In this document: positions 1 through 64,000 of the stretch, in pieces | How positions within the stretch are numbered: position 1 is the stretch's first letter | Layout: the number at the start of each line of letters is the position of its first letter | IMG/VR virus record: IMGVR_UViG_3300026097_000876 | Location: 1 to 64,000 of that record | Reading direction: 5' to 3' (one strand) | Length of the DNA: 64,000 bases | The notes under the pieces: generated by a model | The model's database searches: none | The model's input: the letters and a program-made list of their open reading frames with translations, nothing else | What the model was told of the DNA's origin: nothing | Program-made: the position numbers and the translations under genes

Positions 1-17
1 TACTAAGAGACCAAAAA

Positions 18-93
<76 letters not shown>

Positions 94-97
94 AATA

Positions 98-172
98 TGG
101 TGGAGGATGGGAGGGTCGAACTCCCGACTTCGCCGTGCAAGGGCAATGTTTTCCCAACTATACTAATCCCCC
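98..172 (-). tRNA. tRNA-Ala(UGC)
   Basis: Anticodon loop CTTGCAC; G3:U70 pair; encoded CCA. Confidence 0.95.
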
Positions 173-176
173 AAAG

Positions 177-260
177 TGGTGGAGAGTGATGGATTCGAAC
201 CACCGCGCAGTTACGACCTGATTTACAGTCAGGTGCTTTCGACCACTCAGCCAACTCTCC
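177..260 (-). tRNA. tRNA-Tyr(GUA)
   Basis: CCTGA-CTGTAAA-TCAGG; long variable arm; CCA. Confidence 0.95.
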
Positions 261-302
261 GCAAACTTGGGACTGTCTTTAAGGCGCAGTCATTCCTTTA
301 AA

Positions 303-379
303 TGGCTCCGGATGAGGGACTCGAACCCCCGCAGACGCGGTTTTGGAGACCGCCGCTCTTCCAACTGAGCTAATCCGGA
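303..379 (-). tRNA. tRNA-Trp(CCA)
   Basis: GCGGT-CTCCAAA-ACCGC; CCA end. Confidence 0.95.
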
Positions 380-385
380 ATAAAA

Positions 386-462
386 TGGTCGGGATTGCTG
401 GATTCGAACCAACGACATCATGCTCCCAAAGCATGCACTCTACCAGACTGAGCTAAACCCCG
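386..462 (-). tRNA. tRNA-Pro(UGG)
   Basis: CATGC-TTTGGGA-GCATG; CCA end. Confidence 0.95.
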
Positions 463-466
463 ATAT

Positions 467-542
467 TGGAGCCACGGACAGGAGTTGCACCTGCATAGTA
501 AGGATTTGCAGTCCTCTGCCTAACTGTTCGAGCCACCGTGGC
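467..542 (-). tRNA. tRNA-Cys(GCA)
   Basis: Anticodon loop CTGCAAA; U73 discriminator; variant T-loop TGCAACT. Confidence 0.9.
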
Positions 543-549
543 GTAAATT

Positions 550-634
550 TGGCGACAGCGTGTAGACGGTGCCTCGCTCCACCGTTTCGTGTCGACCGGG
601 TTACCCCACAGTCCAGATCACTACACTTAACCCA
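550..634 (-). ncRNA. CCA-terminated structured non-tRNA RNA between tRNA-Asn and tRNA-Cys
   Basis: Stems GTGTAG/CTACAC, ACGGTG/CACCGT, GGG-GTAA-CCC; ends GTCGCCA; no T-loop or anticodon arm. Confidence 0.55.
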
Positions 635-640
635 CGAAAG

Positions 641-716
641 TGGCTGCCCGAGCAGGACTCGAACCTGCGACCAAGAGATTAACAGTCTCCTGCTCTACCA
701 ACTGAGCTATCAGGCA
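641..716 (-). tRNA. tRNA-Asn(GUU)
   Basis: GGAGA-CTGTTAA-TCTCT; CCA end. Confidence 0.95.
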
Positions 717-725
717 ATAAACTAA

Positions 726-758
726 TGAGCAGTTTCATCCACACTTGCTCAGGTGTGG
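726..758 (-). ncRNA. Small H-type pseudoknot motif, copy A
   Basis: S1 CCACAC/GTGTGG, S2 TGAGCA/TGCTCA, loop ending AAAC. Confidence 0.6.
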
Positions 759-827
759 CCGGCCGGCATTTGTTAATCGTTAAAAGCCATTAGGTCTTAC
801 AAGCCTGATGCCTAAACAGAGCAGGAA

Positions 828-855
828 CAAGCAGTTTAAAATCATACTCAGGATC
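828..855 (-). ncRNA. Small H-type pseudoknot motif, copy B
   Basis: S1 GATC/GATT, S2 TGAGTA/TGCTTG, loop ending AAAC. Confidence 0.55.
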
Positions 856-901
856 ATCACAATAGGGGAACTCTAAGAGCGCAAACCCTAATGCCTATAC
901 T

Positions 902-1074
902 AAAACACATTAGAAAGTGTGCTTATTTTTATTGCCCGATAGCCTAGGATTTGGCAGGGTCTGTCTAATGCGTCTACAAGGTAGCTAATCCTCTACGACG
1001 AGCTAGGACACTTACAGTTCACGCTGGGGTTACCACACTGAACTCAACCCTAAGCACACTTTCTAATGTATTTT
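902..1074 (-). ncRNA. ~170-nt structured element closed by a 24-bp stem
   Basis: Inverted repeat AAAATACATTAGAAAGTGTGCTTA / TAAGCACACTTTCTAATGTGTTTT (one G.U); internal AGTTCA/TGAACT stem; no ORF; promoter directly upstream. Confidence 0.55.
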
Positions 1075-1075
1075 C

Positions 1076-1120
1076 TCTAACTGTTATACACAGTATAAAG
1101 TCGTGTTATTGTTTTGTCAA
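1076..1120 (-). promoter_or_regulatory. Sigma70-type early promoter
   Basis: TTGACA-17 nt-TATACT followed by GTGTATAACAGTTAG. Confidence 0.8.
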
Positions 1121-1121
1121 C

Positions 1122-1221
1122 CTTATTATAAAGCACACTACGGAATCGAACCGTTTTTTGTGTTGTAACACCTATCGCCACGACCTAGTAGCTACTATAG
1201 GCTAGTGTGCTTTATAATAAG
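1122..1221 (-). ncRNA. tRNA-like element lacking a canonical anticodon arm and CCA
   Basis: 19-bp closing stem, TA-GCCT...AGGT D-like arm, ACGG-TTCGATT-CCGT T-arm. Confidence 0.55.
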
Positions 1222-1321
1222 TGCTGGGCTATCCCCAGCTTGACCTATCTTGTAACATCCAGGCCGCCGCCCATTTATTTTTTATAGTGCTTGTAGGTTC
1301 GCGTTACCATTTGCACTTGCA

Positions 1322-1355
1322 TTAAAAAACCCCGGAGTATTTCTACTTCGGGGTT
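1322..1355 (-). terminator. Intrinsic terminator (part of putative attenuator)
   Basis: AACCCCGAAGTA-GAAA-TACTCCGGGGTT followed by U run. Confidence 0.8.
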
Positions 1356-1381
1356 CCGTATAATCTGTTAACTTAACTAAA

Positions 1382-1480
1382 CTATACGGAACTCCCACGA
1401 TCATAAATCCAACCACAGAACATCCCCGCCGGATTCGACTGGACCTCTGTTGTGTTCTTATGCATCGTTTTGTTCATCAT
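1382..1480 (-). CDS. Putative 32-aa leaderless leader peptide MMNKTMHKNTTEVQSNPAGMFCGWIYDRGSSV
   Basis: ATG 6 nt after the -10 hexamer; stop codon lies in the 5' arm of an antiterminator hairpin. Confidence 0.55.
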   Translation of the reverse strand: MMNKTMHKNTTEVQSNPAGMFCGWIYDRGSSV

Positions 1481-1486
1481 AGTGTT

Positions 1487-1516
1487 ATATTAACCTCGTT
1501 GACTCTGTTTGTCAAC
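1487..1516 (-). promoter_or_regulatory. Sigma70-type promoter with overlapping GTTGAC-N7-GTCAAC palindrome
   Basis: TTGACA-17 nt-TAATAT; dyad at 1498-1516. Confidence 0.65.
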
Positions 1517-1546
1517 CTCTTTTTACCTTTTTATTTATCTTTTTTC

Positions 1547-1621
1547 TGGAGCGGGTAGCGAGAATCGAACTCGCATCTAAGCGTTGGCAACGCTTTGTAA
1601 TAACCATTATACGATACCCGC
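1547..1621 (-). tRNA. tRNA-Gly(GCC)
   Basis: AAGCG-TTGCCAA-CGCTT; U73; CCA. Confidence 0.95.
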
Positions 1622-1628
1622 AATATTT

Positions 1629-1937
1629 TTAAATACGCTGTCCTGGTTCATAAAACTGAAATGTCTTGCCAGCGGCAAACACACAGGCTATGTCATTATC
1701 TTTATTCACAACTATAAAGCTCCAAGACTGTGTTTCTGTGTTTATCCACAGTGACGAATACAGTAAGCTGTCATTTCCCTCAGCAATGCCTTCACTTAGA
1801 AATATTAGTTCTTCGTTGTACTCTTGTTTTATAAAGTCAAGTACTATCTCTGTTTTAGCGCAATCAACTGGAACGTCATATACTTCTGCTTTTGCTGGTG
1901 AGGCGATGAGCAAAAACATCGCCAATAGGTATTTCAT
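1629..1937 (-). CDS. Small secreted hypothetical protein inside the tRNA cluster
   Basis: GGAGAG RBS before ATG 1937; signal peptide MKYLLAMFLLIASPAKA. Confidence 0.7.
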   Translation of the reverse strand: MKYLLAMFLLIASPAKAEVYDVPVDCAKTEIVLDFIKQEYNEELIFLSEGIAEGNDSLLYSSLWINTETQSWSFIVVNKDNDIACVFAAGKTFQFYEPGQRI

Positions 1938-1950
1938 TTTTCTCTCCAAA

Positions 1951-1978
1951 TGAGTAGTTTTAAAACTTACTCAGGTTT
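1951..1978 (-). ncRNA. Small H-type pseudoknot motif, copy C
   Basis: S1 AAAC/GTTT, S2 TGAGTA/TACTCA; ends 3 nt before the RBS of the next gene. Confidence 0.55.
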
Positions 1979-2200
1979 ACCTTTCCTGGGCACCATTTGC
2001 TCAATTGTTTTACAAGGGGAACAAAACCCTTAAAAATTTTTACACAATGCAAAGAGTGAGTGGTTAACCAATGCATCGACCTAGCTACTTGATAAACTAT
2101 GTCTATCTTTCACTACTTTCAGGCGGTTCAGGCCTTTATCGCCGTCTCCCTAAGGAGCTTGTGTCTAGGTCTTTTTATAGTAGTACCGAATCTACATATT

Positions 2201-2277
2201 TGGTGCCGCTGGAGGGAGTCGAACCCCCAACCTTCTGGACCTAAACCAGACGCCTCTGCCAATTGGGCTACAGCGGC
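2201..2277 (-). tRNA. tRNA-Leu(UAG) with short variable loop
   Basis: TCTGG-TTTAGGT-CCAGA; A73; 77 nt; 5-nt variable region. Confidence 0.85.
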
Positions 2278-2291
2278 AAATATCATATTTA

Positions 2292-2382
2292 TGGCGGAGA
2301 TGGAGGGATTCGAACCCTCGATACGCTATTAACGTATACTCCCTTAGCAGGGGAGCGCGATCGACCACTCTGCCACATCTCC
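2292..2382 (-). tRNA. tRNA-Ser(GCU)
   Basis: CTCCC-CTGCTAA-GGGAG; long variable arm; G73; CCA. Confidence 0.95.
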
Positions 2383-2424
2383 ATGTTCCTTTAAATAACG
2401 TTGTAAACTTTTTAGCTTACTTAA

Positions 2425-2456
2425 TTATAATAGCAATTTATTTAGTATTTGTCAAC
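2425..2456 (-). promoter_or_regulatory. Sigma70-type promoter for tRNA-Ser/Leu
   Basis: TTGACA-17 nt-TATTAT. Confidence 0.7.
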
Positions 2457-2481
2457 TACTATTTTTAGTTTTTTCTAAAAA

Positions 2482-3078
2482 CTACCTCATTAAAGTAGAA
2501 ACATCAATATATGATTGGTCTAATGTGTTAAAACTAATAGTGTATCTTTCGTCACTAGAGTTTCTTTGAGTCTCATGATAAAGATAACTAGGCCAAATTA
2601 TTAATTTTCCTGCTTTAGTTGGTATTGCAACATTTTCTATATTATATTCTGTATCATGCTGTTTGGTTTCTGACATCTTAAAAACTGTAGTAGGATTTTC
2701 AATTATTAACGCACAATCATCTGGATCACTAGTTGGATAGTATGCTCCACTTAATACACTCTTTTCATGTCGATGTCTTTTAACTTTGCCGCCTTCTTTG
2801 AGAACATTACACCAACTGTTTACAATAGTGTTTTGTTGTATTCCTGCCTGATCGCAATACACACGCAAACAAGCATCAATTGATTGTCGTAAATCAGCCA
2901 TCGCTAACCTTGTAAGAGCACAATCATATCCTCCAATATAGCTGCTAAGTCCTTTCTCTAAGACTCCGTGCATCTGTAGTCCGCTAATTTGAATTTTCTT
3001 CATAATCACATCGTTATCGACTTGATCAGAAAGATCAAACTCTGCTACAAGAGTAGGAAATAGATTGTGCATTAACAC
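2482..3078 (-). CDS. Putative 2OG-Fe(II) oxygenase (TIGR02466-like)
   Basis: HRHE...SGAYY...IIWPSYLYHET...RYTISFN. Confidence 0.8.
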   Translation of the reverse strand: MLMHNLFPTLVAEFDLSDQVDNDVIMKKIQISGLQMHGVLEKGLSSYIGGYDCALTRLAMADLRQSIDACLRVYCDQAGIQQNTIVNSWCNVLKEGGKVKRHRHEKSVLSGAYYPTSDPDDCALIIENPTTVFKMSETKQHDTEYNIENVAIPTKAGKLIIWPSYLYHETQRNSSDERYTISFNTLDQSYIDVSTLMR

Positions 3079-3437
3079 TATTGCACATCCTCTGGTGATT
3101 TAATTTTTACTTCCTGCACTCGGTCATATCGAAAGCTTCGCCATCCCTTGGCATTAATGTCCCAAACCGAGCATGTTTTATCAGACGTCTTGCGAGTTTT
3201 AGATGATTCTTTATTTTCTACAACAGGCTTAATAGAATCCATTAATGTGCATGTCATTACACGTTTGTCGCCGTCTAATTTTAGAAAAGTAACTTCAACT
3301 AGTTCTTCACGAAGTATCTTTTCTAGATCCTCTTTGGTCGGAATCCCTTTTAGACTTGCTACTGTTTCGCTCACCAAAGATTCGTTCGTAGTTGTCTCTG
3401 TACTTTGCATCGTCTGCACCTTTTCGTTTTCCATCAC
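3078..3437 (-). CDS. DUF2693/WYL_2-like SH3-fold phage protein
   Basis: EVTFLKLDGDKRVMTCTL...VWDINAKGWRSFRYD. Confidence 0.7.
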   Translation of the reverse strand: MMENEKVQTMQSTETTTNESLVSETVASLKGIPTKEDLEKILREELVEVTFLKLDGDKRVMTCTLMDSIKPVVENKESSKTRKTSDKTCSVWDINAKGWRSFRYDRVQEVKIKSPEDVQ

Positions 3438-3461
3438 CTTTACCTCCGTGCCATTCGCTCA

Positions 3462-4079
3462 TTAACGTGCTTCTGCCACTTTATCAGCAAGACCATATTC
3501 TACAGCTTCTTCTGCTGTTAAGAATGTATCAAACTTCATTGTTTCAAATAGCTCTTCGTAGCCTTTGCCTGCTGTGTTGTGTTTTACATACAGTTCGGTT
3601 AGGCGTTTGTTAATCTTTTTACTTTCTTCAAATGCACGTTTTGCATCTTCAAACTCAAGTTCTTGTACATGTACGCTACCGCTTGTGCCACGTGTACCTG
3701 AACTTACACGGTGAATCATTGTGCGGCTTTCTGGCAACACTACACGCTTGCCTGCTGTACCTGCTTGTGCTAGGAAACTACCCATTGAACATGCTTGGCC
3801 CATTACAATAGTTTGCACATCGCATTTGATATACTGCATTGTGTCGTAGATAGCAAGTCCTGCTGTTACAGCACCGCCTGGGCTATTAATATACAGATTA
3901 ATTGTTTTCTCTGGATTTTGTGATTCAAGAAAAAGTAACTGTGCTACAATTACATTGGCCATGTGATCTTCAACTGGACCGTTTAACATCACAATACGAT
4001 CCTTTAGCAACCGACTATAAATGTCGTATGCTCGTTCGCCTTTTGCTTCTTTTTCAACCACCATTGGAATTAGTGCCAT
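3462..4079 (-). CDS. clpP: ATP-dependent Clp protease proteolytic subunit
   Basis: [27 protein letters not shown] (Ser), MIH (His), [15 protein letters not shown]. Confidence 0.95.
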
Positions 4080-4312
4080 TAACGTTGTCTCCCTTGTTTT
4101 ACATCATAATATTTTGGGCCATCGGAAACGAATTCCATGCCTAGTGCTTTACCAAAGTATTCACCTGTTTTATTGTTATACTTCAATACAATTTTATTAC
4201 CAGCAACGCTTACTGTCAACCCGTCTTCTACTCTAAAATTCATAACTTCAGCGTCGACTTCTATATTAGTGTCTACGTTTTTTAATTTGCACGTGTCTTC
4301 GTGTTTAATCAT
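4079..4312 (-). CDS. Hypothetical protein
   Basis: Tightly packed ORF in the operon. Confidence 0.6.
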
Positions 4313-4496
4313 TTTCAGATTCGTCCCATTTAAGAATTTTCATATCTTTTCCTTTGCCTTGAGTTTTAAGATACCCTTTTTCAATCAATGCATCAATAAC
4401 AGCTCCAGCATCGTTAGTAGATTTAATGTACCAGCCAAACGCAGTACCAATAATATATGCAATAAAAATCCAAAATTCGTTTACCCACATTTCCAT
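4305..4496 (-). CDS. Small membrane protein
   Basis: One hydrophobic helix FWIFIAYIIGTAFGWYI. Confidence 0.6.
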   Translation of the reverse strand: MEMWVNEFWIFIAYIIGTAFGWYIKSTNDAGAVIDALIEKGYLKTQGKGKDMKILKWDESEND

Positions 4497-4507
4497 TAGT
4501 TGTTTCC

Positions 4508-4783
4508 TTAATTTTCGTATAAGTCAGATCGATCGTCGCCGTTAAGGTTACGCATCAGTTCTTGGTTTTCCCGCTCGACTTTCTGTTTAGCATCACGCCA
4601 CATGTCGCGAATTAGAAAAGCAAAAAAAGGAAGAATCATAAATATCAGTGCTGTAATAATAGCGCCGCCTTCATAAACGTTTTTTTCAATATAAACTGCT
4701 AATGCTATTACACTCCAAACGTATACAGCAACACCTACTGGGACTGCAAGATTTTTAAGAAAGTGTTTCCATACTCTAGGCAT
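4508..4783 (-). CDS. Two-TM membrane protein
   Basis: Two hydrophobic helices; GGAG RBS. Confidence 0.6.
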   Translation of the reverse strand: MPRVWKHFLKNLAVPVGVAVYVWSVIALAVYIEKNVYEGGAIITALIFMILPFFAFLIRDMWRDAKQKVERENQELMRNLNGDDRSDLYEN

Positions 4784-4793
4784 TTTAATCTCC

Positions 4794-5588
4794 TTATACC
4801 TTGTATAGTTTTACATAGTTAAGACGTGTTTCGTCTGCGCTGAACATACGATTCTTTGTATGCGACTTTACTTTAGCTTTAAGACGCTTGCGAGCACCTA
4901 CAGCGTGTTCGTACTTGTTCATGAAGCTAACTAGGTTGCCGTCAACTACACCTACGTAGTTGTAGCTCTCCCACTGACTGCTGTAACGCTTGTCCAGTAT
5001 TTCAATTACACCTTCTACAGTTGCGCCAACAGGCTCAATGTGACGGCTGTCACGGTACTCAATACGGATAGTTTTTGTAAGACTTGCCTCGTGCTGATCA
5101 CGTGCGATAAACTCCGGAGCAAACGCAATACGGCCCATGCTCTTAACCGCTACTTGGTCTTGCGACAGTTCTTTAACCATATCTACCTTGAAGCTGTCCA
5201 GCTCACCCAAGCCCAGCATCACATAACGCTTCATCCACTTGCGAGCCTCTTCTACACTAGCATAGTCTGCTTCAGTAGGTTCAAACATTTCAAAGTCTGT
5301 AGGAAGATACTTTGCGTCAGCAGTGTCCAACTTCTTAGCCCAGTAGAAACGCACAAGACTCTTATTGTCAAACTGTGTCTTGTTGTCTTCTGAGAAGCGA
5401 CGAGTGTCTTTGGTGTAAGTGTTGCCGTTGATGCGATATACTGCATACGCTACAGCAAGTGCGTCTGCTAGACTTACCGTTTTCAAAGGAACAGTTCTGT
5501 AAGATTTGTTGTGACTGTGCTTTAGAGCTTCGTCTTCGTGACGTAGTTCAAATGCAATTTCATCTTTTTTGAATTGTGAAAGTGCCAT
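4794..5588 (-). CDS. Hypothetical early protein
   Basis: Own TTGACA/TATACT promoter at ~5614-5640 and AGAGG RBS. Confidence 0.7.
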   Translation of the reverse strand: MALSQFKKDEIAFELRHEDEALKHSHNKSYRTVPLKTVSLADALAVAYAVYRINGNTYTKDTRRFSEDNKTQFDNKSLVRFYWAKKLDTADAKYLPTDFEMFEPTEADYASVEEARKWMKRYVMLGLGELDSFKVDMVKELSQDQVAVKSMGRIAFAPEFIARDQHEASLTKTIRIEYRDSRHIEPVGATVEGVIEILDKRYSSQWESYNYVGVVDGNLVSFMNKYEHAVGARKRLKAKVKSHTKNRMFSADETRLNYVKLYKV

Positions 5589-5630
5589 GTGTGCCTCTAT
5601 ATTTGCCTAACTGTTATATAAAGTATAGTG

Positions 5631-6101
5631 TCAGAATACAAGATTGTCAAGTGTTTCTTTTAGAAATTCAATTTCTTCTTTGTTGTGCTTCCAAGCAAAT
5701 CCGCGGCTTTTAAATAGTCCGAGGCTAGTGTCTATATCATAAACCTTGCCAAAGCTATTGGTCATATTTTCGCTACTAGTTGCTAGGATAGTGGTATCGT
5801 TGGCACGATAGAACTGCCACCATTCGTTGCACTCCATCAATGGACCATCTAGCATAGTAGTATAAGTTTTATGTCGATCTACCAAATGACTACGGTTGAT
5901 ACCCATGCGACTTACTTTCTTATAACCATGTTCAGCAAACACACGTAGGGCATCTTCGGTAATTCCTATCACTTGCCAATGGTCAGGACATAGCGACAAT
6001 AGCTCTCCTAGCATACGAGCCCGTTTACTAGTTGGTGCTCGCATATTGCGAATTAGCAAGTAATCGTGATATAAATCTTCTTTGTTCACTTTTGTGTCCA
6101 C
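5631..6101 (-). CDS. Hypothetical protein
   Basis: 156-aa ORF in the operon. Confidence 0.6.
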   Translation of the reverse strand: MDTKVNKEDLYHDYLLIRNMRAPTSKRARMLGELLSLCPDHWQVIGITEDALRVFAEHGYKKVSRMGINRSHLVDRHKTYTTMLDGPLMECNEWWQFYRANDTTILATSSENMTNSFGKVYDIDTSLGLFKSRGFAWKHNKEEIEFLKETLDNLVF

Positions 6102-6496
6102 TTCAAATGGCTAAGACGTTCTTGTTCGCACCAACGTATAAACAAACCTGTTTCACGCCCGTGTGCTTCAATCTCACTTGGCTTATCCCAATAGTCATAT
6201 TCGCTTTCGCTGCCTTGGTCAAGTTCGCCTAGCACGTATTGCTTTACGTGTACCATTTCGTGTGCTAGTGTAGTGAGCATATCACGCATGCCTAGTGTAC
6301 GCTTGAGTTCAACTTCAAACTCGCGATCATCTACGTGACAGCAATAACCGTAGGTTTCATCTTTGCTCATCAGGCGAAGATTGATTTCTACAGTAAGATT
6401 CTTGTGTCGAGGAAGGAATTTGTTAACACAAAAGAGTGCCATGCTTTCTGCATACTTCTTTTGATTGCGTGAACCGCCTGATACAATAATTTCCAT
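6086..6496 (-). CDS. HExxH zinc metallopeptidase-like protein
   Basis: TLAHEMVHVKQY...EIEAHG; own promoter at ~6530-6558. Confidence 0.75.
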   Translation of the reverse strand: MEIIVSGGSRNQKKYAESMALFCVNKFLPRHKNLTVEINLRLMSKDETYGYCCHVDDREFEVELKRTLGMRDMLTTLAHEMVHVKQYVLGELDQGSESEYDYWDKPSEIEAHGRETGLFIRWCEQERLSHLKWTQK

Positions 6497-6554
6497 GTGC
6501 GTCTCTGTGTTTGCCTAACTGTTATATACAGTATAAATTCGTCCGGCAAAAATG

Positions 6555-7712
6555 TCAAGACTTTTTAAATATATAAATGCCTTCACTTTTGTATGCGTTT
6601 TTTAATTTGTTGTTGCCAGTTCCAGGACGGACGTTTAGTAACATATCTATCTGTTCTACATAGTCAAATCCAATTTTTTTACTAACATCCTTCCAGCGAT
6701 CTACAATTTTAAATTCTTCCTTGCCGTCCTTGTAGTCTGCAATATTAACAGCATACAGGCTTTCTTTTGCAAGAGCTGTGTGTAACATCTTAACAGTTGG
6801 CTCTACGTAATTATCAAACCATTCGTCTATTGTGCTACAATTGTTCATACATTGTGTATCTTCATCTGTGTATGTTTCTAAGTTAAAGTAAGGGGGACTA
6901 CTAAATGCGGCATCAAAAGAGCCCGGCTCTGGATCAAAGTCTTCACTAGGCATATGATTCATATCATACCCAGATCCAAGTCCTAATTCTTTCATTAGTT
7001 CGCCTAACGCAACTAACCCGTTGTAAGTTTTTGTATTCGGATCAATTCCTGTATAATGATAACGCATGTTACTAGTAAGAGATCCAATCATTCTTCCACC
7101 GTAGCCAGAGCTAAAATCTAGAACATTACCAAACATTTGAGGACAGATATACTCATACACAGCTCTAGCATTCATAGGTTTAAAGTTTGCAATAGTGCCT
7201 CCGCTTACAAGATCTAATGCTCGACGTATGTTTTGAGGTAATACACTTTTTTCGCCTTCATCTCTATACTTGTAGCAAAAGCTAATAGCACGTTTCAAAC
7301 GAGTGTCATCATAAAATCTTGCTCGCATACTAACCATTTTATCTTTACGAGTGTACGCTTCCTGCATATTAGGAAACCAAAAACGACTGAAAGTTTGTCC
7401 TGCGGTATTTCCTACAGCTATCTTTTTGTCTTTTACTTCGTGTGATTTTTGACTAATTGCTGTTAGTTCTTTTTTACAGCCTTCGAGTGTAAAGTAAGTA
7501 ATAGGAATAACGTTTACGCTTCTGTAAATATTAAAAACATCTTGTACAATTTGATCTCGACCGTTGTCATCTGCTTTGTTCCAGCGATCTTTAGTATAAG
7601 TCTTTAATTGTTCTTCCACACTTTCATAACCAGAATAAGAATCATTAGTCGGTGTCACATTCCATTCTTTACAGATATGATTGTAGTAATTTTCAATTAA
7701 AGTGTTTTGCAT
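6555..7712 (-). CDS. SAM-dependent amino-DNA methyltransferase (SPPY, N4-mC-like)
   Basis: Motif I VLDFSSGYGGR, GIDP, motif IV FSSPPYF. Confidence 0.85.
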   Translation of the reverse strand: MQNTLIENYYNHICKEWNVTPTNDSYSGYESVEEQLKTYTKDRWNKADDNGRDQIVQDVFNIYRSVNVIPITYFTLEGCKKELTAISQKSHEVKDKKIAVGNTAGQTFSRFWFPNMQEAYTRKDKMVSMRARFYDDTRLKRAISFCYKYRDEGEKSVLPQNIRRALDLVSGGTIANFKPMNARAVYEYICPQMFGNVLDFSSGYGGRMIGSLTSNMRYHYTGIDPNTKTYNGLVALGELMKELGLGSGYDMNHMPSEDFDPEPGSFDAAFSSPPYFNLETYTDEDTQCMNNCSTIDEWFDNYVEPTVKMLHTALAKESLYAVNIADYKDGKEEFKIVDRWKDVSKKIGFDYVEQIDMLLNVRPGTGNNKLKNAYKSEGIYIFKKS

Positions 7713-8868
7713 ATATTTCTTTTACCTGTTCCTTGTGCTTGTAATGTGGAATTTTTGACCAAAACCCTGTGCCGTTTGCCGGACTAGTTTCATTTAGACT
7801 TAGCACTAATCTTGTAATTTCTTTGCTATTGTAGTAATTAATTATTTCTTCTGCTTCTTGTTTGTCTTCAACCTGAATCCAAATTGCATTATGTCCAGTT
7901 CCGTATTCTGGACTAGCATATTTTAGTGTGCTCTTAGTATTTCGATTACCATTCTTACTGATAACAACTTTGTGTACACCAACGCCTTCACGGGGTGTAA
8001 TAATGCTTTTGTCTACACCAACTGTTTTCCTAAAGTCAGCGCCTTCAGTTCCTACTTGATAGATTAGTTGCACATCGCCGGGATTGTTAATAATTTTTTT
8101 ATCGTTGATATAATATGATCCATAATTTGCTGTAAATGTTTCAAAATTCTGTTCGAACAGTTCTTTCGCAAACATATAGGTCTTCAAATCAAATGCTGGA
8201 AGATATGTAGGATTATCAACAATAACACTAGTGTCATCCGTAATAAACTCTACACTATTATTTGTTTTTGCTGTGAAATACATAGCACAAATCGGTGTGG
8301 TAGTTTTAGTTACTCCTAAGAATCTATATTTTGTAATTTCTCTTATGTGTTGTTTCTTGGTGTAACGATTTTTATTCGGACGGGTAAGGACCAGTACGTG
8401 GTCGCATGTTTCTTTAAACTTGGATACAAAACTATTTGTTGTTAAAAAGTCTATAGCACTTAATACTACAGTATGTGAAGATTGAACGTCAATATAATCT
8501 TGTTGCAAAACATTCACATTAAATGTTTTATTGTTTAGTGCTTTTTTAAAATTAGTCTTACAAACTAATGTTTGTAAATTATCAATATCACTTGCATATA
8601 ATTGGTTACTAAAAATATGTTCGATACGTTCAATTTCGTCTGGAATAGCTGGCGATAGCGTAGACATTAAACGTTGAGCAAGATACATTAGTAATGTTCC
8701 ACTACCACACTGTGGATCAAAATATGTAGTAGCAGGATCCGAAAGTAAACTATTGTCCAATAAGTCAATTGCATTCTTAGCAAATTGTTCTTCAATAATA
8801 GTTTGTGATCCGCTACTGTCGTATGCTTTTAATTGTGCAAGACGATTGTTTATATTATTGATGGTCAA
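7693..8868 (-). CDS. N6-adenine methyltransferase-like protein with degenerate catalytic motif
   Basis: Motif I FDPQCGSGTLL and YASDID; expected NPPY position reads SAIDF. Confidence 0.65.
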   Translation of the reverse strand: MTINNINNRLAQLKAYDSSGSQTIIEEQFAKNAIDLLDNSLLSDPATTYFDPQCGSGTLLMYLAQRLMSTLSPAIPDEIERIEHIFSNQLYASDIDNLQTLVCKTNFKKALNNKTFNVNVLQQDYIDVQSSHTVVLSAIDFLTTNSFVSKFKETCDHVLVLTRPNKNRYTKKQHIREITKYRFLGVTKTTTPICAMYFTAKTNNSVEFITDDTSVIVDNPTYLPAFDLKTYMFAKELFEQNFETFTANYGSYYINDKKIINNPGDVQLIYQVGTEGADFRKTVGVDKSIITPREGVGVHKVVISKNGNRNTKSTLKYASPEYGTGHNAIWIQVEDKQEAEEIINYYNSKEITRLVLSLNETSPANGTGFWSKIPHYKHKEQVKEIYAKHFN

Positions 8869-11011
8869 AGTATTGTCCTAACGCTCGATTTGCTGAAACA
8901 GTGTTTATAGTATTCATTATACTTGACCATTCGTCAGTTGTCAATCCCGTAACTTGTGCTACAATGCCATTGTCTATATTTGTTACATCTTGTATCTTGT
9001 CAAATTCAAAGTCATTAGCCCAAGCAATGTCTGCTAGTTTATAAATCTGTTTTAAACTATAGCGAATACGTTGCATAGTTACATTTAACTCATCCTCATC
9101 TCTAGCTTCAGGTTGAGCCGAATTTGTCTTAGAACGTGTTTTATTTTTGCCTTCTTCAATATCGTTAGCATTAAATTGTGTTCTGCTACTATTACTATTA
9201 GCGTCTTTGTTTTTATCTTGTAACAGTGCAATAATGTTATCATCAATTTCATTTTGTTTAATACAAGATCCAATGCGATCAATATGGTTGGTAATATCTG
9301 ACAGGAAACGTTTTGAAATTTCTGCACCTGACATAATGTTCCATGCATTACCGTCATAATCATATACATCGCTTACTTCTAACCATTCACTAATTACTGA
9401 TTCAGCGGTACGTCCTGTAGTGTCTGCAACACGCTCGCAATAATCGTACACTACACTAACAAAACGTTCAGGCGCATAATCAAATACTACTACACTTTCT
9501 TTTCCGTCTGCCGGCGACTTACAACGGAAACTACCTTGAAAGTAATCTGCCGCACTCTTGTCGTTATTAATTTGATGTACACTCCACCATTCAGGTACAG
9601 TAGTGCCTTCTAAGAAGCGTCCGCATGTGAGTGTAATAGTGCCGGCGCCACCGTCATGGTCGTTGCGAGAAATTATATCTTTTACTTTTTGTATATTCTT
9701 AACGCCTTTTCCACTTGCATTAATAATCTTACGTTTACAAAAGAACGGATGTGCTTCTAATGCTTGTGCAAATAACCCAATTGCTTCCACGTTATCAGGC
9801 AATACAAATAGTGTATGACGGCTAAGTTTGTCAGCAACATTACTAAATCTTGATGGTGGTTTTTTAAAGTTTTTCATAATAAATGTAATAAACTCATTTA
9901 CACCCATTACATTTTTAAAAGAACCATTTTCAGTTGCAAACAATTTAGAAAATGTAAATCCTTCGTCGCCGAGTAGCTGTTTTACTTTTTCCGGAACATT
10001 AACTAATGCATAGTTGATGTCAGCACGTTTGCGAAACTGATCTGTTAAGAAGTTGTCTTCGTTTGCTTCTAAAAGTTCTTTCCGTATATTTTGTTCGTCG
10101 ATATAATCAAAATTATATGTATCTTCTGAAGCGTATCGTCCACTTAGCATAGTCTTGTACGGAGTTCCGCTTAATTCAACTTTAAGTTTAAATTTTAGAT
10201 TACTCCAAAGACGTTGTGTGTTGTCGGTTGATGTAGCATAATGTTGTTCATCAAAAAATACACTGTCCCATTGTGTGTCAAACATTTGTTTTAAGAACTT
10301 ATTATTACTACCAAAATGTTTATTGATAAACTGTAAACTAACAAACACAACATCAGTGCCTGTAAATTCCAAAGACTTAGTTGTTTTATAGTTGTGGTAT
10401 TTCCAGCCAGCATAGTCAATGTGGTTCTCTTCTCCACCCGGCAATAAACTTGCCCAACTATCATTAACACCTACTTTTGCTGTAACTACTAAAATTTTCT
10501 TAGCACCAAGTGCTCGTGCAATTTCATAGCTAATACGACACTTACCGGCTCGCATAATAGCATTTATAAGCAAGTCACTAGATACCGAACTACGAGTTAC
10601 GGCCCAGTCGATAATGTCTTGTTGATAATCAAAACTATTCCAATCTTCTAGAGCTTCTACGCCATTAATAAGACCGTTGAGTACTTCTCGAACTGTTTTA
10701 CTAGCATCCTTTGCTGTTATGCTGTCAGGAAAATCAAACCATTCACGGTTCTTATCGTCGCGACTTTTAAAATAACCTTTGCGTTGGAGAGTTTTATGTA
10801 ATGCAATATCAGTAATATGCGTAGGAACTTGTCTTGAATAAATTATTTCTAATTTTTCAGAATTCGATGTGCTATCTTGTTGCTCAACCCGTTCTTCTGC
10901 TGTAAGCATAGTCTGTCCAACTTTAAGTTTTACATTGAAAACTTCACCGTCGACTGTTGCTACGCTTTGTTTGCTTTGACTTTTTGTAGTGTAAAGATAG
11001 ATTGTGTTCAT
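8855..11011 (-). CDS. T5orf172/GIY-YIG-like domain fused to SF2 (Res-type) helicase
   Basis: IYLY...KVGQT...REWF N-terminus; MRAGK, FFDEQH, LSGTPY, FLEGTTVPEW. Confidence 0.8.
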   Translation of the reverse strand: MNTIYLYTTKSQSKQSVATVDGEVFNVKLKVGQTMLTAEERVEQQDSTSNSEKLEIIYSRQVPTHITDIALHKTLQRKGYFKSRDDKNREWFDFPDSITAKDASKTVREVLNGLINGVEALEDWNSFDYQQDIIDWAVTRSSVSSDLLINAIMRAGKCRISYEIARALGAKKILVVTAKVGVNDSWASLLPGGEENHIDYAGWKYHNYKTTKSLEFTGTDVVFVSLQFINKHFGSNNKFLKQMFDTQWDSVFFDEQHYATSTDNTQRLWSNLKFKLKVELSGTPYKTMLSGRYASEDTYNFDYIDEQNIRKELLEANEDNFLTDQFRKRADINYALVNVPEKVKQLLGDEGFTFSKLFATENGSFKNVMGVNEFITFIMKNFKKPPSRFSNVADKLSRHTLFVLPDNVEAIGLFAQALEAHPFFCKRKIINASGKGVKNIQKVKDIISRNDHDGGAGTITLTCGRFLEGTTVPEWWSVHQINNDKSAADYFQGSFRCKSPADGKESVVVFDYAPERFVSVVYDYCERVADTTGRTAESVISEWLEVSDVYDYDGNAWNIMSGAEISKRFLSDITNHIDRIGSCIKQNEIDDNIIALLQDKNKDANSNSSRTQFNANDIEEGKNKTRSKTNSAQPEARDEDELNVTMQRIRYSLKQIYKLADIAWANDFEFDKIQDVTNIDNGIVAQVTGLTTDEWSSIMNTINTVSANRALGQYFDHQ

Positions 11012-11031
11012 TTTATTGCCTTACAAATGAA

Positions 11032-11079
11032 TGTGCCTGATTACTCTACTATAATATAATCAGGCACACGGTTTGTCAA
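11032..11079 (-). promoter_or_regulatory. Sigma70 promoter with -10 enclosed by a 12-bp inverted repeat
   Basis: TTGACA-17-TATTAT; arms TGTGCCTGATTA / TAATCAGGCACA. Confidence 0.75.
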
Positions 11080-11101
11080 TCTATTTTTTGTAATTTAAAA
11101 A

Positions 11102-11662
11102 TTAAATGTTTTGCAAATATTTTAATACTTTCTTTGGATCTGTTTCTCCGTAAGGATCGTCATCGTCACCGCAATCATTAATGCCTGGCTCTTCGAACCA
11201 TTTCTCCACTACACCGTCCTTGATTACTGCGGCATATCGCCAAGAGCGATTACCAAAGCCGACATGATCTTTGCATACTAACATGCCCATGCGCTGAGTA
11301 AGTTGACCCGAGCCGTCTGGAATAAATTTAATATGCTGAATACCTTGATCAATCATCCACTTGCGCATAACAAAAGTGTCGTTTACTGAAACAACATATA
11401 TTTCGTCAACGTCACAGTTGCGAATGTCATCGTACAATTCTTCAAATCCGGGTACTTGATACGTACTGCAGGTCGGAGTAAATGCTCCGGGTAGCGAAAA
11501 AACAACGATTCTCTTGTTGTTAAAAATTTCGTCAGTTGTAACTTCTTTCCAGTCAAATGGGTTTTCACTTCCATTGTTATTGTTTACATATGTTATAGGG
11601 TGTCCGTCTGTACGAACACGATAATGAAAAGTAACTGGTGGTACTTTTACGCCTTCTTTCAT
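11102..11662 (-). CDS. Peroxiredoxin (Prx5 family)
   Basis: FSLPGAFTPTCS, VSVNDTFVM, RSWRYA. Confidence 0.9.
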   Translation of the reverse strand: MKEGVKVPPVTFHYRVRTDGHPITYVNNNNGSENPFDWKEVTTDEIFNNKRIVVFSLPGAFTPTCSTYQVPGFEELYDDIRNCDVDEIYVVSVNDTFVMRKWMIDQGIQHIKFIPDGSGQLTQRMGMLVCKDHVGFGNRSWRYAAVIKDGVVEKWFEEPGINDCGDDDDPYGETDPKKVLKYLQNI

Positions 11663-11905
11663 TTATTTCTCCATTTTAAATAGTTTTCGCCCTAATGGCG
11701 ATATTGGTTCTTGTGGAACCGGTTTCTTCCCTGTTTGTTCTTCTACCATCATTAACAGTCTGGTAGCATGCCCGTGCTTTCTATACACGGGATTTACAAA
11801 AATATATTCTATTTCCGCTTGTTCATCGTATCTCACAAACGCAATAGTAGTATTAGTGTTCTTGAAAGTGATGACGCCATCACCATAGATGACGTCCCAC
11901 ATCAT
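11663..11905 (-). CDS. Small GNAT acetyltransferase
   Basis: IEYIFVNPVYRKHGHATRLL acetyl-CoA motif A. Confidence 0.7.
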   Translation of the reverse strand: MMWDVIYGDGVITFKNTNTTIAFVRYDEQAEIEYIFVNPVYRKHGHATRLLMMVEEQTGKKPVPQEPISPLGRKLFKMEK

Positions 11906-12609
11906 GATGCTCGTGCTAACAGCATGTCGCGAATGTGTCCAATTGCTCTAGTAGGATTAAGTCCTTTAGGACACACACTCACACAGTTCATAATACCTCT
12001 GCAACGAAACACCGAGAATGGATCTTCAAGGTTTGTTAATCGTTCTTCGGTGGCATCGTCTCTGGTATCTGCCAAGAAACGATAACTGGTGAGCAGTGCC
12101 TGTGGTCCAAGAAACTTGTCTGGATTCCACCAATAACTGGGACAGCTGGTTGAGCAACATGCACACATGATACACTCGTATAAGCCATCCAGTTTGGCAC
12201 GATCCTCTGGGCTCTGTAGCCTTTCCTGCGTGGGTGCTACAGTGCTGTTGGTAAGAGTGGGCATTACTTTTGCATAGCTCTTGTAGAACTGTGTCATGTC
12301 CACAACCAAGTCGCGAATAACTGGCATACCTGGAAGCGGACGAATAACCAACTTCTTGCCGTTAGGAGCAATCTCCGACACTGGAGTAATGCAAGCCAGT
12401 CCGTTCTTACCGTTCATGTTCACACCGTCACTACCACAAACACCCTCCCTGCAACTCCTACGGAAGGTGAGGGTTTGGTCCTGTTCTTTGGCACGAATCA
12501 TAACATCCAGCACCATTAAGTCCTTGTCTGCAGGGACATCTACTTCGACTTCCTGCATCCACGGTGCTCGATCCGTTTCCGGATTATAACGATAAACACT
12601 AACTTGCAT
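11902..12609 (-). CDS. sdhB: Succinate dehydrogenase iron-sulfur subunit
   Basis: RRSCREGVCGSD, CIMCACCSTSCPSYWW, FRCRGIMNCVSVCPKGL. Confidence 0.95.
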   Translation of the reverse strand: MQVSVYRYNPETDRAPWMQEVEVDVPADKDLMVLDVMIRAKEQDQTLTFRRSCREGVCGSDGVNMNGKNGLACITPVSEIAPNGKKLVIRPLPGMPVIRDLVVDMTQFYKSYAKVMPTLTNSTVAPTQERLQSPEDRAKLDGLYECIMCACCSTSCPSYWWNPDKFLGPQALLTSYRFLADTRDDATEERLTNLEDPFSVFRCRGIMNCVSVCPKGLNPTRAIGHIRDMLLARAS

Positions 12610-12619
12610 TGTGTTCTCC

Positions 12620-13054
12620 TTAGGCGTTTTCTTCTCGGTATGCGTCTAAAGTTTTCTTGAACTTGTTAGCATGCGAGCGTTCTGCTTTGGCTAGGGTTTC
12701 AAACCAATCAGCGATTTCATCATATCCTTCGTCGCGAGCAGTTTTAGCCATTCCCGGGTACATATCTGTGTATTCATGTGTTTCACCAGCAATCGCTGAC
12801 TCCAGTGCTTCTTCCACTGTCTTAGCGGCAAGCCCTGTCTCCGGATCACCTGAACCACCTTCGATTAGATATTCCATATGTCCATGTGCGTGTCCAGTTT
12901 CGCCTTCCGCAGTATTACGGAATACATTGGCTACATCTGGTGCACCTTGAATGTCTGCTTCGTTTGCGAAGTAGAGATAACGACGGTTTGCTTTTGACTC
13001 ACCTGCGAAAGCATCTTGCAATGCTTTTTCTGTTCCTGTTCCTTTCAATGACAT
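12620..13054 (-). CDS. Short-chain rubrerythrin (ferritin-like di-iron)
   Basis: AFAGES...ETGHAHGH...[15 protein letters not shown]...AERSH. Confidence 0.9.
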
Positions 13055-13200
13055 ATTTGTCTCCTTGTATCTTAAAAAGAATGTTGATCCTTCAACTTGT
13101 GAATAATCCTTCATTGTGTTATTGTATAGGTATTTACAATATAAATCAACCTAAAAATAGGTCAAGTCTATGTTATTTTTCAATGGATACAATAGATATT

Positions 13201-13737
13201 TTAAATTGGTGATTCGCGGCGGATGCCTAATGCTTTGTATGCAGGATATAGTTCTACGTTTACTTTGTTGTTTTGATTACCGCCGAGTATTTTATAATAA
13301 GTTATATCGCCTACATTAACAGTACCGAAGTAAAAACCTACATGTCCTTGCCACTGTGAGCCGCCTCTTGGAAATACTATAATATCTCCAGGCTGCGGCT
13401 CACCTGTGACTTTCTCGCCCCAGTCAAGAAAACTGCGAGCCAAGAGAGGATAATCACTTACACTTTCTGATCCTGGGGTATTGCTGTCTCTAAGAACAGC
13501 ATTAACAAATGCTGCGCACCATTCTGTACGTACAGGATCAACACCTGTAAGTTGTTTTAGCTCTGCCCTATGCGTTTGTTCTCCATAGTTTAGATACTGA
13601 AACGCAATCATTGTTGTCATAGCTGCAGGTTTAGGTTTCTCAAACAAACTTTCAATAGCTGGTTTCCTGTCAATACCTTGTACATCAGTACAACCAGCTA
13701 TTGCTGTTAGCAACAACAAAAAAGCTACAAACCGCAT
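13201..13737 (-). CDS. TIGR02594-family NlpC/P60-CHAP amidase, lipoprotein-like
   Basis: EWCAAFVN, GDIIVFPRG...GHVGFY...LGGNQ; IAGC lipobox. Confidence 0.85.
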   Translation of the reverse strand: MRFVAFLLLLTAIAGCTDVQGIDRKPAIESLFEKPKPAAMTTMIAFQYLNYGEQTHRAELKQLTGVDPVRTEWCAAFVNAVLRDSNTPGSESVSDYPLLARSFLDWGEKVTGEPQPGDIIVFPRGGSQWQGHVGFYFGTVNVGDITYYKILGGNQNNKVNVELYPAYKALGIRRESPI

Positions 13738-14339
13738 CAGTTAGCCAACGGATTGTCCAGCGCACGTTGTAGGCGTCTGTTTAAACGATCTTCAAGTTCT
13801 TTTAGATCGCGAGCAACCCCGTCTTCAAGATCAATAATACGATTGTCATTACGCTCTGCTAAACGATTTGCTTTTTCGTCATAGTCGTTTTGTAGTGCGT
13901 CACGCTTGTTTTCAAAACGCTCTTCTGCATTAGAAATAACTGCACGGTTCTCGTCTTCTTGCTCACGCAACTTGTCTTCCATACGGTCAACACTCTTTTC
14001 AATTGATAGAATGTCATCACGTAGTCCGCTCTTGATATCACGAGTATAATCTACTGCTTCTTCGAGTTTTAGTTCAATTACTTCCATACGCTGATCGTAA
14101 TCTGCAATCTTTTGCTCATACTCTTGTTGTTGGTCAACAAACGCAATTGCTTCTTCTATTTTTTGATACATCAAGAAGCCTCCGTATAGTGAACCAATTA
14201 CGGCACCTACTACACTTAACATTGCTGTTGCACTTACGAATGTTACTTTTATTCCAAGGATACGAAACTCTTTGTTTTTGAGATCTTCGATGCCTTGCTC
14301 CATATTTTCTAGGCCTTCACCTAAATCCTTATCACTCAT
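13737..14339 (-). CDS. Single-TM coiled-coil protein
   Basis: TM near the N-terminus followed by long heptad-rich helix. Confidence 0.65.
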   Translation of the reverse strand: MSDKDLGEGLENMEQGIEDLKNKEFRILGIKVTFVSATAMLSVVGAVIGSLYGGFLMYQKIEEAIAFVDQQQEYEQKIADYDQRMEVIELKLEEAVDYTRDIKSGLRDDILSIEKSVDRMEDKLREQEDENRAVISNAEERFENKRDALQNDYDEKANRLAERNDNRIIDLEDGVARDLKELEDRLNRRLQRALDNPLAN

Positions 14340-14492
14340 TGTCCTCTCCTATAACTGTGGTTGATAATACGTCAGTTCTGTCTTCTTCGACTGTTTCTTC
14401 TGCGGTTTCTTGTATTTTGTCATACTGCTTGTGAGCAAACTCACCTATCTCTGTGCCAAAATAAGCAAAAAATCCAAATACTATTGCTTCAA

Positions 14493-17024
14493 TCATTTCA
14501 TTTTCTCATATTGTAAATCTACCATTTCTTGGTGTAATAACTGTTGTGCAAGTCCGTTGCGTAGCCCTCGTTGATTCTCCGGAACTTTCTCGTCTGCGTA
14601 AAATGCTTGATCAGCATATATATCACCGCCCGGTATACCTACCTGTCCGTAAGCATTAAATCCTGGCACAAAGTTAATCAGTGCCGCTATCTGTGCCTGT
14701 AAGGCCTGCTGTGCTTCTAGTGTTGCGGCTGCACCCATTGTCTCTGCAAGTGCCATTGCACGTTTAGTAGCAATTTCTTTCATTTTCTTGCGTTTGGCTT
14801 TTTGTTTTTCTTCGGCCGTCATTTCTTTCTTTTTTCCAGATTCTTGAGATCCTTCTTCTTTTGAATCATCTCCGCTATCCGACTCTCCTGATTTATCATC
14901 CCCTTCGCTATCAGATTTGGAATCTTCTTTGCTTGGTTCTTTTCGTTCGTCGCTAGTTTTGTCCCCTGCTGAATCCATTCGCTCGTCCACATTATCACGG
15001 GACTCTGATACTTCTTTTTCATTGCCGTCTTTCCCTTCTGTTTCTACCAAGGCAACCAGTTCTTGTTCCATTTGCTCTTCTTGGGATTCTTCTTTTGTTG
15101 TTCTTTCTTGTGTTGCTCTGGGTGTGTTCGTCGCCACAGTTCTTTCTGTTTGCGGTGCAGGTATAGATATTGCAGGTCCTCTATCCACCACTTGATTTGT
15201 TGTAGCATTGTTAGTCCCCCTCAATACTTCATCAACCGTGCTATCGCCTGTAGCACTTGGTTGTGTTAGTGCCGCAACAGGATCTTCTGCTGTTTGAGCA
15301 TCTACTGTGGTGTTAGTTGCTGTGCTTGACGCATCATCATTGCTAACTCCTGCTGCCTGTTCTGCCTGTTTGTCTAATCCTGGTTTGATATATTTGTCGT
15401 AGTATGCGGCTTGATACCCCGAGCAACCTGCATCATAAAGTGCGTCTAACCCACATTGCTGATCGTAGTAAGCCACCGCATAGCCTGGGCACTGTGTGTC
15501 GTACAGTGCATCTAAACCACACTGCTGGGCGTAGAATGCGTCTGCGTAGCCATTACAGCCAGTATCATACAGTGGATTTAAACTACACTGATTGTCGTAG
15601 TATGCTTGTTCATAGCCAGGACAGCCTGAATCATATAGTGCATTAACTGAACACTGTTGATCATAATATGCTGATTGATATCCAGGGCAACCACTGTCAT
15701 ATAATGGATCAATACCGCATTGTTGATCATAATATGCTGATTGATATCCAGGGCAACCACTGTCATATAATGGATCAATACCGCATTGTTGATCATAATA
15801 TGCTGACTGATATCCAGGACAACCACTGTCATATAACGGATCGGCACTACACTGCTGATCGTAGTACGCACTAGCATATCCTGGACAATTTGTATCATAG
15901 AAAGGATCTGCACTACACTGTTGGTCATAGTAGGCTTGTTCGTATCCTGGGCAACCTGAATCATATAACGGATCAGCACTACATTGTTGTTCATAATATG
16001 CTTGTTGGTAGCCCGAACAACTCGGTGAGTACAACGGATCGGCATTACATTGCTGTTGTTCGTAGGCTTGTTGATATCCAGGACAACCTGGATCGTACAT
16101 TGGATCAGCTGTACAATTATTATTGTACTCTTGTTCAGCGTATGCTTCGCCATATCCTTCACAACTTGGATCGTATAGAGGATTAGCCGCACAAGGATCA
16201 GCACGATAGATAAACTGTAGATTTACATCTTTAACTTCAGGTCCGTAGTATCCGCCCCAATATCCGCCATCTTGCCCTGTAATACGAATACTAGCACTAC
16301 TAGGGTCAAGATATGATGTCCCAAATGCCTGTAGGAATTCTTCTGTTGTCCATTGGTCTGTTGTGCCGTAGCCTGATCCATCGCTACGATCATATGAATA
16401 TCGTTCTACAACTGCGCCGGAACTGTCTTTTACTTCAACATCAAATTGAAGTATATCACCGTCTCTGCCATTGTTGCCTATGCGTCTCCAAGTCCAGCCA
16501 TAGCTGAGTCCATCTAGTTGTATTCCACTTTGTGCTAGTGCTTGGTTAATAGCAATAGTCTGTGCAAGGATATCTCGACCATATGAGAACATAATGGTAT
16601 CAGTGGACTGATCGTATAGAGCACCATTACCGCTTATACTTGAACAACACCCACCTGGATCGTTACCGTAAGTAGCGCCGTCCCAAGCATTGTTGTCGAT
16701 TACATTCGGTGATAGTGTGTTACTACCGTCGTATTCTAACATAGTATAACCAGGGGCGATTTCATCACAGTCAAGTCCAAACCCAGTAACAGTCATATTA
16801 ACATCGTCACGTAGACAGATGCCACTACCATCAGGTCTGTATGAATAACTTTCTACGCCTGCTCCAGGTAATGACATGTAGAAGTCTTGGACTGCCTGAT
16901 ATTCAGGTTGACTCCACGTTTTGTTGTCGAATCTTTGCTGTGCGTTAGAAGGCGACGCCGCCGGTAGCAACACCAATAATAATAGCACCGAGTATACCCA
17001 GTCCAATACCTTTAATTGTGTCAT
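14493..17024 (-). CDS. Secreted protein with 12 Cys/Tyr-rich 22-aa repeats and a charged C-terminal region
   Basis: Signal peptide; repeat CxxDPLYDSGCPGYQxAYYDQQ. Confidence 0.8.
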   Translation of the reverse strand: MTQLKVLDWVYSVLLLLVLLPAASPSNAQQRFDNKTWSQPEYQAVQDFYMSLPGAGVESYSYRPDGSGICLRDDVNMTVTGFGLDCDEIAPGYTMLEYDGSNTLSPNVIDNNAWDGATYGNDPGGCCSSISGNGALYDQSTDTIMFSYGRDILAQTIAINQALAQSGIQLDGLSYGWTWRRIGNNGRDGDILQFDVEVKDSSGAVVERYSYDRSDGSGYGTTDQWTTEEFLQAFGTSYLDPSSASIRITGQDGGYWGGYYGPEVKDVNLQFIYRADPCAANPLYDPSCEGYGEAYAEQEYNNNCTADPMYDPGCPGYQQAYEQQQCNADPLYSPSCSGYQQAYYEQQCSADPLYDSGCPGYEQAYYDQQCSADPFYDTNCPGYASAYYDQQCSADPLYDSGCPGYQSAYYDQQCGIDPLYDSGCPGYQSAYYDQQCGIDPLYDSGCPGYQSAYYDQQCSVNALYDSGCPGYEQAYYDNQCSLNPLYDTGCNGYADAFYAQQCGLDALYDTQCPGYAVAYYDQQCGLDALYDAGCSGYQAAYYDKYIKPGLDKQAEQAAGVSNDDASSTATNTTVDAQTAEDPVAALTQPSATGDSTVDEVLRGTNNATTNQVVDRGPAISIPAPQTERTVATNTPRATQERTTKEESQEEQMEQELVALVETEGKDGNEKEVSESRDNVDERMDSAGDKTSDERKEPSKEDSKSDSEGDDKSGESDSGDDSKEEGSQESGKKKEMTAEEKQKAKRKKMKEIATKRAMALAETMGAAATLEAQQALQAQIAALINFVPGFNAYGQVGIPGGDIYADQAFYADEKVPENQRGLRNGLAQQLLHQEMVDLQYEKMK
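15405..16200 (-). repeat. 66-nt coding tandem repeat, 12 units
   Basis: Near-identical units at ~15655-15845 indicate recent duplication. Confidence 0.85.
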
Positions 17025-17514
17025 CTGAGCGTTTCTCCATTTCTTGTGCTTGTGGCCACTTGTCTACGTTCTGTGCCCATAGTTCAGCGGCCTCAGCACC
17101 GATCTTGCCGTCAAACGGACAAGGTGTTCCTGCAAACATCATTGCATTGAATACTCTTGAGTCTTGACACATCACACTCACTGCCGCAACTTTCATACCC
17201 ATATCGTACAACACTTTGGCATTCTTTAGTCGCTCACAGTTCATATCACGAACAGTATTGCCTGAACTGATACCCAGTATCTGTGTTTGAACAGCACCTG
17301 ACACACCAACAGTACATAGGTCACTGTTGCTAGAGTTTATGCTTGGACTAATAGCACTAGCAGGTGGCGATTTAACGGTGGTTTCTGTTTTACCAGTAGT
17401 AGTTACTGTTGAATTTGAAGTTGAGTCTGTTACAATCGGGTCCGATGCAGAGGCTTGTGGCACTGCATTTATAGCCAGCACTATGAATAATACTGCTGTA
17501 ATTCGTTTGATCAT
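16945..17514 (-). CDS. Secreted Cys-containing protein with C-terminal membrane anchor
   Basis: Signal peptide; SDLC...MNCERLK...VMCQD...TPCP; hydrophobic tail. Confidence 0.75.
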   Translation of the reverse strand: MIKRITAVLFIVLAINAVPQASASDPIVTDSTSNSTVTTTGKTETTVKSPPASAISPSINSSNSDLCTVGVSGAVQTQILGISSGNTVRDMNCERLKNAKVLYDMGMKVAAVSVMCQDSRVFNAMMFAGTPCPFDGKIGAEAAELWAQNVDKWPQAQEMEKRSDDTIKGIGLGILGAIIIGVATGGVAF

Positions 17515-17613
17515 TTTAATCCCCTCTGTTTGTATAATTAACAAACAATTATTGTAAAGCCCTCACGCTCTACAATACTATTTATCGTGATTTGGGGGAT
17601 TTTATAAGGTCAG

Positions 17614-18975
17614 TTATTTCTTAATATTAGATCTTACTTTTGTAACATCTTTCATCACTGGTCCTTTTTGAATAATATGTCTCAGTGTTTTAGTTGCTGA
17701 GCTACCTTCTATTTTAGGACGAATTGACATAAATGTATTTTGTTTAGATTTCTTTTTGTTAAAAATATGTAGTACTGGCCAACCATTAGATTGTTTCTGC
17801 ACTTTAGCATCAAGATCAAACTCATCTCGATTCATTATTTTAGTTAATTTTTTAAAATCTAATAGATAATATTTGTTTTCTTCGAATTGTAAAAGTTTAA
17901 CATTGTCATCATTGAGGGTAGCATGTCGTTTAATACCGTCAATAAATTTTTTCATAAACTCTGCTTCATTTTCAACATCGGCACCGGATAACTTAGTTTT
18001 AAGATCTTTGGATGCGGCTACAAATGCCTTAGTTAGAGCGGATGCATAGTTTTTACTTTTTAAATAGTCTTGTTGAGTCGAGCTAATATCAACTCCAAAT
18101 ACTTCAAATAACGATGTAGTTTTTTCCCAATTACTCTCGCTAGGTTTTTCTAAACTAGAACCTCCTCCTGATTGACCAAACTGAGGGGTAGTTCCTGATT
18201 TAAGACTTAGATCAAAATGTTTAATTTTACGTTCATTATTTTCATCTAGATAAACCATATAAATGTCAGTTTTTCTGCCTTTGTTATCAGATATTCCGTC
18301 ACTTATAATTTCAACAACATCAGGTCTTTGATTTTGTTCAAAAAACTTTGCATATGCTTCTACAGTTCTAGCATCATTACAAAATGCTACAATCTGATTC
18401 ATTGTTTTAAACATTTTATTGTCTGATTTTAACAACTCAGTATTTAAAAAACTTTCCATAGCTGCTTTATTCAATCTAACAGTTAATTTAAAAACATCTG
18501 TAATGTTTTCTTTGCCTTTTGCTTTAAATTCTACTGTGCCGCCGTCGGCAGGCGTTGAATTAATTAAATTTATAACATTATCTAATGTAATGTCTGCTCC
18601 AGGACGTTGCATTAATCTTGCAACTGTTGCCGCTCCTAGCACACCTTCAGTAACATCACCTCTGTTGGAAATTTTATCTCTTTTTTCTCCTGCTACAGTT
18701 GCTTGGCCGCCGTATTCGCCTGTTTTTGTAAGCTCCTTTAAAGATATATCATTGCCATCAATGTCTTTAATAAAATAATTATTAGGTGCTCGTTTACCAG
18801 AATTTAAATCACTTTCTAATCTATCTGCTTCCTGGGGATCTAAAATAATCGAACCCCCTGTTTCTAAAGTATGGGGTTGTTTGTTGCGAACTTTATTAAC
18901 AAAGATCTCGATATTATCGCGTTTTCTTAGTTCTGAAAATTTTAATTGTCCTTCAATTAAATGTTGATAGCGCAT
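17614..18975 (-). CDS. PD-(D/E)xK-like endonuclease, probable virion protein
   Basis: GDVTEG...KTDI...LSLKS motif; N-terminus MRYQHLIEG. Confidence 0.55.
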   Translation of the reverse strand: MRYQHLIEGQLKFSELRKRDNIEIFVNKVRNKQPHTLETGGSIILDPQEADRLESDLNSGKRAPNNYFIKDIDGNDISLKELTKTGEYGGQATVAGEKRDKISNRGDVTEGVLGAATVARLMQRPGADITLDNVINLINSTPADGGTVEFKAKGKENITDVFKLTVRLNKAAMESFLNTELLKSDNKMFKTMNQIVAFCNDARTVEAYAKFFEQNQRPDVVEIISDGISDNKGRKTDIYMVYLDENNERKIKHFDLSLKSGTTPQFGQSGGGSSLEKPSESNWEKTTSLFEVFGVDISSTQQDYLKSKNYASALTKAFVAASKDLKTKLSGADVENEAEFMKKFIDGIKRHATLNDDNVKLLQFEENKYYLLDFKKLTKIMNRDEFDLDAKVQKQSNGWPVLHIFNKKKSKQNTFMSIRPKIEGSSATKTLRHIIQKGPVMKDVTKVRSNIKK

Positions 18976-19002
18976 TAACGTATTCCTTAAATGTTTAAAT
19001 AT

Positions 19003-19686
19003 TTATGCCAGTTTAGGAAATAACATATCTGTGCAGAACTTATCAACATCGTCTTCGGCAAGACCTAAACTTTTCATAACCCTAGGAGTATGAGGATTTT
19101 GTTGCTGATTATGACAGTAATAATTTTGTCCGGCTGTAACTAATTCTTGAATTCCATATCCATTAAACTCACCAACTTGGTCAAGATACTCGTGTAAGTT
19201 AGAAAGTGCAATGTCAATAATAACACCAGCTTCGTCTTCTTTCACATTGCTTGCTGCAATCATACTAGGCGTAAAGATATTAGTAGCCCATTCAGGTAGT
19301 TGTCGTTTTTTCTCTGGAATAAATTCTTTTACAGTTTCTTCGTACCATTGAACCATAGGATGGTCTAGTTCGCAACTGGGCGAAAAGTCGTGAAATGCAC
19401 CTGTCATTTTAGATTTACCTGAAATTACATCAAATCCATATATTGGTGCTGTGTTGTGAAGTTGTGGGAAGACACAAACATGCATCATCCACAATCCTTT
19501 TGTGTCTCGAGCATCAACTACATCAATGTGAGCTCTTCGAACATCTTCATTTTCCCAAACTCTATTAATCCAACCACCATCGGGTTGATTGAAGTGTGCC
19601 ATTCCTGGTTCTTCAACTTCAACCCCATGATGATCAAACGCTTGAATGATTTGATCTTTACAATCAATAAGTTGATCCCAGATCAT
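19003..19686 (-). CDS. Ferredoxin-dependent bilin reductase (PcyA/PcyX-like)
   Basis: MMHVCVFP, GAFHDFSP, LPEWATNIF, QNYYCHNQQQNPHT; adjacent to heme oxygenase. Confidence 0.85.
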   Translation of the reverse strand: MIWDQLIDCKDQIIQAFDHHGVEVEEPGMAHFNQPDGGWINRVWENEDVRRAHIDVVDARDTKGLWMMHVCVFPQLHNTAPIYGFDVISGKSKMTGAFHDFSPSCELDHPMVQWYEETVKEFIPEKKRQLPEWATNIFTPSMIAASNVKEDEAGVIIDIALSNLHEYLDQVGEFNGYGIQELVTAGQNYYCHNQQQNPHTPRVMKSLGLAEDDVDKFCTDMLFPKLA

Positions 19687-19687
19687 A

Positions 19688-20278
19688 CTAGGAATATTCT
19701 AAATCGTTTAATTGCTCAAAAACTTTAACGGCAAATTCAAATGCTTTATTAGCTTCGTCTGCCATTCCGTCATGTGTGCGTCTGCGGATCATTTCCTTCA
19801 TTTCTTCAACCGAATGAGTCATTTCTTCAAATGCATACATTTTCCCAGAACCTGGAACTTTGCTTCTAATCATCTGTCCGCCTGACAAATCACCCATGTG
19901 TCTTACATAAATGTGTGCAAATAATTTGTCTGGATCATGCTGACACTGTGTGACAATATGTGATCTATACTCATGTACAGCATCAACTTCTGTTGGAGGA
20001 TTTTCTGGATCCCCACCTAACTCTACAAAGTCGGCCATAATATCGTCTGCCTGAATCAACCCGTCTAGTGGAAGATCATCATCTGGCATACTTAAATCTT
20101 GTGGGCCAAAACAACCCATACTTAATGCAACATCTTCTAGAACATCATACATTAACCACATGTTCCATAAGTATGTTTTATATTCTTCAGTGCTCATATT
20201 ACCAGACATCATTTTTCTTGCAAATTCCTGACGTTCTGCGTTCTGATGAGCTACTTGTGTTAAACTTGCTAAACTCAT
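19688..20278 (-). CDS. Heme oxygenase (HemO/Ho1-like)
   Basis: AHQNAE proximal His; HIYVRHMGDLSGGQMI. Confidence 0.9.
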   Translation of the reverse strand: MSLASLTQVAHQNAERQEFARKMMSGNMSTEEYKTYLWNMWLMYDVLEDVALSMGCFGPQDLSMPDDDLPLDGLIQADDIMADFVELGGDPENPPTEVDAVHEYRSHIVTQCQHDPDKLFAHIYVRHMGDLSGGQMIRSKVPGSGKMYAFEEMTHSVEEMKEMIRRRTHDGMADEANKAFEFAVKVFEQLNDLEYS

Positions 20279-20324
20279 TGTTTACTCCTCGTAAAAGTTA
20301 ATCATTCAATACAGTGTATTTATA

Positions 20325-20636
20325 CTATTCTTTTTCAATTGCCACTTGCAACGGAAACCCATTTTCCCTAGATAATTTAGTTGCTTCTAAAGATTTTTGT
20401 TCTGCTAATTCATAATTATAAAGACCAACTACAGAACTTCCGTTTTCATGAATTTCCATAGTAATGTTTCTTGCAACAATTTCCGAGTGTTTGAAAATTT
20501 CTATTAAAATTTCAACTACAAAATCCATCGGCGTAACGTCGTCGTTGAGCATAAGAACCTTGTACTTTCCTGGTTCAAGCATGATTTCTTTAGTAGATTC
20601 GTCTATGTTAATTTGTGTATCTAATTCTACGCTCAT
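20325..20636 (-). CDS. clpS: N-end rule adaptor ClpS
   Basis: YKVLMLNDDVTPMDFVV...MEIHENG. Confidence 0.9.
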   Translation of the reverse strand: MSVELDTQINIDESTKEIMLEPGKYKVLMLNDDVTPMDFVVEILIEIFKHSEIVARNITMEIHENGSSVVGLYNYELAEQKSLEATKLSRENGFPLQVAIEKE

Positions 20637-20653
20637 TTGTTTCTCCTAAAATA

Positions 20654-20682
20654 AAAATGGGGGAGATATCTCACTCCCCCTA
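20654..20682 (-). terminator. Intrinsic terminator after hsp20
   Basis: GGGGGAG-N9-CTCCCCC followed by T run. Confidence 0.65.
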
Positions 20683-20689
20683 GACTGTG

Positions 20690-21154
20690 TTACTCGCTGT
20701 CAATAGCGTCTTGCACATGACCGTTATAGTCTGTGATTTCAATACGCTTAGGCTGTAGTTCTTCTGGAACTTCACGCTTTAGATGTACGTTAAGCATGCC
20801 GTTTTCAAGGCCTGCACTTACTACTTCTACGTGATCAGCAAGTGTAAACTCTCTACGGAAATTGCGTTCGCCAATTCCTTTGTGCAGATAGTTTACGTTT
20901 TCACCCCCTTTAGGAGATGTACCTTCTACACGCAAGATATTCTTGTCCTTAGTAATGTCTAAGTTATCCATACCGAAGCCAGCGACTGCGAGAGTAATCA
21001 TAAACTCATCTTCGTCGATCTGTGCAATGTTGTATGGAGGATATCCTGTGCTCTGACTATTAGCAAATGATCTGTCTAGTTCATCAAATAGTCTGTCAAA
21101 GCCAATAGTAGCTCTGTGTAGGTTAGGTAGGTCTAGAGTTGTTAGTCTTGTCAT
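20690..21154 (-). CDS. Small heat shock protein (IbpA-like Hsp20)
   Basis: GFDRLFD, YPPYNI, YLHKGIGERNFRREFTLA. Confidence 0.95.
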   Translation of the reverse strand: MTRLTTLDLPNLHRATIGFDRLFDELDRSFANSQSTGYPPYNIAQIDEDEFMITLAVAGFGMDNLDITKDKNILRVEGTSPKGGENVNYLHKGIGERNFRREFTLADHVEVVSAGLENGMLNVHLKREVPEELQPKRIEITDYNGHVQDAIDSE

Positions 21155-21209
21155 TTTGTTTCTCCTTTAATAAGCAAGATTTTAATGTACCCATTTAATG
21201 GCGTACATT
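21155..21209 (-). promoter_or_regulatory. ROSE-like RNA thermometer in the hsp20 5' UTR
   Basis: UCUUGCU pairs with SD AGGAGA leaving a bulged G; preceded by an AATGTAC/GTACATT hairpin and a late promoter ATAAATA. Confidence 0.6.
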
Positions 21210-21224
21210 TTTATTTATCATCTG

Positions 21225-22385
21225 TTAGTAACCAACAGTTGATTTTTCGTACACAGCATTATGTGTCTGTGTACATCTAACAAATGTAGTACATTTGCTA
21301 AGATTCTTTAGTTTTACTGCGCCAGCGTAAGTACAAGTACTACGCAACCCACCAAGAATACCTTGAACAGTATTACCCACTGTTCCTCGGTAAGGCACAA
21401 GAACTTCTCTTCCTTCACTGCTTCTATACTCCTTAAGTCCGCCAAAGTGTTTGTCATTGGCTGCTGTTGAGCTCATGCCATAGAACTGTACAAACTTCTT
21501 TTCTTCAATAACACGACGACCTTCATCCCAGTCAGTTCCGCTCATCTTAGGAACAGGACGTAGCTCATCTGTGGCATAGCGTTTGACAATTACTTCTCCA
21601 CCACCTTCATCGTGTCCGGCAAGCATGCCGCCCAGCATTACAAAGTCAGCGCCAGCGGCAAATGCTTTGGCTACGTCACCAGGGCAAGTGCAACCCCCAT
21701 CAGCAATAATATGGCCGCCGAGTCCGTGAGCCGCATCGGCACACTCAATAACAGCCGAGAGTTGAGGATAACCAACACCTGTCTGAATGCGAGTAGTACA
21801 CACACTACCAGGACCAATCCCAACTTTAACAATATCTGCTCCTGCAAGAATTAACTCCTCTGTCATTTCACCAGTAACTACATTACCGGCGATGATTACA
21901 ATATTTGGATACGTCTTACGCATCTCTGACACAAAGTCACGAAAGCGATTTGAATATCCATTTGCTACATCAATGCAAACATATTTTAGATTGCCGTCTG
22001 CACGATCATATACGTCTTTAAACTTGTTCCAGTCACTGTCATTAATACCAATGCTCATTGCTACATGATTAGTGCGTAGATATTCGTCTGTGTCAAAAAA
22101 GTCTACAAGCTCGTCTGCCGTGTATGTTTTTACAAGACAGGTAAACATACCCAAACGTGCAAGTTCATCTGCCATTTCAAACGTACCAACACCGTCCATA
22201 TTGGCCGCCATAATAGGAATTCCTTTATAGTGAGCATTTAAAACATTGTCAGGAAATTCTATTTCGGAGTTACGAAATGTATATTCACGCACCAACTCAA
22301 CTTCTTTACGACTACCAAGTGTGCTACGTTTAGGACGTATCAGCACATCTTTGTAATCTAGTTTGCTTTCGGTTTCGATTCTCAT
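21225..22385 (-). CDS. guaC: GMP reductase
   Basis: [39 protein letters not shown]. Confidence 0.95.
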
Positions 22386-22957
22386 CTTTTTACGCCATAA
22401 TTAAAACTAATTGAAATTCTGTCTTCATTAGTTACATTTGGTTGTACGCTATGTTTCATCCAACCAGGAAAAATATAAATTGCATCAGTCATAGCTTTGT
22501 ATGTTGTAGCTGTGCTAGTGAAATAATTAGGCTGTTCCATTGGAGGCAGAAAATACTCTGCGTTATCACTCCTTTCAAAAAACAAGTTTCCCTGCTCCGG
22601 AGTACTCTTTACGTAATAAACACCACTTAATATTGCACCTGCGTGATTATGTAAATGATTATATGCTCCGGGCTTATTGATATTAATCCAAATATTTTGT
22701 ATTTCCAACTCAGGAAGTTCAGACTGAACAGAACAATTAATCATCTCAGTATTGATAACTTTTACTAACTCATCAAACGCTTTGTTGTCGCCTTCCTTAA
22801 TTGAATTACTTTGCCAGCCAATATAATTAGAGACAGTAACACCGTCATCTGTTAACTGTCTGTCATATGCAAACGTAGACAATGCATCATTATCTACACC
22901 AGACAATAGTCCGGACCAGATTACACTAGGAAACCATTGTTCTGCCTGCAACGCCAT
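22382..22957 (-). CDS. Putative 2OG-Fe(II) oxygenase (TIGR02466-like)
   Basis: HLHNH...SGVYYV...FPGWMKHSV...RISISFN. Confidence 0.85.
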
Positions 22958-22958
22958 A

Positions 22959-23234
22959 TTAATAACCTCGTTCTGCTTGTTTTTTCTCAACAGTTTTGAG
23001 CCAACGTTTACGTCCAGCTGCTTTTGCTCTTGCACGTTTTTCGCTTGGTTTAATATATTCTCGACGTTCTTTTACTTCTTGTAATCTACCGTCTTCTTGA
23101 ACTTTCTTTTTGAACAATCGAAGAGCTTTACCTACATCGTCATTTCTTACTTCTACAGTAAGACCTTGTTTTTCTGTTTCGTTAGGACGAAACTGTTTTT
23201 TATTATTTCGATTGTTGTTATTGTGATATGCCAA
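22959..23234 (-). CDS. rpsU: Ribosomal protein bS21 homolog
   Basis: VEVRNDDVGKALRLFKKKV...REYIKPSEKR. Confidence 0.85.
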   Translation of the reverse strand: MAYHNNNNRNNKKQFRPNETEKQGLTVEVRNDDVGKALRLFKKKVQEDGRLQEVKERREYIKPSEKRARAKAAGRKRWLKTVEKKQAERGY

Positions 23235-23610
23235 AATGATTTACTCCTTCCATAAATTGACTTAACTCGTATATTCTATTAACATTAACTATATTGTACA
23301 CTGGATGTGCTTCTGTTGTCAAGTAAAAAGTCTTGTCAAGACCTAATAAGTAACCTATTATCCATGTATTATTTTTAGTATTGTCAATATCAATTACAAT
23401 ATAATCTACACTCTGTGACACATCAAGTAACCAAGGCAAGTTTAAATCTTCTTCATACAAATAAAGATTAATTGTGTGTTCAAAATATTTTGCATGTTCG
23501 TTGAAACTTGTTTTGATATCATCACTAGGATTTATCAATAATAAACTTGGATTGTTATTAAATAGTTTGTCAGGTGAGGTTATTAAATTAATAATTGTGT
23601 CAGACATCAA
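23218..23610 (-). CDS. Hypothetical protein
   Basis: Tightly packed ORF. Confidence 0.6.
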   Translation of the reverse strand: MMSDTIINLITSPDKLFNNNPSLLLINPSDDIKTSFNEHAKYFEHTINLYLYEEDLNLPWLLDVSQSVDYIVIDIDNTKNNTWIIGYLLGLDKTFYLTTEAHPVYNIVNVNRIYELSQFMEGVNHFGISQ

Positions 23611-23612
23611 TA

Positions 23613-25457
23613 TTACTTATTGTTTTGGTTATGTATTTTTTGCCAAACTGAACTTTCATTTTGTTCACTGTTTTGAACATATCCGTCTGGTTCGATTACT
23701 TGTGTAAGATCGGGCTTAGGACGCACATTCTCAGCCCAAGGTAATTCATCAATGGTTCCTGTAAGGTATGCATGTTTCCAATCTTTAATATTTTGTTCTG
23801 GATTTTCTTTTTTCCATTGGCGTTTTGCATCGACCCAATCTGCATCTCTGTCATAGTCTTCTAATTTTTCAGCTTTTTCTTGTATAGACGTTTTGTTTGA
23901 TTCTTCCGACGATTCTAGTTCTTTTTTTTCGACGGTGGTATAAGTAGAAGCAATTTGTTCTTTTAGTTGATCAACTTCGTTATAATGTAGACCATCGTTA
24001 CCATTTTGACCGATAATGTCCATACGCTCGTCATTTTCTTCGTACCATTGATCTTCTTTGCTTACGGGTGCTTCCTCATTGTAAAAATCATCTACTAGCC
24101 CTTCAGTTTCTTTTTGTGTGGCTTCGTCCCAGTCTTCTATTTCTTTTTGTGTTTGCTGAGGATCTTGGTCTTGTTCCACTGGAACTCCTGCCTCACTTTC
24201 TCTATCCGGTCCATCAGTAGGTCCGTTTGGGTTAGGATCCTCTGGTCCGGGTCCATCATCGTCGGACTCATCTTCTTCCTCGGTGGTAACATAGTCTTTG
24301 CCCTCTCTGCTCCAGTTGAATGTGTATTGACTTGCAATCAATAACAATACAGCCAGTGGATCAAATACCACAATGATAACAATAATAACCCAACGAACTG
24401 CTTCCTCTAGTAAATTCTTGTCGGCTTGATCACCGTAGATAAACTCAGCGATGTATTTGATAGGACCAACTTCTGCTTCCAGTTTGCGATACTCTGCTTC
24501 TAGCGTGAACTTCTCTTCGGTGAGTGTGTCAAGCTCTGTGTTTGCCTGTTTGATTTTGGCTGACTGTTCTGCTATAATAGTGTCAATGTCTTCGCCTGTG
24601 GTTTGTCCTAGTTGTCCTCTCAGTCTTGCGATAAGAGTATTGCTGTCGTCGATTTCACTTTCAGCACGACTGCGTAGTCTAGCAATCTCTTCCTGTGCCG
24701 TGGACTTTAGTTCTTCTACTTTGTTAAAGATATCAGCACGTTCTGCTTCTAGGCTTTCTTTATAAGCCTTTACTGCTCGAGCGGTTCCGCCACCGTATGC
24801 TCCGTCTGGTCTAGCACCTACTAGTGCTTGTAGTCGCTTGACTGCTTCTTCGTTTTCTGTGTTGATGTTTGTGGCAATTGCCAGTTGCTCTAGTCGTTCG
24901 TCAATCTTGGGCAACTGGTCTAGGTAAAACTGTTTGTCTGTTTCAATACGTTCATTAGTTGCGTCAATGGCAGGTTGCACTCGATCGTAGGCGGTATCAA
25001 TGCGTTCTTGTTCGCGATCGATTTGTGCTTGTATGTTTTGATCTGCGCCTGTACCAGATGTCTGTGTCTTTTCAATAGCCTGTTCAGCACGAACAACAAT
25101 TGCCTGTTGTCTAGCAATCTCTGCATCAATCTGTTCTATTTGTGCAACGCCTTCGCCTGCGGCGGCAGTCTGTTCTATATGTGCCTTTGACAGGAAGCCA
25201 AAGATACCCATTGACGTAATGAACATTAGGATAATAACTGCGGCACCTAGATAACTCTTAAGCCACCATGTAGCACGATCCCAATACTTGTGTAGCCATA
25301 CTGCTGTGACTAATTTGCCTACTTCAAGCACACCACCCATGATGATAATGGGAACGGCAGCTGCGGCAAAGATAGCCACAAGTCCTGCTACTGAGTAGTA
25401 AATAGCAACAGCACTGATTGACAGTGCTGTGATAAGTGTTAAGATTCCTAAAAACAA
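23613..25457 (-). CDS. Multi-TM inner-membrane protein with periplasmic coiled coil and peptidoglycan-binding domain
   Basis: Three N-terminal TMs, AVKRLQALVGARPDGAYGGGT PG-binding-like motif, fourth TM, acidic tail. Confidence 0.7.
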   Translation of the reverse strand: MFLGILTLITALSISAVAIYYSVAGLVAIFAAAAVPIIIMGGVLEVGKLVTAVWLHKYWDRATWWLKSYLGAAVIILMFITSMGIFGFLSKAHIEQTAAAGEGVAQIEQIDAEIARQQAIVVRAEQAIEKTQTSGTGADQNIQAQIDREQERIDTAYDRVQPAIDATNERIETDKQFYLDQLPKIDERLEQLAIATNINTENEEAVKRLQALVGARPDGAYGGGTARAVKAYKESLEAERADIFNKVEELKSTAQEEIARLRSRAESEIDDSNTLIARLRGQLGQTTGEDIDTIIAEQSAKIKQANTELDTLTEEKFTLEAEYRKLEAEVGPIKYIAEFIYGDQADKNLLEEAVRWVIIVIIVVFDPLAVLLLIASQYTFNWSREGKDYVTTEEEDESDDDGPGPEDPNPNGPTDGPDRESEAGVPVEQDQDPQQTQKEIEDWDEATQKETEGLVDDFYNEEAPVSKEDQWYEENDERMDIIGQNGNDGLHYNEVDQLKEQIASTYTTVEKKELESSEESNKTSIQEKAEKLEDYDRDADWVDAKRQWKKENPEQNIKDWKHAYLTGTIDELPWAENVRPKPDLTQVIEPDGYVQNSEQNESSVWQKIHNQNNK

Positions 25458-25476
25458 TTTTTTCTCCGCAACATAT

Positions 25477-25917
25477 TTATCTTACAAACCGCCAAGTATT
25501 GTCCACGCTGTTTACACAGGCTGTCTCAGAAAAGTCTCTTTGATTGCCATTGTATACTATTTGGCTCATTAATACTTTGCAGTATCCACTTCCTTGTGGA
25601 TAAGTCATAGCAACTTGTACCGCGCCATGGGCGCCAGTATTTCCGTTGTACCATTTAGTCATTTCGCCCGGAGCAAGGGTGTTTAACGCAAAAAACACAG
25701 CCTGTTCCTGTTGTTTCCTATCGTTTGCATTCATTCTATTAACAGACCACTTTGTGTAGTTTGCTAACAGCCCTAGTGTACTAGAAGGAGACTTATAGTC
25801 TGAGACTGTACTAGCATATGTACTATGGCTGTTATAAGTCATAGTCTTATTGGAAGTGCAACCACTTAAAAGCCCAACACTAATTGTAAGGGTGATTAAT
25901 AACTTCCCAGGTTCCAT
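25477..25917 (-). CDS. Lipoprotein, 17-kDa surface antigen (RT0821/Lpp0805)-like
   Basis: LLSGC lipobox; ALNTLAPGEMTKWYN...YCKVL. Confidence 0.7.
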   Translation of the reverse strand: MEPGKLLITLTISVGLLSGCTSNKTMTYNSHSTYASTVSDYKSPSSTLGLLANYTKWSVNRMNANDRKQQEQAVFFALNTLAPGEMTKWYNGNTGAHGAVQVAMTYPQGSGYCKVLMSQIVYNGNQRDFSETACVNSVDNTWRFVR

Positions 25918-26212
25918 CAAGTTTTTGACAAACGAACCCACGTTGCTTCTGTTTTTTTCCATGATACCATACATCATAATAGTGCTCTCGACACTTTTTA
26001 GCCATACCGCTGAAGGCTAAAAAGTGTTTGTTGTTAGGATTATCTGAACATTCTGTCACGTCTTGACTAGAAATCTCATTACCGTTTTTAGTTTCAATCT
26101 TAGTAGTTTGATAACAATACTGTGGTTGAAACTGTGCCATTACAGGAGTTTGATTATGTGAGGAGCATGCAGTTAAACACGCACATACTCCTAGCAAAGT
26201 TAACACTCGCAT
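25880..26212 (-). CDS. Lipoprotein
   Basis: CLTAC lipobox. Confidence 0.65.
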   Translation of the reverse strand: MRVLTLLGVCACLTACSSHNQTPVMAQFQPQYCYQTTKIETKNGNEISSQDVTECSDNPNNKHFLAFSGMAKKCREHYYDVWYHGKKQKQRGFVCQKLDGTWEVINHPYN

Positions 26213-26213
26213 G

Positions 26214-26729
26214 TCATTGTACCTGTGTAGGTTTTTCTTTTGCTTCAGCTAACAACTGATTAAACACATCTAAAGGCATCTTGATGCGTACATATGTGTG
26301 TACACGGTTTGTAGATGCAAGTTCATATGCGTAACGTTTAACTTCAAGGTGCTCGCGGATTGCTGTGTTGTTTACAGAGTGTTCAACAAATGTTCGTGTC
26401 TCTCGATTTTCGTTGTTACCGTTGCCTGTGATATCAACTACAGTACTAGAGTTGACTTCGCCATTAATACGTTCTGCAAATGCTTTCACAGCAAATGCGT
26501 ATGCTTGTGCTTCGCTTGCTTGTTCAAATCGACTCTCACCCATGCCACATGCGTATGCATAATCTTGTCGATTAAAAAAGATAAAACCTTCTGTTCCGAT
26601 CTGTTCGCAATCTACATACCAATTAGGATGTGCTTTATTATCACGTACTGTAATTTCTTGCATGCTAGAACAGCCTGCGAGGGTTGCAATTGTGGCTCCG
26701 ATAGCCAATGCCTTAAGTGTGCCTTTCAT
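26214..26729 (-). CDS. Lipoprotein (LPP20-like)
   Basis: TLAGC lipobox; own TTGACA/TATACT promoter at ~26763-26791. Confidence 0.65.
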   Translation of the reverse strand: MKGTLKALAIGATIATLAGCSSMQEITVRDNKAHPNWYVDCEQIGTEGFIFFNRQDYAYACGMGESRFEQASEAQAYAFAVKAFAERINGEVNSSTVVDITGNGNNENRETRTFVEHSVNNTAIREHLEVKRYAYELASTNRVHTYVRIKMPLDVFNQLLAEAKEKPTQVQ

Positions 26730-26795
26730 TGTATTGCTCCAGTTGTTTAACAATGTTTATATAGTATAGAATACTTTTATCGTTTTGTCAACCAT

Positions 26796-27287
26796 TTAAT
26801 TCCAGCGATAAAAGATGTGTACGCCAATGCGTCCTACCAGTTGCAAACTGCTGGCCCAACGTGGATTTACATAGTCTGCATGATAGTGTGTAGCACCTTC
26901 GGTGAGTCCACGTCCATTATTATTTTTTAGCATGTTGTATGCGATCATCTGTGCGTTAACCCACGAATCGTCGTCAACTGGCCAATCACTTTTGCCGTCA
27001 CAGTACCATGAGAACTGACAAGCGTTGCGTTTCATACCGCCGTCTGCGTTCTTCTTGCCTTGCTTAACTACCTCGCATACAGTATTAGGGTAACGAGTGT
27101 CTTGCACACGATTGAGCACTACGTCTGCAACAGCAATTTGATCTGCATAATTAGATCCGCGAGCTTCGTAGTAGATGTTCTGCGCTAGGCACCAAGCCAC
27201 AGGTTGTTGTTCTGCTGTGAACAGACCTTTTGCCTGTGCGCTAGACGCAGACACTATCAGCACAAGTGCTGTAATAAACTTTTTCAT
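26796..27287 (-). CDS. SleB-like cell wall hydrolase (Hydrolase_2)
   Basis: CLAQNIYYEARG, VLNRV, CQFSWYCDG, GATHYHA. Confidence 0.9.
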   Translation of the reverse strand: MKKFITALVLIVSASSAQAKGLFTAEQQPVAWCLAQNIYYEARGSNYADQIAVADVVLNRVQDTRYPNTVCEVVKQGKKNADGGMKRNACQFSWYCDGKSDWPVDDDSWVNAQMIAYNMLKNNNGRGLTEGATHYHADYVNPRWASSLQLVGRIGVHIFYRWN

Positions 27288-27306
27288 TAAATTGCCCTCT
27301 ATATAT

Positions 27307-27753
27307 TTAGTTGCGACGCATTTGCGCAATTTCTTTGGCTTGTTCTTTGTTGTCTTCGAAGATTGGAACCATGTTGCTCTTGTGCATTGTGGCTATTCCG
27401 AGGAGTCGTCTTTCTCCTGAGTAGACTTGGGTTTCTCTTTTGGCTGCGACTCCTGGGACTTGATTCGACGTTTCGAGGCTTCGATGCTTCTCTGTGTTGC
27501 GGACATACGATTGGGTTGGCGCATAGGTTTTAAACTCCTTTTCTTCCTTACGCTTTGGTGGGTTGCCTTGTGTATATGCTACGTAATCTTCAAACACATC
27601 GTACTGTAAACTGTGCATATTCTTTTGGCGCATACGTTTGTTGTATTGACGCCATTCAACTCGAAGAGCTTCGAGCTGTTTATTTGTAGGCTTCTTAGCT
27701 TTGCGCTTCTTAGTACTAATTGTAGATAGCCCGCGGGCTAAATGCATAGTCAT
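27307..27753 (-). CDS. Conserved T4-like phage hypothetical protein
   Basis: GIATMHKSNMVPIF C-terminal motif; own promoter at 27788-27816. Confidence 0.7.
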   Translation of the reverse strand: MTMHLARGLSTISTKKRKAKKPTNKQLEALRVEWRQYNKRMRQKNMHSLQYDVFEDYVAYTQGNPPKRKEEKEFKTYAPTQSYVRNTEKHRSLETSNQVPGVAAKRETQVYSGERRLLGIATMHKSNMVPIFEDNKEQAKEIAQMRRN

Positions 27754-27822
27754 AAAAAAACTCCTGCTTGTTTAACTTAATGTAAACACTATAGCAGGAG
27801 TCTAGTAGGTTGTCAAGTATTT

Positions 27823-28029
27823 TTATTCGTCTTTTTTGCTGCCACCGATATAACCAGCAATTACACCAATCATACCAGTAATCGACATCTTCATCAATAC
27901 AATAATTTCACTGTCGATTGGACGATTTTCAGCTAGTGCTATATAATAATCGCCTACAATAATAACTCCGAGCAATATTAGTACACCCGTTGTTATTATT
28001 AAAATTACAGTGTCTTTGAAGTTTCTCAT
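27823..28029 (-). CDS. Small two-TM protein
   Basis: Two hydrophobic helices. Confidence 0.6.
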   Translation of the reverse strand: MRNFKDTVILIITTGVLILLGVIIVGDYYIALAENRPIDSEIIVLMKMSITGMIGVIAGYIGGSKKDE

Positions 28030-28037
28030 AACAGTAT

Positions 28038-28520
28038 TTATTTGTCTGCCATTTTAGCAACTGCGGCATCGTAGTCTTCACGACTTACTACACCTTCAGT
28101 TAGCAAACGCTTGCGGTTTACTTCGTGTGCTGCTTGAGTGTCTTCTTTTGATCCGCCGAAGTATGGAACGCAATGTCCTTCTTCTTCCATGATCTTAGTG
28201 ACTGTTTTCATTTCGCCATTGTATTCTACTTTGAAGTCACCTAGGATACGTCCGAACTTGCCTTTCATGTCTTCGCCGTGTTTGTTTTCTGTGGTGATGA
28301 GCTTTGCTCCGTCTGACATAAGTTCTTTGAGTCTCGCTTTGGCTGCTTCTCCAAAGAGGTCCTCCACTTTGTCTCTAGTTCTGCTCTCTGGAGTGTCAAT
28401 GCCCATAATTCTAACTCGTTCATCTTTTAGTGTTACTCCAAATCCTAGATCAATATCTACGTCTACTGTGTCGCCGTCAACTACTTTAACGACAGTTACG
28501 TCGTATTCATTTGTATTCAT
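28038..28520 (-). CDS. Thermonuclease (SNase-like)
   Basis: KVVDGDTV, RVRIMGIDTPE, KFGRILG. Confidence 0.9.
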   Translation of the reverse strand: MNTNEYDVTVVKVVDGDTVDVDIDLGFGVTLKDERVRIMGIDTPESRTRDKVEDLFGEAAKARLKELMSDGAKLITTENKHGEDMKGKFGRILGDFKVEYNGEMKTVTKIMEEEGHCVPYFGGSKEDTQAAHEVNRKRLLTEGVVSREDYDAAVAKMADK

Positions 28521-28552
28521 ATTAAAGCCCTCTATTAATATGAATATTTATC

Positions 28553-28804
28553 TTAAATATCTGTTCCTTCTTGATACGGACGAACACCGTGTTCTTCGAG
28601 TTTGTCTTCACGGATACACACAGAGTCATGTATCTCCCATCCCGCAGGATAGATGTAGTTCAGTGTTTGAATGATTCTCACAGGATTGTTCTCTGCCCAC
28701 GAAACACACTGTTGTTCTGTTTCGAACACAGGATCATACCATAAGAACCCTTCGTGCATGCCTTGGCTAATCTGTGTGACGAGAATCATCACATACCAAG
28801 GCAT
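28553..28804 (-). CDS. Hypothetical protein
   Basis: ORF in operon with CxxW motif. Confidence 0.55.
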   Translation of the reverse strand: MPWYVMILVTQISQGMHEGFLWYDPVFETEQQCVSWAENNPVRIIQTLNYIYPAGWEIHDSVCIREDKLEEHGVRPYQEGTDI

Positions 28805-28941
28805 TAACCTTGTCCTCTATATGTTTTCTTTTTGGCGTGTTTGCCTTTGTAAGAACTATTGTGTGATTTGCCTATTGACGTTCTTTTTGGTGTCCGTCTT
28901 TCTTGAATAAGATTAGATAATGCTGAAGAGTTTCCTGCCAT
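28804..28941 (-). CDS. 45-aa basic peptide ending KKKTYRGQG (missing from ORF track)
   Basis: AGGAG RBS; KRTSIG...YRGQG motif seen in T4-like phage small proteins. Confidence 0.6.
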   Translation of the reverse strand: MAGNSSALSNLIQERRTPKRTSIGKSHNSSYKGKHAKKKTYRGQG

Positions 28942-28994
28942 GTGATGCTCCTTTAAGTGCGTACTTTTTATTTATCTTATTCAATATTTATAGC

Positions 28995-29576
28995 TCAATC
29001 CCATAAATTTTCGTAGTATTTTCCAAAAAGTCTAAAACCGTTTGATATGCGTTCTTGTTCTGCGTTCATTGCGTCTCTTTCTTCGACATCAAAACGCATG
29101 TACACATCGTCTTTGTTTGCCTTACAATCAAATGCATAAATCATTTCGTCCAACACCCAATCCCAGCGTTCAAAGAACTTAGGATCTGTGTCACCAGTTT
29201 TAGTATATTCTAATAATTCTTTTTTAGATGGCCATAGTTTTTTAGGAACATCTTCTAGATCCACTTGCGGTGCTCCGTGTTTAGTTTTCTTTAGTTGTTT
29301 AAGCATGGGCAAGATAATTGGAGCAAGAGTATGATCCATACTCCAAGTGTCCCACGGATCGATGTGTATCCTTTGCTTTTGTCCTGTGCGTCTATCAAAC
29401 CACAGCCAGTTGAACACATTGTAAAAGTCTTGCACACGATCTTCTAGCCATTCAAGACTGTGTTCGAATCGTGTTTGTTCGTCAGGCCAGCTTATGCAGC
29501 CATGCTTACTATCCATATAACGTGTATGTACTCTACACATCAATCTGTTTCTGTAGTTTGATATTTTAATCTTCAT
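28995..29576 (-). CDS. Conserved phage hypothetical protein
   Basis: IHIDPWDTWSMDHTLAPIILPMLKQLK motif. Confidence 0.7.
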   Translation of the reverse strand: MKIKISNYRNRLMCRVHTRYMDSKHGCISWPDEQTRFEHSLEWLEDRVQDFYNVFNWLWFDRRTGQKQRIHIDPWDTWSMDHTLAPIILPMLKQLKKTKHGAPQVDLEDVPKKLWPSKKELLEYTKTGDTDPKFFERWDWVLDEMIYAFDCKANKDDVYMRFDVEERDAMNAEQERISNGFRLFGKYYENLWD

Positions 29577-30557
29577 AATAATCTACCACCATTACATTTT
29601 CAGGCTTGTCAGGATGTTGAAACGTTTGTGCAAACGTCATTGCTTCTTGTGCATCATTGAAAGTCTGTACTTTAAGATTCCACATATCACACTTGTCTGT
29701 GTTTTCTGTAACATAAATCCAATCGTCTTTGCCATCTAGACAAACCATTACAGCATATTTCATGTGTTATCTCCTTCTCTATCTAATGTTTCACAAAAAA
29801 TTCTAGGAAAGTTACCCCAATGACGTTCGGTAATCTCTTCGCCAATATAGGTATCTTTTTCTATGCATACCCATCCCAGATTGTTTAGTTTTTTTTCAAT
29901 TATAGGATGAACATATCCTTCGTAGCCCGAGCAATACCAGTCAATATAATCTCCTTCATTACGTAGATCTGCAATAATACTGCCTACAGCTCTCCAAGTA
30001 GCACTCCACGTTTCATTTTTGAGAACGTTTATTATATCGATAGGTTGCCATACTGTATTACATAATGCTGAATACAACTTATGTGCATACTCAGGATTCT
30101 TTACTTGTTCTAGTATTTCAGCATCACTTTTTATGTCTTGATACAAATCGCGATCATTCATCCTTTAAACCAGCAATAAGTCGTTCAGCGTCTGGATATC
30201 TTTCCATATGTTTTAACGCAACTTCGATAGCCTCTAACATATCTGGACTATCGTAAACTGTTTGTTTTGGATGCAATCCCCAACTGTATGTAGGATAGTC
30301 TGTGCATGACCATTTACGTTTATTATTGTCCCATTGCCAATTTGCTTTACTCATTTAATAAACCTCAGTGTACAATCATCCATAATAGGTTGTATTTGTT
30401 GTACTGTTTTTATTTTAGTCCATGTATCAAACTCAGTTTTATATTTTTCAAAAAAATTAAATAATAATCTTTTTGCTACTTCAAACTGTTGATAGTTTTC
30501 ACAACTTTTAAAAACAGTTTTTACTTTTTCAAAATCGTGTAACATTGATGCATTCAT
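29566..30557 (-). CDS. Four small overlapping hypothetical ORFs (29566-29763, 29760-30161, 30154-30354, 30351-30557)
   Basis: Overlapping start/stop junctions downstream of a TTGACT/TACAAT promoter at ~30592-30620. Confidence 0.6.
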
Positions 30558-30626
30558 GATAATTAATCACCATACTTTAATGTACTTATATTGTAATGTC
30601 TAAAATTTAGAAAGTCAACTAGTGTT

Positions 30627-30842
30627 TTAAGGAGTGTGTATGACAGAGATATTAGTTGCTACTGGTTTTCCGTTATGGTCTTCAATAGTATACTCTACAG
30701 TCATACCTTCAATTACTTTTTTGATTCCGTTTTTTCGAAATTCTGAAATATGTACAAATAGGTCCGGTTGATCATTTTCTCTAGATATAAATCCATAACC
30801 TTTTACATGATTATAAAATTTTACGTTGCCCTGATATGTCAT
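30627..30842 (-). CDS. cspA: Cold-shock domain protein
   Basis: GNVKFYNHVKGYGFI, LFVHISEF. Confidence 0.9.
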   Translation of the reverse strand: MTYQGNVKFYNHVKGYGFISRENDQPDLFVHISEFRKNGIKKVIEGMTVEYTIEDHNGKPVATNISVIHTP

Positions 30843-30893
30843 ACTCTTGTCCTAAAAAAACTGCAGAGTATTTAAACTCTGCAGTATTATTTA

Positions 30894-31070
30894 TTACATA
30901 TTGTTTTTCTTGTCTTGAATTTCAGCTCGGCGTGCCTTGCCTAGCTTACCAATTTCACCAAGTGCTTTACGAGCTCGAGCTGCTGATGCCTTTACTCCTT
31001 TTGATTCAAACGCTTCGTGCTCTTTTAGATATGTTTCGTATTGTGCAATAATTTCTTCATGTAGTGTCAT
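30894..31070 (-). CDS. 58-aa histone-H1/Hc1-like small protein (missing from ORF track)
   Basis: AAGG RBS; KGVKASAARARKALGEIGKLGKARRAEIQ. Confidence 0.65.
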   Translation of the reverse strand: MTLHEEIIAQYETYLKEHEAFESKGVKASAARARKALGEIGKLGKARRAEIQDKKNNM

Positions 31071-31085
31071 TGTTTTTTTTCCTTG

Positions 31086-31358
31086 TTATGGTCCTACAAA
31101 GACCGTGTTTAATCCTGCGGCTCTAGGATGTCCGCAAGAGTCTGCATCACCTTTACTGTTTATCGGTATACCTTCAGCATAAACTGTTGTATCACCATTT
31201 GCTGTAACAGGCGATGCATGTTCGCCTACACCGTGTCCTGCTACCGGACTTCCGTCTACCGCAACTAATTCTCCTCCAGCGTAAACTGTTGATTGTAGAG
31301 AGCTAGTAACTGGAGCGTCGGCTGTGTTCGGATCTGTAACACGATGTATTTCTGTCAT
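31086..31358 (-). CDS. PAAR-like spike tip protein (gp5.4-like)
   Basis: GSPVAGH...H...TVYAEGIP...GDADSCGH. Confidence 0.8.
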   Translation of the reverse strand: MTEIHRVTDPNTADAPVTSSLQSTVYAGGELVAVDGSPVAGHGVGEHASPVTANGDTTVYAEGIPINSKGDADSCGHPRAAGLNTVFVGP

Positions 31359-31645
31359 TACAGTGCTATTCCGCTTGTTTGTGATGTGTATTGCTTACTA
31401 ATTTCATTTTCAGTTTTAGCAACACAACTCACTGCGTGTGATTGAAGTACAAATTTGGCTTCTGGAGATACCCCAAACATAAATGGTGCTAGTCCTAATC
31501 CTTGCTGTTGCGCAATTAGTACCATTGGTTTATGTAATGTATAGCCTTTAGCATCTTCTGCATCTAATCTTCCGATTAGTTCTTCTCCTGAGTTTAATTT
31601 AAAGCTAACGTTGTCGCCAACTTTATATGGTGCTTCTATTAACAT
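31358..31645 (-). CDS. Small beta-rich (Sm-like) hypothetical protein
   Basis: VSFKLNSGEELIGRL...LHKPMVL. Confidence 0.55.
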   Translation of the reverse strand: MLIEAPYKVGDNVSFKLNSGEELIGRLDAEDAKGYTLHKPMVLIAQQQGLGLAPFMFGVSPEAKFVLQSHAVSCVAKTENEISKQYTSQTSGIAL

Positions 31646-31917
31646 TATAATGTGTGTCCTGTTCCGTTGTATCCTGTTTCTTCTAAATATGCTGTCAGCT
31701 GATCATAGCCTCCAATATATGTACCTTGTAAGAAAATTTGAGGAGCCGTTCTAGGCTGTGGTAGCCCTTTTGCTTCAAATAAATCAAACAATTCTTGTGG
31801 TTGAATGTCTTCACCAAGTTCTTTAACTACATAAGTCAATTCGCGATCGTCTAATAGTTTTTTTGCTTTTACACAATTAGGACACGAAGGCTTACTGTAT
31901 ACAATATTCTCACTCAT
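31645..31917 (-). CDS. Glutaredoxin
   Basis: CPNC active site; TAPQIF; YIGGY. Confidence 0.9.
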   Translation of the reverse strand: MSENIVYSKPSCPNCVKAKKLLDDRELTYVVKELGEDIQPQELFDLFEAKGLPQPRTAPQIFLQGTYIGGYDQLTAYLEETGYNGTGHTL

Positions 31918-33017
31918 AGTGAGAATCCCTTCAAACTGTTTTCGTCTACATCCTGTTTAATACCGCCAATGATATATGATTCAACTTCTGTTTCTTGAGG
32001 AGCAACCTGCAAGCCTGAACTCGACAACCAGTGCTGTGTCCACGGTAGCGGATTAGTGTTGATTGGACGATCGTAAATAGTGTTGTATCCTAGCGCCTTG
32101 AGTCGTTTGTTAGCAATAAATTCTACGTAATGATGCAAAAGTTCTTCATTAAGTCCGATAATCGCACCATCTTTGAATAGATAGTTAGCCCAAGATTTTT
32201 CTTCGTTGACACAAGTCTTCCACATTTCGTATACTTCGTCTTCGCATTCTTTGGCAATCTCGGCCATTTCTGCATCGTCTTTGTTCTTAATCCAATTTTT
32301 AAGAATTTGTGTACTTAGGTTCAAGTGTGTTGCTTCGTCACGGGCAATAAGGCTAATAATCTTAGCAGACCCTTCCATCATCTTAGATTCGGCAAAAGAA
32401 AACGTACAAGCAAAACTAACATAAAATCTTAGTCCTTCTAAGATATTAACATTCATCATTGCAAGGAATAATTTTTTCTTTACGTCTCTTAAACTACCTT
32501 CTTTCCTATGGAACCAACCGTCAGCTGCCTGCGTAAATGCATCGTAATTTTTAGTTACACTTACCGCACGTTCAATAATCTTTTCATCGTCTAGGATAGT
32601 ATCGAATACTTCTGCAGGGTCAGCATACACGTTCTTCATAATGTGTGTGTAGCTGCGTGAGTGAATTGTTTCAAAGAAGTCCCAAGTAACAATACAGCCT
32701 TCTAACTCAGGTAAACTTACATAAGGAAGGAACGCTAAACTAGGGCCGCGACCTTGTACTGAGTCTAACAGTGTTTGATACTTTAGGTTAGCGGTAAAGA
32801 TATGCTTCTGCTCTGGACGGAAGTTGGCAAAATCTGATCGATCCTTTTGCAGACTTACTTCTTCCGGGCGCCAAAAATAGCCCAGCATAGTTTGATTAAG
32901 TTTATCAAACTCCGGAAATTTAAACGTGTCATAACGCTGTGTATTTTGATCTGCTCCGAAGAACATGTTCTGTTTAGTAAAGTCTACTTTATCTTGATTG
33001 AATACGGTTTTTGCCAT
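31914..33017 (-). CDS. nrdB: Ribonucleotide reductase class Ia beta subunit
   Basis: FWRPEEV, ETIHSRSY, LEGLRFYVSF, RDEATH; internal TTGACA/TATAAT promoter at ~33039-33067. Confidence 0.97.
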   Translation of the reverse strand: MAKTVFNQDKVDFTKQNMFFGADQNTQRYDTFKFPEFDKLNQTMLGYFWRPEEVSLQKDRSDFANFRPEQKHIFTANLKYQTLLDSVQGRGPSLAFLPYVSLPELEGCIVTWDFFETIHSRSYTHIMKNVYADPAEVFDTILDDEKIIERAVSVTKNYDAFTQAADGWFHRKEGSLRDVKKKLFLAMMNVNILEGLRFYVSFACTFSFAESKMMEGSAKIISLIARDEATHLNLSTQILKNWIKNKDDAEMAEIAKECEDEVYEMWKTCVNEEKSWANYLFKDGAIIGLNEELLHHYVEFIANKRLKALGYNTIYDRPINTNPLPWTQHWLSSSGLQVAPQETEVESYIIGGIKQDVDENSLKGFSL

Positions 33018-33068
33018 TATATTTTCCTTATGTCCTATATTATATCTTACTTTGTATTATTTGTCAAG

Positions 33069-35375
33069 TCAGATTGCACAACTATCGCAAACTTCATCAT
33101 CGTCTGTATCAATTGTTTCTGTTACAGCAAGAGGTTCTTGTGTTGGTTCTTCGGCTATTTCACCGTCTGTCTTATAATCATATGTGTTTTGATAGTAACT
33201 TGTCTTCCAACCAAACTTGTAAGTATTCAGTAAGTCTTTTATCATAACACTCATTGGCACTTCGTTGTTTTCAAAGTGCGTTGGATTATAACTCCAGTTG
33301 CCTGAAATTGCTTGGTCAAAGAACTTTTGCATTACAGCTACAATATTAATGTAACCTTCGTTACTAGGCATATCCCATAGTAAAGTGTAATGTTGCTTGA
33401 GGCTTTGATATTGCGGGACAACTTGTTTCAAAGGACCTTTCTTTGATTTCTTAACACTTAGATATCCCCTAGGCGGCTCAATTCCATTTGTTGCGTTAGA
33501 TACAACACTTGAACTTTCTGACGGCATCTGTGCAGACAACGTGCTGTGTCTAAGACCGTGCGTTTTAATATCATTTCGCAAACTTTCCCAGTCATAGTTT
33601 AACTTGTTTTCTACGATAGTATCAACATCTTTTTTATAAGTATCAATTGGTAAAATACCGTCTGAATACTTTGTGCGATCAAAATATTCGCAAGCGCCTC
33701 GCTCTTGCGCTAACTTATTTGACGCTTTTAGCAAGTAATACTGGAATGCTTCTGTAAGATCGTGTACTAACTTCCATGACTGTTTATCGCTATACTGTAC
33801 TTGATTTTTAGCTAGATAATGAGCAAGTCCGATATACCCTACACCAAGTGAACGTCTTGCTTTAGTCGACTTTTCAGCCGCTAAGATTGGATATCTTTGA
33901 TAATCAATAATTTCTTCTAGAGCACGAACAGCAAGTTCACACAGCTCGTCTAAGTCATTCAAATCTTTAATTATGCCTACATTAATGGCACTTAGAATGC
34001 ACAGTGCAATCTCGCCCTCTGGATCATCAATATGATTTAATGGTTTAGTAGGCAATGTAATTTCTTGACACAAGTTACTCATGTACACTGTGTCTTTGAA
34101 CGAACTGTGTGTGTTAGCGTGGTCTACGTTCATGATGTAGATACGTCCTGTCTCTGCACGTTCTTTGACCAATGCGGAAAACAACTCCATCGCTGGTATA
34201 CGTCTCTTTTTAATACTTGTAGCACGTTCATACTTTTCGTATAGTTCTTGGAATTTGTCTGCATCGCCAAAGTATGCTTCATACAAACCAGGAACATCAT
34301 GTGGCGAGAAAAGAGTAATATCTCCCCCAGATAACAATCTTTCATACATTGTTTTGTTAAGTTGGATTGAATAGTCTAGCTTGCGCACACGGTTGTCTTC
34401 TGTGCCTTTGTTGTTCTTTAGCACAAGGATGTCTTCAATCTCTTGATGCCAAAACGGGAAGTGTGTTGTAGCTGATCCGCCACGTACACCGTTTTGTGTA
34501 CAGCAACGTACTGTACTTTCGAATTTTTTAAGGAACGGAATGATTCCTGTGTGCGCTACTTCTCCGCCTCTGATTTTTGAGTTGACGCCTCTGATGCGGC
34601 CTGCATTGATGCCGATACCCGCTCGCTGTGCAGTGTATCTACCAATCGACATATCGCTAGCGAAGATACTATCAAGGGTGTCGTCACTGTCAACAAGGAC
34701 GCAACTAGCAAACTGTCGCACAGGCGTTCTGACCCCGGCCATGACTGGTGTCGGGATATTGATTTTAAAAAGTGAGGTCGCATCATAGTATCTCCTTACA
34801 TAATGCATACGTGTTTCTGCAGGATAGTTTGCAAACAACGTAGCTGCGATCATCATGTACATGTGCTGAGGAGTTTCAAATATTTCGCCTGAGGAACGAT
34901 CTTGACATAGGTACTTGTCTACTACTTGGCGAAGTCCAGCATAGGTAAAGTTTTCATCACGCTTGTGACGAATATAACCATCAAGTGTTGCAAGTTCTTC
35001 TGCGGTGTACTTCTCGAGAATTTCTGCATCATACACGCCGCGTTCGATATTTCTAGAAATCATTTCAGCTAGAGATAGCTTTTCAAACCCGCCAAACACT
35101 TCCTTGTACACTCCGTACAGCAACAATCTTGAAGCGGCATATTGATAATTAGGAGTTTCTAAACTGATTAGATCATTTGCTGACCTAACTAATAAATCTT
35201 GAATTTCCTTAGTTGTCATTCCGTCCGAAAATTGAATTCCAGCATTCATTTGGATCAAACTACTACTAACGTTAGCTAGTCCCTCACATGCAAAATTAAC
35301 TACTTTATGGATTTTTTGGATATCTAGGCGTACCCTATCGCCATGACGTTTTACAATGCTAAGGTCTTGTTTCAT
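33069..35375 (-). CDS. nrdA: Ribonucleotide reductase class Ia alpha subunit with ATP cone
   Basis: PTPVMAG, FASCVL, SNLCQEI, ALCILSA; uninterrupted. Confidence 0.97.
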   Translation of the reverse strand: MKQDLSIVKRHGDRVRLDIQKIHKVVNFACEGLANVSSSLIQMNAGIQFSDGMTTKEIQDLLVRSANDLISLETPNYQYAASRLLLYGVYKEVFGGFEKLSLAEMISRNIERGVYDAEILEKYTAEELATLDGYIRHKRDENFTYAGLRQVVDKYLCQDRSSGEIFETPQHMYMMIAATLFANYPAETRMHYVRRYYDATSLFKINIPTPVMAGVRTPVRQFASCVLVDSDDTLDSIFASDMSIGRYTAQRAGIGINAGRIRGVNSKIRGGEVAHTGIIPFLKKFESTVRCCTQNGVRGGSATTHFPFWHQEIEDILVLKNNKGTEDNRVRKLDYSIQLNKTMYERLLSGGDITLFSPHDVPGLYEAYFGDADKFQELYEKYERATSIKKRRIPAMELFSALVKERAETGRIYIMNVDHANTHSSFKDTVYMSNLCQEITLPTKPLNHIDDPEGEIALCILSAINVGIIKDLNDLDELCELAVRALEEIIDYQRYPILAAEKSTKARRSLGVGYIGLAHYLAKNQVQYSDKQSWKLVHDLTEAFQYYLLKASNKLAQERGACEYFDRTKYSDGILPIDTYKKDVDTIVENKLNYDWESLRNDIKTHGLRHSTLSAQMPSESSSVVSNATNGIEPPRGYLSVKKSKKGPLKQVVPQYQSLKQHYTLLWDMPSNEGYINIVAVMQKFFDQAISGNWSYNPTHFENNEVPMSVMIKDLLNTYKFGWKTSYYQNTYDYKTDGEIAEEPTQEPLAVTETIDTDDDEVCDSCAI

Positions 35376-35406
35376 TCTTTTCTTTTTCCTTTTTATCAAA
35401 AAATAT

Positions 35407-35832
35407 TTAGTGAAGCGGCGGCATGTGATATATCTTTTGTGATATTACACTTTGTGGAAGTTCGTCGATGGAAACTGCTTCTGTATCGTATCCCAAGACC
35501 ATACTCCTGTCCAAATATACTAGGTACATTACTTGTTCTTTTTCAATGTCCTTACTGATATGTATCTCTACCTGTGACTCACTAAACCTATCGGTTAATT
35601 GTAACGTATACGCACAAAGTTGTGCGATTTCATACTCAGTAAATGAACTGTTTTCAATTAGATTCCAAGGTCCTAATTGTGTATTTGGATCAAACGGATT
35701 GCATTTGCGACTACTAATCGGCAAGTCGTTTAAAAATTTTTGTAACAAAGAAAATGGCCGCGGATGTGTTTCTAATGTGTTCCGAAGATCTCTCCATACT
35801 TTGACTTTATCTTCAAATTTTAATTTGTACAT
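35407..35832 (-). CDS. Hypothetical protein
   Basis: 141-aa ORF abutting its neighbours. Confidence 0.6.
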   Translation of the reverse strand: MYKLKFEDKVKVWRDLRNTLETHPRPFSLLQKFLNDLPISSRKCNPFDPNTQLGPWNLIENSSFTEYEIAQLCAYTLQLTDRFSESQVEIHISKDIEKEQVMYLVYLDRSMVLGYDTEAVSIDELPQSVISQKIYHMPPLH

Positions 35833-37454
35833 TAACTTATGACTTTGATTTTAAAATTAAATTCGCCCTGATCATTTGTTGTAGAGTTTAACATGCTGAT
35901 AATAAGTGTGTCAACCCCTGATGCACCATCGGTGTCTACCATAGCAGCTTGGAACTGTAGATTGCTTTCGTATGCAACATCACCTTGGTAACTATGATCG
36001 TCTATAAAATTAATTGCATTACTGTTAGACTTGTCTAACTGAAATGTCATTACACCTGTTCTTTGTGCATTTACAATAGCACTATAATAAGAATATTCAA
36101 CTTCATAGGTTCTATTATAATCGCCTGGCAATCTAAACAAATAGGTATAAGAACTTGCTTCGGACATTTCTAGACTATGCCAGCCTCCGATAGTCGAAAT
36201 TACTTTACCTTTGATTTCTGAAACATATTTGCTGTTTGTAATGTATGTTTGGTTGTAGGACAAGTCAGCTGTTCTAGCAAAGTAATCTTCAACACTACTG
36301 TTTCCTGATTGTACAAAGTCAATCACACTGTATTGTGCGTTGCCTTCGTTGCCGCCGACGTTACCGACTCCTTCATAATTGTTGTGAGAACTAATATTAT
36401 TAGTTCCGTTTGTAATTGCAATTGCTTCTCTATCAATGTTTGTAAAGGCAGATTGACTGATCGTGTTCTTGCACGGTCCTGTGCTTTGTCCAGCTGAACC
36501 AATTGCTGTGTTTTCGCCAAACACAACTCCTTGGCCAATATCTTGGAAATAACAACAATGCCAGTGATTATTGTACACATCATCATCACTTGAAATAGCA
36601 ACACTTAATCCGCTAACCATAACATGATCAAACTTGTTTTTTTGAGTGCCTACTAGCGAACTTAGCGAGTTTAATTTAAACCCTGCGTTAGTTGAAGTAA
36701 TAGTATCTCCAGTTGTCCAAGGACCTGTGATTTTAATTTCTTTAAAATGACTATTCTTACAACTATCTAATACAATAGCCGGCTGTGTTGTACTTACGGT
36801 ACTAACAGTTATTCCTTCTATATGAATATTAGTTGGTTGATTATCTGCTGTATTACTACTTCCGTCAGTATATGCTCCCGGAGTACTTGATCCATTTACT
36901 GTTGAAAATGCTAAATTATCCCCAGTCATAGTAAACTTTGTCTTGTCCATTCCTGCTCCGATAATACTAGCGTATGGAGGAATTTTAATAGTGTCACTGA
37001 TTGTATACACACCTGCAGGAAAATAAAGTTTAACTCTGCTTTGTTCTGTGCCTTTGGTTGAGTTATTAATAAACAGTTGGTCAATGGCTCGTTGAATTGC
37101 CACAGTTTGATCTGTTCCGTCGCCGTTACCGCCAAAGGATCTAATGCTTACGATTTCGTCTAGTCTAGATTGTAATGTTCTTTTGATAGGGGATGTTGCA
37201 CTAGCACCTGTCTGTACTGTGACTCCGTTTAGATAGGCATACGTGTTTGCAAGAGTAAAAAGATCGTCGTGCTCAGTAATTACTTTAGTGTTACCAACTG
37301 CCGGAGCACCTTCAGCAACACTACCGTTACCAATGTACAGTTCTCTCGAATCAACAGCCCAACCAAGTTCGCCGCCTGCAAGTTGTGGTATTCCCGAACC
37401 TTGATTTTTTTGTCCTCTACGTACCTGTATCCTGGAGATCTGCACCACGGCCAT
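35832..37454 (-). CDS. Virion tail/baseplate protein with pectate-lyase-3 beta-helix
   Basis: IQVRRG...QLAGGELGW N-terminus; GDGTDQT..AIQRAID..LYFPAGVY. Confidence 0.75.
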   Translation of the reverse strand: MAVVQISRIQVRRGQKNQGSGIPQLAGGELGWAVDSRELYIGNGSVAEGAPAVGNTKVITEHDDLFTLANTYAYLNGVTVQTGASATSPIKRTLQSRLDEIVSIRSFGGNGDGTDQTVAIQRAIDQLFINNSTKGTEQSRVKLYFPAGVYTISDTIKIPPYASIIGAGMDKTKFTMTGDNLAFSTVNGSSTPGAYTDGSSNTADNQPTNIHIEGITVSTVSTTQPAIVLDSCKNSHFKEIKITGPWTTGDTITSTNAGFKLNSLSSLVGTQKNKFDHVMVSGLSVAISSDDDVYNNHWHCCYFQDIGQGVVFGENTAIGSAGQSTGPCKNTISQSAFTNIDREAIAITNGTNNISSHNNYEGVGNVGGNEGNAQYSVIDFVQSGNSSVEDYFARTADLSYNQTYITNSKYVSEIKGKVISTIGGWHSLEMSEASSYTYLFRLPGDYNRTYEVEYSYYSAIVNAQRTGVMTFQLDKSNSNAINFIDDHSYQGDVAYESNLQFQAAMVDTDGASGVDTLIISMLNSTTNDQGEFNFKIKVIS

Positions 37455-37484
37455 ATCTCATCCTCCTAAATTTATTACTAGTAT

Positions 37485-38189
37485 TTATGCGTGTTGCTCG
37501 TAGAATTGATAGACCCTGTTGTACCACTCGTTGCGCCATTCGTCATATTCGTGTGGCCAAAGATCAAATTGTAGATATTGTTCGCCGCCTAGCGCCATTG
37601 AATCATCGCCACGAGTACACATAAACACGTGTCCTTCTCGAATATCTGTACCATATATTTCGTTGTGTGCTTCTGCATATGCAACCATTTGTAGGTAATA
37701 GTCCACTACCCACTCTGGTTTCTTAACTTTGTTTGATTGCTTAAAATCCATGATAGCAGGATTGCCTTTGTATTGACCAACTAAATCTGTTGTGCCAGCA
37801 TACATTTGCGGCATGTATAAGTTAATTTCACTACCCCAAATTTCATCTACATCAATCATAGCACAGTCACGAATTTGTTCCGCCATACGATGTGCTTTGA
37901 TTGCAAAAGGATTACTTCCAGGAGTAGGCCATTCACCAAACTCAATATAATCTTCAAGATACTTGTGCATGCGTGTACCAACGCCTGCGGCTTCTGTAGT
38001 AATTTCTTGTGCTTTCTTTTCGCCTACACGCTTGCGCCATGCAATAAGATGTGTTTTATCTTTAGTGGCATCAAGAATAGTTGTTACGCTTGCAACTGCT
38101 CCGCCGTCTGGAGTAGCATACAATCTCTTGCCGTTTATTTCTTTACGTGATATTGGTTGGTAATCAAACTTTTCTGTAATTAAACTCAT
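37485..38189 (-). CDS. PD-(D/E)xK exonuclease (MGME1/Cas4-like phage exonuclease)
   Basis: SVTTIL, GTRMH, YAGTTDL, IMDFKQS, LQMVAYA. Confidence 0.85.
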   Translation of the reverse strand: MSLITEKFDYQPISRKEINGKRLYATPDGGAVASVTTILDATKDKTHLIAWRKRVGEKKAQEITTEAAGVGTRMHKYLEDYIEFGEWPTPGSNPFAIKAHRMAEQIRDCAMIDVDEIWGSEINLYMPQMYAGTTDLVGQYKGNPAIMDFKQSNKVKKPEWVVDYYLQMVAYAEAHNEIYGTDIREGHVFMCTRGDDSMALGGEQYLQFDLWPHEYDEWRNEWYNRVYQFYEQHA

Positions 38190-38193
38190 ATTC

Positions 38194-38793
38194 TCACTTT
38201 ATGTTAAAGTCCCAAACTAGGGCTCGTCTGTTATCTTCTGTTGGGTATGCACCGTGCCATACCCTATCATCCATTATAACCACTCTGCCGGGTGCAGGAT
38301 GGAACTTGTGATCGTATGTATATCCATTTTGATCTTGCAAAACAGTATACAAGCATCCGTTGAAGCGATTATCTTTGGTAGGAACAATGTTATCAAAGAA
38401 CATTACACTAGATGCAAATCTTTTATTTGTCTGTCCTACTTTATCTGTTGAATGAAAATGACCAGCTTGCCAGCCTCCTGGAAAATAATTAAGTGTCCAG
38501 GCTTTGTGAGCTTGCTCGTCTGTTCTTTCTTCTAGTTGTGTTATAGGCATATTCAACTGAGAAAAGATGTCCAACAACCATTCTTTGTATTCTTTTCTTT
38601 CTCTAGACCATTCTTCATTTTGCAAAGGTTTTTGTATGCCATTGACCGTACAAGATCCAGTAGAGATATCTGCTGACGTAAAATCAAATAATTTTTCCAT
38701 ATCTTTGTAATAAGGATAAATTGCAGATACTACCCAGTGCTGATTTGGAACAGCATAGAATTCGATGTCATTTATTTGTTTTAATAGACTCAA
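38194..38793 (-). CDS. Putative 2OG-Fe(II) oxygenase
   Basis: AWTLNY...GHFH...VWHGAYP...RRALVWD. Confidence 0.65.
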   Translation of the reverse strand: MSLLKQINDIEFYAVPNQHWVVSAIYPYYKDMEKLFDFTSADISTGSCTVNGIQKPLQNEEWSRERKEYKEWLLDIFSQLNMPITQLEERTDEQAHKAWTLNYFPGGWQAGHFHSTDKVGQTNKRFASSVMFFDNIVPTKDNRFNGCLYTVLQDQNGYTYDHKFHPAPGRVVIMDDRVWHGAYPTEDNRRALVWDFNIK

Positions 38794-38845
38794 TGGAAAC
38801 TCCTATTCTTTAAGTATATAACAAAAGTCTTAGGAAGTCAACAGT

Positions 38846-39109
38846 TTATTTGAGTGCGGCTTTGGTTGCTCTGTCAGCCATTTGGTCAACGGTCTTGTCG
38901 TCGTCTGGTTCTCTAGGAGTTTCTGCGCCAGCGAGAACAACACCGTCTTGATCAAAGTTATTAACAAGATCTTTTACTCTTGTGTCGTTGTTATATGCCT
39001 GAACAAAACTGTCTTTGTCGAAGTGTTCGCTGCCTACATTTGAAAGAATGTCGTTGAGTTTTTCCCAACTAATTTTTGTTGAGCCTTGTTCTAACTCTAG
39101 ATAGAGCAC
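38846..39109 (-). CDS. Hypothetical late protein
   Basis: ORF in the late cluster; start may lie slightly upstream. Confidence 0.5.
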   Translation of the reverse strand: MLYLELEQGSTKISWEKLNDILSNVGSEHFDKDSFVQAYNNDTRVKDLVNNFDQDGVVLAGAETPREPDDDKTVDQMADRATKAALK

Positions 39110-39141
39110 TTGTGATAGTTTATCGTAACTTTCAGACTCGT

Positions 39142-40062
39142 TTACTTTTTTTTTGAATCTGATAGCATCTTGCCTAGACGTCTACTTAGATCGATACTTT
39201 CTCTTTTCTCTCTATCTGCTGGCTCGTCTCCTCCAGCGGATGCATCTGCTGTTGCAAATTCATCTTCGTCGTCTTCAGGGGCGTCATCTTCTGCATCGAC
39301 TGGCTCCATTTCTAGATCCATTTCGTCGTCTACTTCATCGCCCATTGTTTGAGGTGCACCTTCGCCTGTTAAAGTAGCTACGCCACCTGTCAAAGCATCT
39401 CTAGTACTTTCCAATGATGTAAACAGTTCTTCTAGCGCAGGTTTAACTGCGGCAATAAACTGTTCAGATTTTTCAATACCTAGTTCGTCTTTAATTTTAT
39501 CGCCTAGTTCTAACATTGATTCGGTTTGCATTTCTGCTGTGTCTTCCATCCAACTAGTAACACGATCAACCATATCTTTAGCTGCCATTACTAGTGTTGC
39601 CTCTTGTTCAGCACCTTCACGTACAACAGATTCTTTCTTGGCTCCTACGTTAGGGTCCTCGTCGTCTTTGTCTGCCCACGGTGGAACTCCGTCGCCATCT
39701 CCGTCTGGCATACTACCTTTGCCTGACTTAGCTTTTTTATCTTCTGGCTTCTTGCTTTTATTCTTTTCTTGATATGCTTTAAGACCTGCTGGAACTTCAC
39801 CTTCTGCCATCTCACGCTCTGCAATCTCTGCATTTACAACATCAAGGAACATTTTACTTTTTTGATACGTATCACTTGTAGAAACGCTGTCAAAACTTTC
39901 ATTAGTTTCAACTTGAAAAAGTTTTGTTCTCAATTTGTTACGAACGTCTTCTAACTGTTCTGTAGTAAATGCATCTACATTAACTGTTTGTCCGAATCTC
40001 TTAGCCAAACTTTCATTTAGTGTCTTGACCGTAATAGGTTTTGAAAATTCTGAAATAAGCAT
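39142..40062 (-). CDS. Acidic head core/scaffold-like protein
   Basis: Very acidic; several L/I-x-E sites; MLISEF N-terminus. Confidence 0.55.
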   Translation of the reverse strand: MLISEFSKPITVKTLNESLAKRFGQTVNVDAFTTEQLEDVRNKLRTKLFQVETNESFDSVSTSDTYQKSKMFLDVVNAEIAEREMAEGEVPAGLKAYQEKNKSKKPEDKKAKSGKGSMPDGDGDGVPPWADKDDEDPNVGAKKESVVREGAEQEATLVMAAKDMVDRVTSWMEDTAEMQTESMLELGDKIKDELGIEKSEQFIAAVKPALEELFTSLESTRDALTGGVATLTGEGAPQTMGDEVDDEMDLEMEPVDAEDDAPEDDEDEFATADASAGGDEPADREKRESIDLSRRLGKMLSDSKKK

Positions 40063-40089
40063 TACTGTATGTTCCTTGTCATTATAGTT

Positions 40090-41094
40090 TTATTTATCAA
40101 ATATAAATGTTTCTATTGCTTCTAAAGCGGTCCAACACTTCTCCATAGCAATATCAAACTGTATTTCTGCGGTGTCTTTTTTAATATTGTTTTTTGAATT
40201 CTCGTATGATCTTTTGGCAAATACAGCATCCATGTAGTATTTACTCGCTCGGTCGTCAAAATTCATTACACTATTAATGTGTTCTTGTTTTTGTTCTATT
40301 GTTAGTTTTGCTATAGCAAGAGCTGCCGCTTTAGTAAATGTTGTAACTATGTGGGAGTTTGTTTTACAATCAAAAAGTTTATAACCTTTTTTGTGTTTTC
40401 GAATTGCAATATGCTTTAGACGAATGCTGTTGCCTTTTTCGTAAGGAATCGCCACTCGATCTAAACCAGTAGTTATTACACGATCTAATTCTTCTGCTAA
40501 TTGTTCATTGAAGATCATTTGCTACAACCAATACAGTCCCGTTATTCACTATTTTACTTAATAAACATTTACGAATCAAAGATTCAATTATGAATCTGTC
40601 TCGTTCTGAAAAACTATGTATTGGTCGTACCGAACTACATTTTTTCAACACTTGTTTCTCCTCATTGGAAGTTTGAATGTCGAAACTTGATAGTAGTTCG
40701 TTTAATTTCATTTTTGGATTAGCTGTTGCACAGCGCCTTTAATTTGGTCTGAGTCCTTTTGATAAACTATCTTTGGTCCTTTTTTGTTTTTAGGATCAGC
40801 TATTGTGATTTCGTTTCCTGCTACTTTATCAACTACAGTTTCTTGATCACCTATGTTGAGTTTTGCACCTGGCTTTAACAATTTATTAGCTGCCATAGTG
40901 TTTGTTTTTTGTGCTACTTTTTGTGCGGCTTTCTCCTGTGCTGTTTTAGGAGGATTAGCTGCGTTAGTTGCTGATTTTACGGCATTTCCCATTGCCTTTC
41001 CAACTCTGCCAACAGCCGAAGAAACTACTTTGCCAACTTGACCCACTGTAGGAATCGCTTCATTAGTATTTTGGCTAAACTCATAAAACCTCAT
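40090..41094 (-). CDS. Three late hypothetical ORFs (40090-40518, 40505-40711, 40708-41094)
   Basis: Overlapping junctions; capsid-targeting-like N-termini. Confidence 0.6.
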
Positions 41095-41683
41095 TTCATT
41101 CTCCTACGTTTTGTACTACGCTTGGTTGGTTTCATTCTAGTTTTATTTAACTTTGAAACTAACTTTGAACTTGGATTGGTCCTTTTAGTAAATCTCGACT
41201 TGATCTTAATTAAAGGTGACTTCTTTGCCTTTGTTTTTTTAAGAGCTTGTTTACTAGCAACGTTAACCGGAGTCGAGCACGTTTGTGCTTTGGCAACAAT
41301 ACGACCTTTCTTTTGTCCTGAGTTACAGCGATACTTGCGAACAAGTTTACCACCTTGGCGACTAAAGATTTGCGTTGCGCCTTCTGTGATGTCGGTAATA
41401 TTCATCTAGCACTCTTGTTTAATCTTGCAAGTGCAACTGATGCTGGATTAGTTCTTTTGGTTTTGCGAGCTTTCCTAGCAATTCTCGGCCCTAGTCTTGC
41501 ACGAGTTTTCTTGAGGGTCATGCGGGCTTTTAAATTAGGCGATGCAAAACACTGTGCCATGTTAGACACAATACGGCCTTTTCTCTGACCCATAGAACAT
41601 TTGTATTTGCGGACGAGTTTTTTACCTTTGCGGCCCCAAACTTGTTTTTCTTGTATTTTTGATGTTATTTCTGTGATCTGCAT
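41091..41683 (-). CDS. Tandem paralogous basic proteins (41091-41405 and 41402-41683)
   Basis: Both carry KLVRKY(R/K)C..GQ(K/R)KGRIV...C. Confidence 0.75.
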
Positions 41684-41702
41684 ATGGTATTTATGCAGGA
41701 TG

Positions 41703-41939
41703 TTATTGAAAGGATATTAATAGAACTACGATAGTAGATAATAGGCCTGCAACAATAGTACCGGTTGCACCAATCAAGACTTTCATCATAGACTTGTTGC
41801 CTTCTTGAATATCATTGTGTATATCTTCAACTTTAAGCTCAATCTTGTTAAGACGTGACTCAAGATTTTGATATCTCTGCTCGCACAAATCAACATGTGC
41901 TTCTAAACTTTCTCTTTCTAGTTTGGTGGCTCTTGCCAT
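41703..41939 (-). CDS. Coiled-coil plus C-terminal TM protein (holin/XhlA-like)
   Basis: LEAHVDLCEQRY...; single TM. Confidence 0.55.
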   Translation of the reverse strand: MARATKLERESLEAHVDLCEQRYQNLESRLNKIELKVEDIHNDIQEGNKSMMKVLIGATGTIVAGLLSTIVVLLISFQ

Positions 41940-42010
41940 AACCGAATCTCCGTTCCTATTTTCTCTGGAAGGGGCCTTACTTTGTACCTAAATGATTATG
42001 TGATGTTTGC

Positions 42011-42403
42011 CTATTCTATTACTATGTTTTGTTGTTTGCCTTGTGCTCTAAACACATTATTATTTATCTTAATGGTTTCATTTAGACCCGAAACAACCGG
42101 AACTAGGTCGAAATCTTTTAATAAGTCAATAGGATTAGGAAATTCTTGACCTTCATCTATCTTGCATTCCAGTGTCCAAACATGATGGCTTCCTTTGTAG
42201 TCTTCGCCAAAGCCTAGCTTTTTTAATTTTGCTGTTGATATTTTTTCAACAGTAGGAGACTGATCAAAATAAATGTTAGTCCTTAGAGTTAAGGTTTGTA
42301 CAAAAGTCATAAAGTTTGCTTGTTGATTGATCGCAATATTATCCATGCTATTACTTTTATGTTGTTTAGTTTCTGTGATATCAATCAAGGTATAGACTTT
42401 CAT
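42011..42403 (-). CDS. Hypothetical protein
   Basis: ORF after a terminator. Confidence 0.55.
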   Translation of the reverse strand: MKVYTLIDITETKQHKSNSMDNIAINQQANFMTFVQTLTLRTNIYFDQSPTVEKISTAKLKKLGFGEDYKGSHHVWTLECKIDEGQEFPNPIDLLKDFDLVPVVSGLNETIKINNNVFRAQGKQQNIVIE

Positions 42404-42420
42404 AAACTTACTTATTGCTG

Positions 42421-42452
42421 ATAAAAAAAGAGCCACTTAAAAAGTGGCTCTT
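42421..42452 (-). terminator. Intrinsic terminator
   Basis: AAAGAGCCACT-TTTTA-AGTGGCTCTTT followed by T run. Confidence 0.75.
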
Positions 42453-42498
42453 TAGTGTGACGCCTTCCGTTGTCACGGTTCCTAAGGTAGTAGGAATC

Positions 42499-42894
42499 TT
42501 ATGCTGCGTTAAGACCGATGAATGTGCCTGGCTCAGTTACTGTTACAACTGCGTTTCCGCCTGCTGCATCTTTCCAAATACCTGCACCTTCAATAAGACC
42601 TGTGTCTTCGATGATGTGGCCTAGACGTGCTGCAATTGAAGTAATGTCATTTGCATGACCGTCCATTACAACTACTAGTTCTTCACCGTCTGCTGCAAAC
42701 TCAGCTAATAGTGGGCTTAGTGCTCTTAGCATTCCACGTGCTGTACCTTCGGTGATTGCTGTGCCTGCGCCGCCTGCTTGTGTGTCAGCTGTTGCTGCTG
42801 TTTCTAGTACGATTTTAAAAACTTTTAGTTGAGCTGTGCTTACTAAATCTTCTAGTGCGATTAAATCGCTGTTTACTCTTGTTACTCCTGCCAT
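42499..42894 (-). CDS. Probable abundant late structural protein
   Basis: CTAAATA late promoter, 5' hairpin, AAGGAG RBS, own terminator; Ala/Gly/Thr-rich. Confidence 0.6.
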   Translation of the reverse strand: MAGVTRVNSDLIALEDLVSTAQLKVFKIVLETAATADTQAGGAGTAITEGTARGMLRALSPLLAEFAADGEELVVVMDGHANDITSIAARLGHIIEDTGLIEGAGIWKDAAGGNAVVTVTEPGTFIGLNAA

Positions 42895-42972
42895 TTTCTT
42901 TCTCCTTTTCTTGAAATGACACTTCGTTACTCTACGAAGTTGTTATAAGTATTTAGCTTAGAAGAAAAAAAA

Positions 42973-44236
42973 CTACTTTTTAGGTTCTTTTTTGGCTCGA
43001 TTTTCTAAATTTCTTAACTGTTGGGCAAATCCTGGTCCAGCTTTAACTATGTTGTCTATAACTTGTATTGCAGGCAAGTATCCCTGAACTACACTTGAAG
43101 GGATGCTCTTGCCGTCCTTAGCTAATTCTAAAAACTTTTTAGTCATCATTAAGTTTTTGGTTCCTACAAGATATCTATACGACAACATATCTTGTCCTGT
43201 TACAGCAATGTCCGGAACACTAACTTTTGGTTCTGAATCACTTACTGTGCTAGTTTCTAAATTTTTATCAGCGGCTAACTTTTCTAAGTTGTCAATAATA
43301 TCACTTGAACGTAGTTTTGCTCGTGATGCGAATAATAACCTGGTTACTATTGCTTTACGATTTACTCGGTTTAGACTTGCCCAATTGAATACAGACCTGC
43401 GGATTGCCTTGTAGTCTGAATTAGTAATACTCAGTGCGGCTTCTATTTTAATAAAAGTTTCTGCATCAGATCTATCAACAGCACTTCCGTTTGATAGTTT
43501 AGACATATAACCGTTAAATCGCATTGTAGGAAAGTTTGTGCGTTGTCTTAGAGTCATTGCAGCGCCAGGATCTTTTAGTTTATTTAGAGCAACTTCGTCA
43601 CCATTTACAAAATAAACAAAATTATGCAGGTCAGTCCCGTTCATTTTAAACTGGGAATAATCACTATCTTTAGTTTTCTTTGCATAGTTTACAGCCGAAA
43701 CACTGTGTGTAGGATATTTTCTTAGCAATTCAAGAACCAGCATCGTGAGATACAGACGCTGACCACAATCGGTATAGGTCAGCGATCTTACATTGTTTTG
43801 ATCACGGGTCAATCTCGCTTCGTGTAGTTCCTGTAAAAACTTCATCTTATTTCATATATTTTTGAACAAAGTTTTGTACAATTTGTTTTGGATTGTCTGA
43901 AAGAACATCTTCTAATCCTACTGAACTTTGAATATCTTTTTGGAACTGAGCGCGGATAGTGCTTTTAACATTGTCTGTTCTTGCTAGCATACCTAAAGTT
44001 TTAGCTTGTTCTGGACTTATGTTAAATGTTTTGCCGTCGTCAGTCTTGACCGAACGAACAGGATCTTTAATATCATCTCCCTGACTTTGAACAATTTTTT
44101 CTAACTGGTCTGTCATAGGATCTTCATCGTATCCTTTACCCATAGTTGCATCATCATCTTGATCTAGTTCTGACCCTACTCCGCCTAGTTCTAAATCATC
44201 AAATTCACTTTCATTAAGCAAATCAATTAATTTCAT
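42973..44236 (-). CDS. Two late hypothetical proteins (42973-43845, 43847-44236)
   Basis: N-termini MKFLQELHEA and MKLIDLLNES. Confidence 0.65.
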
Positions 44237-44245
44237 TTGTTTCTC

Positions 44246-46627
44246 CTATCGTTCTATAGCTCTGTTCGCAGCACTAAATCCTGCTCTGTTAACTAATTTA
44301 ATATCGCCTTCGGGATGTGCTAGTACATAGCCTTCGCCGCCTGACTTTCCAGCTGTTTTTGCTTTAACGGTTCCTGGTCTGCTGTCTAAATCAGAAATAA
44401 TACTATCTTTAACTTTCATTATTCCTGATATAACTTCAAACAACGATGTCCATGCACTCATGTTCTGTTTAATATATTCGATAATCTTTTGTTTCTTACC
44501 TTGGCTGATGTCTTTTTTAGTATCTAACCATTTAATAAAGTCGCGCCCAAGATTATCAAGACCTGTGTCTACTTTGCTGTTCATATACTTATAAATGATT
44601 TTAGGAAAGTCTTTCATTTTCATTTGTGTAAGTTTGTTTACATCTAATAAACTATCAATATCAGCAGAGTCTTTTTTAATAATTTGTGCAAGTCTATTAA
44701 TTTCTGAATTATCAACTTGTGCAGGCTCTTCAATAGTCACAGGCGGTACCACTAATAAATCATTGCCTTGGAATATGTCTAAGTCTTTTAATGGCTGTTC
44801 ACTGCCGTCTGCATTTACCATTCTGTGTACAACTACACCGGCGGTTGATCTAGCAATCTTTTTACCTAGATCGCTTTCAACATCTATAGCATATTCAACA
44901 ATATTTGGTTTGAACACAAAGTTTTTATCTTGTACTGGCGGAGTATCATAGTATAACAGATCACCTTTGAAGTATCCTCTATACTCTTCAGGAACTGCCT
45001 TTTCAAACACACCGAATGCTTGTGCCATGTTGTTCGCAAATGCAATACGTTTAGGATCGTCTTTGTTTTTACCACCGCTTCGATTGAGAAGTTCTTGTTT
45101 AAGTGCTTCTGGATCAGTTGTTCTGCCAACTCCGCCTGACTTAATAAACCCTCCTTTGTCTGTGAATACAAATTCGCCATTATCATTTCGTCCAAAAACA
45201 ACCGCTGGTGATCCATCCCATTTTAGTGTTACATTGTTTTTGCCTTCTTGTGCCATATTACGTAAACTTTTTAAAGCTCTAAGTGCTCCTTGTGACCCTT
45301 GTAGATACACTAGGTCTTCTGCATGATCAATGCGAGCACCTTCTGTAAGTTGTATGCTTTCTGTAAATTTATTGTAAAATTTTAGACCGCGTTTTTTATC
45401 TATTGTTTTTATCTTGTCATTTTGAACGCTAGTCCAAATTTTTCTTTTGTCGTCATAGGTCCAAATGTTTTTTTGCTTGTCAACAAAAGAACTTCCTGAT
45501 TTAATATCTTTAGTGTCTTTGCTGTCGCTAGCTTTTCCTACTACTGGATCACTGGTAATGCCAGCTGTCTTTTTAACAGCATCAACTCCTTTTGATATTT
45601 TATCGCCAACTTGGCCCGGGATTGTTTTTGCTCCGCCTGCTTTTTTATATTCTCCTGGCATATCTTTTAATTCACCGCCTGGAGAAAATGTTGATCGGCC
45701 TGCTTTGTATCCTGCATATCCCGATTTTGCCGCGTCTCGCCCTATCATGTACGCCTTGCCAGCTGTTTTAGCGGCAAGTTTTCCTGCTCCTTTGATTGCT
45801 TTCCCTACAAACTCGTCTGTGCGTTTTCTCTCAGCTATTCTAATTCCTGCCCTAAGAGCATTAGTATGTTCGGGTACCAATTTACCCTGCTTTTCCATAT
45901 TCTCTTTCCAAGGAGCAATTAGTTCATCGTAGTTAGGATCACCTTTTAACTTTGCCAACATACTTTCAACAGTATGGGTATCTGGTTCTTTAGCACCTTT
46001 GCCCAATAGTATCTCTGCAATCTCATCCCAGTTGTCTGCAACAACAGCATCACCGTTGTTAGGATCAACTATGCCCTTTGTAGGACTAAACTTGTAACCT
46101 CTGCCTCTTGCGAGACTAGACAGTAGTACAGCTCTGTCTGCTCCAGTATAGTTTTCTGTGCCGCCACGCTTTGCACCTTTTTGTAGTGCAGGATTGTCTG
46201 TCAGCATAAAGTCTGTTTGTACAAAACCGTTTTTAGGATTGCCTTTTATAGGTGTGCGGAAGTGTACTTGATTTCCAGCATCTTTGATCCATCCTGCTTC
46301 GAAGGTCCTGCCCTTATTCATAATCTCTAAATCAGGGATGCCTTGCTTTTGACACCACGCACTAAGTTTTGCTATTATTTCTTCTTTAGGCAATTCCCTA
46401 GTATCTGTGTTTAGATCTAAATCACCAGATGAGTTCTTTTTAAATGTTCCATCTGGATCTGTTTTTGTACCTGTAGTTCCTAGAAATTCTTTTTTAGTAA
46501 ACTTAAATCCGAATGTACTATTAAGCCAATCTATTGTTGGTTGTACATCAGCTGTAGCAATTCTTGATGCAATTAATTCCTTTTCAGGTTCTGTCTTAAA
46601 AACATTGCCGCTTTCTTTAAGAATCAT
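44246..46627 (-). CDS. Pol-beta-like nucleotidyltransferase fused to an ATP-dependent ligase-like (KxDG) domain
   Basis: SSGDLD...VQTDF; TLKWDGSP...FKGDLLY...GEGYVL...KLV. Confidence 0.65.
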   Translation of the reverse strand: MILKESGNVFKTEPEKELIASRIATADVQPTIDWLNSTFGFKFTKKEFLGTTGTKTDPDGTFKKNSSGDLDLNTDTRELPKEEIIAKLSAWCQKQGIPDLEIMNKGRTFEAGWIKDAGNQVHFRTPIKGNPKNGFVQTDFMLTDNPALQKGAKRGGTENYTGADRAVLLSSLARGRGYKFSPTKGIVDPNNGDAVVADNWDEIAEILLGKGAKEPDTHTVESMLAKLKGDPNYDELIAPWKENMEKQGKLVPEHTNALRAGIRIAERKRTDEFVGKAIKGAGKLAAKTAGKAYMIGRDAAKSGYAGYKAGRSTFSPGGELKDMPGEYKKAGGAKTIPGQVGDKISKGVDAVKKTAGITSDPVVGKASDSKDTKDIKSGSSFVDKQKNIWTYDDKRKIWTSVQNDKIKTIDKKRGLKFYNKFTESIQLTEGARIDHAEDLVYLQGSQGALRALKSLRNMAQEGKNNVTLKWDGSPAVVFGRNDNGEFVFTDKGGFIKSGGVGRTTDPEALKQELLNRSGGKNKDDPKRIAFANNMAQAFGVFEKAVPEEYRGYFKGDLLYYDTPPVQDKNFVFKPNIVEYAIDVESDLGKKIARSTAGVVVHRMVNADGSEQPLKDLDIFQGNDLLVVPPVTIEEPAQVDNSEINRLAQIIKKDSADIDSLLDVNKLTQMKMKDFPKIIYKYMNSKVDTGLDNLGRDFIKWLDTKKDISQGKKQKIIEYIKQNMSAWTSLFEVISGIMKVKDSIISDLDSRPGTVKAKTAGKSGGEGYVLAHPEGDIKLVNRAGFSAANRAIER

Positions 46628-46877
46628 TTTTCTTTGCCTCGTTTATTTTATTAATGCCACGCTTAAACTTGCGAGGATCGGAACTTTTAACACTATTAAT
46701 AAACCGTCTTTCTAATTCTAGTGCTTCCTCCGGATCATAATGGTCGGAAATCTTTTCAAATAGATTGATAACACTTTCAATTAAATTTTGACCAGTTGTC
46801 TCGATAAGATGTGCATTATCGCGATTCAAATTTAAATTGTTTAGCTCTTCTAATATCGATCGAGTATGTTTTTTCAT
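46617..46877 (-). CDS. Hypothetical protein
   Basis: Downstream of a CTAAATA late promoter. Confidence 0.6.
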   Translation of the reverse strand: MKKHTRSILEELNNLNLNRDNAHLIETTGQNLIESVINLFEKISDHYDPEEALELERRFINSVKSSDPRKFKRGINKINEAKKNDS

Positions 46878-46946
46878 TTATTACGGCTCCGTAATGTATT
46901 TAGCGTAGTGTTACGGTAAATATGCATATAGATGAAGGAGGGCATC

Positions 46947-47708
46947 ATGTCTATTATTAACCTTACTCTCGCTCAGAGAGGACTGTTGTTTGCTAAACTT
47001 GCTAGTATTGCGTATTTTAATGCTAAAGAAGCAAAAAGTCAAGCAAAAAAATTAGGATTTACTACAGTAGAGTTTTATGATAAAGCAGGGGCACAGGCTT
47101 ATCGCTTTATGAACAAAGTCGATCTTGTTATTATTTGTCGCGGTACGGAGCCAACAGAATGGAATGACATCAAAGCAGACCTAGACGCTGTACCTGTAAT
47201 GGCAGAGACTGTTAGTCGTGTACACAGAGGTTTCAAAGCAGAAGTTGACGAGCTATGGCCAATGGTTATGGAAGATGTTCAAAGAGAAGGTGACGAACGA
47301 GATGTTTGGTTCTGTGGGCACAGTCTAGGAGCAGCAATGACTACTATTATGGCAAGTCGTTGTTTCCACGATCCAGACTTACCAAATCCTGTGGAAGTAC
47401 ACACCTATGGTTCGCCTCGTGTAGGATGGCCAGGATATGTTAAGGGGTTAGGCATGACACATCATCGTTGGGTAAACAACAATGATATCGTAACCAAAGT
47501 TCCAATGGCTATCATGGGTTATCGTCATCACGGTATCGAACATTACATTGATTCAGAAGGTGATGTTGATCAAGAAAAGGGCTTTGCTCGCTTCTGGGAT
47601 GGCTTCCAAGGGTTCTGGAGAGGACTTGTTTCAGGTAAGGTTGATCAAATCGACGATCACAATATGAGTAACTATATTGCTCACTTGGAGCGTTTTGCTA
47701 ACAAGTAA
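46947..47708 (+). CDS. Class 3 lipase (alpha/beta hydrolase)
   Basis: CRGTE, VHRGF, GHSLGAA, YGSPRVG, DIVTKVP, DDHNM. Confidence 0.9.
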   Translation: MSIINLTLAQRGLLFAKLASIAYFNAKEAKSQAKKLGFTTVEFYDKAGAQAYRFMNKVDLVIICRGTEPTEWNDIKADLDAVPVMAETVSRVHRGFKAEVDELWPMVMEDVQREGDERDVWFCGHSLGAAMTTIMASRCFHDPDLPNPVEVHTYGSPRVGWPGYVKGLGMTHHRWVNNNDIVTKVPMAIMGYRHHGIEHYIDSEGDVDQEKGFARFWDGFQGFWRGLVSGKVDQIDDHNMSNYIAHLERFANK

Positions 47709-47883
47709 CGAATGACCGTTGCCACTGACAGTATGCCTGCCCAACACAGATATACTGTCAGTCCACTTCCGCCTGTGAGTTCTAAGAGCTCAGTTCTACT
47801 AAAAAACGATCCTGCTACACCTAGGCTTACCAGCATAAAAGCAAATGCCACAGCCCAACAAATTAATAAGTTCAATAACAGTT

Positions 47884-48258
47884 TCAATCCAGTATCCCCT
47901 TAATAACAAAACTCGGACGCTCGTCGTATTCCTCTCTGAAGTATGGAGGTATCTTGATGTCACTGGAGAAATACCAATGACTGCCATTTGCAGGATCTCC
48001 CACACTCTTGTTGCTTATTCTGCACACACAGGGCAAATGAGTCCAACCCATTAGAGGCATCATATACACACGATGATTGCCACTGTCTAATCTTATGGTT
48101 CGTTCAATAATGTTTACCCAGATAATGATAGGATCCTTCACACCATTGCGATCCACGTCTCTACCCAGCTCAACCATGTCCAGTGCATCTACAGGTGTAG
48201 GAGGCATCGCGGCCCATTGTAATAGTTTTTTGATTGATATCTGCTCAATTACATCCAT
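47884..48258 (-). CDS. ParB/Srx N-terminal-like domain protein
   Basis: NGVKDPII...LDSGNHRV. Confidence 0.6.
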   Translation of the reverse strand: MDVIEQISIKKLLQWAAMPPTPVDALDMVELGRDVDRNGVKDPIIIWVNIIERTIRLDSGNHRVYMMPLMGWTHLPCVCRISNKSVGDPANGSHWYFSSDIKIPPYFREEYDERPSFVIKGILD

Positions 48259-48259
48259 G

Positions 48260-48973
48260 TCAGTCCCAGTATTTGTCTCCGTCTATGTTGTCCCAGTATT
48301 CTTCGTTGTTGCGATTCCAAAAGTTCTTTATCAAATACCATGCCATGCCAAAGTATCCCATCTTCTGAAAACGTCTGCTGTCCTGTCCGAAGTGATGATT
48401 AATTAACTTGAACTTTTCTGGCTTGTACTGCTTGCTTAGGAAGAAATCTTCGGAAGTAACATAACGGCAAGGAAAGCCTCCCAGTTCTTCAAAGCGGTCT
48501 CTGCGTGTGAGCATGAACGCACCCACCGCAAACGGCACTGAATACTGCATGAAGCTGTTGACGATGTTGAACAGGGTAAATCCTATTCTTGCTCGAATGT
48601 CTCCGTCATAGCATTTGATATACATGCCCAGCAAATCCAAGTCGTGCGACTCAAAGATGCACACACTGTCTGCTATTTCTGTGTGGGTAAAGAAACGCAC
48701 GTCAGCATCTATGAACAGGATGTATGGTGTTGTCGCATGCTTTGCACCATTGTTCTTGGCTTCTGAAACAGGTCCGCCTTCAACCACTTTGATGTTGAGT
48801 TTGTGCTGTTTCTGTTTGCGTTCGATAACCTTGCGAGTGTCATCGTCACTGGCATCTGCTATAATGATTTGAGTGTCGGCTACCTGCTTTGCTAGATCGT
48901 CAAGTAGATGTCCAATATAGTCCTCCTCGTTCTTAGAGGGTATGACTATGGTTATCTTGTTCTTCAATGTCAT
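48260..48973 (-). CDS. Glycosyltransferase family 2
   Basis: IVIPSKNEE, IIIADASDD, YILFIDAD, SEDF. Confidence 0.9.
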   Translation of the reverse strand: MTLKNKITIVIPSKNEEDYIGHLLDDLAKQVADTQIIIADASDDDTRKVIERKQKQHKLNIKVVEGGPVSEAKNNGAKHATTPYILFIDADVRFFTHTEIADSVCIFESHDLDLLGMYIKCYDGDIRARIGFTLFNIVNSFMQYSVPFAVGAFMLTRRDRFEELGGFPCRYVTSEDFFLSKQYKPEKFKLINHHFGQDSRRFQKMGYFGMAWYLIKNFWNRNNEEYWDNIDGDKYWD

Positions 48974-49730
48974 CCGGTTTTCCATCGTTGTTGTATTCGT
49001 AAAACAGTATTTCCCAGCGTCCGTCGGTGTGTTCTAACAGAGCTGAACAGCTCTCGACCCAGTCGCCATCGTTCATGTATTCTATGCCGTTTATTTCTTT
49101 TATCTCTGCTGTGTGAATATGTCCACAGATAGCACCATCGTAGCCTTTCTTATAACAATAGTCTGCGACGTGCTCTTCGAATGAGTTGATGTAGTTCACA
49201 GCACCCTTAGTTTTTGATTTGAGAAACTTGCTTAGGCTCCAGTAAGGCATGCCAATCCAGCCGCGAACTGTGTTGAAGTGTGTGTTAAACCATATCAGTG
49301 TGTTGTATGCCGCATCGCCCAAATGCATTATCCACTTCTTGTTTGGCATCATCAAGCCATCAAACATGTCGCCATGAACAACCAAATACTTCTTGCCGTT
49401 CACCGCACGATAATCATAACGGTTTAGTATTCGAATGCGTCCTATGTCGATGTCGTATGACAGGAACTTGCGGATAACTTCATCGTGATTGCCCAGTATG
49501 TAATACACTTTGGTATCACGCTTGGCTGCTGTGAATATGCGTCTAATAACATTGGCGTGGCTTTGTGGGAAATACCAGCGTTTCCTCAGTCGCCAGCCGT
49601 CTATGATATCGCCAACTAGGAATAAGTTATCACAGGTGTTTTCTTTTAGAAAGGCACAAAGAGCATCGGCTTGGCAACCACGAGTGCCTAAATGTATGTC
49701 TGAGATGAAGATGCTCTTATAATGAGCCAT
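48933..49730 (-). CDS. PlcP/LpxH2-type metallophosphoesterase (putative phospholipase C)
   Basis: FISDIHLG, LVGDIIDGWRL..RWYFPQSH, GNHDE, HGDMFD, CGHIH, NDGDWVESCSAL. Confidence 0.8.
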   Translation of the reverse strand: MAHYKSIFISDIHLGTRGCQADALCAFLKENTCDNLFLVGDIIDGWRLRKRWYFPQSHANVIRRIFTAAKRDTKVYYILGNHDEVIRKFLSYDIDIGRIRILNRYDYRAVNGKKYLVVHGDMFDGLMMPNKKWIMHLGDAAYNTLIWFNTHFNTVRGWIGMPYWSLSKFLKSKTKGAVNYINSFEEHVADYCYKKGYDGAICGHIHTAEIKEINGIEYMNDGDWVESCSALLEHTDGRWEILFYEYNNDGKPDDIEEQDNHSHTL

Positions 49731-50122
49731 AGCGTGTGTCCTTCTGCTTACGTATTTATAAGCAGAAAGACTACACCTTTGTTACAATGATTAGAAACCG
49801 TCGGCTAATGTCCACTTGGGATTAAAAGACTTGCCTTTCGCTTTACGGTCTAAGATTTTGGCTAGTTCTAGCTCACGCAGTTTGCGTATCATCTTGCCGT
49901 CGTGGGAAAGAGAAGCCGAATACATTTCTTTTAATAGTTTTGATTGTTTCATGTGCTTTCTCCTTTCTTACTACATATATAGTATATATGCAAATTGTAC
50001 GACTTTTAAATGGTTAGTTTATTCTTTGTATAAATACCGAGGCAAGATACGTTCTCGACCTGACAACTTGGTAAGACAAGTCGCGCTCGCGATAAAAAGC
50101 ATCATTACGATAGGAGACTAAA

Positions 50123-50293
50123 ATGATCAAGATGGCAGAAATGCTTGGTCGTGTAATGATGACTGCGGTCAATCAGCCACGCACCAAGAACAAAGAAGAA
50201 GACCTTTGGAGATACGCAGAAATAGAATATAAGAAAGATGCACTCTTTGCTTATAACAGTTTGATGTCAAGTCGAAAGCCAACAAAACATTAA
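50123..50293 (+). CDS. 56-aa small protein (missing from ORF track)
   Basis: TATAAATA late promoter at ~50029, AGGAG RBS, followed by a terminator. Confidence 0.6.
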   Translation: MIKMAEMLGRVMMTAVNQPRTKNKEEDLWRYAEIEYKKDALFAYNSLMSSRKPTKH

Positions 50294-50299
50294 ACAAGA

Positions 50300-50325
50300 A
50301 AGCATCCCTTAGGGGGTGCTTTTTT
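50300..50325 (+). terminator. Intrinsic terminator
   Basis: AAGCATCCC-TTAG-GGGGTGCTT followed by T run. Confidence 0.75.
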
Positions 50326-50565
50326 ATGCCTTAGAAATTCTAATGACACCCATGCAAAAATAACATGTACGGTATGCACAAATAACAGTTGATTTTTGTC
50401 AACCTTTAAACTATAGTAGTATAAATAAACATGTTGCACAGCAACAAAGCGTCTTCAGCTTGTAAAAAATGAAGGGCATGTCCTATGCCATAAAAAGGTG
50501 ACGCCGGAAGAGACCGGGGTACGTGACGAACCTTAGAAGCACACACACATACAAAGGAAAATAAA

Positions 50566-50814
50566 ATGACTAATATAACAATGGCGGCTGACACAATCGG
50601 CTTACCAGTTATTGCAAACTGGTTCAAAAAACTAAACGCAAAAATGGCTCAGAGAGCAAAAATCCAAACTACAATCAATCAACTATCAGCACTAACCGAT
50701 CGCGAACTACGTGATTTAGGTATTAGCCGCGGTGACATCTATTCAGTTGCACACGGTACAGCCGATATCAAAGAAATTCGTGATGCGAATGCAAATTTGA
50801 AGGGGTGGGTGTAA
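50566..50814 (+). CDS. DUF1127 (YjiS-like) small protein
   Basis: QLSALTDRELRDLGISRGDI. Confidence 0.85.
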   Translation: MTNITMAADTIGLPVIANWFKKLNAKMAQRAKIQTTINQLSALTDRELRDLGISRGDIYSVAHGTADIKEIRDANANLKGWV

Positions 50815-51172
50815 TGGAAGTATCACTAGACGCAAAACGCAATGGTGTTGCATTCAGACGTGCAACTTTTAAAAACCCACTACCAAGTATCCTAAGAGGC
50901 ACAGGCAAAGTATTGCTTAGTGTGCTTATGGGCATTGTCGCATTTGGTGAGTCAGCAGGTAGAGCAAGAGCGGCGGCGGAATTGTCACGTCAGGGCTATC
51001 ACGAAGAAGCAAGAAACTTGATGCTGCGCAAGGATGAAGTATAATGTGGGAACGTTTTATCAAAGCAATGGAATATCGTGCCTACTGTAAAACTATTCTG
51101 CAACTACGTGCGCTTGGACACTACAAAGAAGCACAGCGTATAGCAGATTATAAACACGCATTATATTCTTAA
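50814..51172 (+). CDS. Two DUF1127-like peptides (50814-51044 and 51044-51172)
   Basis: RAAAELSRQGYHEEA and QLRALGHYKEA motifs; TAATG-coupled junctions. Confidence 0.6.
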
Positions 51173-51284
51173 AAACAAAAAAGCGCCAAAAATATAATAG
51201 GCGCTTTTTTCTTGACATAAATAAAAGACTACGTTATATTAATAATGTAGTACACACTACACACAGACACATAGGAGAAATACA

Positions 51285-51611
51285 ATGTCAAAAGTAGAAA
51301 CAACCTACGGGGAAACTATCCTCAAGCAAACGCAAGAACTTGCAGACATGTTCAAGCAGGCAATGCCAAAAGTAAGCACAAATAAAAACGGTTACGAAAT
51401 CCGCACACAAGTATTAGAAATGGCCAAGGACAATGTCTGGAGCGATTATCATGCTAAGTTTGCAGGATGGGAACAGACTGTAACACGTGATCCAGAAACT
51501 GGAGAAGTAGTACAAACTGTTACACTTCCAGAGATTCCTGGAGTGGATCAAGTACTAGAAGCCGCGGACAAGTTCTACGACTTCGTTAACGGTACTACCA
51601 ATAAGAAATAA
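51285..51611 (+). CDS. Conserved phage hypothetical protein
   Basis: KNGYEIRTQVLEMAK; TTGACA/TATATT promoter at ~51212-51240; terminator at ~51686-51722. Confidence 0.65.
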   Translation: MSKVETTYGETILKQTQELADMFKQAMPKVSTNKNGYEIRTQVLEMAKDNVWSDYHAKFAGWEQTVTRDPETGEVVQTVTLPEIPGVDQVLEAADKFYDFVNGTTNKK

Positions 51612-51726
51612 ATAATATTACAAAGAAGTTAATATAACAATTTCACGGACATAGTCCATACAATAATAAGTACATTACACCAAGCAAGCCCTCGTTCTAG
51701 TATCACTAGTTCGGGGGCTTAATCTT

Positions 51727-53805
51727 TTATAGTGCTGTTTGATTGATGTCGACTGCTACAGCCGATGTTGATGGACCAAATCCTGTTGCATCTTCTGCTT
51801 CAAATCTCAATCCTGTGTCAGTGAATGCATAGGCAACTTCTACATAATCGTCTGCGTCAAGAGTCAATGTAAATGCATAACTCAATGTAGTATAGATAAA
51901 GTTGTCAGTGGTTGATGTGCGTTTCATTGAACGAGGCACGTCTGTGCCATTCTTTCTTAGCCACACATGGAAAGTTTCGTCGCCTGTTTCGCCTGCTGAA
52001 TAACACTGGCATTGCACATTAATCGCATACAATCCACTTTGATCCACTACCATTCTACTTGCGGGTGTGCCTAGGCTGATACCACTTGTTTCTACGTAGG
52101 TGTCGTCTAATGCAACTACGTAGGCTGTGTTGGTGCTGTCGGCTGTGACGTTTGTAGTTCTTGCAAAGCGGCCATAGTTCATCTTCTGCTCAATGGTAGG
52201 ACGAACAAATATCTCACCTTCTGTGGCATCTACGTGTAGCACTGCCGCAACTGGAACAACATTGTTAGGTGCTGTGGGTTTGACATTAGTCAACGCACCT
52301 GCTGTTGTAGGGCTTACATACAGTATGTTGCCCACTGCCCAACTCTCGCCACCGCCTGTAGTGTCGATTCCACGAACTTTACCAAACACTGTGATGCGTC
52401 CGCTTTCGCCATCGCTTAATGTGTGAGTGGCAATGCCCAAACCGTATAGGCTTGGAAATGCTCCATCTGCTTCAAACGGTGCTACTTCTAGTCTGTAGCC
52501 ATCAGTGTCGTCTGCACCGTCAAATCTAACCACAGCACCGTTGGCTATTTCACTGCCTGTGTTGTTGATTACATAAGCATACTGTTCTTGTCCAACCTGC
52601 TGAACAACGCCGTCTGCGTGATGTATGTTCAGTGTGCCATCTTCTGCACTCCAGCATACTGTGCCTTCATCAGTGTGATCGTCAACGTGTGAGGTATCAA
52701 AGGTAATAAAGGTTGCGTTAGATACGCCTGCGTCTGTTCTATTTAGAGTAATACCCGTTTCGTCTACGGTAACAACAGTGTCAGTGGCAATCGTCCCATT
52801 AGGCACTGTGTAAAACTCTAGTCTACTGCCTCGTGCTGTGGCTGTATAGTTTTCGTTGGCGACGATTCTTAGTCCGCCTACGCCTAGTCCGCCGAAGCCA
52901 TTGCTGGCCCAACCTGCGGCTGTGACATTGCCCAGTATGTCATCGTCTTGAACTGCGGTAGTAGAAGCATTGGTTCCTCTACCTGTTCTAAATACCAGTT
53001 CACCACCTGTGATGCTTCTGTCTGTGTCTATGCCATAGGTGTCTATCACCAATATGGCTGTTCTGTCATCTCTGCCTGTGAACTGTGCCACACTGCCAGT
53101 GACTACTGCTGGGGTTTTAGTTAGTCCTGCACCGTTGATAGTGACATTTAACGGTGCTGATAATCCCAGGTCCTCTGAGTTTGATATGTTCAGTGTAGTA
53201 GTCGAAGTGTCTCCATCTGCGTTGACGGCAAACACTGGATCTCTATCACCTATGCTACCGTTGGTAGGAAATACATTAAACTCGCCTACAACACTCACAC
53301 TGCCTGTGCCGTTGGCACGAATGACAATAGGCTCGTTTACATTAGTGCTTGATAGTACTGCGGAGGTAGTTGAGTCTACACCTGGCTCTATTGTGGCACT
53401 GAAGTTGCCGAATGTAAAGTCTAGTCCTTCTGAATCAATAACCAGTTGGTTGTTTGCGTTTAGTGTAACGCCGGGACCTAATCTAATACCACCTAAGGCA
53501 TCGGTTGTGGCAGGGTCAAGTGTGAGATTGTTGCTTCCGTCAAATGTGATTCCGTCACCGTCTTTTACTGCGAGAATGCCTAAACTATCAACTTCTAAAC
53601 CTTGTCCTGGCTGAACTCGTCCTGGGCTAGATGCTGTTGCTAGTGCTGTGGAACTGAATGGTGTGCCTCCTGGAGTAACGCCATCTGATATTCTTAAACC
53701 TGTGATACCAGCATCGTCATAAAACAATCTACCAGCGTGACCTACATAGTCATTAACTGTAACTGCTGCTGAGTTTCTACTTAGGAAGAAGTCATAGACT
53801 GCCAT
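51727..53805 (-). CDS. Tail fibre/spike-like virion protein with C1q/BclA-like C-terminus
   Basis: LRISDGVTPGG N-terminal motif; Gly/Thr-rich beta repeats; GLYAINVQ...WLRKNGTDV. Confidence 0.7.
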   Translation of the reverse strand: MAVYDFFLSRNSAAVTVNDYVGHAGRLFYDDAGITGLRISDGVTPGGTPFSSTALATASSPGRVQPGQGLEVDSLGILAVKDGDGITFDGSNNLTLDPATTDALGGIRLGPGVTLNANNQLVIDSEGLDFTFGNFSATIEPGVDSTTSAVLSSTNVNEPIVIRANGTGSVSVVGEFNVFPTNGSIGDRDPVFAVNADGDTSTTTLNISNSEDLGLSAPLNVTINGAGLTKTPAVVTGSVAQFTGRDDRTAILVIDTYGIDTDRSITGGELVFRTGRGTNASTTAVQDDDILGNVTAAGWASNGFGGLGVGGLRIVANENYTATARGSRLEFYTVPNGTIATDTVVTVDETGITLNRTDAGVSNATFITFDTSHVDDHTDEGTVCWSAEDGTLNIHHADGVVQQVGQEQYAYVINNTGSEIANGAVVRFDGADDTDGYRLEVAPFEADGAFPSLYGLGIATHTLSDGESGRITVFGKVRGIDTTGGGESWAVGNILYVSPTTAGALTNVKPTAPNNVVPVAAVLHVDATEGEIFVRPTIEQKMNYGRFARTTNVTADSTNTAYVVALDDTYVETSGISLGTPASRMVVDQSGLYAINVQCQCYSAGETGDETFHVWLRKNGTDVPRSMKRTSTTDNFIYTTLSYAFTLTLDADDYVEVAYAFTDTGLRFEAEDATGFGPSTSAVAVDINQTAL

Positions 53806-53808
53806 TGA

Positions 53809-54371
53809 TTATTCCAGTGGGTCGTCGTCGCTGGCAATGTGAACCACCGCTGGGTTTACACCTGCCATTTTTCTAATATCGTTAAGCTCATTGTCGTCAG
53901 AACCACATGCTGACTCGTCATCGTATTGTGAATCGACACCAACACCTTTTTTCAATAGTTCTAGTTTCTGTTGATTAGGTGTCATCATTGTGGGTTCGTC
54001 GCTTGGTTCTGCATTGTTTGGTGATAAGACAGCAGCATCTGGACTATCAATTGTGTCTAATTTATCTGCTAATTGTCTTAATAATTCTGCTACTGTCATA
54101 ATATAAAGATCCTTTTGAATATTTAGTCGTCTGCGTAGTCTATTTCGCCATTGTCCGGAAACTCTGGCGGCACTGAGCTATCTTCTAGTCCTTGCCTGTA
54201 ATCTTGAACATAGTTTGCCCAAGCTAGTTTAGCGGCGGCTCTTGCTGCTTTTGTTGCCACGCCATTGCCTGTGTCAGTACTGTCTGTGGCGTGAGCAATA
54301 CCGTTAGGATCGTGTGGATCTGTAGGACGGGTTAGTGCTAGTTGATTTGCACCTAGTGTGTCTAATGCCAT
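53809..54371 (-). CDS. Two small late hypothetical proteins (53809-54099, 54123-54371)
   Basis: TAAATA-type late promoters upstream of each. Confidence 0.55.
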
Positions 54372-54410
54372 GATAAAAACTCCTGTAATGTATTTATAAT
54401 AAGTATACAC

Positions 54411-55613
54411 ATGCTAGATATAAAACCGTTTCAAGATATTATAGATCAACTAAAGGGTCAAGGCAACTATCGTGTTTTCAACGACATTGTTAGAGAACGT
54501 GGTAGTTTTCCAGAAGCTATTTGGTATGGTCCATACAATATCAAGAACATAGTTAATTGGTGTTCAAATGATTATCTAGGAATGGGACAACACAAGGTTG
54601 TTATTGACAGTATGTATACAGCCCTTGATCAAACAGGAAGCGGATCAGGCGGCACACGTAACATTGGCGGCACTAGTCATTACCACGTAGCTCTAGAACA
54701 CGAATTAGCAAAGTTACACGCTAAATCAGGTGCTCTATTGTATACCAGTGCCTACGTTGCCAATGAGTGGACACTCATCGCTCTAAGCAAGATCATTCCC
54801 GACATTGTGTTCCTTTCAGACTCAAAGAATCATGCTTCTTTGATACAAGGGATCAAACACAGTGGTGCTGACAAGATGATTTGGCAGCACAATGATATGA
54901 ACGATTTAGAAAAGAAATTACAGGAAGTTTCCGCACAGAACAAAGTCGCCTGCATTGTGTTCGAGTCCGTGTATAGCATGGACGGCGATGTCTCTCCTAT
55001 TTCTTGTGTCTGCGACCTAGCTCAACAATATGGAGCAATGACCTACATTGATGAAGTCCACGCAGTAGGCTTGTACGGGAGTACTGGTGCAGGATATTTA
55101 GAGAAACTGGGTATACAGGATCGGGTAGACATCATCAATGGAACGTTGGGCAAGGCTTTTGGAGTACAAGGCGGCTACATTGCAGGTGAAAGGACTGTCA
55201 TAGACGCAATCCGAAGTGTAGCCAGTGGATTTATATTCACTACCAGTATGAGTCCTGTGATTTGTGCTGGTGCTTTGGCCTCTATAAAGTATCTAAAAGA
55301 TCACAACGAACTAAGAGAGCAACAACAAACGCAGGTACAAAAACTTAAAAACAATTTAATACACGAAGGTATTGAAATACATGCAAGCGCCTGTACTCAT
55401 ATTGTGCCTGTTATGGTACGTGACCCTGTGCGTTGTAAAACTATCAGCGACGAACTATTAAACGAATATGGAATTTATTTACAACCGATTGGCTGGCCTA
55501 CGGTTGCAAAAGGAGAGGAGAGATTGCGCATTGCTCCTACACCCTTTCACACAGACGCTATGATAAGCGATCTAGTAGATGCGCTAGTAAAGGTTTTTAA
55601 AAATGTCAATTAA
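54411..55613 (+). CDS. hemA: 5-aminolevulinate synthase (Shemin/C4 pathway)
   Basis: [39 protein letters not shown] (PLP Lys). Confidence 0.93.
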
Positions 55614-56019
55614 AAAAATGTTATGGTATGTATTGGGCATGGGCTCGTTAGGTATGGCCTATGTAGGATTTGTAGTTCCAGGCATACCATTTTCGATCTT
55701 CCTTGTGTTTGCAGCCTATTGTTTTGCAAAGTCGAGCAAGAAGATGCACGATTGGATATACAATCACAAACACTTTGGTCCGTTCCTTACTAATTGGACA
55801 GAGAAGAAAGTATTTCCTACCAAGATGAAATACATGATGGTTGCTGTAATGAGTTCAAGTGCAGCCTTCCTATGGTTTAGCACCGGCAATATCAAAGCAA
55901 CACTGTGGAGCGCAGGCTTTATGGCGCTGGTCGCTCTATGGGCTTGGAAATTTCCCGGAAGTGTTGCTGAATATGAAAAGCGCAAGAAACTAGGCAAGCG
56001 CATCGGTTGGATACGCTAG
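55603..56019 (+). CDS. ybaN: YbaN/DUF454 membrane protein
   Basis: [24 protein letters not shown]...HKHFGP. Confidence 0.85.
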
Positions 56020-56525
56020 AGGTAAGCTGTCCAGCTAGGATGTGCTATCTGCATAGACAACTGTTTGCGTTTGTTTACTAGATCATAGTAGTCAGGCGCA
56101 TAAGGAGCACGTCTTGGTTTCATATTGGTTTTGTTGCCTTTGCGACTGTTGCACGGTCCGCATGCCGCTACAATATTAGTCCACGACGTCTTGCCGCCTT
56201 TGCTTACAGGAGTCACGTGATCAAGTGTTAGATTACTCCTACCATAGGGTGTCCCGCAATACTGACAGGTATATATATCACGTATAAAAAGATTTTGTTT
56301 AGAAAAACGTGGCCTTGCACGGCGCTTCATCATTTCTTTAAGCATGATTACCGCTGGTACACGAGTCTCCCAGGATGGTGAACTTACTATCCAATCGTCA
56401 TACCATTCAAGCACAGTGCACTTGTCTAACCACATATAGGTGACCGCTTCCTTCCACTGTACAGCACTTAGCGGAAGATACGATACTGGTTGGGCATCAG
56501 CGTTCAAAACTAAAACGTCAGACAC
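56016..56525 (-). CDS. HNH endonuclease
   Basis: RDIYTCQYCG, TLDHVTPVSKGG, NIVAACGPCNSRKG. Confidence 0.9.
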   Translation of the reverse strand: MSDVLVLNADAQPVSYLPLSAVQWKEAVTYMWLDKCTVLEWYDDWIVSSPSWETRVPAVIMLKEMMKRRARPRFSKQNLFIRDIYTCQYCGTPYGRSNLTLDHVTPVSKGGKTSWTNIVAACGPCNSRKGNKTNMKPRRAPYAPDYYDLVNKRKQLSMQIAHPSWTAYL

Positions 56526-56614
56526 TTTTTACTTCTCCAATGTGTCAAAAACTCTTGTTTACTAGTATATTTATAGATTTTTTTGACTGTTAATAATATT
56601 GTAATACTTTACAG

Positions 56615-57181
56615 TCACACCACAGTGTTGTCAATTAACAACTGATCCATCATTTGATCACTGGCCAACTGAATACCCATCTTCCACTGATCTTCTTCAT
56701 CTTCGTTGTAAAAAATTTCGTGATTGGGCTCTACCAACAACCAAGCCTTGTGTTGATACAGTTCTTCCTGAAGCTGTTTGACTCCCCAAGTGCTCATTCC
56801 GGCTATCAGTCTCCAACAGGCAGGTAAGTTGCCATCTACCATCTTGTCCAGCATTAGTTCGTCTGAACTAATACAATTGCCGTGGGTCACAGGAATAGTG
56901 TTTGTGCTGTTCCATTCATCAGTGTGCAGGAGTATTAGGCTCTGTTCACCCACTGGACCGCCTCTGTACACACTGCCAGTGGCACCTGTGTTGTAGATGC
57001 CACGTAGGCCCTGAAGCCTGTCAATGGTGAGATAACTGGGCTTGTTGAGAATCAATCCAAACACTATGAGATCTGTTTGTTCATAAAGATAAACCACAGT
57101 CTGTGCAAAAGTTGGATCTCGCATGGTGCCAGGGCGAGCAATTAATAGCTTGCCTTTGAACTTGGTTTCAACCTTGGTCAT
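56615..57181 (-). CDS. YqgE/AlgH (DUF179) family protein
   Basis: GKLLIARP..RDPTFAQTVVYL, GLILNKP, VYRGGPV, QLQEEL...AWL. Confidence 0.85.
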   Translation of the reverse strand: MTKVETKFKGKLLIARPGTMRDPTFAQTVVYLYEQTDLIVFGLILNKPSYLTIDRLQGLRGIYNTGATGSVYRGGPVGEQSLILLHTDEWNSTNTIPVTHGNCISSDELMLDKMVDGNLPACWRLIAGMSTWGVKQLQEELYQHKAWLLVEPNHEIFYNEDEEDQWKMGIQLASDQMMDQLLIDNTVV

Positions 57182-57426
57182 TAGCTGTAGTCCGGAAGAG
57201 GTCCACCATAGGGTTTACCTTTGATGTGTTTGCCTCCCACAGATACTCTGCGTTTGCCGATCTTGTGGCTCTTTTTGCCCGAACGCTTGCGCAGGCCTTG
57301 ACTTCTACAACTGGCCAAAGCACTAGCACCTAGTTTTGAATTAGGTTTACTGCTCTTGCACAGTTTTTTAGAAGCCTGCCATTCTTCAAGATCATCTGCC
57401 GAGGTTAAAAGTTCATCTATTCGCAT
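57181..57426 (-). CDS. Small basic late protein
   Basis: MRIDELL N-terminus; ATAAATA promoter; Lys/Arg-rich with two Cys. Confidence 0.65.
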   Translation of the reverse strand: MRIDELLTSADDLEEWQASKKLCKSSKPNSKLGASALASCRSQGLRKRSGKKSHKIGKRRVSVGGKHIKGKPYGGPLPDYS

Positions 57427-57427
57427 A

Positions 57428-57646
57428 CTAACGATATTTATCCGCGGCACAGCTTTGATCACTGTGAACAGGTCGAGGACTAAGACTGAACGTAAGCGCA
57501 CTGCGTGTGCCTTCCGTCGTACCGATCACAATTTCGCCTGACTTTTCAAAGAATTCAATCTTGGTGATTTTGGCTGGCTTCTTTGATTTGCCCACAAGAA
57601 TTTCTTGTCCTAATTCTAAACTTACGTCAATTGCTCTTAGTGTCAT
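57428..57646 (-). CDS. Hypothetical protein
   Basis: GGAGAG RBS. Confidence 0.55.
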   Translation of the reverse strand: MTLRAIDVSLELGQEILVGKSKKPAKITKIEFFEKSGEIVIGTTEGTRSALTFSLSPRPVHSDQSCAADKYR

Positions 57647-57710
57647 AGTATTCTCTCCTGTATAAAGTGAACTAGTTCACACAAGTATTTAACTCTGTGC
57701 GTGTCAACGG

Positions 57711-59004
57711 TTGGTAAATATTAGTATGAGATATCAATTACTAGACGACCAAATAGGAAATTTTTTGATTGTGGACACCTGGAAACAACAGGTGATAGGC
57801 AAAGGAACCAAACTGAAGGTGAGTGCTCGCATGTGTCAAAAGCTCAATCGCAGGTTGGGCCACGACAGAGCACGTGAACAATTTTGCCAATACTGGTTGA
57901 CAACTTGATCAATCACGTGTAGTATTAACAGTGTAGAAATTAGAACAGGCACTGACTATGATCAAAATACTAGCGTTAGCCATCACACTCACAGGCTGTG
58001 CAAACACAGCTGAATGGGCGCGAGGCACTAGCTCACACGATCCTCACACAGGTGATTGGATCTTTATTCAGAATGAGCCATTAGCAGCTCAACGACAGGC
58101 TTATCGCGAACAAGGTTGGCGTTGGGGCGATGAAAAACCACCACAGTACTAGGAACACACATGCAGATACAAGATCTAACACCAGGCAACAGCTATGCTT
58201 GCCGCTTTCGAACACAAACCACCTTGGACGATCAAGGACAACCCGCTCCCAATCTCCGCAGGCCCACACAAGGCACAGGTGAATACACAGGCTTGGGTGT
58301 GATCATGCAGAGAGACACAGCACAACAGTTGGTTAGGTTAAGAGATGTAGCCAGCGACGAAGTTTTTGTGGTTGCATGGCAAGACTGTTGGGACGTGGAC
58401 ACTGTGGAATGGAAGGAGCCGTTTGATGCGGGAACTGATTGAATTTTTAGAAGATCTCCACAGCCTGCCACACAGCGAAGCACTGGAAGATCTCATAAAC
58501 AAATATACACAACAACTGGAACACATGGAGACAGCATATGAACAAGAGTTTTTTGCGAGCACATCCCCTCACGACCACACTGAGTGATCAAGACCGTGAG
58601 CGCATAATTCAAAAGCTGCGCACGGACACCGTCCCCACCACAGAAGAATTGGCTGTGTTGGAAGACCTCGTGTTTGACGGTATAGCAGAAAAACTCAGCA
58701 CCCATCCTCCCGCGGACGAGCTACAATGAGCAAGTACACACTGGACGATGACACACGAGAGCTGTTAGAGATCATACTCAACTGGAGTGCACACTACACC
58801 GAACTTCAAGCACACGAAGAAACACAACAGGACATGGCCGCACTGATCCAAGAAACAGCACAAGCATTTGGCATTCCCTACAAAACTGTGCATGTGGAAG
58901 AAATAGAAAACCCAGACGGCACTGTAAAACTGGACGTGACTATCTCTGACAGCGACACAGAGGAAGAAGATTTCCCAGATCCCCCAGAGGATACCCTACA
59001 CTAG
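57711..59004 (+). CDS. Run of small plus-strand ORFs (57711-57908, 57958-58152 lipoprotein, 58161-58442, ~58429-58587, 58538-58729, 58726-59004)
   Basis: TTGACA/TAGTAT promoter at ~57898-57926; overlapping junctions; LTGC lipobox. Confidence 0.55.
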
Positions 59005-59071
59005 TCTTTTGTACAACTGTTAACAAAACTTAAAATATAAATACGTTTAATAAAGTTTAGGAGAGTGCAAA

Positions 59072-60382
59072 ATGGCCTACGGTGGTGTAAAAGGATCTGC
59101 TAATCTACAATCAGATGTTGTTAAAACAGTTGGACAAGTTTTTGCCCTTGGGTCTGCTGTTGTCGAAGTAAGCGTATGCAATAGAAACAGTGACACAACT
59201 GCTCGTATAAAAATGGCGGTTACAAACGCTACAGATCAATTTGACGACGATGCACATTTCATAGAATACGATGCAGAGCTAGGCCCTAGAGGAGTTCTGC
59301 AAAGAACAGGAATTAATATATCTGAAGAACAGTATGTGACTGTGTCAAGTGACACAGACAATGTAACGGCAATGGTATATGGGTTTGAACACGGAGTAGC
59401 AGGTGAGCCTACATATAATACCTTTGCGCTGGATGCAGACAGTTACGACGAAGGCGATACTGTAACAGTAAGCCTAACAACATCCAAGATAGCACCAGGT
59501 ACCACAGTGACCTACAACATAACCGCACCAGACGCAGCTGATGCTTCCGTTACAAGTGGAACTATCACAGTGGGTACGGATCGTGCAGGTTCGGACTCAT
59601 TTACACTAACAAACGACAACACCACCGAAGGCTCAGAAACACTTACGGTTAGACTAGCTTCTACAGACAGTGCCGGTAATGCCACAGGATCTCTGTCGGA
59701 TTCAGCAACTATCAATGATACTAGTTTAGATCCAAGCTATGATACATTCGAGTTAGATGAGACTAGTTACGACGAAGGGGATACTGTAACAGTTGATCTA
59801 ACAACAACTAGTATAGCAGAAAACACAACAGTAACCTATGATATAACCGGAGTCCAATCAAACGATGTAAGCAAGACAAGTGGTACTATTACAATAGGTG
59901 CTGACGGCACAGGCACAGATACATTTACAACTACTACCGGCGGCGGATTAGAAGGCACAGAAACAATCACAGTTACATTAAGAGCTACGGATTCTAGTGG
60001 CAATGCTACAGGATCACTATCTGATTCAGCAACACTTGTTGAACCAGTAACTGCTAGTGTTACAGCAGATAGTGATACTGTTACCGCGGGCAATAGTCTA
60101 GACTTTAGAATAAATCCCAACAACTATCCAACTGGATATCAAGCCACATACAGAGTAGTAAATGGAACCACTAACAGCTCGGACTTCAGTGGCGGCAGTG
60201 GTTTCTATAATACTGGAACTCAATCTGGCATATTCAACACAGGCTTCGGTGGATCTCTCGACATAACAATTAACATAGCAGATGACGCAGATGCTACTAA
60301 CGAAACATTCCAAGTAGAAGTGTTAAAACCAGACAACACTCGTGCAGGTATATCTGGCATAGTTACTATCGTACCATCATAA
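59072..60382 (+). CDS. Virion protein with tandem Ig-like/Calx-beta-like domains
   Basis: TATAAATA late promoter at ~59035; two ~107-aa repeats SYDEGDTVTV...GSLSDSAT. Confidence 0.7.
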   Translation: MAYGGVKGSANLQSDVVKTVGQVFALGSAVVEVSVCNRNSDTTARIKMAVTNATDQFDDDAHFIEYDAELGPRGVLQRTGINISEEQYVTVSSDTDNVTAMVYGFEHGVAGEPTYNTFALDADSYDEGDTVTVSLTTSKIAPGTTVTYNITAPDAADASVTSGTITVGTDRAGSDSFTLTNDNTTEGSETLTVRLASTDSAGNATGSLSDSATINDTSLDPSYDTFELDETSYDEGDTVTVDLTTTSIAENTTVTYDITGVQSNDVSKTSGTITIGADGTGTDTFTTTTGGGLEGTETITVTLRATDSSGNATGSLSDSATLVEPVTASVTADSDTVTAGNSLDFRINPNNYPTGYQATYRVVNGTTNSSDFSGGSGFYNTGTQSGIFNTGFGGSLDITINIADDADATNETFQVEVLKPDNTRAGISGIVTIVPS

Positions 60383-60439
60383 CAGTCCAACAAGCGCGAA
60401 GCGTCCAAAAAAAATTTCACACTCAGTGTAAATATCTAT

Positions 60440-60661
60440 ATGTACATAGAGTTCACACAAGTTAAAAACGCTGGCTTTCATCGACACACACTGCGCAATG
60501 ATATCTTCGACAAGCTGACTAGCATACATACTCCCTATAGTGTAGACAGTGACATTCCTGATGAGCTGGTTGTGTACATGGCAGATCGATACTATACTAT
60601 ATTCTGTATACAATGGAATCCCCACAGTAAGATCTACTATGCATACACAGCACACAAGTAA
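60440..60661 (+). CDS. Small hypothetical protein
   Basis: 73-aa ORF after a GTAAATA motif. Confidence 0.4.
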   Translation: MYIEFTQVKNAGFHRHTLRNDIFDKLTSIHTPYSVDSDIPDELVVYMADRYYTIFCIQWNPHSKIYYAYTAHK

Positions 60662-60664
60662 GAG

Positions 60665-60949
60665 CGCATATACAAAGGCCCCGCACAAGAGAGCTTTATA
60701 TATACTCGCAAGCTCGCATATACAAAGGCCCCGCTGCTAGCTATACACAAAACAAAATTTCCTTGAGGCCCCGCTGCTAGTATCACGGTATCACACACAC
60801 TCTATACAGTGTAGATGCTTGCCGTAGAAAGACTGTGTGTCTAGGTTGATTTTATAGTGTGACTAGGTTGAATCTAGCGTGGGAAGAACCGTAAAAAGCG
60901 TTTGAAAGAAAGGTAAAAAGTATTTGAGAGAAAGGTAAAAAGTATTTGA
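60665..60949. repeat. Direct repeats: CGCATATACAAAGGCCCCGC x2, AGGCCCCGCTGCTAG x2, GAAAGGTAAAAAGTATTTGA x2
   Basis: Positions 60665/60715, 60726/60766, 60908/60930. Confidence 0.85.
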
Positions 60950-61355
60950 ACTATGCCTCTCGTCACCACGGTCAAGAAATTTTTTTTTGGCTATAGATCG
61001 TGCCAGAACCGTAATGCGAATAATTCTTATTTAACATTAGGCCTACAGTATTGGCACCGTAAACCCACCATTAAACTGTCTGAGAACTCGGCCTCTGTGG
61101 GGATAGATCTCTTACTAGCTATACAGTATACAGAGTGTGTGTATAGTATAGTGTAGCATGTTATACAATGTGACCGTTAGCGTAGTGTACGGTGTGTAGT
61201 GTATGGTATAGTGTGTATAGCTACTATAGTGCATAGTGACTTATTGCATACTGTGTGTTTGGCTGTGTGATCTAAATGCGAATTATTTGCATTTAGGCCT
61301 CTGCACTTTTTGTGTATAACTTGTGTATAAGTGTGTGCGAGAATATTGTGTGTAA

Positions 61356-61712
61356 AATCAAACACTTAGCAAATCTTGTGTAAAATCAAGCACTTAGCTC
61401 TGTGCATAAGTCCGCCGTTCGCCGCCTCGTTTGCGTTCGTCCCGTGTAAGTTATTGTTTTTGTTGAGGATTTTGTGTTCGTTTTGTTCTTTCTAAACAAG
61501 CACTTATGTGTTGTGGATAAGCTGTGGATAACTTTTGCGAGGGGTGCGCATAATGTGTATTATGTTAAATGAGAATTGGATGAGGAACGTGCGCTAAGTG
61601 TTTGATATTGTTGAGGTGGGGCCGTGCGCATTTAACATAATACCGGCCGTGTGCGCATATAATATATTATGTTAAATGAAGGTGGGGCGACTTGTGGACA
61701 AGCTGTGGATAA
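61356..61712. promoter_or_regulatory. Cluster of DnaA boxes and IHF consensus sites
   Basis: TGTGGATAA at 61512, 61523 and 61704, TGTGGACAA at 61693; WATCAANNNNTTR at 61356, 61384 and 61595 (minus strand). Confidence 0.75.
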
Positions 61713-61782
61713 CTTTCGGTTCGCGCACCCTCCCTCCTTGTACTCCGGTCTCTTCGTTCCCGCTTGTATGTTTTGTGCCTTT

Positions 61783-61828
61783 GCCCTAACTGTTATATAC
61801 AGTATACGGCCTCGCCGCCAAAAAGTCA
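61783..61828 (-). promoter_or_regulatory. Leftward sigma70 promoter pointing into the DnaA-box cluster
   Basis: TTGACT-17-TATACT-GTATATAACAGTTAGG; no convincing downstream ORF. Confidence 0.7.
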
Positions 61829-62002
61829 ACCTTCTGAGGTCTTGTAAGTCATTGTTTCGTAAGGGAAAAATAAATTAAAAAAAGTTTTTTTCCTCTGTGT
61901 TTTCAATAGCTTACAAAAAAAATAATGCTTGCTTTTTTGCGCAAACGAGGCTATACTGCTTATACAGTAAAAAATTAACTTAAACTATATAGAGGGCTAT
62001 AT

Positions 62003-62368
62003 ATGCAAAACTTTACACAAGCAGCACTTGCAGACGTGCAAGCACTAGTTAACACTTACGCTAATATTGCGGGCGATTACGAAGCAACGCTGTTATGCGG
62101 CGTATGGCACTACATGTGCGACAGCGGCATATACACAGACGCATTTAGCGAAGCAGATGCGGAGTATGTAGAAGCGCACTACGACAACAATGTGCAATAC
62201 TACAACGACGACGATTGCGGCTACACAGACGCATTTTATGCTGTAATATTTGACGACGATAAATTGCAATGCAATGCAGTGTTACAAGCACAAGATGCAA
62301 TTGCAAACAAGCATAATTTGCATAACGAAGATGTTGCACGTATGTGTATGCAACTAGAAGCAAGTTAA
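62003..62368 (+). CDS. Acidic early protein
   Basis: TTGCTT/TATACT promoter, AGAGGG RBS; 21 D/E versus 3 K/R. Confidence 0.75.
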   Translation: MQNFTQAALADVQALVNTYANIAGDYEATLLCGVWHYMCDSGIYTDAFSEADAEYVEAHYDNNVQYYNDDDCGYTDAFYAVIFDDDKLQCNAVLQAQDAIANKHNLHNEDVARMCMQLEAS

Positions 62369-62448
62369 TTGTAAAAAACACTTGACAGCAGCATGCTTTT
62401 GTAGTATGCTGCTGCATATACACTAAAAAATTGCAAAGAGGGCAAACT

Positions 62449-62901
62449 ATGCAATACAACAAGATTTTTACAAACTGCGCTGTAGTAAGCGACGAGAATT
62501 TTGACTTGCTTACAGCAGAACAGCTAGAAGCATTTACACAAGCGGAACGTGCTTTTGTGCTTGTGTTTTTAGCAGACACACTTGCAAACTTGACACAGGT
62601 TAACGCAGACTGTGCAGTAGAAAACGACAACTACTTTGTGCGACTAGCGGATGCGCAGGAGGTTATGCAAAATTTGCAAATGCTGTACGACACACTAGAC
62701 GACAGCGACGACTGTACAAATATACAGTTTACGCTAGCGGATGCGGGTGCTGCGCTGTGTAGTTACGACACAGAATACAGGGAATGCATAGCGGAGCAAT
62801 TTGAAGACGCATGCGACAACGCTGCTAAACTTGCAAAGCAAACTGGCAACACAAACGCAGACTACAGCACACTTGCTGTGCGTGTGCTGTGTAGTTATTA
62901 A
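62449..62901 (+). CDS. Acidic early protein
   Basis: TTGACA/TATGCT promoter 62382-62410, AGAGGG RBS; 26 D/E versus 7 K/R. Confidence 0.75.
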   Translation: MQYNKIFTNCAVVSDENFDLLTAEQLEAFTQAERAFVLVFLADTLANLTQVNADCAVENDNYFVRLADAQEVMQNLQMLYDTLDDSDDCTNIQFTLADAGAALCSYDTEYRECIAEQFEDACDNAAKLAKQTGNTNADYSTLAVRVLCSY

Positions 62902-62973
62902 AAAGGGGTTGACAAATGTGTTTATGTGTGCTACTATGTACACATAAACAATTAATTGCAAAGAGGGCACGCT

Positions 62974-63177
62974 ATGCAAAAACTAAACGAAAAAGCACTA
63001 CAGCAGTGGAACGCAACACGGCGTTTTATGCGTACACTAGACGAAGCGCAGCTGCATTTATTAATAGCGGCGCTAGACGGCGACAACAAGTTGCAAGTTA
63101 CGCAAACGCTAGTAGACAGCGCATATGACGCAATAGACGACAACATGCGCAAACAATATGCACAACACTTAAAATAG
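62974..63177 (+). CDS. Small early protein
   Basis: TTGACA/TACTAT promoter 62909-62937, AGAGGG RBS. Confidence 0.75.
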   Translation: MQKLNEKALQQWNATRRFMRTLDEAQLHLLIAALDGDNKLQVTQTLVDSAYDAIDDNMRKQYAQHLK

Positions 63178-63241
63178 GGGTTGACAACTGTGCATATTGT
63201 GTTATACTGTATGCACAGTTAAACAATATAGAGGGCACTAT

Positions 63242-63502
63242 ATGCAAAACACTACATACTATCCTGCCGCAGTCGCAAACGTTATAACACATTACGCACA
63301 AGCAATTGCACGTGCTAGTTATGACAGCGTAGTGGAAGCAGGCGACTACAGCATAACAGACAACTGTGCAAAAATACAGTACCTGTTGTCTGCTAGTGCG
63401 CAACACACCTCAGTTAAAAGTCTAGCAGTTGCCGCACTAAACAGCGCAGAGGATACAGTGCTGCGCGAATGCATGTACACACAATTAATGCAACACGCAT
63501 AA
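63242..63502 (+). CDS. Small early protein
   Basis: TTGACA/TG-TATACT promoter 63181-63208, AGAGGG RBS. Confidence 0.75.
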   Translation: MQNTTYYPAAVANVITHYAQAIARASYDSVVEAGDYSITDNCAKIQYLLSASAQHTSVKSLAVAALNSAEDTVLRECMYTQLMQHA

Positions 63503-63635
63503 TCTAAATAAGAATCATTTGCATTTAGGAGGCTGTAAATAATTACAGTCTTCTTTTTGCAAATTAGGGGTTGACAGGCGCAACCTTTGAGACTATACTG
63601 TATAAACAATGAAGCATTAGAGAGAGGGTTTTGAA

Positions 63636-63920
63636 ATGCGAGTAGTTGAGCAATATGGCATGTTTACCGACGCTGGTGACAAGATGGTAGACCGCATAGT
63701 ACGTGCCGCACTCCAGTTGGGGCAAGAGCAGGCAGCTACCAATGCCGATGTGTGGGGATTTGCATATCGCGAGTTGGAGAAGCTCCAGACCAGCTTAGAG
63801 TTCTCGGAAGCAACAGACACCGTAGTACGTGAGGAAGTGTTCTCAGCACTGTGGGACAACCTTCCAGGATTTAATCTAACAGAAGAAGAGTACTGGTTCT
63901 TTGTTGAGGAGACAGCGTAA
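63636..63920 (+). CDS. Small early protein
   Basis: TTGACA-17-TATACT promoter at ~63571-63599, AGAGGG RBS. Confidence 0.75.
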   Translation: MRVVEQYGMFTDAGDKMVDRIVRAALQLGQEQAATNADVWGFAYRELEKLQTSLEFSEATDTVVREEVFSALWDNLPGFNLTEEEYWFFVEETA

Positions 63921-64000
63921 TGATGAATCAATATTTCGTTTACTATGATGGTCGGTTCCAAGGAACTGTGATGGCACTGAGTGAACAGAGTGCAAAGCAA

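Follow-up and report, generated by a model that had tools for sequence, protein, structure and literature searches.

Why would a giant T4-like marine phage carry a metallophosphoesterase gene that overlaps a glycosyltransferase gene, with a lipase gene close by? We addressed this question in a 64,000-nucleotide stretch (the window), positions 1 to 64,000 of IMG/VR record IMGVR_UViG_3300026097_000876. An earlier note had described the three genes and read them as a lipid-remodelling cassette, in which a PlcP-like phospholipase C mines host membrane phosphate for genome synthesis and the glycosyltransferase backfills the membrane with glycolipid, possibly also changing receptors. The observation is correct, as all three genes are where the note placed them, but the interpretation is only partly supported by our analysis. 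Our best reading, to which we assign a probability of roughly 0.6, is that the minus-strand pair at 49730-48260 is a phage-borne version of the bacterial PlcP-glycosyltransferase lipid-renovation operon.

The esterase gene (48933-49730, minus strand) encodes 265 residues and matches Pfam Metallophos at 1.6e-15. It contains GDIIDGWRL at residues 40-48 and WYFPQSH at residues 52-58, and its metal-binding motifs (D11-x-H13, G40-D41, G80-N81-H82, H119 and G203-H204-x-H206) are invariant or nearly invariant across 34-36 phage and bacterial sequences, which completes the motif set of a calcineurin-like metallophosphoesterase. The metallophosphoesterase core carries a helical, Trp-rich insertion (residues about 121-195) and a disordered acidic tail (residues 246-265) that overlaps the next gene. 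The glycosyltransferase gene (minus strand) runs from 48985 to 48260 when read from its first ATG (241 aa), while the gene call of the public collection starts at the second ATG, 48973 (237 aa); the esterase stop overlaps its start by 41 nt, or by 53 nt from the first ATG. It matches Pfam Glycos_transf_2 (PF00535) at 1.5e-17. Each of the three proteins has hundreds to thousands of homologues at E<1e-5, so that none of this is chance.

The lipase gene lies on the plus strand in an ORF at 46932-47708. Its likelier start is the ATG at 46947, which is preceded by AAGGAGG and is the start given in the note. It matches Lipase_3 at 7.3e-17 and the esterase/lipase family phrog_21992 at 1.2e-22, and the triad of a class 3 lipase, an alpha/beta hydrolase, is present by motif position, with GHSLG at residues 124-128, D180 (in NNNDIVTKVP) and H238 (in DDHNM) in 253-aa numbering; its substrate was not examined. 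The lipase stop lies 552 nt from the glycosyltransferase stop, and the two transcription units converge. The lipase is conserved beside the module only in the DUF6267-type phage lineage (viral loci L004 and L091-L094), and in 2 of 80 and 4 of 80 viral loci overall. Including it in a cassette, as the note did, is therefore not justified in general: it is a neighbour, not shown to be part of the module. The minus-strand operon has a third gene (47884-48258), whose ATG is 1 nt after the glycosyltransferase stop. It encodes a stand-alone ParB N-terminal-domain-like protein of 124 aa with a DSGNHR motif, gave no Pfam, NCBIfam or PHROG hit, and has viral ParB_N proteins as its nearest clusters in a protein atlas (score 0.96, 190 shared features). 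It is absent from the other cassettes examined and is probably unrelated to lipid chemistry.

To determine whether the esterase is a PlcP or an LpxH (UDP-2,3-diacylglucosamine pyrophosphatase), we compared scores, motifs, phylogeny and gene neighbourhoods. LpxH is the usual database label: homologues are named 'UDP-2,3-diacylglucosamine hydrolase / LpxH', and viral 'lpxH' is listed under LPS biosynthesis (PMC10653327; PMC9611531). The predicted fold is indeed LpxH-like, with a helical cap inserted after the HGD motif, and the top 25 PDB hits of a Foldseek search with the AF2 model are all LpxH, but at 18-21% identity; GenBank records of the phages Mosig and S-SRM01 were left out of the structure predictions, and a PDB sequence search with the esterase found nothing at E<=0.01. 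On the curated LpxH models NF003743 and TIGR01854 the protein scores 48.1 and 34.8 bits against cut-offs of 134 and 190 (46.1 bits when the genome was searched). Of five beta/gamma-proteobacterial control genomes, four hold a true LpxH (204-287 bits) and all five hold a separate paralogue at 37-60 bits, which is the one related to the phage protein. A profile built from the phage proteins gives bacterial plcP 308-420 bits and LpxH 22-41 bits. The protein has the variants GNHD, GDIIDGW, W.FPQ.H and CGHIH, in contrast to GNRD, GDLFE.W and HGHTH in LpxH, and the clade-specific motifs W.[FW]PQ.H, GNHD, CGHIH and GDWVES are present.

Grouping with LpxH was one of the outcomes that the note had set out in advance as fatal to its reading. 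In our tree LpxH instead splits off with 100% SH-aLRT support, and the window protein sits in a phage clade (99) that groups with Hyphomonas/Hellea plcP-like genes and Pelagibacter phage Mosig (95). Bacterial relatives at 46-53% identity (Pelagibacteraceae, Mesorhizobium, R. palustris, Caulobacter and Phenylobacterium) are each followed by a GT4 gene, which is the plcP-agt operon of PMC4796936. The references are orthologues defined by this operon, and no experimentally validated PlcP sequence was included; however, the identity range matches the 46-47% reported between validated PlcPs (PMC8528852). Known bacterial PlcPs are S. meliloti SMc00171, Phaeobacter sp. MED193_17359, SAR11 HTCC7211 PB7211_983 and P. 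aeruginosa PA3219. Membership in the PlcP clade is thus strong, although phospholipase C activity releasing diacylglycerol was not assayed.

The glycosyltransferase is a GT-A protein of the GT2 family. D40, D89-A-D91 and E175-D176, corresponding to the nucleotide-sugar-binding Asp, the DxD metal motif and the catalytic-base region of an inverting GT2, are invariant in 42 sequences, as are R200-R201. The AF2 model is confident (pLDDT 95), but sequence and structure searches of the PDB gave only generic GT-A matches. The C-terminal 40 residues, after a conserved RRF motif, are rich in Trp and Tyr (11 aromatics). The protein is not Agt, the GT4 bifunctional MGDG/GADG synthase of Agrobacterium, SAR11 and Pseudomonas (Agt1/Agt2), which belongs to the GT-B class with Glyco_transf_4 and Glycos_transf_1 domains and shows no sequence relationship to it. 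It is also not Pgt, the GT21 processive glycosyltransferase of Mesorhizobium loti that is found downstream of plcP in some bacteria (the 'type 3' context in PMC4796936). Although it shares the GT-A fold with Pgt and passes the Pfam Glyco_transf_21 (PF13506) cut-off (30.3 against 21.7 bits), BLASTP finds no significant match, hhalign gives 62% probability and 19% identity to a Mesorhizobium GT21 protein that itself scores 190 bits on PF13506, and the window protein has 237 residues without membrane-spanning segments against the about 400 aa of Pgt. Its best curated model is TIGR04283, at 67 bits against a cut-off of 182. Beyond the GT-A core we detected no kinship with any characterized glycolipid synthase.

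What links this enzyme to PlcP is its position. In 64 of 67 viral loci with this GT2, a PlcP-like gene lies immediately upstream on the same strand, often overlapping, and the pairing persists down to 34-45% GT2 identity and in at least six phage backgrounds. Of 73 viral PlcP-like loci, 39 have an Agt-like GT4 next and 21 have the GT2 next, and the partner type switches at least 14 times on the PlcP tree. The viral locus L131 is from a bona fide T4-like phage (gp23, gp19, UvsW) whose PlcP-like protein is 79% identical to that of the window and is followed by an Agt-like GT4. The 262 kb of the phage genome that we examined contain no other GT2 and no GT4 (no PF00534 match). The family is largely virus-borne: none of 80 bacterial plcP loci has this GT2 within 5 kb, it was not found beside plcP in five genomes holding the nearest bacterial PlcP, and its nearest cellular relatives (29-34% identity, 11 of 401 Pseudomonadota) sit beside DedA-family membrane proteins, not beside plcP. 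A plcP gene would be expected to have a gene for a phosphorus-free-lipid synthase (agt, pgt or btaAB) next to it; here a glycosyltransferase follows with a 41-nt overlap, but its acceptor is not known, which leaves this criterion undecided. Prediction of an esterase-GT2 complex gave no answer.

We next examined whether the module is linked to phosphate stress. In relatives it is. pstS lies directly upstream of the module in the viral loci L004 and L127 and divergently in Mosig, and on the same strand within about 2 kb in 12 of 80 viral loci. A Pho-box-like repeat with two or fewer mismatches to CTGTAAY-N4-CTGTAAY occurs in 20 of 121 upstream regions against 0.2-0.4 expected, a 50- to 90-fold enrichment, and 19 of those 20 lie at -39..-51; SAR11 plcP upstream regions carry a similar AT-rich box. 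The window has only a degenerate copy (TTGTAAC-AAAG-GTGTAGT; 49770-49787, minus strand; three mismatches) at -57..-40 of the plcP-like start, and the chance of such a site starting in a given 20-nt window is about 0.005. A good Pho-like site near 219313 of the genome lies antisense inside a gene and was dismissed as chance. No pstS, phoH or UDP-glucose dehydrogenase gene was found in the 262 kb, which CheckV rates 73% complete, so that absence from the phage is not shown. A search for sequencing runs holding the locus listed two DNA runs and no RNA-seq run, and phosphate-responsive expression is not shown for this copy; whether it is under Pho control is not decided by these observations.

The upstream region of this copy looks instead like that of a late gene. 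The T4-type late-promoter motif TATAAATA (49753-49760, minus strand) lies 30 nt upstream of the plcP-like ATG and 9 nt downstream of the Pho-like repeat. The genome, which encodes gp23, has 23 copies of this motif; 15 are intergenic although only about 6% of the genome is intergenic, and 12 lie 13-47 nt upstream of a same-strand start. The motif is contained in the loop and 5´ arm of a stable hairpin (49739-49775, minus strand) whose 3´ arm contains the Shine-Dalgarno sequence (AGAAGGA) of the plcP-like gene. The RNA folds at -21.6 kcal/mol (z = -5.5; 0 of 200 shuffles as stable), but the hairpin is not conserved in the upstream regions of the nearest relatives. In T4 gene e (lysozyme), a late promoter lies inside a hairpin that sequesters the Shine-Dalgarno sequence, so that only late transcripts can be translated. 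The resemblance is inferred from sequence only.

Taken together, we propose the following model. The PlcP-like enzyme would be a Mn-dependent LpxH-fold phosphoesterase with a helical, lipid-facing cap that cleaves host glycerophospholipids into diacylglycerol and a phospho-head group, from which host phosphatases can then release phosphate. The translationally coupled GT2 would be a peripheral-membrane GT-A enzyme that glycosylates the diacylglycerol from a UDP-sugar, so that the membrane is refilled with a phosphorus-free glycolipid, and it would be a virus-borne non-orthologous replacement for Agt. In this view the module is wired to the host Pho regulon in relatives, whereas in this phage it appears to be translated mainly from late transcripts, since the hairpin would mask the ribosome-binding site in longer transcripts. 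Our analysis supports the family membership of the esterase, its functional coupling to the glycosyltransferase and the phosphate link in relatives; the activity of the esterase is inferred, the diacylglycerol acceptor of the GT2 is inferred only from position, and no enzyme, lipid or expression data exist. The likely benefit, phosphorus for a genome larger than 260 kb (about 330 kb in the longer assembly) while the cell is kept intact, is likewise inference, as are the mining of phosphate for genome synthesis and the change of receptors suggested in the note.

The alternative that survives best, though we consider it unlikely, is that the esterase is a true PlcP whereas the GT2 acts on another membrane or soluble acceptor, such as polyprenyl phosphate, a lipid A or LPS intermediate, a head-group product, a protein or modified DNA, and that the conserved pairing reflects a different two-step pathway or simple co-regulation. 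The lack of relationship to Agt, the only remote relationship to Pgt, the weak TIGR04283 match and the cellular relatives beside DedA-family lipid or undecaprenyl-phosphate transporters are consistent with this alternative, and in one T4-like lineage the pair sits next to a TET-associated DNA glycosyltransferase. However, TAGT was detected in none of the 157 further viral loci scanned, adjacency to PlcP in viruses is near-obligate, and the GT2 occupies exactly the Agt slot with repeated swaps. The Trp/Tyr-rich C-terminus suits an interfacial lipid acceptor, and some cassettes add a UDP-glucose-dehydrogenase-like gene directly after the GT2, which fits the glucuronosyl-diacylglycerol known from SAR11 (PMC4796936).

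Still less likely is a late lysis or membrane-dismantling function, in which the PlcP-like enzyme, possibly together with the lipase, weakens or digests the host envelope at the end of infection. The late promoter and RBS-masking hairpin imply late translation, a cytoplasmic class-3 lipase lies next door in this lineage, and pstS and phoH are lacking in the part of the genome examined. A lysis role, however, explains neither the near-obligate downstream glycosyltransferase nor the pstS and Pho-box links in relatives, and most PlcP-carrying phages have no adjacent lipase. Late genes in T4-like phages are expressed while DNA is still being made, so late expression is compatible with phosphorus scavenging. 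The weakest alternative is a phage LpxH paired with an LPS core or O-antigen transferase in an LPS-biosynthesis or seroconversion module that alters the host surface, for example to exclude other phages, which current annotation, the LpxH-like fold, a GT2 hit to the GtrB-like phrog_841 over its first 90 residues and the reading of pelagimyophage glycosyltransferases and UDP-glucose dehydrogenase as LPS genes (PMC7029224) favor, but which is very improbable given the LpxH scores, paralogue pattern, tree and motifs, the plcP-agt operons of the alphaproteobacterial relatives, the phosphate-stress associations and the absence from the GT2 of the C-terminal transmembrane helices of GtrB-type enzymes.

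The PlcP family and its glycosyltransferase operon are known from bacteria; what differs here is that the module is encoded by a T4-like jumbo phage, that the partner is a GT2 rather than Agt, Pgt or BtaAB, and that this copy has a late-promoter and hairpin arrangement. We found no description of a phage-encoded PlcP in a literature search that excluded most subscription journals, a result that does not mean that none is published. The gene is common, with at least 593 relatives confirmed in IMG/VR, and because it is currently counted as an LPS-biosynthesis gene ('lpxH') in viral gene surveys, re-labelling it changes how those surveys are read. The GT2 partner would be a new, compact glycolipid synthase family. 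A bolder possibility, which we regard as tentative, is that the GT2 founds a virus-borne class of diacylglycerol glycosyltransferase that has displaced the bacterial Agt behind phage plcP genes many times; T4-like marine phages would then run a complete phospholipid-to-glycolipid conversion on their own schedule (here, late in infection) whatever the phosphate status of the host, which would free lipid phosphorus for DNA and give the infected cell a lipid surface that the uninfected host does not make. Phosphorus limits phage production in much of the surface ocean, and the known phage answers are uptake genes such as pstS and phoA, which, with phoH, are carried by cyanophages and pelagiphages. 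The PlcP-like gene is likewise a host-derived gene of marine T4-like phages, but it would act on an internal phosphorus store, the membrane lipid, rather than on uptake. A phage-encoded PlcP module would add a second route: stripping phosphorus from the host's own membrane while keeping the membrane intact.

The window is the first 64 kb of a 261.8-kb IMG/VR virus record rated 73% complete, and a longer assembly of 331.6 kb carries the identical GT2 protein. The phage encodes a gp23-type major capsid protein, which identifies it as a T4-like jumbo myovirus. An array of 10 tRNA genes (Thr, Ala, Tyr, Trp, Pro, Cys, Asn, Gly, Leu, Ser) lies at the very start of the window (18–2382, minus strand). 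ORF listing and family scans confirmed the three genes described in the earlier note, so its observation holds. A 265-aa calcineurin-like metallophosphoesterase is located at 49730–48933 on the minus strand and is followed by a GT2 glycosyltransferase at 48973–48260 (or 48985–48260), which overlaps the esterase stop by 41 or 53 nt. A class-3 lipase is located on the plus strand at 46932/46947–47708, and the ATG at 46947 has the AAGGAGG ribosome-binding site. The operon contains a third gene, a stand-alone 124-aa ParB N-terminal-domain-like protein with a DSGNHR motif (48258–47884, minus strand), which starts 1 nt after the GT2 stop and is translationally coupled to it. Its nearest protein-atlas clusters are viral ParB_N proteins. 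The lipase converges on this operon and is a separate transcription unit. A possible 68-aa ORF with two hydrophobic segments and a TTG start (47681–47887, minus strand) lies between the ParB-like gene and the lipase stop and overlaps the lipase end on the other strand; it was found only in this genome and may not be a gene. The public run holding 84% of the sampled words of the locus (46900–49800) is labelled 'soil metagenome', and a second, weak holder is labelled 'estuary metagenome'. All relatives found are from aquatic-type phage contigs, so the soil label looks odd.

The esterase is PlcP-like and is not LpxH. The curated LpxH models give 48.1 and 34.8 bits against cut-offs of 134 and 190. 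In four of five beta- and gamma-proteobacterial genomes, the same model finds a true LpxH at 204–287 bits, while all five contain a separate paralogue at 37–60 bits, which is the gene related to the phage protein. A profile built from the phage proteins scores 308–420 bits on the bacterial relatives and only 22–41 bits on LpxH. Grouping with LpxH had been named in the earlier note as a result that would refute its interpretation, and a maximum-likelihood tree gave the opposite outcome: LpxH is separated with 100% SH-aLRT on a very long branch, and the window protein is placed in a phage-only clade (99). That clade groups with Hyphomonas/Hellea genes and Pelagibacter phage Mosig (95), all inside the bacterial clade. 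The sequence alignment revealed fixed differences between the two families. The PlcP clade, including the window protein, has GDI[IV]DGW, W.[FW]PQ.H, GNHD, CGHIH and GDWVES, whereas LpxH has GDLFE.W, GNRD and HGHTH. The GDIIDGWRL..W.FPQSH pattern pointed out in the earlier note is therefore real and diagnostic of this clade.

The bacterial relatives share 46–53% identity with the window protein. In Pelagibacteraceae, Mesorhizobium, Rhodopseudomonas palustris, Caulobacter and Phenylobacterium, they are each followed directly by a GT4 gene, which is the plcP-agt arrangement validated genetically in Phaeobacter and SAR11 (PMC4796936) and in P. aeruginosa (PMC8528852). The latter study reports 46–47% identity between validated PlcPs. 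As no experimentally tested PlcP sequence was included in the comparison, family membership rests on operon-defined orthologues. The AlphaFold model (pLDDT 79) has the metallophosphoesterase core with two long helices inserted at residues about 121–195. Its 25 best PDB matches are all LpxH, at 18–21% identity, and the predicted fold thus includes the lipid-binding cap architecture. A sequence search of the PDB returned no match.

The GT2 has an intact GT-A active site, in which D40, D89xD91, E175-D176 and R200-R201 are invariant in 42 sequences, and its predicted structure is very confident (pLDDT 95). The 40 C-terminal residues contain 11 aromatics after a basic RRF motif, which would suit binding at a membrane interface. 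However, homology does not name a function. PDB matches are generic GT-A enzymes such as TarS, PcManGT and WrtF. The best curated family is TIGR04283, at 67 bits against a cut-off of 182, and a Mesorhizobium Pgt-like GT21 matches only remotely. Isolated phages lack the GT2, and none of 80 bacterial plcP loci has it within 5 kb. Cellular relatives are rare (11 of 401 Pseudomonadota) and distant (29–34% identity). In the Pseudomonadota genomes examined (L121–L126), they form a conserved pair with a DedA-family membrane protein of about 425 aa, which in four of the six lies beside the ribosomal protein L25 gene; the pathway is uncharacterised as far as we could see.

In contrast, the genomic context is informative. 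Both genes are common in IMG/VR, with at least 593 and at least 529 confirmed relatives of the esterase and the GT2, respectively. Of 67 viral loci anchored on the GT2 with enough flank, 64 have a PlcP-like gene immediately upstream on the same strand, often overlapping. The pairing holds down to 34–45% GT2 identity and occurs in at least six genomic backgrounds: the DUF6267/lipase lineage to which the window belongs; T4-like contigs with MazG upstream; a contig with ribonucleotide reductase, ThyX and a halogenase; a contig with pstS directly upstream; and two more divergent contigs, L107 and L109, the latter with the gene order reversed. In a T4-like lineage (contigs L007–L009, 9460–10866; L128, 7466–8884), the pair is preceded by MazG and peptide deformylase and followed by a TET-associated glycosyltransferase (PF20691, a DNA base glycosyltransferase family), which was not detected in 157 further viral loci. 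One related phage contig (L091, 85–1596 and 6095–7711; likewise L093) carries two PlcP-like/GT2 pairs 4.5 kb apart, and the second esterase groups with the lineage of another viral contig, L095, not with its neighbour. Related phage contigs (L092, 412–3098; L093, 10418–10894; L107, 7952–9533) also carry a ubiquitin-like gene, a 654-aa ice-binding-domain protein, and inteins, one of them inside a thymidylate synthase.

Anchoring on PlcP instead gives 73 viral loci with room downstream. The next gene is an Agt-like GT4 in 39, this GT2 in 21, and neither in 13. The contig L131 shows the Agt form in an unquestionable T4-like phage, in which gp23, scaffold and gp19 precede a PlcP-like gene 79% identical to that of the window, followed by an Agt-like GT4 (37–42% identical to Pelagibacter and Mesorhizobium Agt) and then UvsW. 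On a quick PlcP tree of 148 sequences, the partner type changes at least 14 times. The 261.8-kb record contains no GT4 and no second GT2. The GT2 is therefore a positional and probably functional substitute for Agt. This is the main argument that it glycosylates diacylglycerol, which is an inference. In the window's own lineage, several cassettes insert a UDP-glucose-dehydrogenase-like gene of about 250 aa right after the GT2 (contigs L004, 9509–10270, and L091, 7755–8507), with the central domain and part of the NAD domain but no C-terminal UDP-binding domain. This recalls the glucuronosyl-diacylglycerol made by SAR11 Agt. In L004 a PRPP synthetase follows this gene, and in the window the ParB-like gene takes its place.

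To examine the link to phosphate, the regions upstream of the PlcP-like genes were compared. pstS lies directly upstream in the viral contigs L004 and L127 and divergently in phage Mosig, and it is on the same strand within about 2 kb in 12 of 80 viral loci. Upstream of the gene in L004, L091 and L092, we noticed CTGTAAT-CAAA-CTGTAAC, which has the 7+4+7 architecture of a Pho box. When tested on other loci, the pattern CTGTAAY-N4-CTGTAAY with 2 or fewer mismatches occurs in 20 of 121 non-identical upstream regions, compared with 0.2–0.4 in shuffles and random windows, and 19 of the 20 sites lie at -39 to -51. SAR11 plcP genes carry a similar AT-rich repeat (TTTTAAC-AAAT-TTGTAAC), and higher-GC bacteria carry CGTCAT/TGTCAT versions. 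The intergenic region between the divergent pstS and PlcP-like genes of phage Mosig (5851–6000) contains several TTAACA repeats at roughly 11-bp spacing, which may be the SAR11-type Pho boxes shared by both genes. The window has TTGTAAC-AAAG-GTGTAGT at -57 to -40 (49787–49770), with 3 mismatches and a chance of roughly 0.005–0.01 for that position. It sits 9 nt upstream of TATAAATA.

TATAAATA is the T4 late-promoter consensus and behaves as a real signal in this genome. Of its 23 copies, 15 are intergenic although only about 6% of the sequence is intergenic, and 12 lie 13–47 nt upstream of a same-strand start codon. The copy 30 nt upstream of the PlcP-like ATG lies in the loop and 5´ arm of a strong hairpin (49739–49775, minus strand; -21.6 kcal/mol, z = -5.5), the 3´ arm of which contains the Shine-Dalgarno sequence. 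Transcripts from upstream would mask the ribosome-binding site, whereas transcripts started at the late promoter would not, which is the arrangement of T4 gene e; this gating was not tested here. The hairpin is not conserved in the nearest relatives, and no pstS or phoH was found in the 261.8-kb record. For this phage the evidence therefore favours late-phase deployment, although RNA data were lacking, and Pho control is shown statistically only for relatives.

The lipase has the class-3 motifs, and no signal peptide is visible by eye. It is conserved, convergent and adjacent only in the DUF6267-type lineage, at 61–66% identity in the viral contigs L004 and L005, and is present in just 2 and 4 of the two sets of 80 viral loci. 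Among isolates, only Cylindrospermopsis phages and one unassigned 'Bacteriophage sp.' record have a distant copy. It could act on diacylglycerol or on phospholipid acyl chains, but nothing ties it functionally to the pair. In the same region, a 793-aa protein (44246–46627, minus strand) has a C-terminal half matching DUF6267 (2e-36) and a long, Lys/Gly-rich N-terminal half with no match, whereas relatives in cyanophages and in contigs L004 and L091 are only about 380 aa.

The interpretation offered in the earlier note, that the phage mines host membrane phosphate and backfills with glycolipid, is partly supported. The esterase satisfies the protein-sequence criteria for PlcP that were examined, the metal-binding motifs and the grouping with plcP genes apart from LpxH, and we are highly confident that it is a PlcP-family enzyme. 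The GT2 fails membership of both Agt and Pgt. The gene pairing and family placement come directly from the analysis, while the conversion of phospholipid to glycolipid by the pair is inferred, with a probability of about 0.6. That its purpose is phosphorus supply for phage DNA is less certain still and was not tested. No description of phage-encoded PlcP was found in the literature that could be searched, and the announcement of phage Mosig does not mention the gene. Viral surveys list 'lpxH' under LPS biosynthesis, and the pelagimyophage study read phage glycosyltransferases and UDP-glucose dehydrogenase as LPS genes. In the reading favoured here, the module would work like the bacterial PlcP-Agt/Pgt lipid-renovation operon, a known bacterial pathway carried by phages in two forms, one of which uses a partner enzyme not described before.

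Follow-up and report, generated by a model that had tools for sequence, protein, structure and literature searches.

A gene-free stretch of 1.3 kb (60662-62002) lies at the head of the early genes in the window analyzed here, which comprises bases 1-64000 of a 261,806-bp IMG/VR virus contig with 37.7% G+C. A plausible 73-aa ORF ends at 60661, and the first early gene starts at 62003. Genes in the window include those for a T4-type major capsid protein, NrdA and an NrdC.10-like AAA protein. The nearest cultured capsid proteins, at 66-72% identity, belong to the jumbo phages Phosso, Vibrio phage 2.275.O, XaC1 and PA5oct. The same phage is present at 100% identity in an NCBI metagenome contig of 331,644 bp, and also in a JGI contig that differs by one base in the gap. 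The coordinates of a second gene show that the NCBI contig closes on itself at window position 26,732|26,733, and two assemblies close into a 331,644-bp circle. The collapsed genome is therefore a 332-kb circle, as expected for a terminally redundant or permuted phage.

The features of the gap are listed below, with protein-binding functions inferred from sequence alone. Related contigs and lineages recovered in the searches described below carry L numbers, and G001 is a complete relative of 357.6 kb.

60677-60780 (+): three GGCCCCGC(TGCTAG) motifs, the only copies in the contig; the same motif recurs beside the hub in relatives.
60884-60949 (+): three tandem 22-bp repeats that run into the invariant 22-mer; relatives carry different short tandem repeats at this place.
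60941-60962 (+): invariant single-copy 22-mer AGTATTTGAACTATGCCTCTCG, a candidate packaging signal or terminal-redundancy boundary; contig depth steps from 14 to 32 here.
61311-61330 (+): weak double DnaA box, TGTGTATAA twice with 2-bp spacing.
61340-61396 (+): two 28-bp direct repeats, each holding a relaxed box (TGTGTAAAA) and an IHF-consensus site (61356-61368 and 61384-61396).
61447-61510 (+): T-rich tract (52% T, 30% G+C) on the 5' side of the boxes, the side where the E. coli unwinding element lies relative to box R1; a candidate unwinding element, the orientation argument being inference.
61512-61531 (+): double DnaA box 1, two perfect TGTGGATAA boxes 2 bp apart.
61543-61570 (+): dif A, GGTGCGCATAA-TGTGTA-TTATGTTAAAT, matching E. 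coli dif at 27 of 28 positions with both arms exact.
61593-61616 (-): conserved 24-mer holding the IHF consensus (61595-61607), midway between dif A and dif B and inverted in relative L181.
61624-61640 (-): inverted XerD half-site (exact arm at 61630-61640) fused to GTGCGCA.
61650-61677 (+): dif B, with the XerD arm exact, two mismatches in the XerC arm and the central region AATATA.
61693-61712 (+): double DnaA box 2, TGTGGACAA then TGTGGATAA; a second assembly has a SNP at 61693 (T>C).
61717-61800 (-): leader of the leftward transcript; the plus strand is pyrimidine-rich here (35% C, 38% T), so the RNA would be purine-rich.
61801-61829 (-): leftward sigma-70 promoter (TTGACT, 17 nt, TATACT) with the start-region motif shared by the early promoters; the exact pattern is also found in L140/L142/L145, L134 and L143, with weaker variants in L133, L137 and L127.
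61860-61925 (no strand): A/T tract (80% A+T) between the divergent promoters, among the least stable 50-mers of the gap.
61928-62368 (+): first rightward early promoter (TTGCTT, 17 nt, TATACT) and the first early gene (62003-62368).

The initial annotation had described this region as an array of DnaA boxes, IHF sites and iterons with an A/T tract and a promoter firing into the array, and each of these elements was found in place. A 24-mer occurs twice (61512-61535 and 61693-61716) and gives perfect TGTGGATAA boxes at 61512, 61523 and 61704, and TGTGGACAA at 61693. The 261.8-kb contig holds only 10 perfect boxes, and three within 205 bp has a Poisson P of 8e-8 per window; the window holds 5 perfect boxes against 0.83 expected in shuffles. 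Of 57 relaxed boxes (TGTGNAWAA) genome-wide, 8 lie in 61311-61712, all on one strand (P = 8e-14). Overall, three perfect boxes, one near-perfect box and five relaxed boxes form a co-oriented cluster within 402 bp. The IHF consensus WATCAANNNNTTR occurs at 61356(+), 61384(+) and 61595(-), which is 3 of 37 genome-wide within 252 bp. However, these matches sit inside a repeated 17-mer, itself part of a longer conserved 24-mer, so they are not three independent events, and IHF is a plausible but not the only candidate ligand. The putative iteron TATTATGTTAAATG occurs at 61558(+), 61629(-) and 61665(+), the only copies in the contig. The leftward promoter (TTGACT at 61829-61824 and TATACT at 61806-61801 on the minus strand) is the best sigma-70 match in the region.

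A scan of viral contigs with the TATTATGTTAAATG repeat plus its GCGCATA prefix hit at least 119 contigs, many of them 7-12 kb with the site 33-100 nt from an end. Because of this pattern, we compared the repeat with dif, the site used by the host recombinases XerC and XerD (reference sequence from PMC3025954). The sequence at 61543-61570 has the 11-bp XerC arm, 6-bp central region and 11-bp XerD arm of a dif site, differing from E. coli dif at a single position outside the arms. Together with dif B and the inverted half-site, it accounts for the only such sites in the contig. The resulting layout is a double DnaA box, 11 bp, dif A, the IHF-consensus site, the inverted half-site, dif B, 15 bp and a second double DnaA box. 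The 2-bp spacing of the boxes is that of the "double box" form that E. coli DnaA binds preferentially in vivo (PMC11317965). In contrast to a chromosomal dif, which is a single site with converging KOPS that guide FtsK, there are two sites plus a half-site here, and no GGGNAGGG was found on either strand of the 262 kb; only one Chi site was found. The arms are of the E. coli (proteobacterial) type and differ from the Bacillus and Frankia seed sequences, and the early promoters are canonical sigma-70 promoters, from which we infer that a proteobacterial host is likely for this uncultivated family. A homology search with the AlgH-like gene, carried out for host prediction, gave only metagenomic homologs.

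We searched the 262 kb for phage-encoded ligands and found no DnaA, HU/IHF, tyrosine recombinase or FtsK-gamma domain, so host proteins would have to be the ligands. A ParB match was below cut-off (E = 0.012), and no plasmid Rep or integrase was found. An Rfam search of the gap gave only a sub-threshold miRNA-like hairpin over the inverted dif arms. To look for a replication signal, we computed cumulative GC skew in G000 and in the complete relative G001, where it followed gene direction only and gave no independent signal. The T-rich tract at 61447-61510 lies on the side expected for an unwinding element but is not an outlier in duplex stability, and the DnaA-trio rule (trios within 16 bp of a box) was satisfied only minimally, with a single run of three NAN triplets 8 nt from box 61512 and none near box pair 2.

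No cultured phage matched the gap in blastn searches with the whole gap or with the 22-mer region. We identified relatives in two independent ways. The double-box 20-mer hit at least 119 viral contigs; of 104 distinct contexts, 83 lie in ORF-free DNA and 46 hold four or more co-oriented boxes. Two of these contigs are syntenic relatives, namely L057, from a 357,559-bp contig rated complete, and L039. A box-independent 21-mer from the left part of the gap hit 21 contigs. Extended by one base to AGTATTTGAACTATGCCTCTCG, it is invariant in 18 relatives whose flanks have diverged completely, is single-copy per genome and is preceded by lineage-specific short tandem repeats.

The hub is conserved in position in about 20 related jumbo-phage contigs, 0.3-0.8 kb downstream of the 22-mer, but its content varies. 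Six lineages carry DnaA-box arrays 310-760 bp downstream, always on the same strand, with varying numbers and spacing of boxes, and the arrays keep strand and position while the flanks diverge. In G001, five of the nine perfect boxes form this one cluster. About nine lineages have other repeats at that place instead. Pairs of direct dif sites 74-107 bp apart lie 580-790 bp from the 22-mer in three lineages (the window/L144, L133 and L138). Relative L181, the start of a 155-kb contig from a phage of about 350 kb that begins inside the hub, carries the whole module (DnaA boxes, dif A, IHF-like site, inverted arm and dif B), with its dif pair 96 bp apart. Perfect DnaA boxes lie within 80 nt of dif in L181, L199/L285 and L272, and beside dif in L133, whereas about 0.17 such sites would be expected by chance among 119 dif hits. 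Single dif sites flanked by DnaA boxes occur in two further jumbo contigs. Most lineages lack dif and about half lack DnaA boxes, so neither is essential to the family. In L181 the segment between dif A and the inverted half-site is inverted relative to the window. Site-specific inversion would leave exactly this footprint, although this inference rests on one case and is only suggestive.

We next asked whether the 22-mer marks a genome boundary. In the one public run that holds the phage, the contig to the left of 60965 has a depth of 14.1, while the contigs to the right have depths of 31.6, 35.4 and 23.7. Seven family contigs start or stop within about 0.5 kb of the 22-mer. Both facts fit a packaging start or a terminal-repeat boundary, but they also fit graph breaks at a sequence shared by co-occurring relatives, and joints at depth 15-19 show that strain variants exist in the same run. 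Contig ends do not fall at one fixed base but scatter from -539 to about +300 around the 22-mer, and we rejected them as exact termini. PA5oct, the nearest cultured relative, did not serve as a model for the boundary. It has a 39-kb terminal repeat full of early genes (record positions 1-39,080), but its syntenic gene-free gap (245,980-247,788) is internal and has neither DnaA boxes nor dif; the near-coincidence of 286,783 minus 39,080 with that gap is chance. We consider the boundary reading about as likely as not.

A search of the dif region against cultured phages found 271 records, most of them lytic myoviruses of the rV5 and PVP-SE1 groups, which carry a perfect-armed dif 170-300 bp inside their terminal repeat. 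In phage HdK5, the terminal repeat is 459 bp and a dif with both arms exact lies at 170-203 inside it. Hena1, Klebsiella phage DP, UPEC06 and EdH4 each hold two copies per record, at positions 170-316, and the Hena1 and DP copies lie within annotated terminal repeats. We found no paper describing this. Xer-dif hijacking is known for small filamentous phages, plasmids and genomic islands, and we found no paper describing it for large virulent-type tailed phages.

Taken together, the observation in the initial annotation was correct, as the DnaA boxes and IHF-consensus sites are present and far more clustered than chance allows. Its interpretation of the region as a host-type origin or a datA-like sink was only partly supported. 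The suggested genome-end or packaging role gained some support from the invariant 22-mer and the depth step, and an origin is not excluded but gained no independent support from skew, duplex stability or the trio rule. Of a datA- or DARS2-type regulatory site, only the sequence ingredients (DnaA boxes plus an IHF site) are present, and a datA-like sink is not favored. The dif identity of the supposed iterons, which had been missed, moves the analogy from oriC/datA towards a recombination or replicon-establishment site.

Our best, though tentative, explanation is that the gap is a cis-acting hub that recruits host chromosome-maintenance proteins to the phage DNA and acts as a replicon-establishment module. 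It would offer two double boxes plus weaker ones to DnaA, two directly repeated dif sites plus an inverted half-site to XerC/XerD, and probably a site between them to IHF. In this view, the 22-mer, 0.4-0.8 kb to the left of the hub, is the packaging start or terminal-redundancy boundary, and the linear, terminally redundant virion DNA has a dif copy near each end. Host XerCD would recombine the two copies and circularize the genome, as Cre-loxP does for P1, and could later resolve multimers. DnaA dimers and IHF would assemble around dif and either open the adjacent T-rich tract as a host-type origin, helped by the conserved early promoter that fires into the array, or serve as the architectural accessory that lets Xer act without FtsK, or both. 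What the analysis demonstrates is the sequences, their statistics, their positional conservation and the recurrent pairing of DnaA boxes with dif, while all protein binding, the terminal redundancy, the recombination and the origin activity are inferences. The model does not explain why there are two dif sites with different central regions. Moreover, chromosomal Xer recombination needs FtsK, the phage has no KOPS motifs and no known activator, and a T4-type replisome has no known need for DnaA.

If dif lies inside the terminal redundancy, this would give a simple account of how such genomes circularize and escape exonucleases without a recombinase of their own. The tight and recurrent pairing of dif with double DnaA boxes suggests either a new accessory role for DnaA or a compact host-type origin-plus-resolution unit, and either would bear on the unexplained persistence of jumbo phages in bacterial cultures. 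A more far-reaching possibility, which we consider unlikely but not excluded, is that DnaA, with IHF, licenses FtsK-independent XerCD recombination at phage dif sites, so that virulent tailed phages circularize their terminally redundant genomes with the host's own chromosome-dimer resolvase, a host-supplied equivalent of Cre-loxP. This would apply to the present jumbo family and, using dif alone, to the rV5-like and PVP-SE1-like phages.

Several alternatives are each less likely than this tentative model. The region may be a plasmid-like maintenance module for a persistent (episomal, carrier-state) lifestyle, in which DnaA boxes, IHF and the T-rich tract form a theta origin and dif resolves multimers as cer and psi do for plasmids, without circularization on entry being the point. 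The layout resembles P1 oriR and iteron plasmids, with DnaA boxes flanking repeats, an IHF site, and A/T-rich and G/C-rich blocks; jumbo phages of related clades persist in cultures by an unknown mechanism (bioRxiv 10.1101/2024.12.31.630880), and the collapsed genome is circular. However, the absence of a convincing ParB, plasmid Rep or integrase, the lack of dif in most relatives, the minimal trios and the uninformative skew make this unlikely. It is similarly unlikely that the gap is chiefly a regulatory region in which DnaA and IHF tune the leftward and first early promoters to the growth state of the host, with the other repeats as operators. The leftward promoter does read straight into box pair 2, about 80 nt downstream, L039 has three more DnaA boxes just upstream of another early promoter, the IHF-like motif sits upstream of several early promoters in G001, and in L127 the lineage-specific repeat also lies inside early-promoter spacers. 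However, the early promoters of this phage at 62-72 kb carry no DnaA boxes, and this reading does not explain the perfect-armed dif sites or their recurrent pairing with DnaA boxes.

A DNA-entry pause, in which membrane-bound DnaA holds the first-entering DNA while the early genes are expressed, would parallel the proposal for the T5 injection stop signal. T5-like phages conserve paired DnaA boxes, 3 bp apart, in untranslated repeat-rich regions of the left terminal repeat, one of which lies between divergent pre-early promoters (bioRxiv 10.1101/866236). This reading is doubtful because the T5 model is itself hypothetical, dif is not accounted for, and the array here lies upstream rather than downstream of the early genes. 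A decoy by which amplified phage genomes titrate DnaA, as datA does, and XerCD, blocking host initiation and chromosome-dimer resolution, is less likely still. High-affinity double boxes with an IHF site do recall datA and DARS2, and the dif arms are perfect, but there are only four strong boxes per genome, many relatives lack the sites, no clear benefit to a lytic phage is apparent, and the tight positional linkage to the 22-mer and promoters is left unexplained. Least likely is integration into the host dif as a lysogeny route for a jumbo phage without an integrase. Although the dif sites match those used by Xer-exploiting mobile elements and no phage recombinase was found in the 262 kb, a scan of one genome per 185,579 species for the invariant 22-mer found only three short MAG contigs and no prophage (the scan needs an exact 21-mer, so absence is not proof). 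In addition, all family contigs are free phage contigs and the gene content is that of a T4-like lytic phage.

Xer-exploiting integrative elements such as CTXphi, VGJphi and TLCphi likewise have phage-borne dif-like sites that depend on host XerCD, but those are small filamentous phages found integrated at dif, whereas this is a 332-kb tailed phage for which no integrated copy was found. DnaA-dependent origins (oriC, P1 oriR and RK2 oriV) and the regulatory sites datA and DARS2 share with the hub co-oriented DnaA boxes at helical pitch, an IHF site and a T-rich tract on the same side as the unwinding element of E. coli oriC, but here the central repeats are dif sites rather than initiator iterons, the trio rule is barely satisfied and the T-rich tract is not exceptionally unstable. 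The untranslated regions of the T5 left terminal repeat are also repeat-rich and gene-free, about 1.2 kb long and beside pre-early or early genes, with conserved pairs of DnaA boxes. The T5 boxes are 3 bp apart and partly degenerate and no dif is described there, and because the two regions share no sequence homology, this is a likeness of layout and not membership by descent. In the plasmid cer and psi sites, a Xer core site closely adjoins binding sites for other host DNA-binding proteins, but these are ArgR/ArcA and PepA sites on the XerC side only, whereas here DnaA boxes and an IHF consensus lie on both sides of the core; no accessory role of DnaA in Xer recombination is known. Chromosomal dif of the E. 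coli type has arms identical to those of dif A, but the phage carries two direct copies with different centers plus an inverted half-site, flanked by DnaA boxes. In phage P1, loxP lies next to pac and serves to circularize terminally redundant DNA. The phage dif sites similarly lie a short distance downstream of a candidate packaging signal, whose pac or terminal-repeat status is inferred, so that they would fall within the terminal redundancy, and the rV5-like phages show dif inside real terminal repeats. In this case, however, the recombinase would be that of the host and not of the phage.

The tandem double DnaA box TGTGGAYAA-GC-TGTGGATAA was found in at least 119 viral contigs from IMG/VR (L007-L125). 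Of 104 distinct contexts, 83 are ORF-free and 46 have four or more co-oriented boxes, and many are followed by a GGGGGAGGGG block. A second cluster of three perfect DnaA boxes, two direct and one inverted, was identified in the relative L039 at 5126-5160 (minus strand as displayed), where it sits just upstream of another early promoter. In the relative L127, the DnaA boxes of the hub are replaced by about a dozen ACCGGT-N4-ACCGGT motifs, and the same motif also lies inside early-promoter spacers, while in the relative L138 an ACAGCCG motif flanks the dif sites instead.

A 22-mer at window 60941-60962 is invariant across 18 otherwise diverged relatives (from the set L127-L145). It is single-copy per genome and is preceded by lineage-specific tandem repeats, and contig ends cluster around it. 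The source run (X1) contains strain variants. One of these, joined 61930->62404, lacks the first early gene, with 20 other letters in its place, at depth 15; another joins the dif B region to 62429 (61677->62429) at depth 19.

About a dozen early promoters at 63571-70313 of the full IMG/VR contig (G000) and in relatives read TTGACA, 17 nt, TATACT, and each is followed by the same GTATATAACAGTTAGGGCAA leader. The palindromic ACTGT-N5-ACAGT over the start site looks like a shared operator. Elsewhere in the window, a cluster of ten tRNA genes lies on the minus strand at 18-2382. Host-like genes were also identified at 20690-23234 and 56615-57181, namely HSP20, IMP dehydrogenase, a 2OG-Fe(II) oxygenase, ribosomal protein S21, ClpS nearby, and an AlgH-like DUF179 protein.

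Lytic rV5-like and PVP-SE1-like myoviruses carry a dif-like site with both arms exact, 170-300 bp inside their short direct terminal repeat, which makes two copies per virion DNA; our literature search did not retrieve a paper on this. In E. coli phage HdK5 (MK373780.1) the site is at 170-203 and the repeat is 459 bp, and the site was also identified in Hena1, Klebsiella phage DP, UPEC06, and EdH4. PA5oct (MK797984.1), in contrast, has no DnaA boxes and no dif in its syntenic gap at 245,980-247,788; this gap is 1.8 kb, gene-free and very A/T-rich, and it holds the annotated ncRNA004 of this phage and repeated TTTGTGATTTTAATTTAAA motifs.

What the first reader, a model, noticed from the sequence alone, without database searches (positions are those of the whole stretch)
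61905..63262. 1.36 kb with zero TC and zero CC on the coding strand, spanning three whole early transcription units
Seen: by line-by-line reading there is no TC or CC on the plus strand from 61905 to 63262, where on the order of 100 would be expected at local composition. TT, CT, GA and GG all occur normally, so the rule is strand specific. It covers promoters, UTRs and codon junctions and forces proteins with no Pro and with Ser only as AGY, so it is not codon bias. It relaxes in the next gene and is gone by 63640. Known: YC is the context of UV C-to-T mutation and of several cytidine deaminases; DarT-type toxins modify ssDNA motifs; removing YC from one strand also removes every palindrome containing GA, GG, TC or CC (GATC, GGCC, CCGG, TCGA, GANTC, CCWGG). 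Inference: these earliest genes are under strong selection from an unidentified strand-specific DNA/RNA attack, or form a restriction-proof first-injected segment that probably encodes the countermeasure.
Basis: seen in the sequence. Interest (0 to 1): 0.9.

Follow-up and report, generated by a model that had tools for sequence, protein, structure and literature searches.

The report
Phage early genes lacking every YC dinucleotide
A small cluster of early genes in an uncultured marine jumbo phage, and in its diverged relatives, contains not one pyrimidine-cytosine (TC or CC) step on its messenger strand; this is exactly the two-letter signal that the bacterial termination factor Rho grips on RNA, so these messages are probably invisible to Rho.

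Summary
The + strand has no TC or CC from 61904 to 63262 (1,359 nt; about 116 expected; next-longest gap 131 nt). The sequence was assembled independently in at least four datasets.

It recurs in about 11 related metagenomic phage contigs as compact 2-8 gene islands around one conserved protein family (g2, 496 homologues, 118 of 120 without proline). Across 24 island genes there are 0 YC where about 299 are expected. The rule follows the sense strand, including minus-strand genes, and matches transcription units: YC occurs in promoter spacers but not from about the transcription start.

It is not a symmetric DNA rule, since dispensable GA/GG are tolerated. It is not restriction avoidance, since palindromes are enriched. 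T4, T7 and PA5oct early regions lack it.

5'-YC-3' is the dinucleotide bound by each cleft of Rho's primary RNA-binding site. Best explanation (about 0.5): cis-encoded, Rho-blind immediate-early transcripts. This would be an extreme, motif-exact form of the recently described Rho-avoidance bias.

Main rival: an unknown YC-specific RNA- or ssDNA-acting enzyme. The host is unknown, probably an alphaproteobacterium. No prior report was found.

The parts
61904..63262 (+). YC-free island: no TC or CC on the sense strand over 1,359 nt
   Evidence: 0 observed, about 116 expected; next-longest gap in the window 131 nt
61929..61957 (+). Promoter P1 (TTGCTT-17-TATACT), first promoter of the island
   Evidence: Regex scan; nearest upstream YC at 61903
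62003..62368 (+). g1: 121 aa, very acidic (D+E 21, K+R 3), no Pro, 0 YC; an ORFan
   Evidence: no homologue among 5.8 billion proteins; no Pfam, PHROG or NCBIfam hit
62382..62410 (+). Promoter P2 (TTGACA-17-TATGCT), embedded in hairpin 62383-62416
   Evidence: hairpin dG -21.2 kcal/mol, z -4.4
62449..62901 (+). g2: 150 aa, acidic all-alpha protein, 0 YC; the conserved core gene of the island in all relatives
   Evidence: 496 homologues; 118 of 120 have no Pro; AF2 pLDDT 87; no fold match in PDB or BFVD
62909..62937 (+). Promoter P3 (TTGACA-17-TACTAT), embedded in hairpin 62919-62950
   Evidence: hairpin dG -19.0 kcal/mol, z -4.0
62974..63177 (+). g3: 67 aa, 0 YC, no Pro; a homologue follows g2 in L110
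63181..63208 (+). Promoter P4 (TTGACA-16-TATACT), embedded in hairpin 63186-63220
   Evidence: hairpin dG -18.8 kcal/mol, z -3.6
63242..63502 (+). g4: 86 aa, transitional gene; the first YC is at codon 7, 10 YC in all
63517..63564 (+). Terminator-like hairpin followed by a U-rich run; probable end of the P1-P4 read-through unit
   Evidence: dG -22.7 kcal/mol, z -6.8; no other + strand terminator-like site inside the island
63571..63920 (+). Promoter P5 and g5 (63636-63920, 94 aa): the first ordinary-YC early gene (21 YC); its promoter has no hairpin
   Evidence: z -0.4
60400..61900 (.). Gene-free repeat region upstream of the island, with a cluster of DnaA-box-like sites (61311-61712) and a leftward promoter (61829-61801)
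   Evidence: independent gene callers find no gene here

Best explanation
The island is a set of immediate-early transcription units, read by the host sigma-70 RNA polymerase, whose RNAs have been purged of every 5'-YC-3' dinucleotide. YC is the ligand of each of the six clefts of the primary RNA-binding site of termination factor Rho. A nascent RNA without YC offers Rho nothing to load on. These genes can therefore be transcribed to the end even when the RNA is not, or not yet, covered by ribosomes.

The neighbouring early genes use the same promoter type but have normal YC content, so they would stay subject to Rho. That would give a built-in order of immediate-early then delayed-early expression, like the order Rho imposes on T4 in vitro.

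Shown here: the YC absence; its conservation through sequence divergence; its sense-strand and transcript-limited nature; its asymmetry.

From the literature: Rho's YC specificity, and that coding strands can evolve to avoid Rho.

Inferred: that Rho is the selective agent, that the host has Rho, and that these genes are the earliest expressed.

Speculative: that an island product, such as the always-present g2 protein, is the factor that later relieves Rho or another early block. That would explain why its own message must be immune.
For: (1) Exact motif match. Only TC and CC are missing, while AC and GC are over-represented and CT and TT are normal. Rho's primary site has six clefts, each taking one YC; neighbouring YC must be at least 7 nt apart; rut sites are 60-90 nt long (PMC5314796; PMC12360218; PMC13323073).

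(2) Sense-strand rule. Minus-strand genes are YC-free on the minus strand (L003 9004-9783, L010, L012). The long ORFs always lie on the YC-free strand.

(3) Transcript boundaries. YC occurs inside promoter spacers (L012, L010, L112, L113) and directly after a -10 box (L003), but not from about the start site onward. The L003 minus-strand unit is YC-free from the start site to just past its terminator hairpin. L113's island starts after an upstream terminator.

(4) Untranslated parts are YC-free too (5'UTRs and intergenic read-through). There is no + strand terminator inside the island.

(5) Real asymmetry. 0 YC against about 299 expected in 24 genes from 7 lineages, while 162 dispensable GR are tolerated.

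(6) Conservation. The g2 gene has 0-2 YC in every lineage despite 52-89% protein identity. The ORFan g1 is equally YC-free, so the property belongs to the transcript and not to one gene family.

(7) Graded states exist. Partly depleted neighbours keep about 5-11 YC clusters per kb, too sparse to fill a rut-sized window.

(8) Precedent. Rho avoidance shapes coding-strand composition (PMC13323073). This lineage's ordinary genes are 55.5-57.0% purine, against 52-54% in T4, T7 and PA5oct.

(9) In T4, Rho restricts in-vitro transcription to immediate-early RNA (PMC2988021).

(10) Host hints point to a Rho-bearing proteobacterium. The phage carries a 5-aminolevulinate synthase whose bacterial homologues are almost all alphaproteobacterial. 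SD motifs precede 54% of ORFs. Rho is present in over 90% of bacteria (PMC11347177).
Against: No experiment links these RNAs to Rho, and the host is unknown. If it were a cyanobacterium, which lacks Rho, the explanation fails. Some auxiliary genes resemble cyanophage genes.

Rho needs several spaced YC, so strong depletion should suffice. The absolute zero over more than 1 kb, bought at the price of all proline, looks more like protection from a single-hit enzyme.

The genes have strong SD sites, so translation should already shield them.

Rho is nearly universal, yet T4, T7 and PA5oct early regions show nothing similar. That hints at a lineage-specific agent.

Neighbouring genes with the same promoter type are not YC-free, and the reason for singling out these genes is only inferred.

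Two L003 genes lack YC on both strands, which Rho evasion by the sense RNA alone does not explain.
Confidence: 0.5

Rival explanations
1. An unidentified enzyme cuts or modifies single-stranded RNA at YC. It could be a host abortive-infection or immune effector, or the phage's own host-shutoff ribonuclease. The island messages, possibly including the inhibitor of that enzyme, must survive it and so carry no target site.
For: The absolute zero, rather than mere depletion, fits a single-hit agent better than a multi-site reader. Sense-strand and transcript-limited boundaries fit any RNA-level agent. The trait is restricted to one phage lineage and absent from T4, T7 and PA5oct, as expected for a lineage-specific agent. 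Strong hairpins between the units could act as 3' stabilisers.
Against: The searches made here and my own knowledge turned up no bacterial or phage ribonuclease or RNA-modifying enzyme with YC specificity. A phage-encoded version would also destroy the phage's own later messages, which carry 63-80 YC per kb. Isolated YC bunches are tolerated inside otherwise clean units (L021 9729-9736, L003 8454-8456).
Confidence: 0.22
2. A single-strand-specific cytidine deaminase or nuclease with TC/CC preference (APOBEC-like, or similar to the dC-specific T4 endonuclease IV) attacks the displaced non-template DNA strand of these very heavily transcribed genes. Target sites on that strand have been selected away or mutated away.
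For: TC and CC are the classic contexts of ssDNA cytidine deaminases (own knowledge). The non-template strand equals the sense strand, so strand-following and transcript-limited boundaries would also be expected. TT and CT are mildly over-represented, odds 1.26 and 1.10.
Against: No such anti-phage system was found. A TC lies in the non-template strand inside the open-complex region of the L003 minus-strand promoter, the most exposed ssDNA, and is tolerated. The proteins show no Leu/Phe excess that saturating C-to-T change would cause. Neighbouring genes with equally strong promoters are not protected.
Confidence: 0.1
3. The relevant strand is the template. The phage DNA carries a base modification at G in GA/GG context (for example a 7-deazaguanine type) that hinders the unmodified host polymerase. 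Genes that must be read first therefore have a template strand without such sites.
For: A YC-free sense strand means a GR-free template strand, so strand-following and unit boundaries are equally compatible. Some phages modify G in short contexts (own knowledge).
Against: No modification genes were seen in about 100 kb of annotated sequence from this lineage, although most of the genome was not examined. Ordinary early genes with the same host-type promoters have normal GR on their templates. To my knowledge, host polymerases transcribe heavily modified phage DNA such as T4's.
Confidence: 0.05
4. One reading: a restriction-proof, first-injected leader segment.
For: GATC, GGCC, CCGG, TCGA and GANTC are necessarily absent. 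The island lies next to a gene-free repeat region and heads a long array of small genes in this phage.
Against: Palindromes are enriched, not depleted: the region has the highest 4-bp and 6-bp palindrome counts in the window. Removing a few sites does not require removing every YC on one strand only. The rule flips with gene orientation. Contigs of the same phage are permuted. In L112 and L113 the island follows ordinary genes.
Confidence: 0.02
5. Avoidance of UV photoproducts, since (6-4) lesions form mainly at TC and CC, in a sunlit marine phage.
For: The motif match is from my own knowledge, and the environment is marine (sample sources).
Against: Lesions block transcription on the template strand, which keeps 79 YC per kb (GA+GG on the + strand). 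TT and CT dimer sites are not avoided. Only 2-8 genes per genome are affected.
Confidence: 0.02

Closest known systems
Sequence-encoded Rho avoidance: purine-rich coding strands in bacteria with runaway transcription (PMC13323073, 2026)
   Same: The coding strand is shaped so that nascent RNA lacks what Rho binds. The effect acts on codon choice and amino-acid content. This phage lineage's ordinary genes also show the mild form, 55.5-57% purine.
   Different: The known case is a genome-wide statistical bias of a few percent in bacteria. Here a single dinucleotide class is excluded absolutely, in a few phage genes with sharp edges, without lowering C content: C is 20% and is simply always preceded by a purine. 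That paper does not mention phages.
T4 immediate-early versus delayed-early transcription and Rho (PMC2988021)
   Same: Host-polymerase early promoters. Rho limits which early RNAs are completed before phage proteins or translation intervene. The layout is an array of small genes, each with its own strong promoter.
   Different: In T4 the distinction comes from position relative to Rho-dependent terminators and from translation. T4 early genes are not YC-depleted: obs/exp 0.74-1.14, longest run 111 nt.
Phage anti-Rho and antitermination factors (lambda N and Q, HK022 put RNA, P4 Psu; host Rof)
   Same: The presumed purpose is the same: letting phage transcription escape Rho.
   Different: Those are trans-acting proteins or discrete RNA elements that modify the polymerase or Rho. 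Here escape would be passive and in cis, through the absence of the binding motif. g2 matches neither Psu nor Rof by sequence or fold.
Restriction-site avoidance and early anti-restriction genes (T7 ocr, T5 first-step-transfer region)
   Same: Small, very acidic early proteins at the head of an early gene array; some palindromic sites are absent.
   Different: Palindromes are enriched overall. The depletion is one-stranded and at the dinucleotide level. There is no similarity to Ocr/ArdA-type folds. T7's early region has no such run.

Membership tests
Rho-evading (rut-free) transcript | The nascent RNA lacks the YC dinucleotides that Rho's primary binding site needs | tested here: met
   0 YC in 1,359 nt; 0 against about 299 expected in 24 island genes; Rho's specificity from PMC5314796
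Rho-evading (rut-free) transcript | The depletion applies to the transcribed strand and the transcribed segment only | tested here: met
   It follows the gene's strand. YC is present in promoter spacers but not after about the start site, and the run ends near terminators or the next promoter. GR is not comparably depleted.
Rho-evading (rut-free) transcript | The host encodes Rho | tested here: inconclusive
   The host is unknown and no relatives occur in genome assemblies. The alphaproteobacterial-type 5-aminolevulinate synthase and SD usage suggest a proteobacterium. Rho is in over 90% of bacteria but absent from Cyanobacteriota.
Rho-evading (rut-free) transcript | The RNA fails to activate Rho and transcription resists Rho-dependent termination | not testable with these tools
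   Needs Rho ATPase and termination assays, or bicyclomycin reporter tests
Restriction-site-avoiding leader segment | Palindromic recognition sites are under-represented on the duplex | tested here: not met
   107 four-bp palindromes against 74 +/- 13.5 elsewhere; 32 six-bp against 18 +/- 5.4; 12 of 16 four-bp palindromes remain possible and are present
Restriction-site-avoiding leader segment | Lies at the first-entering end of the virion DNA | tested here: inconclusive
   Assemblies of the same phage are permuted. In relatives the island follows ordinary genes. Virion ends are not available.
Known Rho inhibitors (Psu, Rof/YaeO) | Sequence or fold similarity of an island protein to Psu or Rof | tested here: not met
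   The g2 profile against PDB sequences gives no hit below E 0.04 and none to Psu or Rof. Foldseek against PDB gives best E 1.6. g1-g3 have no Pfam or NCBIfam hits. g1 and g3 were not modelled.
DNA-mimic anti-restriction proteins (Ocr, ArdA) | Acidic protein with a DNA-mimic fold | tested here: not met
   g1 and g2 are acidic, but the confident g2 model (pLDDT 87) matches no solved or viral predicted structure
Deaminase (APOBEC/DddA-type) mutational footprint | Loss of TC/CC with matching gain of TT/CT, and Leu/Phe-shifted proteins | tested here: inconclusive
   TT odds 1.26 and CT 1.10. There is no marked Leu/Phe excess. Complete absence even at conserved positions argues for selection rather than mutation pressure alone.

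The most novel reading that the evidence does not exclude
The selective agent is not Rho. It is a still-unknown enzyme that cuts or modifies single-stranded RNA (or the displaced DNA strand) at pyrimidine-cytosine steps, either a host immune effector or a phage shut-off enzyme. The island, built around the ubiquitous g2 protein of novel fold, would encode its inhibitor, whose message has to be target-free to be made at all.
Probability: 0.25. Interest if true: 0.92.

Novelty: new variant of a known kind. Interest (0 to 1): 0.85.

Why it matters
If the Rho reading is right, these are the first natural messages that escape the main bacterial transcription-surveillance factor simply by lacking its binding motif. 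It would be a passive, cis-encoded third way, beside antitermination proteins and Rho inhibitors.

It would show that Rho pressure on invading DNA is strong enough to remove an amino acid (proline) from whole proteins. It would offer a genomic signature for finding the very first genes a phage needs. It would also give a simple design rule for Rho-proof synthetic transcripts.

It turns an open question into a direct assay: what decides immediate-early versus delayed-early expression in large phages that rely on the host polymerase?

If Rho is not the agent, the pattern is a footprint of an unknown nucleic-acid-targeting system with dinucleotide specificity, and the g2 family (about 500 variants in marine metagenomes) is the obvious candidate counter-measure.

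Tried and rejected
- **Composition or codon bias.** Rejected. The same proteins with genome codon usage would carry 8-19 YC each, and junction permutations also create YC.
- **Assembly or sequencing artefact.** Rejected. There are identical independent assemblies, and diverged relatives share the trait.
- **Symmetric dsDNA rule masked by the genetic code.** Rejected. 162 dispensable GR are tolerated against 0 YC.
- **Restriction avoidance.** Rejected. Palindromes are enriched.
- **Property inherited with one gene family.** Rejected. The ORFan g1 and many unrelated small genes share it.
- **Generic trait of host-transcribed early genes.** Rejected. T7, T4 and PA5oct lack it.
- **Clustering of residual YC as evidence for a multi-site reader.** Significant against a thinning null (0.68 against 0.95). 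On inspection it is mostly overlapping CCC/TCC triplets and zone edges that I had included, so it is not used.
- **Function of the proteins.** PHROG, Pfam, NCBIfam, PDB sequence search and two fold searches gave nothing.
- **Rfam on 60.3-64 kb.** Nothing.
- **Cultured relatives.** No DNA or protein match for the island in 50,697 phage records.
- **Host from genome assemblies.** No g2 relatives. The best aminotransferase hits (76-81%) lie on short contigs in MAGs of inconsistent taxonomy, probably mis-binned phage DNA.
- **CRISPR PAM avoidance, primase-site avoidance and UV.** Considered and set aside. These act on either strand, follow replication direction, or concern the template strand. The rule instead follows gene orientation and the sense strand.
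Full report
**1. The observation**

A direct count confirms the finding. On the + strand there is no TC or CC between 61904 and 63262. The gap is 1,359 nt, and the next-longest in the 64-kb window is 131 nt.

All 270 cytosines in the stretch follow A or G. AC and GC are over-represented (odds 1.49 and 2.19), while CT and TT are normal. Base composition predicts about 116 YC, and both edges are sharp in a sliding count.

The depletion acts at three levels:
- Amino-acid content: no Pro in 338 residues, against 3.4% in the phage's other proteins.
- Codon choice: Ser only AGY, Phe only TTT, Ile only ATT/ATA. No NCC or NTC codon is used.
- Codon junctions: all 62 C-initial codons follow a codon ending in A or G. 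For g2, 0 of 2,000 synonymous-position permutations reach zero YC.

The stretch holds promoter P1 (61929-61957) and three genes, each with a sigma-70-type promoter and an AGAGGG ribosome-binding site: g1 (62003-62368), g2 (62449-62901) and g3 (62974-63177). It also holds promoter P4 and the first 7 codons of g4. g4 is partly depleted (10 YC) and g5 is ordinary (21 YC).

**2. What the window is, and why this is not an artefact**

The window is the first 64 kb of a 262-kb viral contig. It carries:
- a 10-tRNA cluster;
- ribonucleotide reductase;
- GMP reductase and 5-aminolevulinate synthase.

Nothing in 50,697 phage records matches closely at the DNA level. A replicative helicase from a relative (L021) is about 51% identical to that of Pseudomonas jumbo phage PA5oct.

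The identical island occurs in independent JGI, ENA and Logan assemblies, on contigs of 44, 279 and 332 kb that are permuted relative to one another.

Independent gene callers give the same g1-g5 genes. They also find a 1.6-kb gene-free region upstream, and the island genes head an array of at least 8.7 kb of small + strand genes.

**3. Relatives**

g2 belongs to a family of 496 metagenomic proteins, none named. Of the 120 retrieved, 118 have no proline.

DNA context was obtained for about 11 distinct contigs. Every one has a YC-free or nearly YC-free island:

| Locus | YC-free run(s) on the sense strand |
|---|---|
| L003 | 1,259, 429 and 776 nt on +, and 780 nt on − |
| L110 | 1,583 nt |
| L113 | 1,460 nt |
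| L011 | 1,356 nt |
| L019 | at least 1,286 nt |
| L021 | 1,116 nt |
| L010 | 863 nt |
| L112 | 258 + 394 nt |
| L023 | 442 + 485 nt |
| L012 | 271 nt |

- The g2 homologue has 0-2 YC in each lineage, at 52-89% protein identity.
- Edges are sharp. In L110 successive genes carry 0, 0, 0, 0, then 10, then 75 YC per kb.
- Some neighbours are partly depleted, at 10-39 per kb against 60-110 for ordinary genes.
- g1 is an ORFan with no relative among 5.8 billion proteins, yet it is just as clean. The property therefore belongs to the transcript or position, not to one inherited gene.
- The island genes are a varied pool of small, mostly acidic, proline-free proteins, many starting M-Q-N/K/Y.

**4. 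Which strand, which segment**

In L003, L010 and L012 the island genes on the minus strand are YC-free on the minus strand. In every segment of at least 250 nt the long ORFs lie on the YC-free strand.

The boundaries match transcription units:
- YC occurs inside promoter spacers (L012 two TCC; L010 CC; the next promoters after the islands of L112 and L113).
- YC occurs directly after the -10 box of the L003 minus-strand unit, but not from about the start site onward.
- That L003 unit stays clean to just past its terminator hairpin.
- L003's second + unit ends right after a hairpin and T-run.
- L113's island begins after the terminator of the upstream gene.

In the window no + strand terminator-like site lies inside the island. 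A strong hairpin with a U-rich tail follows g4 (63517-63564; z -6.8). The internal promoters and UTRs are thus probably part of read-through RNA.

**5. Is it truly one-stranded?**

Removing GR from a coding strand would cost Asp, Glu, Gly and Trp. Removing YC costs only Pro. A symmetric duplex-level rule could therefore mimic sense-strand specificity, so I tested this.

In 24 island genes from 7 lineages (2,472 codons) there are 0 YC against about 299 expected. By contrast, 162 GR beyond those forced by D, E, G and W codons are present. Their ratio to expectation is 0.67, against 0.91 in ordinary genes, and several genes, g2 included, show no GR depletion at all. The asymmetry is real.

Two L003 genes (9509-9751 on −, 10006-10257 on +) are exceptions that lack both motifs. 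They remain unexplained.

**6. What it is not**

- Restriction avoidance fails. The region has the highest palindrome counts in the window (4-bp 107 against 74 +/- 13.5; 6-bp 32 against 18 +/- 5.4), and 12 of 16 four-bp palindromes remain possible and are present.
- A first-injected end is not supported. The assemblies are permuted, the island lies behind ordinary genes in L112 and L113, and L003 has oppositely oriented units.
- UV lesions would matter on the template strand, which keeps 79 YC per kb.
- It is not a general trait of early genes read by the host polymerase. The longest YC-free runs are 104 nt in T7's early 12 kb, 111 nt in T4's first 50 kb and 187 nt in PA5oct's 50-kb early region. 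Per-gene obs/exp in T7 and T4 is 0.55-1.14, and 1-kb windows of the PA5oct region give 0.66-1.05.

**7. Mechanism**

A sense-polarity, transcript-limited, dinucleotide-level rule implies a reader of single-stranded nucleic acid.

The one well-established bacterial factor that reads exactly 5'-YC-3' on nascent RNA is Rho:
- Its primary binding site has six clefts, each taking one YC.
- Neighbouring YC must be at least 7 nt apart.
- rut sites are 60-90 nt long (PMC5314796; PMC12360218).
- E. coli Rho recognises up to six CC or UC dinucleotides (PMC13323073).

That 2026 paper shows that avoiding Rho shapes coding-strand composition and codon use where polymerases outrun ribosomes. It does not mention phages.

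This lineage's ordinary genes show the mild form of the same signature: 55.5-57.0% purine, against 52.2-53.8% in PA5oct, T7 and T4.

In T4, adding Rho in vitro restricts transcription to immediate-early RNA (PMC2988021).

I therefore propose that the island RNAs are Rho-blind immediate-early messages, and that the neighbouring ordinary-YC early genes remain under Rho control.

Host hints fit a Rho-bearing proteobacterium:
- The 5-aminolevulinate synthase scores 567 bits against a cutoff of 339, and its bacterial homologues are almost all Alphaproteobacteria.
- SD-like motifs precede 54% of ORFs, against a 15% background.
- Perfect TTATCCACA boxes occur upstream of the island.
- Rho is absent mainly from Cyanobacteriota, Mycoplasmatota and some Bacillota.

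**8. Weak points**

- Rho needs several spaced YC, so an absolute zero paid for with all proline is more than the model requires. A single-hit enzyme would explain zero more naturally.
- Rho is universal but the trait is lineage-specific.
- The genes have good ribosome-binding sites.
- Why only these genes are protected is inferred, not shown.
- The host is not identified.

For these reasons I give Rho evasion about 0.5. An unknown YC-specific RNA-acting enzyme gets about 0.22. A non-template-strand deaminase or nuclease gets about 0.1, and a template-strand modification effect about 0.05.

Searches found no known anti-phage enzyme with YC specificity and no prior description of YC-free phage genes.

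**9. The proteins**

g2 folds confidently (pLDDT 87, pTM 0.83) into an all-alpha domain. It matches nothing in the PDB or among viral predicted structures, and no Psu or Rof by sequence. g1-g3 have no family hits.

Their function is unknown. That g2 is the counter-measure whose message must itself be immune is an attractive idea, but it is untested.

**10. Verdict**

This is a real, extreme and conserved sequence phenomenon that has apparently not been reported before. Its most likely meaning is cis-encoded invisibility to Rho, which can be tested directly with standard Rho assays and reporters.

Noticed in passing
window 60400-61900: A 1.5-kb gene-free region full of direct and inverted repeats. 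Seven of the window's 28 DnaA-box-like sites (at most 1 mismatch), including 3 of 5 perfect TTATCCACA, lie in 61311-61712 as tandem pairs. There are also 22-nt tandem repeats at 60884-60949, and a strong leftward promoter (61829-61801) reads into the region. It may be a replication origin or a long non-coding RNA. Rfam finds nothing.
   Followed up: partly
window 62383-62416, 62919-62950, 63186-63220: Each internal island promoter sits inside a strong hairpin that pairs the -35/-10 spacer with positions +1 to +12, leaving the -10 box in the loop (dG -19 to -21 kcal/mol, z -3.6 to -4.4). The stem sequences differ between promoters. The same arrangement occurs in L110 and L021. The non-island promoter at 63571 has none. 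Function unknown.
   Followed up: partly
L003 9440-9761 and 9905-10329: Two genes flanking a divergent promoter region (9509-9751 on the minus strand, 10006-10257 on the plus strand) lack YC on both strands. Their K/N/T/Q-rich proteins contain no Asp, Glu, Gly, Trp or Pro at all.
   Followed up: partly
window 54411-55613 (+): Phage-encoded 5-aminolevulinate synthase (TIGR01821, 567 bits). Its bacterial homologues at 51-59% identity are almost all Alphaproteobacteria. This is an unusual haem-pathway auxiliary gene and the best hint to the host.
   Followed up: partly
window 61270-61297 and 63502-63529 (weaker copy at 61008-61035): A 28-nt, internally palindromic element (ATCTAAATGCGAATTATTTGCATTTAGG, copies 89% alike) occurs upstream of the island and again right after g4, bracketing the island plus g4 like a cassette.
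   Followed up: no
L003 8454-8470, 8885-9003, 9783-9895: The YC-free units of L003 are separated by short G+C-rich, YC-rich non-coding pieces that share motifs such as ggccccg...gtaagg. These may be small structured RNAs or protein-binding sites.
   Followed up: no
whole window and relatives (L021, L023, L110, L113): Ordinary genes of this phage lineage have unusually purine-rich coding strands (55.5-57.0%), against 52-54% in T4, T7 and PA5oct.
   Followed up: yes
window 18-2382 (-); 21225-22385 (-); 31914-35399 (-); 56016-57181 (-): Ten tRNA genes in one cluster, a GMP reductase, class Ia ribonucleotide reductase subunits (NrdA about 70% identical to cyanomyovirus NrdA), an HNH endonuclease and a YqgE/AlgH-family protein.
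   Followed up: partly
island gene starts in the window, L003, L010, L019, L021, L110: Many island genes begin ATG CAA AA(N), giving M-Q-N/K/Y, 5-8 nt after a GAGGG(C) Shine-Dalgarno motif. A search with that 17-mer found 14 viral contigs, of which only some carry islands.
   Followed up: partly

What the first reader, a model, noticed from the sequence alone, without database searches (positions are those of the whole stretch)
62382..63220. Sigma70 promoters whose -10 lies inside promoter-specific inverted repeats
Seen: CAGCAGCAT/ATGCTGCTG (62386/62406), TGTTTATGTGT/ACACATAAACA (62919/62940) and AACTGTGCATA/TATGCACAGTT (63186/63210). The same design appears at 11032-11068 (12 bp) and 27760-27801 (9 bp, right arm is the SD). 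In each case one arm lies in the -35/-10 spacer and the other at or after the start site, and the arm sequences are unrelated, so structure rather than sequence is conserved. There are no U tracts. Known: N4 uses DNA hairpin promoters, and T4 uses upstream arms to occlude RBSs on read-through mRNA. Inference: a supercoiling- or ssDNA-dependent cruciform switch for early promoters, or processing hairpins in read-through RNA.
Basis: partly seen in the sequence, partly recalled or inferred. Interest (0 to 1): 0.7.

Follow-up and report, generated by a model that had tools for sequence, protein, structure and literature searches.

The report
Promoters overlaid with upstream-gene RNA hairpins
Three strong early promoters of an uncultured T4-like giant phage are each overlaid with a hairpin that most likely forms in RNA read through from the gene upstream, a compact promoter/stem-loop cassette boundary of the kind already described as "PeSL" in other T4-like phages.

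Summary
The three inverted repeats sit at the stated coordinates inside near-consensus sigma70 promoters. They are far beyond chance: 3 perfect repeats of 11 bp or more in 1.6 kb against 0.03-0.06 expected.

The design is not general in this genome, where about 5 of 85 promoter-like sites carry it. It is very common in a clade of marine relatives that carry the same arrays of small unknown genes: 106 of 389 distinct promoters.

Evidence that the stems act on one strand, most likely as sense RNA:
- Stems tolerate G·U but almost never A·C (46:1).
- Several stems have cUUCGg loops.
- Arms co-vary, including a spacer base with a -10 base.

After homologues of the neighbouring gene there is always a hairpin. 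It is embedded in the promoter when the gap is about 73 nt. It is a separate A-tract/stem/T-tract terminator when the gap is about 128 nt. So the hairpin belongs to the upstream transcript, as a terminator/attenuator or a 3'-end protector.

The same promoter-hairpin element joins different gene pairs in different phages.

All of this matches the published PeSL elements of T4-like phages (PMC2839356, PMC4122927), and the genome encodes a T4 gp23-type capsid protein. The cruciform and N4-like readings are not supported. It is a new member of a known kind.

The parts
62003..62368 (+). g1, 121-aa gene of unknown function; first gene of the + strand early array; its stop codon lies 13 nt before the next -35
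   Evidence: no Pfam or PHROG match
62382..62410 (+). sigma70-type promoter: TTGACA (62382-62387), 17-nt spacer, TATGCT (62405-62410)
   Evidence: 10 of 12 matches
62386..62414 (+). Hairpin 1: 12-bp stem including one G·U (G62395·T62405), 5-nt loop. The left arm starts in the -35, the right arm contains the whole -10, and the stem ends before the start site.
   Evidence: -21.2 kcal/mol, z -4.1
62449..62901 (+). g2, 150-aa gene of unknown function, with 45-83% identical homologues in 78 marine/estuarine metagenome contigs
62909..62937 (+). sigma70-type promoter: TTGACA, 17-nt spacer, TACTAT (62932-62937), with TG upstream of the -10
62919..62950 (+). Hairpin 2: 13-bp stem (11 perfect pairs plus G·U plus C-G). 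The loop is exactly the -10 hexamer. The left arm lies in the spacer and the right arm over the start-site region.
   Evidence: -17.6 kcal/mol; covariation in relatives
62974..63177 (+). g3, 67-aa gene of unknown function
63181..63208 (+). sigma70-type promoter: TTGACA, 16-nt spacer, TATACT, with TG upstream of the -10
   Evidence: 11 of 12 matches
63186..63220 (+). Hairpin 3: 11-12 bp stem with the -10 in the loop. An identical element occurs in other phage contigs between unrelated genes.
   Evidence: (-18.8 kcal/mol)
63242..63502 (+). g4, 86-aa gene of unknown function
63517..63564 (+). Separate terminator-like hairpin with a T run, lying just upstream of the next promoter (63571-63599). 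It occupies the same slot after a gene but is not embedded; the gap here is 133 nt.
   Evidence: -23 kcal/mol, z -5.3
11032..11079 (-). Same design on the minus strand: promoter TTGACA (11079-11074) and TATTAT (11056-11051), 12-bp hairpin 11068-11057/11043-11032 with the -10 in the loop. It lies between two co-directional genes (11102-11662 and 8855-11011).
   Evidence: -22.6 kcal/mol, z -6.3
27753..27816 (-). Related design on the minus strand: promoter TTGACA (27816-27811) and TATAGT (27793-27788). The 9-bp hairpin has a right arm that contains the SD (AGGAG), followed by a U run and then the ATG at 27753.
   Evidence: -19.1 kcal/mol

Best explanation
These are PeSL-type composite elements: a strong host-sigma70 early promoter and an RNA stem-loop written into the same roughly 45 bp between two tandem small genes. 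The hairpin does not belong to the promoter it overlaps. Its left arm lies upstream of that promoter's start site, so it forms only in transcripts coming from the cassette upstream. There it most likely attenuates or terminates read-through, blocks 3' exonucleases, or both, so that each cassette behaves as its own transcription unit. Because the gap is only 64-80 nt, the arms sit in the positions a sigma70 promoter leaves free (the spacer and the initially transcribed bases), with the -10 in the loop. In a second class the spacer has become complementary to the TGn-extended -10 itself. The element is also the unit at which cassettes are exchanged between related phages. Shown here: the structure, the one-strand signature, covariation, equivalence of slot with ordinary terminators, and shuffling. 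Inferred: that the strand acts as RNA, and that the effect is termination or stabilisation.
For: (1) The repeats are not chance: across 241 promoter-like sites, 12 stems score 9.5 or more against 0.17 in shuffles that keep the hexamers. (2) In 389 distinct promoters of the clade, 106 carry a stem. G·T interruptions outnumber A·C 46:1 (37:1 over distinct stems), against 1.3:1 in shuffles and 2.6:1 in random sense windows. (3) cUUCGg or uUUCGg loops occur in several different stems. (4) Covariation: in the class between -35 and -10 (42 sequences), 98.6% of cells pair and 7 pairs change on both sides; spacer base 1 against -10 base 5 is C-G in 27 and G-C in 15, never unpaired. In the family of the window's 62909 element, 97.7% of cells pair and 5 pairs show compensatory changes. 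(5) After 65 distinct homologues of g2 there is always a hairpin. It is embedded in the promoter in 47 (median gap 73 nt) and is a separate A-tract/stem/T-tract terminator in 18 (median gap 128 nt). (6) All five cases in this genome lie between co-directional genes. (7) Elements nearly identical to 62909 and 63181 join at least 6 and 4 different gene pairs in other contigs. (8) The flanking genes have no Pfam or significant PHROG match. The genome has a T4 gp23-type capsid gene. (9) Published PeSLs have stem-loops 'most commonly between the -35 and -10 or overlapping the -10', with G-T pairs, and one such stem-loop cut lacZ expression as much as rrnB T1 (PMC2839356).
Against: No transcript data exist for this phage; no RNA run was listed. 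The embedded hairpins have no U tract, with a mean of 2.5 T in the 8 nt after the stem, which is the background level, so they are not canonical intrinsic terminators. Termination and 3'-end protection cannot be told apart here. A G·T versus A·C bias would also arise from a hairpin in single-stranded sense-strand DNA. The covariation alignments were chosen for having a stem, and their sequences are related, so the counts lean towards the structure. Most promoters of this genome lack the hairpin although they too follow co-directional genes.
Confidence: 0.7

Rival explanations
1. Translational gating in the T4 gene e / soc / 49 style: in read-through RNA the upstream arm sequesters the ribosome-binding site of the next gene, so only transcripts from the embedded promoter are translated.
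For: At 27760-27801 the right arm contains the SD AGGAG, 7 nt before the ATG. Outside the window, a stem at G000:C1 219023-219054 covers the SD/ATG of the next gene.
Against: In the three main cases and at 11032 the SD (AGAGGG) and the AUG lie 10-25 nt beyond the stem. In the commonest class among relatives the stem ends 2 nt after the -10.
Confidence: 0.07
2. The hairpin is a folded single-stranded DNA recombination site, analogous to an integron attC site, or a target of a structure-specific enzyme. It makes the small-gene cassettes mobile, and any RNA role is secondary.
For: The same element joins different gene pairs. Structure is conserved while arm sequence varies. The one-strand G·T bias is also what a single-stranded DNA site would show. 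PeSL-bounded mini-circles were reported for RB49/phi1, and a specific recombinase was suggested there (PMC2839356).
Against: UUCG loops are an RNA stability motif (general knowledge). A canonical terminator fills the same slot when space allows, which points to a transcript-level role. The 30-50 bp of shared promoter and 5'-UTR sequence suffice for homologous recombination in T4-type phages. No recombinase was looked for or found.
Confidence: 0.08
3. A DNA cruciform or supercoil-dependent switch extrudes the -10 or -35 and turns the early promoter on or off.
For: The repeats overlap promoter elements. A few relatives have 12-bp arms with only 4-nt loops.
Against: A ratio of 46 G·T to 1 A·C means the complementary strand would carry A·C mismatches. 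The window's loops are 5-13 nt, which disfavours extrusion (general knowledge). The promoters are canonical sigma70. No PF00940 RNA polymerase was found. The slot is interchangeable with an ordinary terminator.
Confidence: 0.04
4. The palindromes are operators for dimeric repressors, or they create an antisense -10 and so a bidirectional promoter.
For: In the class between -35 and -10 the reverse strand carries a TGnTATAGT-like sequence. Palindromes overlapping a -10 are typical operators.
Against: Arm sequences are unrelated between the window's promoters, so no single protein could read them. G·U-only interruptions weaken the antisense copy. Loops of 10-13 nt are not operator-like.
Confidence: 0.03

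Closest known systems
PeSLs (promoter-early stem-loops) of T4-like phages RB49/phi1, T4/PST and KVP40/nt-1 (Arbiol et al. 2010, PMC2839356; Comeau et al. 2014, PMC4122927)
   Same: The layout is the same: stop codon in an A/T-rich stretch, near-consensus sigma70 promoter, a stem-loop between the -35 and -10, overlapping either box or just upstream, stems containing G-T pairs, then SD and start codon of a small gene of unknown function. The elements are repeated between tandem cassettes in a variable region of a T4-type genome and sit at the points where gene content differs between relatives.
   Different: Published stems are short and follow a consensus (Gn-loop-Cn; A3-4G3-loop-C3T3-4; AGNA-loop-TCNT). 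Here the stems are 9-14 bp and specific to an element family, often with the -10 as the exact loop, or with the spacer complementary to the extended -10 and UUCG loops. The host phage is an uncultured marine/estuarine T4-like phage whose record is 262 kb (estimated 73% complete). Terminator activity and mini-circles were not tested here.
T4 gene e, soc, 49 and I-TevI hairpins (RBS hidden in early read-through RNA, with a late promoter inside the hairpin); from general knowledge
   Same: A promoter lies inside an inverted repeat, so its own transcript lacks the left arm while read-through RNA folds.
   Different: In those cases the right arm hides the SD/AUG and the inner promoter is a late one. 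Here the inner promoter is an early sigma70 promoter, and the SD/AUG is outside the stem except at 27760-27801.
Intrinsic (Rho-independent) terminators and 3' stabiliser hairpins
   Same: A stable hairpin lies a few nucleotides after a stop codon. In relatives with longer gaps the same slot holds a textbook A-tract/stem/T-tract terminator, as at 63517-63564 in the window.
   Different: The embedded hairpins have no U tract.
N4 early promoters (DNA hairpins read by the virion RNA polymerase); from general knowledge
   Same: A hairpin-forming inverted repeat lies at a promoter.
   Different: N4 hairpins have 5-7 bp stems and 3-nt loops, act as single-stranded template DNA, and carry no sigma70 boxes. 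Here the boxes are consensus sigma70 and the signature is on the sense strand.
Integron attC sites; from general knowledge
   Same: Imperfect inverted repeats separate small cassettes, with structure conserved more than sequence and a one-strand bias.
   Different: attC sites are 57-141 bp with conserved R/L boxes and extrahelical bases and need an IntI integrase. None of this was seen or tested here, and these elements carry promoters.

Membership tests
PeSL (promoter-early stem-loop) | Near-consensus sigma70 -35/-10 with about 17-nt spacing | tested here: met
   10-11 of 12 matches at 62382, 62909 and 63181; 24 pattern matches in the window against 4.2 expected
PeSL (promoter-early stem-loop) | Stem-loop between the -35 and -10, overlapping either box, or directly flanking them | tested here: met
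   all positional classes are seen in relatives
PeSL (promoter-early stem-loop) | Stop codon of the upstream gene in an A/T-rich stretch before the -35; SD and start codon of the downstream gene at the 3' end | tested here: met
   stops lie 3-13 nt before the -35, and AGAGGG-N6-7-ATG follows
PeSL (promoter-early stem-loop) | Flanks small genes of unknown function in a variable region of a T4-type phage genome | tested here: met
   g1-g5 have no Pfam match and no significant PHROG match; gp23-type capsid PF07068 at E 1e-81; gene order is shuffled among relatives
PeSL (promoter-early stem-loop) | Lies at points of insertion, deletion or replacement between related phages | tested here: met
   62909-type and 63181-type elements join at least 6 and 4 different gene pairs
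PeSL (promoter-early stem-loop) | Stem sequence follows a family consensus (for example Gn-loop-Cn) | tested here: not met
   the window's arms are unrelated to one another; only the relatives' class between -35 and -10 has conserved arms, and those are dictated by the promoter boxes
PeSL (promoter-early stem-loop) | The stem-loop reduces downstream expression (terminator/attenuator) and the promoter is active | not testable with these tools
   no RNA run was listed; only indirect support from equivalence of slot with canonical terminators
PeSL (promoter-early stem-loop) | Cassette mini-circles formed by exchange between neighbouring elements | not tested
Intrinsic terminator | G+C-rich stem followed directly by a U tract | tested here: not met
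   no + strand terminator call in 61800-64000; mean 2.5 T in the 8 nt after embedded stems. The feature is met only at 27760-27801 and 63517-63564.
N4-type hairpin promoter | 5-7 bp stem with a 3-nt loop, read by a phage virion RNA polymerase, without sigma70 boxes | tested here: not met
   stems are 9-13 bp with loops of 5-13 nt inside sigma70 promoters; no PF00940 match (weak negative, because the control genomes gave no match either)
T4 gene e-type RBS occlusion | The right arm pairs with the SD or start codon of the downstream gene | tested here: not met
   not met at 62386, 62919, 63186 and 11032; met at 27760-27801
DNA cruciform switch | Both strands can form the hairpin (symmetric tolerance of mismatches) | tested here: not met
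   46 G·T against 1 A·C

The most novel reading that the evidence does not exclude
The embedded hairpins do two jobs. As RNA they end or protect the upstream transcript. As folded single-stranded DNA of the same strand they are the actual crossover sites, in the manner of integron attC sites, which let promoter-plus-gene cassettes excise as circles and re-insert. That would make these arrays a phage counterpart of an integron without a known integrase.
Probability: 0.06. Interest if true: 0.8.

Novelty: new member of a known kind. Interest (0 to 1): 0.35.

Why it matters
The finding shows that the PeSL design is not confined to a few cultured T4-like phages. It is used heavily by an uncultured marine clade of large T4-type phages.

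The metagenomic sample gives sequence-only evidence that the published work lacked:
- a strand-specific wobble bias;
- UUCG loops;
- compensatory changes, including between a spacer base and a -10 base;
- strict interchangeability with ordinary terminators, depending on gap length.

It is a clear natural case of two signals, a promoter and an RNA hairpin, packed into the same 45 bp. That is useful for annotating early regions of phage genomes and for designing compact insulated expression cassettes. It does not reveal a new kind of mechanism.

Tried and rejected
- **Phage database searches.** Megablast and blastn of the region against 50,697 phage records gave nothing useful. The only hit was a 38-bp match in two Vibrio phage records.
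- **tblastn of large window proteins.** This gave only weak or no hits.
- **Broad viral-contig pattern scan.** A scan for GGGTTGACW-N17-TATACT returned mostly unrelated single hits and was not used.
- **Rfam.** At gathering thresholds it finds only tRNAs in the window.
- **RNA runs.** None was listed for the region, so no reads were laid.
- **Sense versus antisense folding energy.** Over all promoter windows the sense strand folds better (p 1e-5). Shuffles show almost the same bias (-0.61 against -0.87 kcal/mol), so I dropped this test in favour of the mismatch-type count.
- **Random genomic windows as a folding control.** They were unsuitable because they are richer in G+C than promoter windows.
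- **Alternative pairing around 63181.** The segment 63186-63200 can also pair with 63153-63164 or 63236-63246. Relatives with the same element have different upstream sequence, so I treat this as not conserved.
- **RNase III processing.** Considered unlikely because the stems are only 9-14 bp (general knowledge).
- **The 4986-aa ORF as an N4-like virion polymerase.** Pfam finds only an FG-GAP repeat.
- **First promoter of an array as a clean negative.** This failed, because those promoters carry weak 6-bp stems of their own.

Full report
**What the window is**

The window is the first 64 kb of a 261,806-bp single-contig virus record. The record is classed as linear and about 73% complete, and it encodes a T4 gp23-type major capsid protein (PF07068, E 1e-81). 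It is therefore a large uncultured T4-type phage.

Positions 60.4-62.0 kb are non-coding. On the + strand, from 62003, there follows a run of small genes:
- g1, 62003-62368
- g2, 62449-62901
- g3, 62974-63177
- g4, 63242-63502
- g5, 63636-63920

Each starts ATGCAA or similar and is preceded by AGAGGG. None has a Pfam match or a significant PHROG match.

**The observation**

Each lies inside a strong sigma70-type promoter:

| Promoter | Boxes | Hairpin | Geometry |
|---|---|---|---|
| 62382 | TTGACA-17-TATGCT | 62386-62397 / 62403-62414, 12 bp with one G·U | Starts in the -35, contains the whole -10, ends before the start site |
| 62909 | TTGACA-17-TACTAT | 62919-62931 / 62938-62950, 13 bp | The loop is exactly the -10 hexamer |
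| 63181 | TTGACA-16-TATACT | 63186-63196 / 63210-63220, 11 bp | The -10 is in the loop |

As RNA the three fold at -21.2, -17.6 and -18.8 kcal/mol, with z from -3.4 to -4.1. The one at 27760-27801 is followed by a run of U, and its right arm holds the SD.

**Is it more than chance?**

- The genome has 18 perfect repeats of 11 bp or more (loop 3-30), against about 2.5 in Markov simulations of order 1, 3 and 5.
- Region 62003-63600 has 3, against 0.03-0.06 in local Markov models of order 1-4. None of 1000 simulations reached 3.
- Of 85 promoter-like sites in the genome, 4 carry a repeat of 9 bp or more, against 0.64% of random windows.

So the design is strongly enriched, but about 95% of this phage's promoters lack it. 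Most neighbouring promoters at 64-71 kb show no strong stem. Those at 63571 and 69159 instead have a separate terminator-like hairpin just upstream.

**Relatives**

A conserved 5'-UTR motif and the g2 protein led to related viral contigs (L003-L022, L025). They also led to 78 metagenome contigs with g2 homologues at 45-83% identity (L142-L220). These carry the same promoter family and the same kinds of small genes in shuffled order.

Across 241 TTGAC[AT] sites in the genome and the viral contigs, I compared stems with shuffles that keep the two hexamers fixed:

| Stem score | Observed | In shuffles |
|---|---|---|
| 8 or more | 20 | 3.1 |
| 9.5 or more | 12 | 0.17 |
| 11 or more | 8 | 0 |

With the metagenome loci added, 106 of 389 distinct 17-nt-spacer promoters carry a stem. 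The stems fall into three positional classes:
- Between the tail of the -35 and 2 nt past the -10 (43 cases).
- Around the -10, which then sits in the loop, as in the window.
- Around the -35.

In L003, five consecutive cassettes each have their own stem in a different register.

**Which molecule folds?**

I detected stems with a rule that penalises G·T and A·C equally. The interruptions are 46 G·T against 1 A·C, or 37:1 over distinct stems. The ratio is 1.3:1 in shuffled windows and 2.6:1 in random sense-strand windows. Each G·T on the sense strand is an A·C on the other strand, so the structure is selected on the sense strand only. That rules out a two-strand cruciform.

Several different stems close on cUUCGg or uUUCGg loops. 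This points to RNA as the folding molecule, since UUCG stability is an RNA property (general knowledge).

Covariation agrees:
- In the 42-sequence class between the boxes, 98.6% of cells pair and 7 of 12 pairs change on both sides. The first spacer base pairs with base 5 of the -10 as C-G in 27 sequences and G-C in 15, never unpaired. One-sided changes are all to G·U.
- In the family of the window's 62909 element, 97.7% of cells pair and 5 pairs carry compensatory changes.

These alignments were picked for having a stem, and the sequences are related, so the shuffle counts overstate significance. The slid-register controls and the specific compensatory pairs are the useful part.

**Whose hairpin is it?**

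The left arm always lies upstream of the embedded promoter's start site. The stem can therefore form only in RNA that began further upstream. All five cases in this genome sit between co-directional genes.

The most telling result comes from the 65 distinct intergenic regions that follow g2 homologues:
- Every one has a hairpin.
- In 47 it is embedded in the next promoter, and the median gap is 73 nt.
- In 18 it is a separate A-tract/stem/T-tract terminator upstream of the -35, and the median gap is 128 nt.

The embedded hairpin and an ordinary terminator thus occupy the same functional slot. The hairpin is best read as the 3' structure of the upstream gene's transcript, squeezed onto the next promoter when space is short. 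The arms use the positions that sigma70 does not read, or they copy the extended -10 in reverse in the spacer.

The embedded stems have no U tract. I therefore cannot say whether they terminate, attenuate or only protect 3' ends.

**Cassette exchange**

Elements within 2 mismatches of the 62909 promoter-hairpin occur between at least six different pairs of genes:
- g2-like and g3-like
- g2-like and two other genes
- g4-like and g2-like
- g4-like and another gene
- others and g3-like

The 63181 element is identical in L003 and L018 between unrelated genes. A close variant lies in front of g2 homologues in L143 and L150.

**Comparison with what is known**

This is the anatomy of PeSLs (promoter-early stem-loops) described in RB49/phi1 and later in T4/PST and KVP40/nt-1. 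Published features (PMC2839356 and PMC4122927):
- G-T pairs in the stems.
- A position next to genes of unknown function in hyperplastic regions.
- A stem-loop that lowered lacZ expression as much as rrnB T1.
- Recombination between elements that yielded mini-circles.

All structural and contextual features of that family are met here. The one exception is a consensus stem sequence: the window's arms are long and specific to each element. The functional features could not be tested.

**Rejected or minor readings**

- A cruciform or N4-like promoter is contradicted by the strand bias, the loop sizes and the canonical sigma70 boxes. No single-subunit RNA polymerase was detected (weak negative). 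The 4986-aa ORF shows only an FG-GAP repeat.
- RBS occlusion fits 27760-27801 only.
- A single-stranded DNA recombination site of the attC type is not excluded, but it is less likely given the UUCG loops and the equivalence with terminators.

**Verdict**

It is already explained in kind by PeSLs, so it is a new member of a known kind.

Noticed in passing
window 61311-61712 (within the non-coding stretch 60383-62002): A cluster of DnaA-box sequences: 3 of the window's 5 perfect TTATCCACA plus 4 one-mismatch copies, in tandem pairs (61512/61523, 61693/61704). It lies at the point where transcription diverges, with a minus-strand promoter at 61829 and the + strand array from about 61940. It looks like a DnaA-dependent replication origin, which would be unusual for a T4-type phage (sequence).
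   Followed up: partly
window 60676-60774; also L003 about 1030 (minus strand), L022 about 5450, L219 after the g2 stop: The motif AGGCCCCGC(TG) occurs three times within 100 bp (0.05 expected). It recurs in relatives in short non-coding stretches right after a promoter-hairpin element with no obvious ORF. It could be a small RNA or an origin iteron. Unexplained.
   Followed up: partly
window 61760-61806 (minus strand), 5620-5650, 6530-6558; L001 (G000 64001-84000) at many promoters: About 15 early promoters share a conserved box after the -10: TATACT-GTATATAACAGTTAGGGCAAAGAGGGCA...ATG. It contains the palindrome ACTGT-N5-ACAGT overlapping the -10 and start site. The exact 25-mer is found in 18 IMG/VR loci. 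It may be a common operator or a 5'-UTR/translation signal. The 63181 hairpin looks like a derivative of this box.
   Followed up: partly
window 18-2382, minus strand: An array of 10 tRNA genes (Thr, Ala, Tyr, Trp, Pro, Cys, Asn, Gly, Leu, Ser) at the start of the record.
   Followed up: no
window 62003-63502, and cassette genes in L003, L022, L025, L142-L220: The small cassette genes have a peculiar composition: 34% A on the sense strand and rich in GCA, ACA and CAA codons. Nearly all start ATGCAA (Met-Gln) after AGAGGGC-N5-6. This suggests a shared pool of exchangeable early genes.
   Followed up: no
window 63153-63164 with 63189-63200, and 63191-63201 with 63236-63246: The left arm of hairpin 3 can also pair with the end of the g3 coding sequence (12 bp perfect) or with the g4 start-codon region (11 nt, 91%). 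Relatives with the same element lack the upstream partner, so this is probably not conserved.
   Followed up: partly
L222 (G000:C1:218900-219500), repeat at genome 219023-219054: An 11-bp perfect inverted repeat between two + strand genes in the structural part of the genome. The loop and right arm cover the SD and the first bases of the ATG of the next gene, which is a candidate translational-occlusion hairpin.
   Followed up: no
window 51177-51240: An A6-GCGCC...GGCGC-T6 bidirectional terminator abuts the -35 of a TTGACA-17-TATATT promoter. It is the 'hairpin upstream of the -35' version of the same composite layout.
   Followed up: no
L221 (G000:C1:197045-212005): A 4986-aa ORF whose only Pfam match is one FG-GAP repeat. 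It is probably a giant structural or adhesin-like protein.
   Followed up: partly
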